DNA from: an uncultured Chloroflexia bacterium
Lineage (GTDB): Bacteria > Chloroflexota > Anaerolineae > Anaerolineales > Anaerolineaceae
Reading direction: 5' to 3'
DNA length: 32,000 nucleotides
Assembly (NCBI GenBank): GCA_963704755.1
Contig: OY969938.1
Coordinates: forward strand, 4,680,001-4,712,000
Positions 1 to 32,000 of this stretch are shown here, piece by piece. A model generated the notes under the pieces. The model searched no databases and was not told where the DNA came from. It saw only the letters and a program-made list of their open reading frames with translations. Positions within the stretch are counted from its first letter, which is position 1. The number at the start of each line of letters is the position of its first letter. The translations under genes were made by a program, and so were the position numbers.

Positions 1-47
1 GTACAGGGCAATCGCATCATGCCAATTTAGCCCCAACAGAGAGATAA

Positions 48-92
48 TTTTGAGTGTTATTGTGGGGCGTAGCCCCACAATAACACTCAAAA
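48..92. repeat. Perfect palindromic hairpin element, copy 1 (21-bp stem, 3-nt loop)
   Basis: 48-68 ttttgagtgttattgtggggc is the exact reverse complement of 72-92 gccccacaataacactcaaaa. It is intergenic. Its core resembles the hairpins at 1159-1213 and 25043-25097. Confidence 0.85.
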
Positions 93-366
93 ACCCATTC
101 ATTGGGGAATTGCCCTCGAAAAGCAGGCAGGTTGCAATCGCCTTGCTGGTTTGTAGGGACCTCGAATTTGGGATGTTTGCGGACCTTTGCCCGTGCAAAC
201 ATTAAAAATTCGCGCTATTTTTCGATGGTCTGCGTAGTTTACTTTTCTTCCTCGTTAGCCTCAATGGAACATTCATGATAAGGCCCGCAGGGGTAATCGC
301 GGGCAGCCCCCTAAAAGGTAAATCCTCACGACGACGGAGATCAAATCCGCCATGGGATGAGTGGGC

Positions 367-1032
367 TTAGAAAGTAATTTCTTCTTTCCCCGCTAACTTG
401 TCCTGGATCCGCTGGACGACACTATCCAGGTGCTGCGGCTGGTGGACGAAATCTAGGTCGTCGGTGTGAATGGTTAGCACCGGGCACAGGTCGAAAGTTT
501 GCATCCAATCTTCGTAATATGAATCCAACAGTTGCAAATAGTCGGCCGAAATGTTGTTTTCGATCTCGCGTCCACGCTGCTGGATGCGATCGAGCAGCAC
601 CGATACGGGTGCTTTTAAGTAGATCAGCAGCGAGGGCGGGGGCAGGGTTTTGATCACCAACTCGAACAGGCTGCGGTAGGTCACAAAATCTCGTTCGGAG
701 ATGTTGCCTAAATGGTTGAGCGCTCGAGCGAAAATAGCGGCGTCTTCATAAATACTGCGATCGATGATCGCTGAACGCGGATCTTCCCACATTTCCAGGT
801 GCTGGTTGGCGCGATGACTGAGAAAGTAAACCTGCAAATGAAACGACCAGACCTGCATGTTGGCGTAGAAATCCGGCAAATAGGGGTTATCCACTACGGA
901 CTCATAGGCAGTACGCCAGCCCAAACGTGAGCCAATCCGTTCGGTGAGTGAGGTTTTACCAGAGCCGATGTTTCCGGCGACCAGGATCAATCGTTTGGGC
1001 ATTTTTGTTCCTCTTGAAGGTGATGTGGGCAC
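367..1032 (-). CDS. Deoxynucleoside kinase (dAK/dGK/dCK family)
   Basis: 221-aa ORF with P-loop GNIGSGKTS near the N-terminus, DRS motif (IIDRSIYED) and Arg-rich lid (IQQRGREIE). Length is typical of the dNK family. Confidence 0.85.
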   Translation of the reverse strand: MPTSPSRGTKMPKRLILVAGNIGSGKTSLTERIGSRLGWRTAYESVVDNPYLPDFYANMQVWSFHLQVYFLSHRANQHLEMWEDPRSAIIDRSIYEDAAIFARALNHLGNISERDFVTYRSLFELVIKTLPPPSLLIYLKAPVSVLLDRIQQRGREIENNISADYLQLLDSYYEDWMQTFDLCPVLTIHTDDLDFVHQPQHLDSVVQRIQDKLAGKEEITF

Positions 1033-1158
1033 GGGTACTGTAGGATTCCTGTTCTCAGCCCGATTTTACCCCCGAAAGGGTTTAAATTAACAGATCGATT
1101 GGGCCATTTGGGATGGTTAAAAAAAAATTTGTAACTGCACAGCCTAACAAGGAAGAAA

Positions 1159-1235
1159 TCCGGGATTGAGGTGTATGCGGGGGCTTCACCTCCGCATACA
1201 CCTCAATCCCGGAGACATTTTAACAGAGGCCTGAG
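1159..1235. repeat. Palindromic hairpin element, copy 2 (22-bp stem 1159-1180/1192-1213) plus conserved 18-nt flanking box (1218-1235)
   Basis: tccgggattgaggtgtatgcgg and ccgcatacacctcaatcccgga are exact reverse complements. The box ttttaacagaggcctgag is the reverse complement (17/18) of ctcaggcccctgttaaaa, which lies 4 nt from the hairpin at 25043. Confidence 0.85.
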
Positions 1236-1488
1236 TAGTTACTAAAACTTGATAATCGGGCAGGAAATTTCAAATCGTGGTTGCCAGGAGATAATCAATG
1301 GATTGCGTATCTTTTGTAGATCCACCAGGGTTATTAAAGGAAGCGAGGGTGATCCTGCAATGGGATGCGCTTGATTTACACTCGTGATGTCTATATTGTC
1401 AAACATGTGATAAACTTGCAAATGGATAACCCAATCCTGATTTTTATAAAAAACTCCCCCGAAAACCTAAATTTATCCGAGGTGAAAT

Positions 1489-2844
1489 ATGGAACTTGCT
1501 CTTGAAAAGGCGAAAGGGCGTGCCCGCCGCAAGAGGATCCCTGCTACTCGCCGAGAGCGATGGGCCTGGTATTTGTATGATTTTGGCAACTCTGCGTATG
1601 CAGCGGTTGTCCTGTTGGCGGTGTACTCCGCTTACTTCAAGGGGCAGGTAGTTGGCGGCTCGGAAGGGACGCGGTTATGGGGTATTTCGGTGGGGATTGC
1701 CATGTTGGTGGTGGCCGTTTTATCTCCGATCCTGGGTGCTCTCTCTGATTTTGCGGGTTCGAAGAAAAAATTTCTTTTCTTCTTTACGGGTCTATCGATC
1801 GTCTTCACGGCGGCATTGTTTTTCGTCAAGCCCGGTGACATCTTTACCGGGATGCTCTTTTTCATCCTGGCGGAGATCGGTTATCGCGCTGCGCAGGTGT
1901 TCTATAACGCGCTGCTGCCGGAAATTACGACTCCCGAAGATATCGGCAAGGTTTCAGGGAATGGTTGGGCTATTGGCTCCTTCGGCGGGATTATTTGCCT
2001 GTTAATTGTGCTGGCTTTGATCATGTTTATTGGCGGGAATTTCGTTCTGCGCCTTTCCTTCCTGATCACGGCGGCTTTCTTCTTCCTGTCCACACTGCCA
2101 ACAGTCTTGTGGCTGCGTGAACGGGCCGAACCGCAACCTCTGGAAACCGGTTCATCCTACCTGAAAGTCGCAATGACCCGCCTGGGTGTGACATTCAAGG
2201 CGGTCAAAAGCTACAAGGAATACCTCAAATTTATCGTTTCATTCCTGGTCTATAACGATGGCATCATGATGGCCCTGGATTTCGCGGCGATTATTGGCGC
2301 GACATTGTTCAATATGACCCAGACCCAACTGATTATCTTTATGATCATCGTGCAGATCACCAGCGTCGGTGGGGCGTATCTCTTTGGCATCCTGGCGGAT
2401 CGCTGGAAGAGCAAGAATTCGCTGGTTATTTCACTGGTCATGATGATCGGAGTAATCCTCTGGATGTTGTTCGTCAATAACCTGACTGTTTTCTTCATCA
2501 TCGGCGGTTTGGCTGGTTTTGCCCTGACAGGTGTCCAGTCGGTCAGCCGGACGATGGTTGGCCAGTATGCGCCGGAAGGAAAAAGCGCTGAATTCTACGG
2601 CTTCTTCGAGGTTGGCGGGCGTACTTCTTCCTTTATTGGACCAACCGTTTATGGGTTCATCGCCGCCGAAGCTGCCCTGATTTACGGTAATCGTGGGATT
2701 AGCACCATCACCGCCGAGCAGATGGGTATTCGTGTTGCGATTATTTCGATTGCAATTTTCCTCGTGGTAGGTTTGATTGTCCTCCTGTCGGTAAAACAGC
2801 CGGAAAATCAAGGGGAGCCTCTAGAGGAAGTGGCAGCCGATTAA
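1489..2844 (+). CDS. MFS transporter, UMF1/Atg22-like family
   Basis: 451-aa ORF, GAGGTG RBS 6 nt upstream, about 12 hydrophobic helices. The N-terminal WAWYLYDFGNSAY signature is characteristic of UMF1-family MFS proteins. Confidence 0.8.
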   Translation: MELALEKAKGRARRKRIPATRRERWAWYLYDFGNSAYAAVVLLAVYSAYFKGQVVGGSEGTRLWGISVGIAMLVVAVLSPILGALSDFAGSKKKFLFFFTGLSIVFTAALFFVKPGDIFTGMLFFILAEIGYRAAQVFYNALLPEITTPEDIGKVSGNGWAIGSFGGIICLLIVLALIMFIGGNFVLRLSFLITAAFFFLSTLPTVLWLRERAEPQPLETGSSYLKVAMTRLGVTFKAVKSYKEYLKFIVSFLVYNDGIMMALDFAAIIGATLFNMTQTQLIIFMIIVQITSVGGAYLFGILADRWKSKNSLVISLVMMIGVILWMLFVNNLTVFFIIGGLAGFALTGVQSVSRTMVGQYAPEGKSAEFYGFFEVGGRTSSFIGPTVYGFIAAEAALIYGNRGISTITAEQMGIRVAIISIAIFLVVGLIVLLSVKQPENQGEPLEEVAAD

Positions 2845-2861
2845 CGAATTCCAGGGCACAG

Positions 2862-3602
2862 ATGGTCGAAAAAGACAATCCAATTGCATATCCACGCAGG
2901 CGCATCATCCGAAGGGTGCTGCGCCAGTTGATTCGCGGCGCATTCGGCGCAATAACCGAGTTCGCCACCCTCGGGACAGAAAATTTACCCAAGGAAGGGC
3001 CATTGCTGGTAGTGGGTAACCATTTCTCTTTCCTCGACCCGGTGGCCGTCATAGGAGCCGTCCCTTATCCGATCGAATATATCGGCGGGACGCAAATGCC
3101 CAACGCCCCCAAGGCAGTTTCCTGGATCTCGCGTGTCTACGGTGTACTGCCGGTCTATCGCGGCTCGGTCTCGCGGGAAGCCCTGTTTGCCTCCCGCAAA
3201 GTGCTGCGCCAAAAAGGCGTTCTAGGCATCTTCCCCGAAGCCGGGAGCTGGGCAGCGGTTTTACGCCCGGCCCGCCCGGGGGCGGCTTACCTGGCCAGTT
3301 GCACCCAGGCACAAATCCTGCCGGTTGGCCTGGATGGGTTTGTAGACGTTTTTCCGATGCTGCGCAAAGGCAAAAAAGCCAGGGTGACTATCCGGTTCGG
3401 CAAGCCTTTCGGCCCGCTGTTCGTTTCGGAGCGGGGTGAAACGGACCGGCGCAAACTGGCCGAGATCGGCCAGGAAATCATGCAGCATATTGCCGATCTC
3501 ATCCCACCTGAGCGGCGCGGCCATTTTTCGGATGACCCCAAGGTTCGTGAAGCTGCCCTTGGGACCGAGATCTATCCCTGGGATGGAAACCCCGAAAAAT
3601 AG
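2862..3602 (+). CDS. plsC: 1-acyl-sn-glycerol-3-phosphate acyltransferase-like (LPLAT/PlsC family)
   Basis: 246-aa ORF with HX4D acyltransferase motif (NHFSFLD) and a second block, IFPEAGS. It starts 17 nt after the MFS gene. Confidence 0.8.
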   Translation: MVEKDNPIAYPRRRIIRRVLRQLIRGAFGAITEFATLGTENLPKEGPLLVVGNHFSFLDPVAVIGAVPYPIEYIGGTQMPNAPKAVSWISRVYGVLPVYRGSVSREALFASRKVLRQKGVLGIFPEAGSWAAVLRPARPGAAYLASCTQAQILPVGLDGFVDVFPMLRKGKKARVTIRFGKPFGPLFVSERGETDRRKLAEIGQEIMQHIADLIPPERRGHFSDDPKVREAALGTEIYPWDGNPEK

Positions 3603-3634
3603 GTTCCTGATTTTCGGTATAACTTAAAAAGTTT

Positions 3635-3711
3635 AAAGTTCCCAGATGTGAGATATGGGCGGCTGTTTTATTCCCGCAAATGCCTCACACCCGGGAACTT
3701 TTTGGTTTATT
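3635..3711. terminator. Candidate structured terminator between convergent plsC and acyP
   Basis: aaagttccc (3635-3643) pairs with gggaacttt (3693-3701). Nested inner stems are gtgag/ctcac and gcgg/ccgc, followed by a ttggtttatt T-rich tail. The loop is long, so this is not a canonical intrinsic terminator. Confidence 0.3.
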
Positions 3712-4000
3712 CGGTGTGGCGGACTTCGAAACGCACAAATTCATCCTGGAAGGGCTGCCATTCCAGGATCACGTCGCTGACGAAGGCGGAAGGCGGACCG
3801 GCGTGGAGGATGTCCAGCAGGGCCATCAAGGTGGTCCGCGGGCCTTCGGCAGTCACTTCGACTTCGCCCTGCCAGGTGTTACGCACCCAACCCGATAACT
3901 GCATTGCGCGGGCATTTTCGAGAACGAACATGCGAAAGCCAACCCCCTGGACACGCCCGCTGACCAGCGCGTGCATACGAGCCGATTCAGCGGTAGGCAT
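3707..4000 (-). CDS. acyP: Acylphosphatase
   Basis: 97-aa ORF carrying the acylphosphatase signature VSGRVQGVGFR and GWVRN...G.VE. It overlaps the upstream peptidase gene by 14 nt. Confidence 0.9.
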   Translation of the reverse strand: MPTAESARMHALVSGRVQGVGFRMFVLENARAMQLSGWVRNTWQGEVEVTAEGPRTTLMALLDILHAGPPSAFVSDVILEWQPFQDEFVRFEVRHTE

Positions 4001-5198
4001 GGGATTTTTCCTTCCGGATCTGCTTGCGGCGCAAAAATGGAATCAAGGATATGCCGATCGAAAGAAAGATCAGCAGGGCAATCACCAGGTATGGGGCGAT
4101 GTTTTGCACGGCAACCAGCCCGACGTTACGGCCTAATTCCTCCTGCTGCCAGCGGGTTTCTGCCTGGGCAATAGTTTGACCAAAAACTGCCTTGAAACCT
4201 TCTTCACACCCTAACCCATCTTTATACCGGTCCATCAAAGAAAGTAATCCCGAGCTGCCATAGTTGGTGTATAAGTAGCGCACGAACGATGCCGATTGCG
4301 CATAGGCAAGAACCGCCCCGGAAAGATCCTTGGGAAATGGACCACACAGGCTGGAGATGGGCAAGAGCGAGTTGTTGCTGTTGGCATTGTCCAGGGCCCG
4401 TTGATAATCCTGGTTCGGGTAGAGCTCCTCGTAGGTGGCCATGCCTTCGATCAGCCAGGTGGGCATTTGCGTGTAGCTTTCACCGGTGTACTGGTACTGC
4501 AAAATATGGGTTAACTCGTGGGGCAGCAGCCGTTCCATGTCGGCCTGTTGGTCGGGGCCAGGCTGGATGGCCACCAGGATCACACCCAGGTCGGGGCTGG
4601 AATAGCCGCCTGCCCAGGGAGTATTGGTCAGTTGAAAAGCGGATTGCAAATCCTGCGCAGAAGAATAAACATAAATCCGTAAAGGTGTGGGCGGATCGAC
4701 CGGCAAGGCGGCTTTGATCGCGGCCAGCGAATCATTGGCTGTGTTGACCACTTCCTGGCCAAACTGGACATCCCCGTCGATCCAGGCCACCTGAATCCCG
4801 CCCTGGGACAGGCGCTGCCAGTCAAAGCGGTTATCTTCATAAAAGAACGTCCAGCTTGGGCTGGTAAAGCTCTGCCCGCCGGCGAAAGCCAACTGGTACC
4901 AGTAAGTGATTTGCCCAAATGGTCGCAGGGGGTTCTCGGCCAGGTTATATATTTCGTCGATCTGGTCCTTGACGGCGCCTTGGATCGGAATTACCCGGGT
5001 ATCCTGGCCAGGGGGTTGGACAAACAAAGATGCGCTGGAAATTGGCAGATCAGATTGGATACCGGCAGAAAACTCGATCGATTCTCCAAAGATCACCTGG
5101 GGGTCAGCGGGAGCGATTTCGGTTGACCCTTGTTGCGGTTGGAGCGAAGGATTGAGCAGAAACGGTAAGATCGCCAGGATTAGGATGGTTAAGTGCAA
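3987..5198 (-). CDS. Membrane-anchored gluzincin metallopeptidase (Peptidase_MA-like)
   Basis: 403-aa ORF with an N-terminal hydrophobic signal/anchor and a C-terminal TM helix followed by a basic tail. HELTH zinc motif is followed by WLIEGMATY (third-ligand Glu), as in MA-clan peptidases. Confidence 0.7.
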   Translation of the reverse strand: MHLTILILAILPFLLNPSLQPQQGSTEIAPADPQVIFGESIEFSAGIQSDLPISSASLFVQPPGQDTRVIPIQGAVKDQIDEIYNLAENPLRPFGQITYWYQLAFAGGQSFTSPSWTFFYEDNRFDWQRLSQGGIQVAWIDGDVQFGQEVVNTANDSLAAIKAALPVDPPTPLRIYVYSSAQDLQSAFQLTNTPWAGGYSSPDLGVILVAIQPGPDQQADMERLLPHELTHILQYQYTGESYTQMPTWLIEGMATYEELYPNQDYQRALDNANSNNSLLPISSLCGPFPKDLSGAVLAYAQSASFVRYLYTNYGSSGLLSLMDRYKDGLGCEEGFKAVFGQTIAQAETRWQQEELGRNVGLVAVQNIAPYLVIALLIFLSIGISLIPFLRRKQIRKEKSHAYR

Positions 5199-5222
5199 AA
5201 GATTCCCCCCGCGGGTTAAGAA

Positions 5223-6281
5223 TCAATCATCCGGCTGGTTGAGATCATCGTCTTCGTTTTCGCTTTTGCCTTCATTATCTTCTTCCAGATCGATGACATC
5301 TTCCAGGTCGTCCTCGCTCTTCAGGTCGAAATCGAACATATTGAAGGGTTCGAAACCCTCGGTGAAAAAGAGGTTATCGATAGCGTTATTGATCAGTTCG
5401 GCTTCGTCATCATCCTCGATGGATTCCGCCAGGTTTTCTAGCGTTTCGCGGACGTCCTCTCCACCGATTTGGGATAGGGACCAGATCACGGCCATACGCA
5501 GATCCGAATCATCGATGCCCTCGTTGAGCATCTCCAGCAGTGGGCCACGGGCGATGCTGGCGGATAACTCACCGGCAGCCCGGACCGCTTCGAATTTGAC
5601 GTCGCTATCCGGATGGTCCAGTGATTCGACTACCCGTGGAGCATATATCTCTTCGGCAGACCGTCCCATGGCAAACAGGGCGCTGCTGATCCACTGGGGG
5701 TCATCGGTATTGTAGGCTTTGTCGATCCACGGTTTGACCTCCGGGATCGAAGAAAATCCCAGGGCTTCGAGCGCGCGCCGGCGTACGATTGGCTGATCGT
5801 CACCGCCCAATACTTTCAGCAATGCCTTTTCGATGGTGTGCAACTGGGCTTCGTCAAATTCTTCAACCTCACCTTCATAGACAAAGTGAGCCAGCGCTGA
5901 AGCGGCATTGGCACGGACGAATTCATCCGGATCCTTCTCCATCATCTCGATAAAGCGCGGAGCCAGCGAGTTCTTATCCGTCTGCCAGAGCATCCCCAGG
6001 GCTTTCTGGCGTACGCGCGGGTTGCTGTCATCCAGGGCCAATTCGCAAAATTCGTCGAAAAGCATCAAAGTATCGGCTTCGGACAGGGTTTCCAGGTCTT
6101 CGAGCAGCGCTACCCGGCGCTCTTCAGTCACTTTGGGCCAAACGGGTTTTAATTTACGCAGTTCCGCCGGGTTAAGGTCAGAAAACCGGTGTAGGTAGGT
6201 CGCAGGAAAGGTTTTGGTCTCATCCTGCAAGGCAGCGATTACGGCATCAAAACTGACAGTTTTTTGAGGGGTCTCATTCAT
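5223..6281 (-). CDS. HEAT-repeat protein with strongly acidic C-terminal tail
   Basis: 352-aa ORF with repeated helical units of the type D..VR..A..ALG (for example DSNPRVRQKALGML, DPDEFVRANAASALA, DQPIVRRRALEALG, DSDVKFEAVRAAGEL). The last 60 aa or so are rich in D/E. Confidence 0.7.
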   Translation of the reverse strand: MNETPQKTVSFDAVIAALQDETKTFPATYLHRFSDLNPAELRKLKPVWPKVTEERRVALLEDLETLSEADTLMLFDEFCELALDDSNPRVRQKALGMLWQTDKNSLAPRFIEMMEKDPDEFVRANAASALAHFVYEGEVEEFDEAQLHTIEKALLKVLGGDDQPIVRRRALEALGFSSIPEVKPWIDKAYNTDDPQWISSALFAMGRSAEEIYAPRVVESLDHPDSDVKFEAVRAAGELSASIARGPLLEMLNEGIDDSDLRMAVIWSLSQIGGEDVRETLENLAESIEDDDEAELINNAIDNLFFTEGFEPFNMFDFDLKSEDDLEDVIDLEEDNEGKSENEDDDLNQPDD

Positions 6282-6293
6282 TCCAGGGTCTCT

Positions 6294-7388
6294 TTAGGGC
6301 AGCTTGATCGGGTTGATGATGTCTTGAGCGGTAACAAAGAACATCAAAACGAGCAATGCAATAAATCCAATCATGTGAACCAGGTTCTCGTACCTGGCAG
6401 GGATTCTTTTGTGAACGATAAGTTCAGGCAAGATGAACAGGATCCGGCCGCCGTCCAGGGCTGGGATAGGCAGTAAGTTCGTCAGTCCAAGCGCGATGGT
6501 GACAGCGATCATCAATTGCAAGGTCAGCAGATGGCCGGCAGGGTTGCTGGTGCTGGTGGATGAAGGTGTAGCTGTGTCGCTTTGGCGGGCCTGTGAGAAC
6601 ATATCGTACATACCGACCGGCCCAACTACTCGCGCATCTTGTCCTGAAATCTGGCCACTGATCAACTTACCCGGCATTTCCAAAGTCAGTTTGATTTGAT
6701 CGTAAGTGGACTGAAACGCCAGCGGGACGGTATCTACCCAGGGGCGGCTGACGATGGGGTTGGACATGCCAATCCCCAGGGCACCCTGGTCGGCAGGCGG
6801 GTTGACACGGGGCACGGTATTGACCGCTATAGTCTGGTCGCCGCGTTTTACCTGGATGGTGATCTGGTTACCCTTGTTTTCCTGAACGATGTTAACCAGC
6901 GTATCGGTATTATCGATTGGGGTCTGGTTGACCTGGGTGATCAGATCACCCACTTGTAAACCTGCCTGCGAGGCCGGCGAATCGGAAGCAACCTGGGTAA
7001 TGACCACTTTGCTGGCATCCGGTACACCAATGTTGGTAAAGAGAAAAACGAATAAGATCACGCCTGCCAGCAAATTCATAAACGGACCGGCCAGCAAAAC
7101 AGCGATACGCGCCCAGGGGGTTGCCTGTCCAAATCCGCCGGGAACAGCCGGGTCGGTTTCGCCGGACATGCGTACGAACGCACCGAACGGGATCCAGTTC
7201 AGGGTGACTTCGGTCTCACGAAAGTTGAACAACTTAACCAGACGCGGTGGATATCCAAAGCCGAATTCCTCTACTTTGATGCCTAATGATTTGGCAACGA
7301 TAAAGTGGCCGAACTCGTGGATAAAAAGCATTACCCCGAAAAACAGGATAAACTCGATTAGCGTTATGATATTCACTGAAAGCTCCAA
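6294..7388 (-). CDS. rseP: RIP site-2 metalloprotease, M50 family (RseP-like) with PDZ domain
   Basis: 364-aa ORF with HEFGHFIVA (HExxH in TM1), a central PDZ-like segment (SPASQAGLQVGDLI) and the C-terminal NLLPIPALDGGRI motif. Confidence 0.9.
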   Translation of the reverse strand: MELSVNIITLIEFILFFGVMLFIHEFGHFIVAKSLGIKVEEFGFGYPPRLVKLFNFRETEVTLNWIPFGAFVRMSGETDPAVPGGFGQATPWARIAVLLAGPFMNLLAGVILFVFLFTNIGVPDASKVVITQVASDSPASQAGLQVGDLITQVNQTPIDNTDTLVNIVQENKGNQITIQVKRGDQTIAVNTVPRVNPPADQGALGIGMSNPIVSRPWVDTVPLAFQSTYDQIKLTLEMPGKLISGQISGQDARVVGPVGMYDMFSQARQSDTATPSSTSTSNPAGHLLTLQLMIAVTIALGLTNLLPIPALDGGRILFILPELIVHKRIPARYENLVHMIGFIALLVLMFFVTAQDIINPIKLP

Positions 7389-7558
7389 AGGTCGAACAAT
7401 TATAATCGGCCTGCCCGACGATTTTTCCCATTACGATTTTATCGGGTCAGATTACTAATTTATGGAAATGCTTTGAGTCTGCACTTTGGCGGCTATTTCG
7501 CCTAACTCCGGACCCAAAACAACCAAACCGAATTTCACTATTTATTGTACCCACCTTG

Positions 7559-7587
7559 ATTATATCTTGATTAAAATCCGGTTGCAA
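7559..7587 (-). promoter_or_regulatory. Sigma-70-like promoter for the rseP operon
   Basis: Read on the minus strand: TTGCAA (7587-7582), 17-nt spacer, TATAAT (7564-7559). It lies about 170 nt upstream of the rseP start and just downstream of the mvaD stop. Confidence 0.45.
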
Positions 7588-7606
7588 AAGCCAGGCGAAA
7601 ATAAAA

Positions 7607-8575
7607 TCAAACCAGCCGGGCCGGGCCGGCCGGTGTGGTCTCCAGGATTTGAAGTACGCCAGGTATCTCGCTTACCAGCTTGCGTACAGCCGGGAGGGCC
7701 GACAACAGGCAGAGCAAATGCACATTCGGGCCGGCATCCAGGGTGTAGCAGACCGGGATATTGTTGTGCCGCCAGTGGGCAACTTGCTTGATAATCGCCA
7801 GCGATGCCGGCTCCCAATAGAATAGCGCCGGGGTAGATGTCATCATTACCGCGTGCATCAAATTGCTGTCCACCTCGACAATTTGGGCAAATGATTCAAA
7901 GTCGCGCTCCAGGATCGCTTTACGGCAAATTCCCAGGCGACGGGGCGTATCGGCCACGCGGGCAGGCTGGATGGGGCTGCTCCCGGCCAGGCGATGCCCG
8001 TCCGTCGAACCGGTTTTTTTGGGCTCGGCGGCAACCACGGCCACACAATCGGCCAGCTCCCAATGGTCAGCCTGGGCGATGCTGGAGGCGAAAGAGCTAT
8101 CGTCGGAGCTGCCGGGCAGCCATTCGACAAAGCCGCCCGGCACCGAGCGGCAGGCAGACCCGGAACCGCGGCGGGCCAGAGCGGAAAGCTGCCGTTCGCC
8201 CAGGTCCAGGCCGGCGGCTTTAGAGGCGGCCAGGGCCAGTGCGGCAAATGCTGCTGCTGAAGAGGCAATGCCAGCGCCCGTAGGAAAATTGTTGACCGAA
8301 TTGACCTGGGCGAAGGCTTTCAGACCGGCCAAATCGCGTACCAGATCCAGGAAGGCCGCGACCCGCGACCGGGCCTCGTCACCGGCCTCCACGCCGTTCA
8401 GAATCAGCCCATCGAATGAGGTGCTCTCGGAAAACGTGACGGTGGTGCGCGTTTCCAACCCGGCCAGGTTCATGGAAATCGAGCCGTTGGCCGGCAGGCG
8501 TAAGTGATCGTCGCGGTTGCCCCAATATTTGATGAATGCGATGTTAGGGTGAGCAACAGCAGTGGCGGTTGGCAC
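7607..8575 (-). CDS. mvaD: Diphosphomevalonate (or phosphomevalonate) decarboxylase, GHMP-kinase fold
   Basis: 322-aa ORF with a GTG start. Motifs are AHPNIAFIKYWGNRD, GLASS-type GIASSAAAFAALA and GSGSACRS, as in mevalonate-pathway decarboxylases. Confidence 0.85.
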   Translation of the reverse strand: MPTATAVAHPNIAFIKYWGNRDDHLRLPANGSISMNLAGLETRTTVTFSESTSFDGLILNGVEAGDEARSRVAAFLDLVRDLAGLKAFAQVNSVNNFPTGAGIASSAAAFAALALAASKAAGLDLGERQLSALARRGSGSACRSVPGGFVEWLPGSSDDSSFASSIAQADHWELADCVAVVAAEPKKTGSTDGHRLAGSSPIQPARVADTPRRLGICRKAILERDFESFAQIVEVDSNLMHAVMMTSTPALFYWEPASLAIIKQVAHWRHNNIPVCYTLDAGPNVHLLCLLSALPAVRKLVSEIPGVLQILETTPAGPARLV

Positions 8576-8843
8576 TAGGTTTTGATCCTTGTCATGGATA
8601 AAGCTTTTCGAGCAGCATCGAGGTTATCGCCGGGGGAGAATGCTTTACACGAATTATATTGGCCGGCAAACTGATTTTATTTTAAGGAAATATCCCCTTT
8701 AAAGAAGGCTCTTCCTGCGCGACCCAAGGTAGCTGCAGTCCATAATTATAGCAAAAATAACGGGGGTCCCTGGAATAAGAACACCTTTTGATCATTCCCC
8801 AAACGGAAAGTGAATGTGGATTAATGGGTCAAGAATTGCTTCG

Positions 8844-9050
8844 TTACCCCGCGACGACTCGGGTGGAGCGTATCAAGGCCTGCTCCATTTGTTCGATCTC
8901 TGCCGGAGATTGGATGGTATTAAATACATCCGAGTGCTGTTCGCGCACATGTTCCAATGCTTTTTGAGTGACCTCTTCTATCGTCTCACCTTTGACTACA
9001 AAGGGACAGTTTAAACCCATACTTTTACAGGAATATTTGATTAACATCAT
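8844..9050 (-). CDS. DUF1059 small protein
   Basis: 68-aa ORF. The pattern C.SMGLNCPFVVKGETIEEV...ALEHV.E.H matches the DUF1059 family. Confidence 0.7.
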   Translation of the reverse strand: MMLIKYSCKSMGLNCPFVVKGETIEEVTQKALEHVREQHSDVFNTIQSPAEIEQMEQALIRSTRVVAG

Positions 9051-9190
9051 TTCCTCATTGCGTGTTTCTATTTATGAACCCATGTACCCGCGAAACCCGA
9101 ATCTCGCAACGCGAGTGATTTTTTTATTGGGGTGGATCGTATACTCATCTTACCCCGTATTGGGGTTCTTTACAAACGAATTGGCCTTCC

Positions 9191-9219
9191 TTGACGTAGC
9201 GCATCTGGTTCGCTATGAT
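9191..9219 (+). promoter_or_regulatory. Sigma-70-like promoter
   Basis: TTGACG (9191-9196), exact 17-nt spacer, TATGAT (9214-9219), in non-coding DNA upstream of the 9375 ORF. Confidence 0.45.
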
Positions 9220-9225
9220 AAGGTT

Positions 9226-9317
9226 CAGGCGATGAGGCTCGCCGGAATATTAATCCAATTGCCTTGGTGCTGATGGCCTCTGTCCGGGTAGTTCTGCGGA
9301 CAGGGGCTTTTCTGTCG
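9226..9317 (+). ncRNA. Candidate ~90-nt small RNA or terminator-containing leader
   Basis: Bounded by the 9191-9219 promoter and the 9277-9317 intrinsic-terminator-like hairpin. It has an internal hairpin ggcga/tcgcc. I recognise no riboswitch class. Confidence 0.3.
9277..9317 (+). terminator. Intrinsic terminator-like hairpin
   Basis: cctctgtccg (9277-9286) pairs with cggacagggg (9298-9307), 10 bp including one G-U, with an 11-nt loop. It is followed by cttttctgtc. Confidence 0.5.
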
Positions 9318-9374
9318 GCCTATTTTTATCCTAAAAATTCAACCAAATAATGGAACGCTCGAGGTCTTGATTTT

Positions 9375-9818
9375 ATGTCTCCAATTAAACTCACTCCCGG
9401 CCAACAAAGGCATGTTTTTGCCACGCTGCTCTCTTACGAAAAAGCATTGCGCCTGGCAGAACAGTTACTTATGAATGAATCAGAAACGGGGATCTTGTAT
9501 GTGCGAAAAAGTGTTTTGAGCTCTGCACAGCGCCGATTGGCTGCCGATCGAATTGCCGATTTATTGGACGATTTGGCCGAATTTGTGGGTGAACTCGGCT
9601 TGCCGGCAACGGAAGAGCTCAGCGAAAGGACGATCGCGTCCTATCTGGGTGAAAGCTGGACCGGACTGGAGGATTGCCGGTCGAAGAGCCTGGCAAATTA
9701 TGGCAGGCTCACTGCACAGGATGCGCAGCGGATCGATCAGTCGATTGGGCATATGGCCCAATCGGCGCTCGAATTAAGCCAGTTGTTCACGATATCGCCG
9801 GGAGATTCGATAGAGTAG
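9375..9818 (+). CDS. Hypothetical helical protein
   Basis: 147-aa ORF with plausible coding composition and no family I recognise. It sits directly upstream of the chemosensory operon. Confidence 0.55.
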   Translation: MSPIKLTPGQQRHVFATLLSYEKALRLAEQLLMNESETGILYVRKSVLSSAQRRLAADRIADLLDDLAEFVGELGLPATEELSERTIASYLGESWTGLEDCRSKSLANYGRLTAQDAQRIDQSIGHMAQSALELSQLFTISPGDSIE

Positions 9819-9996
9819 GGAGAGGTTTAGAAAAGTTTGAAACTTGGGTATCGTTTTGTAAGGTGATTATATTTACCAAATTACTATTCATTAACCCATC
9901 AGATGGGTATAATAAATTTATAAAGTGGGCAAAAAATTTGGAAATCAGGTATGTTTTTTCCATTTAAAAGTATGGCAGGTTTTGAGAGGTACGTGC

Positions 9997-10491
9997 GTGG
10001 CTGAAGTAGACCGGTCTATCCAGATGTTCGTCGTTTTCTGGTTGCAGGAAGGAATTTATGGGTTGCCCCTGGAAAATGTTAGTGAGGTAGTTCGAATGGT
10101 GGCGATCACGAAAGTACCTAAAGCACCAGCCTGGCTGCCTGGGGTGATAAATGTCCGCGGGCGGGTTGTGCCGGTAGTCGATCTGCGGGCACGCCTGGGT
10201 ATGCGAGTGCTGGCGCCTGTACTGAACACCCCCATCATCGTCGTTCAGGTTAAAGAGCGCCGGGTCGGCCTGATCGTGGATCGAACAGATGAGGTCATCA
10301 CCTTAGTCCCCGATGCAATTACGCCACCGGACGAACTGACCAAAAAAGCCCGGCCGGTTAAATCAATTAGCCGCCAGGACGACCGGTTGATCCTGATCCT
10401 GGATTTGCCGCGGCTCACCGCCGGTACCGAAAAATTTAGTACCGAGGAGATGCCCAAGGAAAAACATGAACAGGCCGCTGCCAAAGTATGA
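9997..10491 (+). CDS. cheW: CheW-like coupling protein 1
   Basis: CheW signature ...FWLQEGIYGLPLENVSEVV...PGVINVRGRVVPVVDLRARLG. I prefer the GTG at 9997 (GAGAGG RBS 8 nt upstream) over the track start at 9925. ATG 10024 is an alternative. Confidence 0.85.
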   Translation: MAEVDRSIQMFVVFWLQEGIYGLPLENVSEVVRMVAITKVPKAPAWLPGVINVRGRVVPVVDLRARLGMRVLAPVLNTPIIVVQVKERRVGLIVDRTDEVITLVPDAITPPDELTKKARPVKSISRQDDRLILILDLPRLTAGTEKFSTEEMPKEKHEQAAAKV

Positions 10492-11161
10492 CCTAGACGA
10501 TGCGGAATTCTCACGTTTTTCCGGCCTTGTTCGAGCAAAAAGCGGCCTGGAAATCCCTGAAGTGCGCCGGCCAGATCTGGAGAAGGCAGTCGTCCAATCA
10601 ATGGCTGAACTATCCCTCTCGAAACCGGATGAATTATTTACCTATTTAATGACCGGGCCGGATGGTGCGCCGGTTTTAGAAAACCTGATCGCACGGATTA
10701 CCGTGGGCGAAACGCATTTTTTTCGCAATCATCCGCAGTTCGAAGCGTTGGAAAAACAGGTCTTACCTGAGTTGATCGAAAAACGGCGGCCGCTCAAGCG
10801 CTTGCGGATTTGGAGCGCGGGCTGTGCCAGCGGCGAGGAGCCTTACTCGCTGGCGATTTTGCTGAAAAGGTTGATTCCAGACCTGGCCGATTGGAACATC
10901 CTTATTCTGGCCACCGATATCAACCGCACAGCGTTGGAAAAAGCCCAAAAGGGGGATTTCGGCCCCTGGTCGTTTCGTGAAGTACCTCCGGAAGTCAAGG
11001 CGAATTATTTTAAATTCGATGGAAGTCGATACAAAATCAGTAACACGGTTCGCAGCATGGTGACGTTTGCTTACCTCAACCTGGTCGAGGATAACTATCC
11101 TTCCATGCTGACCAACACTCAGTTGATGGACCTGGTCCTATGTCGCAATGTCCTGATCTGA
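10466..11161 (+). CDS. cheR: CheR methyltransferase, N-terminal fragment (gene interrupted by a 1-nt frameshift at about 11160)
   Basis: CheR N-domain plus SAM-binding block RIWSAGCASGEEPYSLA. The ORF ends ...CRNVLI-TGA, inside the conserved CRNV(L/M)IYF motif. Confidence 0.85.
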   Translation: MNRPLPKYDLDDAEFSRFSGLVRAKSGLEIPEVRRPDLEKAVVQSMAELSLSKPDELFTYLMTGPDGAPVLENLIARITVGETHFFRNHPQFEALEKQVLPELIEKRRPLKRLRIWSAGCASGEEPYSLAILLKRLIPDLADWNILILATDINRTALEKAQKGDFGPWSFREVPPEVKANYFKFDGSRYKISNTVRSMVTFAYLNLVEDNYPSMLTNTQLMDLVLCRNVLI

Positions 11162-11177
11162 TTTTAATGAAGCGACC

Positions 11178-12011
11178 ATGCGGGTGGTGGTCGAGCGAAT
11201 GCATGCCGCCTTGAGCATTGGCGGGTGGCTGTTCGTCGGACACGCCGAGCCATCCCAGTCTATTTTTTACAAATTCCAGGTCCATAATTTTCCGGGTGCG
11301 ATTGTTTATCAGAAACCCGAGCATGAAAGCCAGGCACAGGCGCTGCCTCCGTTGCCCTTGGAATGGGCCAGCAAAACCTCAAAAGAAATGCGGGATGAAA
11401 CTTCCTCCCGACCCCTGGCGAATTCCCGAGCTCTGCCGGAAAAGCCCATCCAGGCGAAGCCAAAGCCGGCGAGCCAGGCGCCGGCGGCTAAGCCCCGGCC
11501 CCAACGATTACCTCCTCCCGCTGAACTGCTCGCTGCGGTAGCCCTTTTCGACGCAGGCCAGGTGGATGCTGCCTTGGCCAAACTGGCGAGCCAGGTCGAG
11601 GGATATCCGCAAAACGCCTGGCCGCCTTATTGGCTGGCCAAAATATATGCCAACCGGCTGGACCTGGAAAACGCCGAGCGTTGGATCGATATTGCTTTGG
11701 CCCGCGAACCATTGTTGGCGCCGGCTCACTACCTGCGTGGGTTGATCTTACAGGAGTTAGGCCGCCTGGAGCAGAGCCTGGAGGCACTGCGACGTTGTCT
11801 CTTTGCCGACCCGGAATTTTTATTGGGCTATTTCAGCCTGGCGGGGCTGTATGGGCGGCTATCCCAGCCTCAAAAAGCCTTGAAGGCGTTGATGAACCTG
11901 GAAGAGCTGCTGGCCGGGTATGACCGCGAAGCGGTTGTCGCGGAAGGGGATGGGATGACGGTTGGGCGCCTGTCCGAATTTGTGACTGCCCAAAAGGAGT
12001 TGCTGGAATAA
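11178..12011 (+). CDS. cheR: CheR C-terminal fragment plus Pro-rich linker plus TPR domain (continuation of 10466 ORF in the +1 frame)
   Basis: Homology in this frame already starts at 11160 (DFNEATMRVVVERMHAALSIGGWLFVGHAEP is the end of the CheR MTase fold). TPR-like repeats follow (AWPPYWLAKIY..., APAHYLRGLILQELGR..., LGYFSLAGLYGR...). Confidence 0.85.
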   Translation: MRVVVERMHAALSIGGWLFVGHAEPSQSIFYKFQVHNFPGAIVYQKPEHESQAQALPPLPLEWASKTSKEMRDETSSRPLANSRALPEKPIQAKPKPASQAPAAKPRPQRLPPPAELLAAVALFDAGQVDAALAKLASQVEGYPQNAWPPYWLAKIYANRLDLENAERWIDIALAREPLLAPAHYLRGLILQELGRLEQSLEALRRCLFADPEFLLGYFSLAGLYGRLSQPQKALKALMNLEELLAGYDREAVVAEGDGMTVGRLSEFVTAQKELLE

Positions 12012-12622
12012 TGGCCGACGAGAATCATCTTTCTTCCGGTGAATTGAAAATACTCGAAGAACGAGCGCGTTTATTGGCGCATGTTCCCCAGGCGGATGAT
12101 TCGGGAGAATATATCGAAGTGGTGGTCGTGGCGCTGGCTGGGGAAAGCTATGGTATTCCGATCGATTCGGTCGTAGAGATACAGCCATTAAGTACTCTGA
12201 CACCCCTGCCTGGTGTACCGGCTTATTGGGTAGGGTTGCTCAATTTACGCAGCCGGCTGCTGCCATTGCTGGACCTGCGGGCTTATTTGGGCTTACCGCC
12301 GTTTCCGTGGCGTGAAAGCGACCAGAGGAAAGAAAACGGGCCCCAAAAGGCCAATGGCAAAACCCAGCGGAAAGGCGAGCCAATTCTGGATGGCGAAATC
12401 ATCCTGGTGAGCCAGAACGGCAATCAAATCGGCTTGCTGGTCGATCGGGTAAGTGAAGTCCAAAAGCTGCCCCGTGAAAAGATTGGCCCTCCGTTGACCA
12501 GGCCCGCAGCGAGCGAACACAAGGTGACCGAAGGGTTGACGCCGGATTTATTGACTCTATTAGACCTGAACGAATTATTGAAGGATCCAGGTTTGATCGT
12601 ACAGAACGCTGGTGGATCGTAA
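12011..12622 (+). CDS. cheW: CheW-like coupling protein 2 (with ~35-aa basic insertion)
   Basis: CheW signature ALAGESYGIPIDSVVEI...PAYWVGLLNLRSRLLPLLDLRAYLG. The start ATG overlaps the cheR stop (TAATG). Confidence 0.85.
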   Translation: MADENHLSSGELKILEERARLLAHVPQADDSGEYIEVVVVALAGESYGIPIDSVVEIQPLSTLTPLPGVPAYWVGLLNLRSRLLPLLDLRAYLGLPPFPWRESDQRKENGPQKANGKTQRKGEPILDGEIILVSQNGNQIGLLVDRVSEVQKLPREKIGPPLTRPAASEHKVTEGLTPDLLTLLDLNELLKDPGLIVQNAGGS

Positions 12623-12660
12623 TCAGGAGATGATCCGATTTACCTACGAGGAGATCGACG

Positions 12661-14289
12661 ATGAACTTAATTAATAATATGAAGATCGGCGCCAAGCTTA
12701 TCGCAGGCTATCTTATAGTTTCCCTCATCGTAGTCGTCGTAGCGGCAATTGGTTACACAAGCGTACTGAATCTAAGCAATATCATTGTGGGTAATTACAA
12801 CAACAATGTGTTACCCATTGAATACGTGGGGACGGCCAGCAACGACATGTACCGCATCCGCGGAGATGTATATAAATTGATTCTTTTCCCGGACCAGGTC
12901 AGCGACGTCGAAACCGAGATCGATACTCTCAAAGCGGAAATCGATGACCGGGTTACAAAATTTCGCCAGGTAAACCTGACCCAGGATGAAGTGCAAAAAC
13001 TGGCTTCGTTCGACAGTGCCTGGGCAACTTACCAAAGCGAACTCGCCAAGGCCATTGCGTTGGTTAATGCCGGCAATAACCAGGCGGCGGTGACGGCGAT
13101 CCAGACCGGTGGCAATTTGTCCACTGCCAGGGACGTCGTTATTGCCCAATTAAGCGACTTGTCCGATCTGAATACCGGACAAATGGCTACCCGGCAGGCT
13201 TCAGCCCAGCAAACTTTTCTCCAGATCAGTAAGTTGTTGTTCGCGGCCGGGTTGATCGGTGTGCTTTTGGCCCTGTTTTTGGGGATCGGAATAAGCCGCA
13301 GTATTATTGGGCCGCTCCGGAAATGCGTGAAAATGATGGAGGATTTGTCCAAGGGCCATTTGAGCACGCACCTGGGGATGACCCGCCTGGATGAGATCGG
13401 GGTTTTGACCCGCGCAATGGACGATTTCGCCGAGGTTTTGCGTAAAATAGCCACGCAGACGCGCAAATCGGCCGCCAGTACCACGGCGGCGACGGCCGAG
13501 ATCCTGGCCGCGGTCAGCCAGCACACTGCCAGTGCGAACGAACAATCGGCGGCAATCAACGAGACGACCACCACAGTGGATGAAGTCCGCGCGGCCGCCG
13601 AGCAGACCGCCCAGAAGGCCAACGATGTGGCGCACGAATCGTTGGGGGCAGTCACGGTCAGTGAAAACGGACGGCAGGCAGTGGATGCCATCGTGACGGG
13701 GATGATCGAGATCCGCGAGAAGGTCCAGGCCATCGCCCAGGACATCCTGGCGCTTTCGGAACAGACTCAGCAGATCGGCGAAATCACCGCTACAGTCAAC
13801 GATATCGCCGACCAGTCCAATTTGCTGGCGTTGAACGCCACGATCGAGGCAGCCAAGGCGGGTGAGCAGGGCAAGGGCTTCGCGGTGGTGGCGACGGAAG
13901 TGCGTAACCTGGCGGACCAGTCCAAGCAAGCCACCACGCGGGTGCGGTCTATCCTGGGCGATATCCAGAAGGCGACCAACGCGGCGGTGCTGGCCACCGA
14001 ACAGGGCACCAAGGGTGTAGAAACAGGCATGAGCCTGGCTCAACAGGCCGGGAGCGTGATCAACCAGTTATCCGAGACGATCCGCGAGGCAGCTCAGGCG
14101 GCCCAGCAGATTGCCGCCTCGGCGCATCAACAGAATATTGGTATGGAGCAGATCGCCCAGGCGATGAAGGACATCAACCAGGCGACCGTGCAATTTGTGG
14201 CCGGGGCACGCCAGTCGCAGACGGCGGCCGAGAACCTGAATGTGATGGCCCAGGACCTACAAAAAACAGTCGAGTTCTATAAAGTGTAA
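12661..14289 (+). CDS. Methyl-accepting chemotaxis protein 1 (4HB sensor, HAMP, MCP signalling domain)
   Basis: 542 aa with a GAGGAG RBS. It has TM1, a periplasmic helical sensor, TM2, a HAMP domain ([18 protein letters not shown]...[15 protein letters not shown]) and the conserved hairpin tip [23 protein letters not shown]. Confidence 0.92.
13439..14252 (+). repeat. 814-bp direct repeat, copy A (3' module of MCP1)
   Basis: Base-by-base comparison with 15307-16120 (offset 1868) gives 8 mismatches, with 13554-14031 fully identical. Confidence 0.95.
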
Positions 14290-14408
14290 AAATGGGCAAC
14301 TACTCAGCTATCGCAAAATAAAAACAACCCTGATTTTCGAACCGGGCTGAGTAGAAAAAAATGAGATATAGAGGACAGCCCACGGATGCGGACAAGAGGA
14401 GGCAGGCT

Positions 14409-16157
14409 ATGAAATGGCTCAATAACATGAGAATGGGTGTCAAGCTGATCGGTGGATTCCTGGTCGTGGCTATTATCGTGTTTGTAGTCGGTTCGATCGG
14501 TTATGTCAGTGTCCAGAATCTGAGCAATATCATTGTCGGCAACTATAACAATAACGTACTACCCATTGAATACGTGGGCACAGCTAACAGTGACCTGTCC
14601 CGCATCCGCGGTGATTTGTACAAAATGGTTTTGTTTCCCGATCAAATCAGTGACATCGAGACGGAAATCAACTCGTTGACTACAGAAACCGAGAGCCAGA
14701 TCTCACTGTATAAACAGACCAGTCTGACACCGGAAGAAGTTCAAAAACTGGCTGCCTTCGATAATTCCTGGGCCAGTTTTAAGAACGAACTTGCGCAGGC
14801 CATAACCGTGATTAAATCAGGCGATAATCAGGCCGCCCTAGCCAATATCCAGACCGGGAGTGATTTATCCAATATACGCGACCAGGTTTCTGGGGTATTG
14901 GAGGATTTGTCTAACCTCAATATCAGCCTGATGAAAACCCGCCAATCGGTGGCCCAGCAAACTTTTATCCAGGTTGGCCGTACTTTGACAATTGTCGATT
15001 TTATCGGATTGCTGCTGGCATTGGGTCTGGGAATTGGTCTCAGCCGCAGCATAACCCGGCCGCTCGGCCAGGGCGTAAAGATGATGCAGGATTTGTCCCG
15101 CGGGCACCTGGGCACTCGCCTTAACATGACCCGCCTGGATGAAATCGGTGTTTTGGCGCGGGCCATGGATCAATTTGCCGAGGATTTGCAGAATATTGTC
15201 CTGGGAAACCTCAAAAAGATTGCGGCGGGAGACCTGACTTCTGAGATCAGCCTGAAAGACGCCCGAGACGAAATATCTCCGGCGTTGATCGCGATGAACA
15301 CCAACCTGCGTAAAATAGCCACGCAGACGCGCAAATCGGCCGCCAGTACCACGGCGGCGACGGCCGAGATCCTGGCCGCGGTTAGCCAGCACACTGCCAG
15401 TGCGAACGAACAATCGGCGGCGATCAACGAGACGACCACCACAGTGGATGAAGTCCGCGCGGCCGCCGAGCAGACCGCCCAGAAGGCCAACGATGTGGCG
15501 CACGAATCGTTGGGGGCAGTCACGGTCAGTGAAAACGGACGGCAGGCAGTGGATGCCATCGTGACGGGGATGATCGAGATCCGCGAGAAGGTCCAGGCCA
15601 TCGCCCAGGACATCCTGGCGCTTTCGGAACAGACTCAGCAGATCGGCGAAATCACCGCTACAGTCAACGATATCGCCGACCAGTCCAATTTGCTGGCGTT
15701 GAACGCCACGATCGAGGCAGCCAAGGCGGGTGAGCAGGGCAAGGGCTTCGCGGTGGTGGCGACGGAAGTGCGTAACCTGGCGGACCAGTCCAAGCAAGCC
15801 ACCACGCGGGTGCGGTCTATCCTGGGCGATATCCAGAAGGCGACCAACGCGGCGGTGCTGGCCACCGAACAGGGCACCAAGGGTGTAGAAACAGGCATGA
15901 CCCTGGCTCAGCAGGCCGGGAGCGTGATCAACCAGTTATCCGAGACGATCCGCGAGGCAGCTCAGGCGGCCCAGCAGATTGCCGCCTCGGCGCATCAACA
16001 GAATATTGGCATGGAGCAGATTGCGCAAGCGATGAAGGACATCAACCAGGCGACCGTGCAATTTGTGGCCGGGGCACGCCAGTCGCAGACGGCGGCCGAG
16101 AACCTGAATGTGATGGCCCAACGTTTACAGAAAACTGTCGATTTTTATCAAGTATAG
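14409..16157 (+). CDS. Methyl-accepting chemotaxis protein 2 (4HB sensor, HAMP plus extra linker, MCP signalling domain)
   Basis: I prefer the ATG at 14409 (AGGAGG RBS 7 nt upstream, [10 protein letters not shown]... parallels the MCP1 N-terminus) over the track start at 14361. Architecture matches MCP1 with about 40 extra residues after HAMP. Confidence 0.92.
15307..16120 (+). repeat. 814-bp direct repeat, copy B (3' module of MCP2)
   Basis: See copy A. Identical antisense ORFs in the track (13767-14030 and 15635-15898) reflect the same repeat. Confidence 0.95.
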
Positions 16158-16225
16158 AAATGATAAACGACCGGTAGTCCATAAGATACTTAGGGCACTG
16201 GTAGTCATTGGAAAGAGGTTTTCAA

Positions 16226-18754
16226 ATGAATGATTCGCTGAATGATGATCTGCAACGACAGCTAATGGCTTTGTTCGTCGCTGAAGCGCAGGAACACATC
16301 CAGACAATCAATCAAAACTTGCTGGCTCTGGAGGACCGGCCTGGCGAAGGAGCCTATTCTCAATTGTTGACGGATACACTGCGCGAAGCACACAGTTTGA
16401 AGGGTGCCGCCCGGGCCGTCAACCTTGCCGAAATCGAATCCATTGCGCACCAAATGGAAAGCATTTTTGTCGAGCTGCAAAACACCAAGCAGCCCATGGT
16501 TGCGGAAGGCTTCGATGTGTTGTACCAGGCATTGGATGCAATTGGGACACTGGTCAAAAAGGCCACCGGTGAAAATACCCCGGCCGTAAACGTGAATTCG
16601 CTAAGATCGAGTCTCGAAAAACTGCTGGAGGGCATCGAATCCGCGAAGGCAGCGCCTCCGGGGCGTATCTCCAACCGGCGGCCAGACGGCGACAAGGGCA
16701 GCAAACCAGCCCAGGGGTCGCAAACGGAGGAAAACGATCCCCCTTTTTCGGCCGCAACAGATAAACCGCTGAGATCCTCCACAAGCGGATCTGCCCGGGC
16801 AAAGTCCTCCCAAAAACTGCCCGATACACCGCCTCAGGAAAGCCATTCACAGGATTCTTTGCCAGTAAACCAAGCTCCACCCGGTCAAGAATCACCGCCT
16901 GTACCCGGCGAGGCCCGCCGGCAGGAAGAGACCGTGCGGCTGACCACGACCAAACTGGATACCCTGTTATCCCTGATGGGAGAGCTCCAGGTGACCCGGA
17001 TCGGTACGGGGCAAAGGTTAGTCGAATTGCTCGAGCTGCAGGAAAGCATTTCCTCCTGGGAAATCGAGTGGCGCAAGACCCGGCCGAGTTTCCGCCATAT
17101 TTTGATCACAACGGATACGAAGCTTTTTCAAAACGGCATTGCCCAGGAAGATAAATCGCGGGGAGTTGTGAACCCGGGAAGTTATCAGCCTATGCTGGAT
17201 TTCTTACAGTCTAACGAGAACCATTTACGCGCCCTGGGTGAAAAAGTTGCCGACCTGATCCAGATCTTCAAGGCCGACAGCCGGCGCATGGACCAGGTGG
17301 CGGCCGAGATGGAAGAAGAAATTCGCCAGACGCGCATGCTTCCGATTTCGACTGTGTTCAATACTTTTCCGCGCATGGTCCGCGACCTGGCCCGCGATAA
17401 AGGCAAATCGGTCGCCCTGGTGATCCAGGGCGGCGAAACGGATGTCGACCGATCCGTATTAGAGCAGATCAAAGATGCAATCCTGCACATCCTTCGCAAT
17501 TGTATTGACCACGGGATCGAGATGCCCGAGGAACGGGCCAAGGCGGGCAAGCCCAGCCAGGGGACCATCCATTTACGGGCAGCTCACCAGGGAGATAGCC
17601 TGGTCATTGAGGTCGCGGATGACGGGACCGGGATCGATTTAAGTACGCTCCGGGCTTCAGCGGTCAAGAAACGGCTGTTGACCGAGGAAGCAGCCGAAGG
17701 GTTGAGCGATCGAGATGCTTTATGGCTCATTTTCCATTCGGGCTTTTCAACCAGCCCGATCATTACCGACATTTCCGGGCGGGGCGTAGGGTTGGATATT
17801 GTCCGCGATCGGGTAGAGCATTTGCACGGCCTGATCGATGTGGAAAACGATCCGGGCAATGGCATCCGGTTTGTGATTTCGGTCCCGCTGACCGTGGCGA
17901 CCACATTGTGTTTGTTGGTCCAGGCCGGAAAACGCAGAATACCTGGGCATGACCCCCTGCATACCTTCGCGATCCCTATCAGCAATGTCGTGCGCCTGAT
18001 CCGCCTGGCGCCGGAAGATATCGGCTCGGTCGAAGGTCACCAGGCTATTCGCCTGAATGGTGAACCGGTGGCGTTGTGGCGCCTGGCGGATGTACTTGGC
18101 CTGGATTCACCTGTGGCCGATAAGAGCGATAGCATGAGGCCGGCGGTTGTGGTCGGTGTCGCAGAAAAAAGGATGGCTTTTTGGGTAGATGCGGTGATTG
18201 GTACCCAGGAAATGGTTATCAAGACCCTGCCCTGGCCCTTGATTCGCGTGCGCAACGCGGCCGGTGCTTCGATCTTGGGGAACGGGGAAGTCGTAGTGGT
18301 GCTCAACACGACAGATATGTTATCTTCGGCGGAACGCCATCAACCAGGCCTGGCAAGTGCCGTCGTTACGGCGGGGTTAAGCGAGGAGAAGGCGCCGGTG
18401 ATCATGGTTGCCGACAACTCGATCACGACCCGCACACTCGAGAAAAATATTCTGGAAGCATCCGGCTACCGGGTGTTATCTGCTGCAGACGGGTTGGACG
18501 CCTGGACGCAGATGCAGACCGAATATTGCGATCTGCTCGTCTCGGATGTGGTCATGCCACGCCTGGATGGGTTTGGCCTGACTGAAAAATTACGCACGGA
18601 TGAGCGTTATAAACAATTGCCTATAGTTTTGGTGACATCCCTGGACCGGCCCGAGGACCGTGAACGAGGTGTCCAGGCCGGTGCAGACGCCTACATTGTC
18701 AAAAGTGCTTTTGACCAGGAGAAATTGCTGGATACGATTCGCAGATTAATTTGA
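16226..18754 (+). CDS. cheA: Hybrid CheA histidine kinase (Hpt, low-complexity linker, long dimerisation region, HATPase, CheW-like, C-terminal REC)
   Basis: Hpt motif LREAHSLKGAARAV, dimerisation motif VRLTTTKLDTLLSLMGEL, N-box HILRNCIDHGIE, G-boxes DDGTGID and GRGVGLD. The REC domain has LLVSDVVMP, LVTS and IVKS. ATG 16226 has an AAGAGG RBS; the track start at 16208 is a TTG. Confidence 0.92.
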   Translation: MNDSLNDDLQRQLMALFVAEAQEHIQTINQNLLALEDRPGEGAYSQLLTDTLREAHSLKGAARAVNLAEIESIAHQMESIFVELQNTKQPMVAEGFDVLYQALDAIGTLVKKATGENTPAVNVNSLRSSLEKLLEGIESAKAAPPGRISNRRPDGDKGSKPAQGSQTEENDPPFSAATDKPLRSSTSGSARAKSSQKLPDTPPQESHSQDSLPVNQAPPGQESPPVPGEARRQEETVRLTTTKLDTLLSLMGELQVTRIGTGQRLVELLELQESISSWEIEWRKTRPSFRHILITTDTKLFQNGIAQEDKSRGVVNPGSYQPMLDFLQSNENHLRALGEKVADLIQIFKADSRRMDQVAAEMEEEIRQTRMLPISTVFNTFPRMVRDLARDKGKSVALVIQGGETDVDRSVLEQIKDAILHILRNCIDHGIEMPEERAKAGKPSQGTIHLRAAHQGDSLVIEVADDGTGIDLSTLRASAVKKRLLTEEAAEGLSDRDALWLIFHSGFSTSPIITDISGRGVGLDIVRDRVEHLHGLIDVENDPGNGIRFVISVPLTVATTLCLLVQAGKRRIPGHDPLHTFAIPISNVVRLIRLAPEDIGSVEGHQAIRLNGEPVALWRLADVLGLDSPVADKSDSMRPAVVVGVAEKRMAFWVDAVIGTQEMVIKTLPWPLIRVRNAAGASILGNGEVVVVLNTTDMLSSAERHQPGLASAVVTAGLSEEKAPVIMVADNSITTRTLEKNILEASGYRVLSAADGLDAWTQMQTEYCDLLVSDVVMPRLDGFGLTEKLRTDERYKQLPIVLVTSLDRPEDRERGVQAGADAYIVKSAFDQEKLLDTIRRLI

Positions 18755-18766
18755 CAAGGATTCAAA

Positions 18767-19810
18767 ATGATCCGAGTGCTGATTGTGGAAGATTCACCAA
18801 CTGTTAGCTTGTTGCTTAAATCGATCCTTGATTCCGATCCTGAGATTTCTGTAATCGCCACGGCTAAGGATGGAGAAGAGGGTTTGCGCAAGACCCTGTC
18901 CCTAAACCCGGATCTTGTCACTATGGATATTCACATGCCCGGGATGGATGGCTACGAAACAACCCGGCGGATCATGGCCCAGGCGCCGAAACCGATCGTT
19001 ATCGTCACCGGGAGTATCAACCAACGAGACGTCAAATCATCCTTTCAGGCGCTGGAGGCCGGGGCGCTGGCGGTGATCGAAAAACCATCCGGTCCAGGCG
19101 ATATCCACTTCAAGGAAGTGGCGAATGAGTTTGTCAGGACAGTCAAGTTGATGGCTGACGTAAAAGTCGTCGGCCGGCGGACGACAGCCAGAGTACAAAG
19201 GGCTTCCGTGCCGGTGGTTAAACCCGGCGGACAAATCGAGCTTATCGCAATTGGCGCTTCCACCGGTGGCCCGGCTGCCCTTTTTACGGTTTTGAGTGGG
19301 CTGCCGATGAACTTTCCGCTGCCGATCCTCATCGTTCAGCATATCTCGGTTGGCTTTGACGCCGGCCTGACAGAATGGCTCTCGTTGGCCACCCACCGAA
19401 ATGTGGTCCTGGGTCAAAATAATTCACCACTGGCGCCTGGCCAGATTGTGATCGCGCCGCAGGGAAAACACATGGGCGTAAATGAGGCCAGGCGGATTTT
19501 GCTAAATTCACAGACTGCTCCGATCGGCTCATTCAGGCCATCGGCGACCTACCTTTTTCAATCGGTCGCCGAAACATTTGGACCGCGTGCTGCGGGAGTG
19601 ATTTTGACCGGTATGGGCAGTGATGGAGCGGCCGGGTTAGCCGCTTTCCATCAAGCAGGTGGTTTTGTCATCGCGCAAGATGAGGCATCTTGTGTGGTAT
19701 ACGGAATGCCCGCGGCCGCCGTAGCGGCCGGGGCCGTAGATCAAATTCTTCCGTTAGAACGTATCGGGGTGGCATTGACTGCCCTACTTAAAATGGAGGA
19801 AAAGCCATAA
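18767..19810 (+). CDS. cheB: Protein-glutamate methylesterase CheB (REC plus methylesterase)
   Basis: REC domain (VLIVEDSPTV...VTMDIHMPGMDG) and a catalytic domain with GASTGGP (Ser), VQH (His) and GMGSDGA (Asp). Confidence 0.92.
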   Translation: MIRVLIVEDSPTVSLLLKSILDSDPEISVIATAKDGEEGLRKTLSLNPDLVTMDIHMPGMDGYETTRRIMAQAPKPIVIVTGSINQRDVKSSFQALEAGALAVIEKPSGPGDIHFKEVANEFVRTVKLMADVKVVGRRTTARVQRASVPVVKPGGQIELIAIGASTGGPAALFTVLSGLPMNFPLPILIVQHISVGFDAGLTEWLSLATHRNVVLGQNNSPLAPGQIVIAPQGKHMGVNEARRILLNSQTAPIGSFRPSATYLFQSVAETFGPRAAGVILTGMGSDGAAGLAAFHQAGGFVIAQDEASCVVYGMPAAAVAAGAVDQILPLERIGVALTALLKMEEKP

Positions 19811-22686
19811 TGGTTACGAGAGTTCTCGTGGTTGACGATAGTCCCACTCAATCTCTGCGCACAAAATTAACTTTGGAAACAGTCGGATATATCATTACCG
19901 AAGCAAACAACGGCAAGACTGCATTGGATATCGCTCTTCGAGAGCGGCCGGATGTCATTCTTTCAGATATCCTGATGCCCGAAATGGACGGCTTCGAATT
20001 ATGCCATTTAATCCGCACAAATCCGGACCTGCGCCAGATCCCGGTGATATTGCAAACAGCCTCTTATCGGGCCAAGGAGGACCGCGAATTTGGCCTGGAT
20101 ATTGGCGCAGATGCATTTATCCCTAAAGGCGCTTCGGCCGAGGATCTTTCCAATCTGATCGAAAATGTCATCGCCCAAAGCTGGGACCGGCAAAAAATGA
20201 TCGACGATAAAGCCGAAGAGTCCCGGCCCTTCGATGCACTGCATGCCCAAAGGATGCTTTTCCGTTTGCTCGAAGAGACGGCCAAGTTGGAGCAAGCCAA
20301 TGCCGCGATCAAAGCGGAGCGCAACCGGGCCCAAAAATACCTGGATGTGGCTTCGGTGATGATGATTGCGTTTGACCAGGAAAATAAAGTCACCATGATC
20401 AACCCGCGGGGCTGCCAGATTTTAGGCGTGGCGGCGCAAGAGGTCTTGAACATGGATTGGATCGAATCCTTTGTCCCGCTTGACCAGCAAGCCGAGGTCA
20501 GGGCGATCCACGAGCGGATTTTGCGCAATAACGATAAGGAGAGCGAATATTTCGAGTATTCGGTGCTGACCTCATCCGGTGAAGAAAGGTTGATCGCCTG
20601 GCATAATACCGTTTTGACCGACGATGAAGGTTACATTTCTGGCATTTTGAGTTCAGGCGAAGATATCACCGACCGTAAGTTCGCCGAAATAAAAATTAGA
20701 GAATCCGAGGAAAAATATCACTCCCTGTTCGAAAACGTGCCGGTAGGTGTTTACCGAGTCGCGACGGACGGCAGATTTCTGGCGGCCAACCCCGGCTTAT
20801 ACCAGATGTTGGGATATTCCTCCGAAGCGGAGCTGCAGAAAGTACCATTTTATGATCTGTTTTACGATCAACAGGATAAAAACTCCTTCGCGCAATATTT
20901 ACAGCGCGGTGTAGGCGTCCAGGATACGGAACTGCGCCTGCGGCACAAGCAAGGCCAACTGGTGATTGCCCTCGATAATGCCAAATCCGTTCGTGGGTCG
21001 CACGATGCCATTCTTTATTACGAAGGCACACTCACCGATATTTCCCGGCTCAAGCAAGCCGAAGCGGAACTGGCCGGCCTTTATCAAACCGAGCAGCAGC
21101 GGGTGAAGCGCTTATCCACTTTGCACAAGATCAGTGGGTTTTTGGCGGGCATTCACAGCCAACAAGAAGTCATGGAAATTGTGGCCGAGCAATCCCGTAA
21201 CCTGGTCAACTGCCCGGTGTGCCTGGTGCTAAAGGATGTACCGGAGAAGAAAGAGGCTTTGGTAGTAGCGCAGTCAGGTTCGCCCGAGCGAATGGCTATC
21301 GGCCGGCGTGTCCCCTTGATCCAGCCGATTTTTCGCCAGATCGTCGAAAGCGGCCAGCCCCTGTTGGTCAACGATATCGACCTCGAGACCCCGGAACTGC
21401 GCCAACTCAATCTGCTTCCCGAGGTTCGTTCTATTCAGGCCTACCCGATCGCGCAAGAAGGCCAGATCTTAGGGTTTATTGTCCAAGGCAGTTCTATTGC
21501 CCAGGCGCCGGCGGAAGGCGATGTGACCTCGATGGAGCTGTTAGCCGAACGGGCGGCTGCCGCGCTGGACAATGCACGTCTGTTCGAGGAAATCAATAGC
21601 AGCTTGCAGCGTCTGGCTTCCTTACGCTCGATTGACCAGGCGATCACCAGCAGCCTGGATATCAATTTCACGTTAGGGATTTTGCTCGACCAGGTCATTA
21701 ACCAGTTGAATGTCCATGGCGCCGATATATTGCTTTTGGACCAGGGTTCGGCCAGTTTCCGGTATGGGACCGGGCGAGGTTTCACCATTCCTGTTTCGCC
21801 GCAAGTCCTGGTGGGTGTCGGTAACAGTTACGCGGGACGGGCCGTGCTGGAACGACGCACGATCCAGGTGCTGAACCTGGCCAGCCAGGCGGTTGAATTC
21901 CAAAAACCGGCTCACTTTATCAAGGAAGGATTCGTCTCGCTGGTGTGCACACCATTGATTGCCAAAGGCCAGGTCAAAGGAGTGTTGGAGGTCTTGCATC
22001 GCGAGCCGCTCCAGCCAGTCCCGGACTGGATTTCTTTTTTGGAAACCCTGGCCGGACAGGCCGCCATTGCCATCGATAACGCCGAGCTGTTCACTAATTT
22101 GCAGCGTTCCAACGCCGATCTTTCCCTGGCTTATGACGCCACCATCCAGGGCTGGTCGGATGCGCTGGATTTACGCGACAAGGAGACCGAAGGCCATACC
22201 CAGCGGGTGACCGAATTGACTTTGAAATTGGCTGAATTGATGGGCGTAAACGATAAAGATATGGTCCATATGCGGCGCGGATGTTTATTGCACGACATCG
22301 GCAAAATGGGCATCCCGGATAATATTTTGCTCAAGCCTGGCTCATTGAGCGATGAAGAATGGGTGATTATGCGCAAACATCCCGTGTTTGCCTACGATCT
22401 GATCTCGCCCATTCTTTATTTACGCCCGGCCTTGGATATCCCGTACTGCCACCACGAGAAATGGGATGGCAGCGGCTACCCGCGTGGTTTGAAGGGTGAC
22501 CAGATTCCTTTACCGGCACGGATTTTTGCCGTCGTGGATGTTTGGGACGCTTTGACCTCCGACCGCCCTTACCGGTCGGCCTGGTCGCACGAGAAAACCC
22601 TGGCTCACATTCGGGAAGGTTCTGGCAGCCATTTCGACCCGGCGGTCGTCAGCGCTTTTATGAAGCTGATCGCGGTATACGAATAA
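19810..22686 (+). CDS. Response regulator REC-PAS-PAS-GAF-GAF-HD-GYP (predicted c-di-GMP phosphodiesterase)
   Basis: 958 aa; the ATG overlaps the cheB stop (TAATG). REC has VVDDS, LSDILMPEMDG and IPKG. Two PAS-like blocks end in DITDRK and DISRLK, and two GAF-like blocks end in DNARLFEE and DNAELFTNL. The HD-GYP domain has HTQRV, LLHDIGKMGIP and HHEKWDGSGYPRGL. Confidence 0.9.
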   Translation: MVTRVLVVDDSPTQSLRTKLTLETVGYIITEANNGKTALDIALRERPDVILSDILMPEMDGFELCHLIRTNPDLRQIPVILQTASYRAKEDREFGLDIGADAFIPKGASAEDLSNLIENVIAQSWDRQKMIDDKAEESRPFDALHAQRMLFRLLEETAKLEQANAAIKAERNRAQKYLDVASVMMIAFDQENKVTMINPRGCQILGVAAQEVLNMDWIESFVPLDQQAEVRAIHERILRNNDKESEYFEYSVLTSSGEERLIAWHNTVLTDDEGYISGILSSGEDITDRKFAEIKIRESEEKYHSLFENVPVGVYRVATDGRFLAANPGLYQMLGYSSEAELQKVPFYDLFYDQQDKNSFAQYLQRGVGVQDTELRLRHKQGQLVIALDNAKSVRGSHDAILYYEGTLTDISRLKQAEAELAGLYQTEQQRVKRLSTLHKISGFLAGIHSQQEVMEIVAEQSRNLVNCPVCLVLKDVPEKKEALVVAQSGSPERMAIGRRVPLIQPIFRQIVESGQPLLVNDIDLETPELRQLNLLPEVRSIQAYPIAQEGQILGFIVQGSSIAQAPAEGDVTSMELLAERAAAALDNARLFEEINSSLQRLASLRSIDQAITSSLDINFTLGILLDQVINQLNVHGADILLLDQGSASFRYGTGRGFTIPVSPQVLVGVGNSYAGRAVLERRTIQVLNLASQAVEFQKPAHFIKEGFVSLVCTPLIAKGQVKGVLEVLHREPLQPVPDWISFLETLAGQAAIAIDNAELFTNLQRSNADLSLAYDATIQGWSDALDLRDKETEGHTQRVTELTLKLAELMGVNDKDMVHMRRGCLLHDIGKMGIPDNILLKPGSLSDEEWVIMRKHPVFAYDLISPILYLRPALDIPYCHHEKWDGSGYPRGLKGDQIPLPARIFAVVDVWDALTSDRPYRSAWSHEKTLAHIREGSGSHFDPAVVSAFMKLIAVYE

Positions 22687-22768
22687 CCGTACCCCTCATT
22701 ATTAAAGGAAGCTGATTAGCTACAAAACATAATTATCCCAAAGTCTTAATCGGCTGGCTGGTCAACCT

Positions 22769-24802
22769 TCAATCCGCCAGTGACTGGCGGCGGAGCAGTT
22801 GCGCGTTGATCGCCACGACGATCGTACTGAGCGACATGAGCAGCGCGCCGACTGCCGGCGAGAGCAGGATACCCCAGGGTGCCAGCACGCCGGCTGCCAG
22901 GGGCAGTGCAACCAGGTTGTAGCCGGTCGCCCAGACCAAATTCTGGCGCATTTTTCGATAGCTTGCCCGGCTGAGGGTAACGATTTTGACTACGTCCAGC
23001 GGATTGCTCTTGACCAGGATAATCCCGGCCGATTCGACCGCCACGTCGGTGCCGCTGCCGATGGCAATGCCCACGTCGGCGCGGGTTAGCGCCGGTGCGT
23101 CGTTGATGCCATCCCCGACCATGGCGACCAGGTTGCCCTGTTTTTGCAGTTCGACGACTTTCTGGTCCTTGTTTTCGGGTAATACCCCGGCAAAAAACGT
23201 ATCGATTCCCAGTTCTTTGGCCACCCCTGCGGCGACGGCCTGGCTATCGCCGGTCAGCATGGCCACTTTTATGCCCATATCGTGCAGGCTGCGTACCGCC
23301 TCTTTGCTTTCCGGGCGGATCACGTCCGCCAGGGCCAGGGAGGCTTTGACCGATTCGCCCTGGACCAGGTGGATGGTGCTTTGACCTTTGGCGTTGGCCT
23401 CTTTTTCGAACTGTGCCAATGGATCAGGCAGCGAGATATTCAGCATTTCCAGAAGGCCGGGCCCGCCTACGTAAATCTTTTTCCCGTTCTGCATGGCCTG
23501 CACACCCCGGCCCTCGAGTGCCTGGAATCCATTAACCTCCGGTAAAGATAAGCCTTGCCTTTCGGCCGAGTTGCGAATCCCCTGGGCAATGGTATGCTCC
23601 GAATCGCCTTCCACCGCGGCGGTCAAGGCCAGGGCGTCCTCTTCGCTCATCCCGTCCACACTTTGCATGCCCACCAGGCCGATCCTACCTTCGGTCAAGG
23701 TGCCGGTTTTATCGAAGATGACGACGTTCAGCCCGCGGGCTTTCTCCAAGGCCAGGCGGTCGCGGATCAGGATGCCATTGTTGGCGCCCATGGCCGTTGT
23801 AATCGCTACCACCAGGGGAATGGCCAGGCCCAGCGCATGCGGGCAGGCGATGACCAGAACCGTTGCGACGCGTTCTATAACCCGGATATCGAAACCAAGG
23901 GCAATCGTCCAGGCAATGGCGGTGAGTATGGCCGCACCCAAGGCCAGATAAAACAGCCAACCGGCAGCCTTATCGGCCAGTACCTGGGTATTGCTCTTGC
24001 TGTTTTGGGCCTGTTGGACCAGACGCATAATCCCGGCCAGGGCAGAATCGTCCCCAATCGCTGATACCTTGACCCGTAAACTCCCACCCCCGTTAATCGA
24101 GCCGCCGATGACCTTTGCACCCGGGCCTTTGTCCACCGGTTTGGATTCACCGGTAATCATGGCTTCGTTAACCGGCGATTGGCCTTCACTGACCTCACCG
24201 TCCGCGGGGATACTTGCCCCCGGGCGAACCAGGACCAGGTCGCCTGAATGCAGTTCGCTGAGCGGAATCGACTGGATGCTGCCATCCGCTGTGATCCGCT
24301 CGGCCGAATCCGGCATCAGCCTGGCCAGCGCGTCCAATGCACCGGAGGCCTGGCGTACGCTGCGCATCTCGATCCAATGACCCAGCAGCATGATATCGAT
24401 CAGGGTTACCAGTTCCCAGAAGAAATCCATCCCGGAGAACAAAAAGATCGCGGCCAGGCTGTACACCAGGGCAACAGTGATGGCCAGCGAAATGAGGGTC
24501 ATCATCCCGGGCTGGCGATTCTTTAGCTCAGGAACGGCCATTCGCAAGAAAGGCAATCCACCATACCCGAAAACGACCAGCGAAAAGACCGGGCTGATCC
24601 AGGCCGAGCCAGGGAAGGACGGCAGGCTAAATCCCAGCAGATTTTGCAGCCCCTGGCTGAAGAGCAATACCGGAATGGACAAAACCAGGGATATCCAAAA
24701 CCTGTGCCGGAACATTTTTTCGTGGCCGGTGTGGTCCACGTGAGCGGCGTGCCCGCCGTGTTCGTCCGCGGGCGACATGCCTTGCATGTTGTGCTCCATC
24801 AT
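22769..24802 (-). CDS. copB: Heavy-metal (copper) P1B-type ATPase, CopB-like (CPH motif, His-rich N-terminus)
   Basis: 677 aa with an AGGAGG RBS. The His-rich N-terminus is [19 protein letters not shown]. Motifs are TGES, the TM6 motif [17 protein letters not shown] and GDGINDAP. Confidence 0.9.
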
Positions 24803-25020
24803 TTCTGGCTCCTCCTTTGCCCCGGAAGACGCTGTGAACTGGCTGGATTCTGGTTCGATCCATGCGCTGATTCCGGCGCAGGGTTGTGTTTTTAGTTATT
24901 TCTGTTCTTGCAAATCATAACCTATTTTGATCAATTAACGAAAATTATGCCCTGGAGTGATTCTTATCCGGTTTTTACAAATTCGCAACCCAAAACCAGC
25001 CATAATGGAAATTGGTAATG

Positions 25021-25097
25021 CTCAGGCCCCTGTTAAAAAGTTCTCGAATTTTAGGTGTTTGCGGGGGCGAAGCCCCCGCAAACACCTAAAATTCGAG
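25021..25097. repeat. Palindromic hairpin element, copy 3 (26-bp perfect stem 25043-25068/25072-25097, loop gaa) plus conserved 18-nt flanking box (25021-25038)
   Basis: ctcgaattttaggtgtttgcgggggc and gcccccgcaaacacctaaaattcgag are exact reverse complements. The box ctcaggcccctgttaaaa lies 4 nt upstream, matching copy 2 in inverted orientation. Confidence 0.9.
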
Positions 25098-25180
25098 TTT
25101 CTCAGCCTCATTGCTGAGTAACTGCTGGAAAATGATATTTGTTGACCCGATATCATTACATATCTCCTTGTTACTAATTT

Positions 25181-27274
25181 TTGAAAGTATTACTATCTTA
25201 TTACTGTGAAATCGGAGGATCGGCCATATCTATTTTATTGATCGTCTACTTTGTAACCGGTTTATCCTTCAGCGGGTTAGGGCTGGCGGCATATCTCCAG
25301 CTCAATCGGGGGGGTAAGTTACCCCTTCGGAAACAAGTACCCTGGTTAGCCGCTTTCGGGTTTGCTTGCGGCGCAACCAGTTGGGTGGATATGCTCCTGG
25401 CCAGCGGTGCTTCTCCGGAAGTAACGAATATCCTGACAATTGTGCGTATGGTGGTGCACGCCCTTTCCGGTCTTTTACTCATGATTTTTGGCTGGGGTGT
25501 GCTGGACAATCTATCCCCCTTGCCGGGTTGGATAATCTTTATCCCGGCATTACTGATTGTTCCGATCGCCTATGTGATTACGTATGCTTCGACTACCTTT
25601 ATCACACCCTCTCCGATAGAAATCCCGGTCGATATCTGGTCGCGTTATTTATTGTATTTGCCTGGCAGTATCCTGGCCGGTATTGGTTTCCTGCGCGAAT
25701 GGCGGCAGGAGAAAAGACTGGGCTACCAGGACTCGGCTAATTTAATGTTGGGCGCCGGCCTGGCCTTCTTATTCGAGGCCTTTGTGGTCGGCCTGGTTGT
25801 ACCCGCAGCCCCCTACGGGCCGGCTTCGTACTATAACTACGACCGGGTGGGCTACAACGCTTTTATCGGTGAACCCTATTCCTCGTCCATTACCGGTGGC
25901 TTTATTACCTGGCTGGATAATGCCAGTGTTTTGCGAACAACCGGCCTGCCGATTGAATTCTGGCGAATGATCTCTGCCGTCGCAGTGACTTTCTTTGTCT
26001 CGCGGGGACTGGATGTTTTCGATACCACGCAGAAACGGGAACTAAAAATATTACAGGAAGAGCGCGACCTGGCCCAAAAAGCCGCATTCGAAGCGCAGAT
26101 TGTGGCCCGGCAGACAGCCGAGCGTTGGACGGAAACTTTGGTCAGTATCAATCGCCAGATCGTCGCGCTGGAGAATGTGGACAATATCCTCCAATTTGTG
26201 GTCGAGAAAGCGCGCCAGTTGCTGGATGCAGATTTTATCGGATTGGCTATCTTGAACGAGGCCCAATCGGCGCTCGAAATGAAATGTTATTCCGACGATC
26301 GCTTTACCCAAATGGTAGATCCGCCTCAAGTTGTGGAGAATTCGCTCATCCTGAAGGTTTTGTCCGATTTTCACTTCTATTTGTCCAAAGAAGATACGCC
26401 GCCCGCATTGTTGAAGAACGTGTGCCTGAATTCCGGCTTGGAAGCCAATTCACTGGCCGTGGTCCGGCTGGATTTGGACAATCGCCCAATTGGTGCGCTT
26501 TGGATTGCCAGGTACACCCACCGGCCTTTCAGCGAAACGGATATTATCTGGCTGGAATGTATGGCCGATCAGATCGTCATTGCCATTCAACAGGGATTGA
26601 TGACCGCGCAGTTGCAATCCCTGTCGATCGTCGAAGAACGCGGCCGGATCGCTCGCGACATGCACGACGGGCTTGCCCAGGTGTTGGGTTATTTGAACCT
26701 GCAGTTGCAGACCTTAGAGGCATTGCTCAAGCAAGGCAAGCTGGATCATTTCCATGAAGAGCTTGAGCAAATGCGTAAAGCGATCCAGTTGGCCAACGCC
26801 GATGTGCGCGAAAACATCCTGAGCTTACGGACGACACTGGCCAATGATAAGAGCCTGTTCTCGGCAATCGATGAGTATATCGCCGAATTTGGCCTGCAAA
26901 CCGGGATCGATGTCCATTTCGACAACCAGATCGAAGGAAATATCAATCTTTCTTCGATCGCTGAAGTCCAACTGGTCTGTATCCTACAGGAAGCTTTGAC
27001 GAATGTTCGCAAGCATGCGCGCGCCAGCCACGTGACGGTGGTGGTCACTCGTGAGAACGAAGAAATTTTGATGAAGATTGTCGACGACGGCCAGGGTTTC
27101 GTGATGCATAGCTCCAAATTAAGCTTTGGCTTGCAAACCATGAACGAGAGGGCCCAAAGCGCCAAAGGCCGGGTCGTTATCCATTCTGAACTGGAGAAGG
27201 GGACCCAGGTCGAATGCCGCCTGCCGTGTTTGCCGTCGGAAAAGTTCTACCAGAATAGTGTGATCTTGTCATGA
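25181..27274 (+). CDS. Sensor histidine kinase (polytopic membrane N-domain, coiled coil, GAF, HisKA_3, HATPase_c)
   Basis: 697 aa. The first 280 aa or so contain about 7-8 hydrophobic helices. The H-box is EERGRIARDMHDGLAQVLG (NarX/LiaS-type HisKA_3), the N-box is ILQEALTNVRKHA and the G-box is DDGQGF. The start (TTG 25181) is uncertain. Confidence 0.85.
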   Translation: MKVLLSYYCEIGGSAISILLIVYFVTGLSFSGLGLAAYLQLNRGGKLPLRKQVPWLAAFGFACGATSWVDMLLASGASPEVTNILTIVRMVVHALSGLLLMIFGWGVLDNLSPLPGWIIFIPALLIVPIAYVITYASTTFITPSPIEIPVDIWSRYLLYLPGSILAGIGFLREWRQEKRLGYQDSANLMLGAGLAFLFEAFVVGLVVPAAPYGPASYYNYDRVGYNAFIGEPYSSSITGGFITWLDNASVLRTTGLPIEFWRMISAVAVTFFVSRGLDVFDTTQKRELKILQEERDLAQKAAFEAQIVARQTAERWTETLVSINRQIVALENVDNILQFVVEKARQLLDADFIGLAILNEAQSALEMKCYSDDRFTQMVDPPQVVENSLILKVLSDFHFYLSKEDTPPALLKNVCLNSGLEANSLAVVRLDLDNRPIGALWIARYTHRPFSETDIIWLECMADQIVIAIQQGLMTAQLQSLSIVEERGRIARDMHDGLAQVLGYLNLQLQTLEALLKQGKLDHFHEELEQMRKAIQLANADVRENILSLRTTLANDKSLFSAIDEYIAEFGLQTGIDVHFDNQIEGNINLSSIAEVQLVCILQEALTNVRKHARASHVTVVVTRENEEILMKIVDDGQGFVMHSSKLSFGLQTMNERAQSAKGRVVIHSELEKGTQVECRLPCLPSEKFYQNSVILS

Positions 27275-27314
27275 ACGTGAATTCCATTATGGAAATAAAA
27301 GGTCAAAGGCTGGA

Positions 27315-28226
27315 ATGAACCTACGTGAATGGGCTCTACCCGTATATACAATTTTGATACAGATGGCCACCGGCGCCTTGGCCACACTTTGGATCATCCG
27401 GGCCGTGGGGTTATCCAAATACAGCCATGCTGAAATGGACGGTTTGACTCAAAACCCGGTGATCATCATCATACTGACCATTTTTGTGGCGATGATCGGG
27501 TCGCATTTTCATCTCAGCCGGCCATATTTGTCCATTTTGGCCATCAGCAACTTTAAATCTTCCTGGTTGAGTCGTGAGATTGTTTTTACCATCATTTTCG
27601 CCGCATTTGTCGGGGCGGTTTTTTTGCTGCAAACCATTTTACACTTCCATGGTGTGCTGACGGATGTAATGGGCTGGCTGGGGGTGCTTTTCGGAATTGT
27701 GACGATTTATAGTATGTCGCGGGTATATCAATTGCCCACCCAGGTCGCCTGGAATACTCCGATCACCACGTATTCTTTCTTTGCGACGACCGTTCTCTTG
27801 GGCGTACTGGCCACGGCCGCGATCTTGCTGTTTGACCTGAGGCTTGTGGAATTTCAGGACCGCGAAAAAGTCGAACTGCGCAGTGCGATCATTCACCAGT
27901 CCATCAAATGGCTGGCCGGTGTAGCGATTTTCATGGTGGCTGTAGTCGTATTTCTCGATTATTTGCTGATTGTGTCCCTGAAAGGCCAGGGCGAGGTCGC
28001 TCATTTAAGTCTGGACCTCTTTCTAAATTTGTATAAACCATTAATCATCTTGCGGCTGATCACCTTGTCAGTTGGGGTGGGGTGGTTAGCTATTGCCGTT
28101 TTCTCGAAGAAGAAACCCAGGCAGCCGTTGATTGTACCGGTTTACATGTCGTGCTTATTGGTTTTGATTGGTGAGATATTAGGACGGTTTTTATTTTATG
28201 CCACCCATATTCGCCTTGGTATTTAG
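27315..28226 (+). CDS. dmsC: DmsC/YnfH-family membrane anchor subunit (DMSO-reductase type)
   Basis: 303 aa with about 8 TM helices. The N-terminus REWALPVYTILIQMATGA resembles the DmsC HEWPLMIFTVFGQCVAG motif, and the size matches DmsC. Confidence 0.65.
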   Translation: MNLREWALPVYTILIQMATGALATLWIIRAVGLSKYSHAEMDGLTQNPVIIIILTIFVAMIGSHFHLSRPYLSILAISNFKSSWLSREIVFTIIFAAFVGAVFLLQTILHFHGVLTDVMGWLGVLFGIVTIYSMSRVYQLPTQVAWNTPITTYSFFATTVLLGVLATAAILLFDLRLVEFQDREKVELRSAIIHQSIKWLAGVAIFMVAVVVFLDYLLIVSLKGQGEVAHLSLDLFLNLYKPLIILRLITLSVGVGWLAIAVFSKKKPRQPLIVPVYMSCLLVLIGEILGRFLFYATHIRLGI

Positions 28227-28303
28227 CATGATGAGCCCTCACATTTCCGGGCAACGCCGTTTCGTTCGAAAAAACCGTTGAATTGTTCGAGGAGAATGAA
28301 AAA

Positions 28304-28972
28304 ATGACGATCAGAGTATTAATCGCGGATGACCACAAATTATTTCGCCAGGGGTTGATCAGCCTGATGCACACGCGTGAGGACTTGATCGAGGTAGTTG
28401 GAGAGGCGGAAAATGGCAAAGAGGCAATTTACCTGGCGGAGCAGTACCGCCCGGACGTGATCCTGATGGATATCTATATGCCCGAAATCGATGGGTTACA
28501 GGCAACCAAAGAAATCCGTAGTCGTTTTCCCGGAATATCCGTGGTTATGCTGACTTCCTCGGAGAACGACGAGCATTTATTCGAATCTGTACGCCTGGGC
28601 GCTTCGGGTTATCTGTTGAAGAGCCTGGATGCTGACGAGTTGTTCGATATGATTTCTGGAGTCATCCAGGGCGAAGCCGCCATGACCAAAGCGATGGCAA
28701 GCAGGTTATTGAAGGGATTTGCCCGCCATTCGGGCAGCAACACCCAAAGTGAAGAGCAACTCACGGAGCGGGAGCTGATGGTGCTTAAACTGGTTGCGAT
28801 CGGAAATAGCAACCAGGAGATCGCCGAAGAGCTTTCGATCTCGATCAACACAGTAAAAAGCCATCTGAAGAGCATTTTGGGCAAGCTTCAACTGGATAAT
28901 CGTACCCAGGCGGCGGCTTACGCGGTTAATTCCGGGTTGGCGACGCCCCCAACGAACATACTCATTAATTAA
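28304..28972 (+). CDS. NarL/LuxR-family response regulator
   Basis: REC domain (VLIADDHKLFRQG...ILMDIYMPEIDG...MLTS...YLLKS) and a LuxR-type HTH (LTERELMVLKLVAIGNSNQEIAEELSISINTVKSHLKSILGKL). ATG 28304 has a GAGGAG RBS; the track start at 28283 is a TTG. Confidence 0.9.
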   Translation: MTIRVLIADDHKLFRQGLISLMHTREDLIEVVGEAENGKEAIYLAEQYRPDVILMDIYMPEIDGLQATKEIRSRFPGISVVMLTSSENDEHLFESVRLGASGYLLKSLDADELFDMISGVIQGEAAMTKAMASRLLKGFARHSGSNTQSEEQLTERELMVLKLVAIGNSNQEIAEELSISINTVKSHLKSILGKLQLDNRTQAAAYAVNSGLATPPTNILIN

Positions 28973-29058
28973 ACACTCCACCGGGTGAGACAAGACTACA
29001 CCAGCGAGGGTATTCGTGAAAGGAGAGAAAGCGTATAGTTTGATTGTGCAAAAGCGGT

Positions 29059-29252
29059 AGTGAAAACGATACTGCCCGAGTGAAAGCCAAGACAAATTAA
29101 ATGTCAAGTAGTAGCGTTTGCACTTATCCAAATCATAATCAGGAGGCTCTCTTTCTCACAAAAAAAAATTATGAATCTGTCCAACTTCCATGTTATTTGT
29201 CTGCAAAAGAAAAGCAACTCATTTAGAAAGAACGATAAGCGTTTTCACTCGG
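29059..29252. promoter_or_regulatory. Three copies of a (G)AGTGAAA(A/G)C box in the dmsA upstream region
   Basis: agtgaaaacg 29059-29068 (+), gagtgaaag 29078-29086 (+), and cgttttcactcgg 29240-29252, which is ccgagtgaaaacg on the minus strand. These may be binding sites for the adjacent LuxR-type regulator. Confidence 0.3.
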
Positions 29253-29262
29253 AGGAGAATTC

Positions 29263-31668
29263 ATGAACAATAACAATTTCCTCACCAAGGTCTTGACCGA
29301 AAATGCAATCTCCCGGCGGAGTTTCATTAAGTGGAGTGCTATTTTGGGCGGCACAACCGCGTTAGCGGGTGGCCTCAAATTTGGATTAAAGCCCAACTCA
29401 AGTGCCCAGGCTGCCAGTGAGGAACAGATCGAGACAGTGGCGTGCTATCACAACTGCGGTGGCCGGTGTATCCTGGCTGCCCATGTGCAGGATGGCACCG
29501 TGGTCAGATTATCCCCTGACCCGACTACCGAAGAGGATCCTATCCACAACCCACGCGCTATCCCATGCCTGCGTGGTCGCTCCCAGACCCATCGTGTGTA
29601 TGCTGCTGAACGGCTTAAATACCCGCTCAAGCGGACCGGCAAACGTGGCGACGGACAATTCGAGCGGATTAGCTGGGATGAGGCTCTGAACACCATTGCT
29701 GACCAGATGAAACGCATCAAAGACAAATATGGTTCCGATGCTTTCTGGTACCACTATGCCTCCGGAGTTAACTGGACCGGCCCGAACGGTAGAGGCCCTA
29801 TCCAGCGTGTGATGAATTTGTTTGGTGGCTACACTTCTTACTACGGCTCTTACAGTACCGCCTGCTATTCAGCAGTTATGCCCTATATTACGGGCGGGTC
29901 CGGAAATACCGCGGACGATGTGCTGAATTCAAAGCTGGTGGTTTTGTTCGGTGATAACTCGGTGGTTACCCGCTCTGGTGGGGATAACTCCGGTTATTAC
30001 TACATGAAGGCCAAAGAGAACGGCACGAAATTTATCGTTATCGACCCGCTCAAGACCGATACTGCCGTCGCTTTGGAAGCTGATTGGTACCCGATTTACC
30101 CCGGTACCGATACCGCTTTGATGGCTGCCCTGGCGCACGTCATGGTGACCGAGAACCTGTACGATAAAGACTTCATGGCCAAGTACTCCGTCGGTTTCGA
30201 CGAAGATACCCTGCCAGAAGGTGCCCCGGCTAACAGTTCCTGGATGGCTTACATCATGGGCCAGGCCGACGGCGTCGAGAAGACCCCCGAATGGGCTTCC
30301 CAGATCACCGGTTTGCCGGTAAACAGCATCAAACAATTGGCCCGCCAGATGGCCTCCGTGAAACCCTGCGCAATGTTCCAGGGTTGGGGCTGGAACCGCC
30401 GGGCTTACGGCGAGCAGCCGTGCCGCGCTCTGCCGATCCTGGCTGCCATGACCGGCAACTTCGGTATCAGCGGTGGCGGCCCAGGTATGCGCCCCAGTGG
30501 TATGAGCTTCAAGATCACAGGTTTTCCTGTCCCGGCCAACCCTGTCAAGGCCGTTATCCCGGTCTTCAAGTGGCCTGATTTCGTTACCCGTGGCAGCGAG
30601 ATGACCTCCGGTCTGCAAGACATGATCCGCGGCGTGGACAAGCTGGATGCCAACATGAAGTTCATGATGAACTATGGCGGCAATACCCTCCTCAACCAGC
30701 ACTCCGACATCAATGGCACCGCCAAGATGCTACAGGATGAATCCTTGCTGGAGTTCATCGTCACGATCGAAGTGCAGATGACCCCGAGTGCCAAATTCTC
30801 GGATATCGTCCTGCCTGATACCACCGGTTTCGAATCCGACAACATCATTACCGGTGAGGGACACGGCGAAAAAGGCAACCATGCCTGGGTGTTATACAAC
30901 CATGCAGTGATCGAGCCGATGTACGAATGCCAGCCTTCCCTGTGGATTGCTGAACAACTGGCCAATCGCCTCGGTATTGGCGATGATTTCCGCGATGGTC
31001 ACACCACTGCAGAAGACTGGACCAAAGACATAATCGCCTCGGCCCAGCAGAATTACCCCGACTTCCCGTCCGAAGACGAATTCAAGAAAGTAGGCATTTA
31101 CAAAGTTTCCAGCGACCAACCGGTTATTTCGTTTGCCGACTTCGTTGCCGATCCGGATGCCAACCCTCTGAAGACCCAAACCGGGAAAATCGAGATCTAT
31201 TCTCCGTACCTGGCGAGCCTCAATTCCCCCGATGATATTCCGGCCATCCCGAAATACATCCCCGAATGGGAAGGTGTCAGCGATCCGCTGAAGGACAAAT
31301 ACCCGCTGCTGATGGAAACGACCCACTGGATCGGTCGTTCGCACTCGACCTTTGACAATGTGGATTATCTCCGCGAAGCCCATCCCCAGTGCTTCTGGAT
31401 TAACCCCATCGATGCCGAAGCGCGTGGGATCAAGAACGGCGACATGATCAAGGTCTTCAATGACCGTGGCGAAGTTCACCTTCCGGCTTACGTAACGCTC
31501 CGTGTTCGCCCAGGCGTCACCAACATGCCTCAAGGCGGCTGGTACACTCCGGACAGCAATGGGGTCGATACTCGCGGTTGTGGCAATGTTTTGACCAAGT
31601 ATCAACCGACACCCTTCGCCAAGGGGAACCCGCAGCATACCAACCTGGTTCAGGTTGCAAAGCTTTAA
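29263..31668 (+). CDS. dmsA: Molybdopterin oxidoreductase catalytic subunit, DmsA type (Tat-exported S-/N-oxide reductase family)
   Basis: 801 aa with a GGAGGAG RBS. It has the twin-arginine signal SRRSFIKWSAILGG...AQA and the FS0 cluster motif CYHNCGGRC (as in E. coli CTVNCGSRC). YGSYSTA aligns with the DmsA Ser Mo-ligand region. Confidence 0.88.
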   Translation: MNNNNFLTKVLTENAISRRSFIKWSAILGGTTALAGGLKFGLKPNSSAQAASEEQIETVACYHNCGGRCILAAHVQDGTVVRLSPDPTTEEDPIHNPRAIPCLRGRSQTHRVYAAERLKYPLKRTGKRGDGQFERISWDEALNTIADQMKRIKDKYGSDAFWYHYASGVNWTGPNGRGPIQRVMNLFGGYTSYYGSYSTACYSAVMPYITGGSGNTADDVLNSKLVVLFGDNSVVTRSGGDNSGYYYMKAKENGTKFIVIDPLKTDTAVALEADWYPIYPGTDTALMAALAHVMVTENLYDKDFMAKYSVGFDEDTLPEGAPANSSWMAYIMGQADGVEKTPEWASQITGLPVNSIKQLARQMASVKPCAMFQGWGWNRRAYGEQPCRALPILAAMTGNFGISGGGPGMRPSGMSFKITGFPVPANPVKAVIPVFKWPDFVTRGSEMTSGLQDMIRGVDKLDANMKFMMNYGGNTLLNQHSDINGTAKMLQDESLLEFIVTIEVQMTPSAKFSDIVLPDTTGFESDNIITGEGHGEKGNHAWVLYNHAVIEPMYECQPSLWIAEQLANRLGIGDDFRDGHTTAEDWTKDIIASAQQNYPDFPSEDEFKKVGIYKVSSDQPVISFADFVADPDANPLKTQTGKIEIYSPYLASLNSPDDIPAIPKYIPEWEGVSDPLKDKYPLLMETTHWIGRSHSTFDNVDYLREAHPQCFWINPIDAEARGIKNGDMIKVFNDRGEVHLPAYVTLRVRPGVTNMPQGGWYTPDSNGVDTRGCGNVLTKYQPTPFAKGNPQHTNLVQVAKL

Positions 31669-31681
31669 GAGGAGATGAACC

Positions 31682-32000
31682 ATGGCTAAACAATATGCAT
31701 TTTATGTGAACCTCGAGGCCTGCTCGGGTTGTAAAGCCTGCCAGGTGGCCTGCAAGGATAAAAACGATCTTCCAGAAGGGCTGCGCTGGCGGCGTGTGAT
31801 GGAATACGAAAGTGGCCAATGGGTGCCGCAGGATGGTGACTTCATCCCCAGCAACGTTTCGGTCAGTTTCATCTCGACGGCCTGCATGCACTGCGAAGAT
31901 CCAATTTGTATGAAAGTCTGCCCGACCGAGGCCATCTACAAACGCGACGATGGCATCGTGTTGATCGACCAGACCCGCTGCGTTGGCTGCCGGTACTGCT
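31682..32000 (+). CDS. dmsB: DmsB-type 4Fe-4S electron-transfer subunit (5' partial, runs off window)
   Basis: My translation is MAKQYAFYVNLEACSGCKACQVACKDKND...CMHCEDPICMKVCPTEAIYKRDDGIVLIDQTRCVGCRYC, showing classic CxxCxxCxxxC ferredoxin motifs. It is absent from the ORF track because no stop lies in the window. Confidence 0.9.
   Translation, partial: MAKQYAFYVNLEACSGCKACQVACKDKNDLPEGLRWRRVMEYESGQWVPQDGDFIPSNVSVSFISTACMHCEDPICMKVCPTEAIYKRDDGIVLIDQTRCVGCRYC

Follow-up and report, generated by a model that had tools for sequence, protein, structure and literature searches.

The window, by which we mean the whole 32-kb stretch of DNA analysed here, contains eight co-directional genes on the + strand between positions 9997 and 22686, all of which have strong Pfam matches. 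Their order is cheW, cheR-TPR, cheW, mcp, mcp, cheA-REC, cheB and a gene for a REC-PAS-PAS-GAF-GAF-HD-GYP output protein (Table 1; Pfam and ORF table). A sequence-only reading of this DNA had described the same eight-gene cluster, and Pfam confirmed its order and domains, except that cheR-TPR is split into two ORFs here. The longest ORF of the first cheW begins at GTG 9925. The start proposed earlier, GTG 9997 ('MAEVD...'), is the probable one, as it fits the N-termini of homologues and lines up with where the L001 homologue begins. The first cheW and cheR overlap by 26 nt (10466-10491), and TAATG stop/start overlaps join cheR to the second cheW (12009-12013) and cheB to the output gene (19808-19812). 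The remaining gaps measure 38, 71, 68 (counted from ATG 16226) and 12 nt. Both TAATG junctions, the 26-nt overlap and the 12-nt gap had been noted before, while a reported gap of 119 nt was not found.

Table 1. Features of the chemosensory gene cluster, in window coordinates
Feature	Position	Strand	Evidence
cheW1	9997..10491	+	Pfam CheW E=6e-36
cheR 5' fragment	10466..11161	+	Pfam CheR E=3e-43; translation
Extra G in cheR	11160..11160	+	Alignment with L001, L002, L003
cheR 3' fragment (methyltransferase end and TPR)	11161..12011	+	Listed ORF 11178-12011; TPR matches
cheW2	12011..12622	+	Pfam CheW E=1e-26; ORF table
mcp1, 4HB_MCP_1-HAMP-MCPsignal	12661..14289	+	Pfam
mcp2, 4HB_MCP_1-HAMP-MCPsignal	14361..16157	+	Pfam; BLASTP against mcp1
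cheA-REC hybrid kinase	16226..18754 (longest ORF from 16208)	+	Pfam; orthologue alignment; Ralstonia WspE
cheB, REC-CheB_methylest	18767..19810	+	Pfam E=2e-60; PDB 6YMZ, 1A2O
Output regulator REC-PAS-PAS-GAF-GAF-HD-GYP, 958 aa	19810..22686	+	Pfam; orthologue alignment A1
Receiver domain of output protein	19822..20160	+	Residues read from alignment A1
HD-GYP catalytic domain of output protein	22156..22647	+	PDB 4MCW; PmGH residue mapping

The 5' fragment of cheR encodes CheR_N and the SAM-binding methyltransferase domain, and is cut at profile position 147 of 195, where the frame meets a premature TGA (11159-11161). The remaining CheR and TPR region lies in another frame. The frame-2 translation past the stop continues '..FNEATMRVVVERMH..', and the 3' fragment has Pfam TPR_1, TPR_2 and TPR_8 matches at aa 181-214. 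Alignment with L001, L002 and L003 revealed a single extra G at 11160 (window 'ATCT[G]ATTT', relatives 'ATCT-ATTT'). Deleting this G restores a CheR-TPR of 514 aa, as compared with 500-527 aa in homologues. Either the assembly is wrong at this base or the extra G is a genuine mutation.

The first receptor is a transmembrane protein with a 40-heptad signalling domain: its hairpin-tip Glu is residue 402, with 140 residues per arm between the end of HAMP (261) and the C-terminus (542). The second is a paralogue of the first (75% overall by BLASTP) with a diverged sensor half and a 40-residue insert after HAMP, and the two signalling domains differ at 4 positions in the last 282 residues. The 3' halves of the two genes form an 852-nt near-identical repeat (D1, 99-100%), which had not been mentioned before. 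Related loci contain a single mcp, as opposed to two in the window. CheB comprises a receiver and a catalytic domain, whose GASTGG Ser, His and Asp align with solved CheB structures (6YMZ, E=2e-58; 1A2O, E=1e-55).

The hybrid CheA consists of Hpt (His56), a low-complexity linker, a dimerisation region (P3) of ~150 aa, HATPase_c, CheW/P5 and a C-terminal REC, with no P2. A search of 72,556 plasmid and megaplasmid records for CheA homologues matched 597, and among the annotated homologues inspected in these records Ralstonia WspE scored best. The two kinases are collinear over 843 columns at 34% identity (E=9e-115). The Hpt-long P3-HATPase-CheW-REC architecture, which is also that of Chloroflexus ACF CheAs (PMC10782961 supplement), and the lack of CheY and flagellar genes in the window agree with the earlier view of a non-flagellar CheA. 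Hallmarks of ACF pathways include CheR-TPR and multidomain regulators (PMC3447774). In the receiver of CheA the second pocket Asp is replaced by Asn, at the position equivalent to CheY D13 ('ADNS' versus 'ADDS'/'VDDS' in four orthologues).

The 32 kb encode four receiver domains: three belong to CheA, CheB and the output protein, and the fourth to a NarL-type regulator encoded at 28283. None is a stand-alone CheY, and no large flanking ORF of the window carries a flagellar or pilus domain; both absences had been noted before. The 32-kb window contains no candidate output regulator other than the HD-GYP protein.

The output gene has a GGAGG ~10 nt upstream of its start. Pfam places REC at aa 5-117, PAS at 178-290 and 301-412, GAF at 450-588 and 621-756, and HD_5/HD-GYP at 783-946 (E=6e-37). 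In the receiver, D9 and D10 form the acidic pair, D53 (codon 19966-19968) is the phospho-acceptor, and T83 and K106 are also present. D10, D53 and K106 are invariant in alignment A1, which has D or E at position 9 and T or S at position 83. The best solved homologue of the HD-GYP domain is PmGH (PDB 4MCW, E=1e-47). All eight PmGH metal ligands (E185, H189, H221, D222, H250, H276, H277 and D305) are kept, as E792, H796, H828, D829, H857, H881, H882 and D910. PmGH D183, K225, D308 and R314 correspond to D790, K832, D913 and R919, and the GYP motif lies at 889-891. With its metal ligands, catalytic Asp/Lys and GYP motif, the domain is intact, as originally proposed, and judged by these residues it is catalytically complete. 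Its substrate is presumably c-di-GMP.

We retrieved seven related assembly records (L001, L002, L003, L085, L086, L087 and L095), in all of which the output gene comes immediately after cheA-cheB. These encode six distinct output proteins (L085 and L086 share one) that are 52-62% identical to that of the window. The whole cluster was present in the five related loci with enough flank, in the order cheW-cheR-cheW-mcp-cheA-cheB-output. These loci lie in three different genomic neighbourhoods. L003 and L085 have MVD and M50 peptidase genes in common with the window. L001 and L002 have hydrogenase and SpoIIE genes upstream and a GGDEF gene downstream, which encodes a 7TM-PAS-GGDEF protein and is convergent to the HD-GYP gene. 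In L087 the upstream genes encode an ATPase and a transposase-like protein, and those downstream a HisKA_3 kinase and a LuxR-type regulator. The adjacency is thus conserved: in every orthologous locus recovered the output gene follows cheB directly, and its start overlaps the end of cheB (1-29 nt in 8/8 loci, window included).

Four more distant homologues share this architecture at 26-35% identity but lie outside che clusters. Three follow classical HisKA kinases, and upstream of the fourth are a single-REC gene and another, unannotated, that the contig end truncates. Because these distant homologues are not in che clusters, the che linkage appears to be specific to the clade of the window. 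Two sister clusters with the same gene order have other genes after cheB, namely REC-PAS-HisKA-HATPase (L056) and REC-GAF-HK-REC3-Hpt (L040), which suggests that this position may be a swappable output slot.

We consider it probable that the cluster encodes an ACF-class, Wsp-like chemosensory pathway of Chloroflexota (Anaerolineae-type), with a c-di-GMP phosphodiesterase as its dedicated output. Two transmembrane 40-heptad receptors, with different extracytoplasmic four-helix-bundle sensors and a common signalling domain, would assemble with both CheW proteins and the CheA-REC hybrid, as their homology suggests. The state of the receptors would set CheA autophosphorylation on Hpt His56. Because the gene linkage is strictly conserved and translationally overlapping, we infer that the phosphoryl group passes from CheA to CheB, for adaptation alongside CheR-TPR where cheR is intact, and to the output protein, at Asp53 of its N-terminal receiver. 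By analogy with other hybrid CheAs, the C-terminal receiver of CheA would probably serve as a phosphate sink or relay. The effect of phosphorylation of the output receiver may reach the PmGH-type HD-GYP domain by way of a conserved helical linker (aa ~140-175) and the PAS/GAF modules, which may contribute cytoplasmic inputs. The activity of this domain on c-di-GMP would shift as a result.

A possible but less likely scenario is that this che-to-HD-GYP module is genuine but decaying or rewired here, and locked or non-adapting. The cheR frameshift would then end methylation-dependent adaptation and the D-to-N change in the CheA receiver would disable the phosphate sink. Both lesions set the window apart, since the G at 11160 is missing from the three homologous loci and 'ADNS' from the four orthologues. 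However, all genes except cheR are intact, the output protein retains every catalytic residue, and in a single-contig assembly a one-base indel may reflect an error of sequencing. The window CheA also has only 14 private substitutions, counted at positions on which the other sequences agree; this is the lowest number in the range of 14-40, tied with L003. Within the Wsp-like pathway proposed above, adaptation or sink branches may be impaired in this organism because cheR is interrupted and the CheA receiver carries Asn.

An improbable alternative is that CheA does not act on the REC-HD-GYP protein. This protein would then be co-transcribed for another reason and receive its phosphate from an unlinked classical histidine kinase, and the real output of the che system would be the receiver of CheA itself or a CheY from elsewhere in the genome. 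The HisKA kinases that precede three of the four distant homologues would fit such an arrangement, as would the 32-kb scope of the CheY absence. Furthermore, the CheA of Anaerolinea thermophila is of the F1 flagellar type (PMC10782961 supplement), so members of the class can carry other che systems. Against this, the overlap linkage is strict across 8/8 loci and three neighbourhoods, none of the eight has a HisKA kinase inside the module, and the window offers no alternative output regulator.

We assign a similarly small probability to the pathway operating as proposed while its HD-GYP domain acts on another cyclic dinucleotide (3'3'-cGAMP) or functions mainly in binding or as an adaptor. The second-best PDB match, the 3'3'-cGAMP-specific V-cGAP3 (5Z7C, E=5e-43), scores nearly as well as PmGH, and Lysobacter RpfG is an adaptor independent of catalysis (PMC10333796). 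Nevertheless, the catalytic and substrate-contacting residues of PmGH are all retained, a GGDEF gene adjoins the module in two relatives, and most tested HD-GYP proteins with the full residue set hydrolyse c-di-GMP (Galperin and Chou).

Finally, a Tfp-class rather than ACF/Wsp system, in which steering of type IV pili or gliding would be the main role and c-di-GMP hydrolysis a side branch, is very improbable: the CheA dimerisation region is long (~150 aa), the longest such regions are reported in Tfp CheAs of Chloroflexota and Cyanobacteria (PMC10782961), and CheA-REC hybrids are known in both classes, but Chloroflexus ACF CheAs also have dimerisation regions of 110 aa (PMC10782961 supplement), neither the window nor the ±10 kb around five relatives contains pilus genes or PatA/PilG-type regulators, WspE is the closest annotated CheA inspected, and CheR-TPR, two CheWs, CheB and a multidomain regulator fit ACF (PMC3447774).

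Several known systems share parts of this arrangement. PmGH, the GAF-HD-GYP c-di-GMP phosphodiesterase from Persephonella marina, has a trinuclear iron site whose ligands are all kept in the window protein, but it lacks the receiver, PAS domains and che linkage, all three of which are found here. The RpfG/RpfX families (Xanthomonas RpfC/RpfG; D. vulgaris DVU2933) combine an N-terminal receiver with a C-terminal HD-GYP, as does the output protein, and the RpfX type has PAS or GAF in between (Galperin and Chou). [quoted passage not shown] Known RpfG/RpfX members partner classical sensor kinases, whereas the clade of the window sits in a che operon. The HD-GYP architecture census of Galperin and Chou makes no mention of chemotaxis, CheA or CheY.

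CheR-TPR clusters with multidomain regulators, including GGDEF, EAL and GGDEF-EAL outputs, were surveyed by Munoz-Martinez et al. 2012 (PMC3447774). The Chloroflexi covered by these authors had single-domain regulators only. One output, in a che cluster of Desulfatibacillum alkenivorans, is listed as 'REC - HDc metal dependent phosphohydrolase' and classed as a phosphatase (PMC3447774). Unlike the window protein, this entry comes with no c-di-GMP reading, PAS/GAF domains or conservation analysis. A che cluster with a REC-HDc output was therefore already catalogued in 2012, and the arrangement described here is not wholly unrecorded. The earlier reading knew of no experimentally characterised Che pathway with this output, and we likewise know of none. 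In P. aeruginosa, the orphan MCP PA2573 and PA2572 (REC plus a degenerate YN-GYP) have been linked experimentally (PMC3411652), and we found no other experiment that connects a chemoreceptor to a response regulator of the HD-GYP family. The PA2572 domain is catalytically degenerate, and MCP and REC interact directly, with no dedicated CheA, CheW, CheB and CheR operon.

The closest comparison is Wsp (Pseudomonas WspA-F and WspR), which we made through the annotated wsp operon of the Ralstonia solanacearum megaplasmid (L090). This operon encodes an MCP, CheW, a 471-aa CheR, CheW, the hybrid kinase, a frameshifted CheB (located by tblastn) and REC-GGDEF. The two clusters share a 4HB-type MCP, CheR-TPR between two CheW-like proteins, a CheA-REC without P2, CheB and, at the end, a receiver-effector that acts on c-di-GMP (predicted for the window), and the cheW-cheR-cheW sub-order is identical. 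The Wsp-type composition first read from the sequence is thus borne out by the same parts list and by the end-to-end match of CheA to WspE. The clusters differ in host (Chloroflexota versus a proteobacterium), with low protein identities of 27-43%, and in the position of mcp, which is first in wsp but duplicated and after the second cheW in the window. They also differ in output, which is REC-PAS-PAS-GAF-GAF-HD-GYP (hydrolysis) here and REC-GGDEF (synthesis) in Wsp. This output chemistry is indeed opposite to that of WspR, although the label of a 'sign-inverted Wsp analogue' goes beyond the evidence. If the pathway holds, chemoreceptor input would control the degradation of c-di-GMP, whereas Wsp/WspR controls its synthesis.

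Closely spaced, co-directional ORFs that match Pfam models strongly occupy 9997-22686 (+) of the window, and the last of them encodes a multidomain HD-GYP protein, here called the output protein (see table). The cluster junctions comprise one 26-nt overlap, two TAATG overlaps and gaps of 38, 71, 68 and 12 nt. The sequence-only reading had described overlaps and short gaps of this kind, which were recovered, but a 119-nt gap that it also listed was absent. The GTG start that it proposed for cheW1 at 9997 fits the N-termini of homologues.

Genes of the chemosensory cluster and their Pfam assignments (positions in the window)
Feature	Position	Strand	Evidence
cheW1, CheW	9997-10491	+	Pfam match
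CheR ORF	10466-11161	+	Pfam match
TPR-containing ORF (rest of CheR-TPR)	11178-12011	+	Pfam match
cheW2, CheW	12011-12622	+	Pfam match
mcp1, 4HB_MCP_1-HAMP-MCPsignal receptor	12661-14289	+	Pfam match
mcp2, 4HB_MCP_1-HAMP-MCPsignal receptor	14361-16157	+	Pfam match
CheA, Hpt-HATPase_c-CheW-REC	16226-18754	+	Pfam match
CheB	18767-19810	+	Pfam match
Output protein, 958 aa, REC-PAS-PAS-GAF-GAF-HD_5	19810-22686	+	Pfam match

Pfam searches of all large ORFs together with a receiver-domain scan found no CheY, CheZ, CheC, CheD or CheX in the cluster. The earlier observation that the window lacks a stand-alone CheY and flagellar or pilus genes was borne out: none of its four receiver domains is a stand-alone CheY, and Pfam placed no flagellar or pilus gene among the flanking genes. 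Upstream lie genes for a deoxynucleoside kinase, an MFS transporter, an acyltransferase, peptidases, a HEAT-repeat protein and mevalonate diphosphate decarboxylase (MVD), and downstream those for a P-type ATPase, a HisKA_3/NarL pair and a molybdopterin oxidoreductase. GC content showed no island-like break across the window. A promoter consensus scan was uninformative (9 promoter-like sites against 10.1 expected), as was a terminator scan of the window, which returned weak intragenic hairpins only. The stretch between MVD and cheW (8576-9925) spans about 1.35 kb in the window versus about 250 nt in two syntenic relatives, L003 and L085. It contains a 147-aa ORF (9375-9818, +) without a Pfam match and a 68-aa ORF (8844-9050, -) whose product looks, by eye, like small DUF1059-type proteins. 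On the other side, 25181-31668 holds in a row a GAF-HisKA_3 kinase, a DmsC-like membrane anchor subunit, a NarL/LuxR-type regulator and a TAT-signal molybdopterin oxidoreductase, an unusual placement of a reductase anchor gene between a kinase and its regulator.

The adjacency of cheB and the output gene, pointed out in the sequence-only reading, is conserved. In all seven related assembly records (L001, L002, L003, L085, L086, L087 and L095), the output gene directly follows cheA-cheB, and the full order cheW-cheR-cheW-mcp-cheA-cheB-output is found wherever the flank is long enough. These records encode six distinct output proteins (those of L085 and L086 are the same) that are 52-62% identical to that of the window, and close matches carry the names 'Chloroflexi bacterium' and 'Anaerolineae bacterium'. 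Their neighbourhoods are not the same. The MVD and M50 peptidase genes of the window recur in L003 and L085, while L001 and L002 have a hydrogenase/SpoIIE region on one side and a convergent 7TM-PAS-GGDEF gene on the other. In L087 the genes upstream are for an ATPase and a transposase-like protein, and those downstream for a HisKA_3 kinase and a LuxR-type regulator. Since the linkage is kept in these differing neighbourhoods, the module moves and persists as a unit, and this is our chief reason for regarding the HD-GYP protein as the output of the pathway. A rival explanation is that an unlinked kinase is its true partner; CheA is the sole kinase inside the module in all eight loci, the window included.

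Four proteins that share this architecture but are more distant (26-35% identity) are encoded outside che clusters. Three of them follow classical HisKA kinases, and the fourth comes after a single-REC gene and a further, unannotated gene that the contig end truncates. This suggests that a che operon took in an RpfX-type two-component regulator. A metagenome search with the family-specific REC-PAS linker found one further locus only, and a contig search with generic receiver-domain peptides gave no close relatives among the matches listed. With those matches as a rough background, a full che cluster occurred among about 33 REC-HD-GYP loci only in the Anaerolineae relatives, although this background, made up mostly of unrelated REC or REC-HD-GYP loci, is biased and gives no frequency estimate.

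Other che clusters end differently. In a Thermodesulfobacteriota MAG (L056, 3299-15106) the che order is complete and as in the window, and cheB is followed by REC-PAS-HisKA-HATPase and then REC-HDOD. In an uncultured bacterium (L040, 503-7776) the order is partly as in the window, with REC-GAF-HK-REC3-Hpt after cheB. These sister clusters illustrate output swapping after cheB, which fits the known modularity of outputs in alternative cellular function (ACF) pathways (Munoz-Martinez et al. 2012, PMC3447774). A differently built che cluster (L088, 1-12000; GCA_036732725.1, DAINBV010000006.1) has a REC-PAS-GAF-HD-GYP gene directly after it, whose HD-GYP domain is 66% identical to that of the window. 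It encodes a STAS protein, a CheA without REC, CheW, a short CheR, an ODP-like metallo-beta-lactamase-fold protein, an MCP, CheR, CheB and a stand-alone CheY. L088 may represent a second, independent che-to-HD-GYP linkage, and it hints that chemosensory control of HD-GYP enzymes may be a recurrent, overlooked design. A Treponema sp. MAG (L026, 700-11000) contains a pair of HD-GYP genes, of which one also encodes a receiver, within about 8 kb of MCP, CheB and CheR genes.

The receiver of the output protein has the acidic pair D9/D10, D53, T83 and K106. D10, D53 and K106 do not vary among the orthologues, in which position 9 is occupied by D or E and position 83 by T or S. A conserved helical linker connects the receiver to the first PAS domain. 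The best solved homologue of the HD-GYP domain is PmGH, a GAF-HD-GYP c-di-GMP phosphodiesterase of Persephonella marina (PDB 4MCW, E=1e-47). We mapped the PmGH ligand list (PMC4159591) through the 4MCW alignment onto the window protein. The metal ligands E185, H189, H221, D222, H250, H276, H277 and D305 correspond to E792, H796, H828, D829, H857, H881, H882 and D910. Likewise, the catalytic D183 and K225 correspond to D790 and K832, the structural D308 to D913, the substrate contact R314 to R919, and the GYP motif G284-Y285-P286 to G889-Y890-P891. None of these residues varies among seven orthologues, and the domain is therefore intact as judged by its residues, in line with the initial description of it as 'apparently intact': all eight metal ligands, both catalytic residues and the GYP motif are in place. 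The catalytic Ser, His and Asp of CheB also align with solved CheB structures.

Another rival concerns what the HD-GYP domain does, namely that it acts on a different substrate or as an adaptor. The 3'3'-cGAMP-specific HD-GYP 5Z7C matches the domain nearly as well as PmGH (E=5e-43 against 1e-47), so that sequence alone does not fix the substrate. The presence of a GGDEF gene beside the module in two relatives favours c-di-GMP as the candidate substrate. In L001 (12911-14863) and L002 (12891-14858), a HisKA_7TM-PAS-GGDEF gene lies convergent to and immediately downstream of the HD-GYP gene, and here a likely maker of c-di-GMP adjoins a likely breaker of it.

The kinase of the cluster is a hybrid. 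CheA has one Hpt domain with the HSLKG histidine, a low-complexity linker and a dimerisation region of about 150 aa, followed by HATPase, P5 and a C-terminal receiver. It lacks P2, and Pfam finds no CheY-binding domain in it. At the position equivalent to D13 of CheY, the second acidic position of the pocket, the CheA receiver has an Asn ('ADNS', 18416-18418) where four orthologues have Asp, a change that could leave this receiver less readily phosphorylated. A tblastn search with the CheA core matched 597 of 72,556 plasmid and megaplasmid records, and two of the best-scoring were inspected. One, from Burkholderia, has no annotation at the match. The best-scoring annotated homologue in the inspected records is WspE of a canonical wsp operon of Ralstonia solanacearum, which aligns end-to-end with 34% identity over 843 columns (E=9e-115). 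That operon comprises an MCP, CheW, a 471-aa CheR, CheW, a hybrid kinase, CheB and a 'diguanylate cyclase response regulator', and its CheB, frameshifted and unannotated, was located by tblastn. CheA, CheB, CheR, MCP and CheW1 of the window match this locus with E-values from 2e-9 to 9e-115, and the match of CheW2 falls short of E=1e-5.

An NCBIfam search returned generic matches only, and NCBIfam has no Wsp- or ACF-specific models. The WspE match serves as a proxy for a probable placement of the CheA P3-P5 core in the ACF class of the Wuichet-Zhulin/MiST scheme. The cluster encodes a multidomain response regulator, has no adjacent flagellar or pilus genes and lacks CheY, CheZ, CheC, CheD and CheX, in keeping with the ACF criterion quoted in PMC3447774. 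CheR-TPR and multidomain regulators are reported hallmarks of ACF pathways, and prototypical CheR and flagellar genes are reportedly absent from Chloroflexi that carry CheR-TPR (PMC3447774). CheAs of Chloroflexus that are classed as ACF have the architecture of the window CheA, with dimerisation regions of 110 aa (PMC10782961). Very long dimerisation domains were also reported in Tfp-class CheAs of Chloroflexota (PMC10782961), and we therefore keep a Tfp-type function of the che system as a minor rival.

In mcp1 the Glu at the hairpin tip is residue 402, with 140 residues on each side between the end of HAMP and the C-terminus, which makes it a tail-less receptor of 40 heptads. WspA is of this class too. 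The 3' 852 nt of mcp1 (13438-14289) and mcp2 (15306-16157) are almost identical, with four amino-acid differences, and make up the entire 40-heptad signalling domain. The sensor halves have diverged from each other, HAMP is followed in mcp2 by an insert of 40 residues, and relatives have a single mcp versus two in the window. Taken together, the near-identical signalling halves, diverged sensors and single mcp of relatives point to a recent tandem duplication, or to ongoing gene conversion that would hold two sensors on one signalling module.

One gene had been misjudged. The sequence-only reading took cheR-TPR as a single intact gene, but in this assembly the CheR frame stops at a TGA (11159-11161), and the remainder of CheR ('..FNEATMRVVVERMH..') and the TPR repeats continue in another frame. 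Alignment with three homologous loci revealed a single extra G at 11160, the in silico deletion of which gives a 514-aa CheR-TPR. The CheR and TPR halves on either side of it are both present and collinear with intact homologues of 500-527 aa. A programmed +1 frameshift at AUC-UGA seems unlikely: the P-site tRNA could not re-pair, the product would have Asp for the conserved Tyr of 'LIYF', and the extra base is simply missing from the homologues. The interruption thus probably reflects a recent mutation or an assembly error. In L002 (6402-8899) the cheA annotation is split in two, with one gene for Hpt alone and the next for HATPase-CheW-REC, so that the window is not the only one of these long-contig assemblies with an indel-type che interruption. 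This is consistent with an assembly error in the window cheR. Local decay of the che system in this genome is a further rival, and general decay of the che genes was rejected because they show no excess of private substitutions at sites where other sequences agree.

In the mechanism that we propose as the best supported, receptors, CheW proteins and CheA would assemble into a signalling complex, and phosphorylated CheA would pass its phosphoryl group to CheB and to the receiver of the output protein. Phosphorylation of this receiver, possibly with PAS and GAF ligands, would set HD-GYP activity in one direction or the other, and receptor input would thereby control the removal of c-di-GMP. Considering its two PAS and two GAF modules, the output protein could be a coincidence detector that combines extracytoplasmic receptor input, received as phosphorylation, with cytoplasmic ligands. 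We see about an even chance that a multi-sensor RpfX-type HD-GYP phosphodiesterase was taken on by an Anaerolineae-type clade of Chloroflexota to serve a Wsp-like chemoreceptor array as its dedicated output, and that this is the first chemosensory pathway known to degrade c-di-GMP.

Wsp is the textbook chemotaxis-like pathway redirected to second-messenger control, and it acts only by making c-di-GMP. If our proposal is true, it would show that a receptor array, gain and adaptation included, can serve messenger removal as well. Phosphorylation control of HD-GYP response regulators is poorly understood, and the system would make a natural cognate kinase available for one of them. The sole REC-PAS-HD-GYP protein studied was inactive when unphosphorylated (Galperin and Chou). 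The cluster would also be a compact example of output-module swapping in ACF che clusters. It would give a handle on c-di-GMP signalling in Chloroflexota, to our knowledge an HD-GYP-rich phylum with almost no experimental work. The value of the system thus lies mainly in the experiments that it makes possible.

Full-text literature searches, which covered few subscription papers, yielded no characterised Che-to-HD-GYP pathway. CheR-TPR clusters were described with GGDEF, EAL and GGDEF-EAL outputs, and with one 'REC - HDc metal dependent phosphohydrolase' in Desulfatibacillum alkenivorans that was placed among phosphatases; the Chloroflexi surveyed had single-domain regulators only (PMC3447774). 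The census of HD-GYP architectures by Galperin and Chou never mentions chemotaxis, and a 2022 review lists c-di-GMP-modulating chemosensory systems as ACF (Wsp) or Tfp. The nearest experimental case is the orphan MCP PA2573 of P. aeruginosa with the degenerate YN-GYP regulator PA2572 (PMC3411652).

The cluster is real and conserved, and its original interpretation as a Wsp analogue was largely correct. The analysis establishes the parts list, the integrity of the catalytic site and the conserved linkage. WspA (MCP), WspB and WspD (CheW), WspC (CheR-TPR), WspE (CheA-REC) and WspF (CheB) all have counterparts in the window. The Wsp output, however, is WspR, a REC-GGDEF diguanylate cyclase, whereas Pfam assigns HD_5/HD-GYP without GGDEF to the window output. 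Gene order also differs: wsp operons run wspA-B-C-D-E-F-R with the MCP first, and the window and all relatives run cheW-cheR-cheW-mcp-cheA-cheB-output. The output protein itself resembles RpfG and RpfX, with an intact receiver pocket upstream of HD-GYP and, as in RpfX, PAS/GAF domains in between. RpfG and RpfX are partnered by a classical HisKA sensor kinase nearby, whereas the window module has CheA only. Because it has neither a REC-GGDEF output nor an MCP-first order, the window system, judged by its genes, is Wsp-like in its working but not a Wsp system. It is not a new category either, and the known kind to which it probably belongs is ACF chemosensory control of c-di-GMP.
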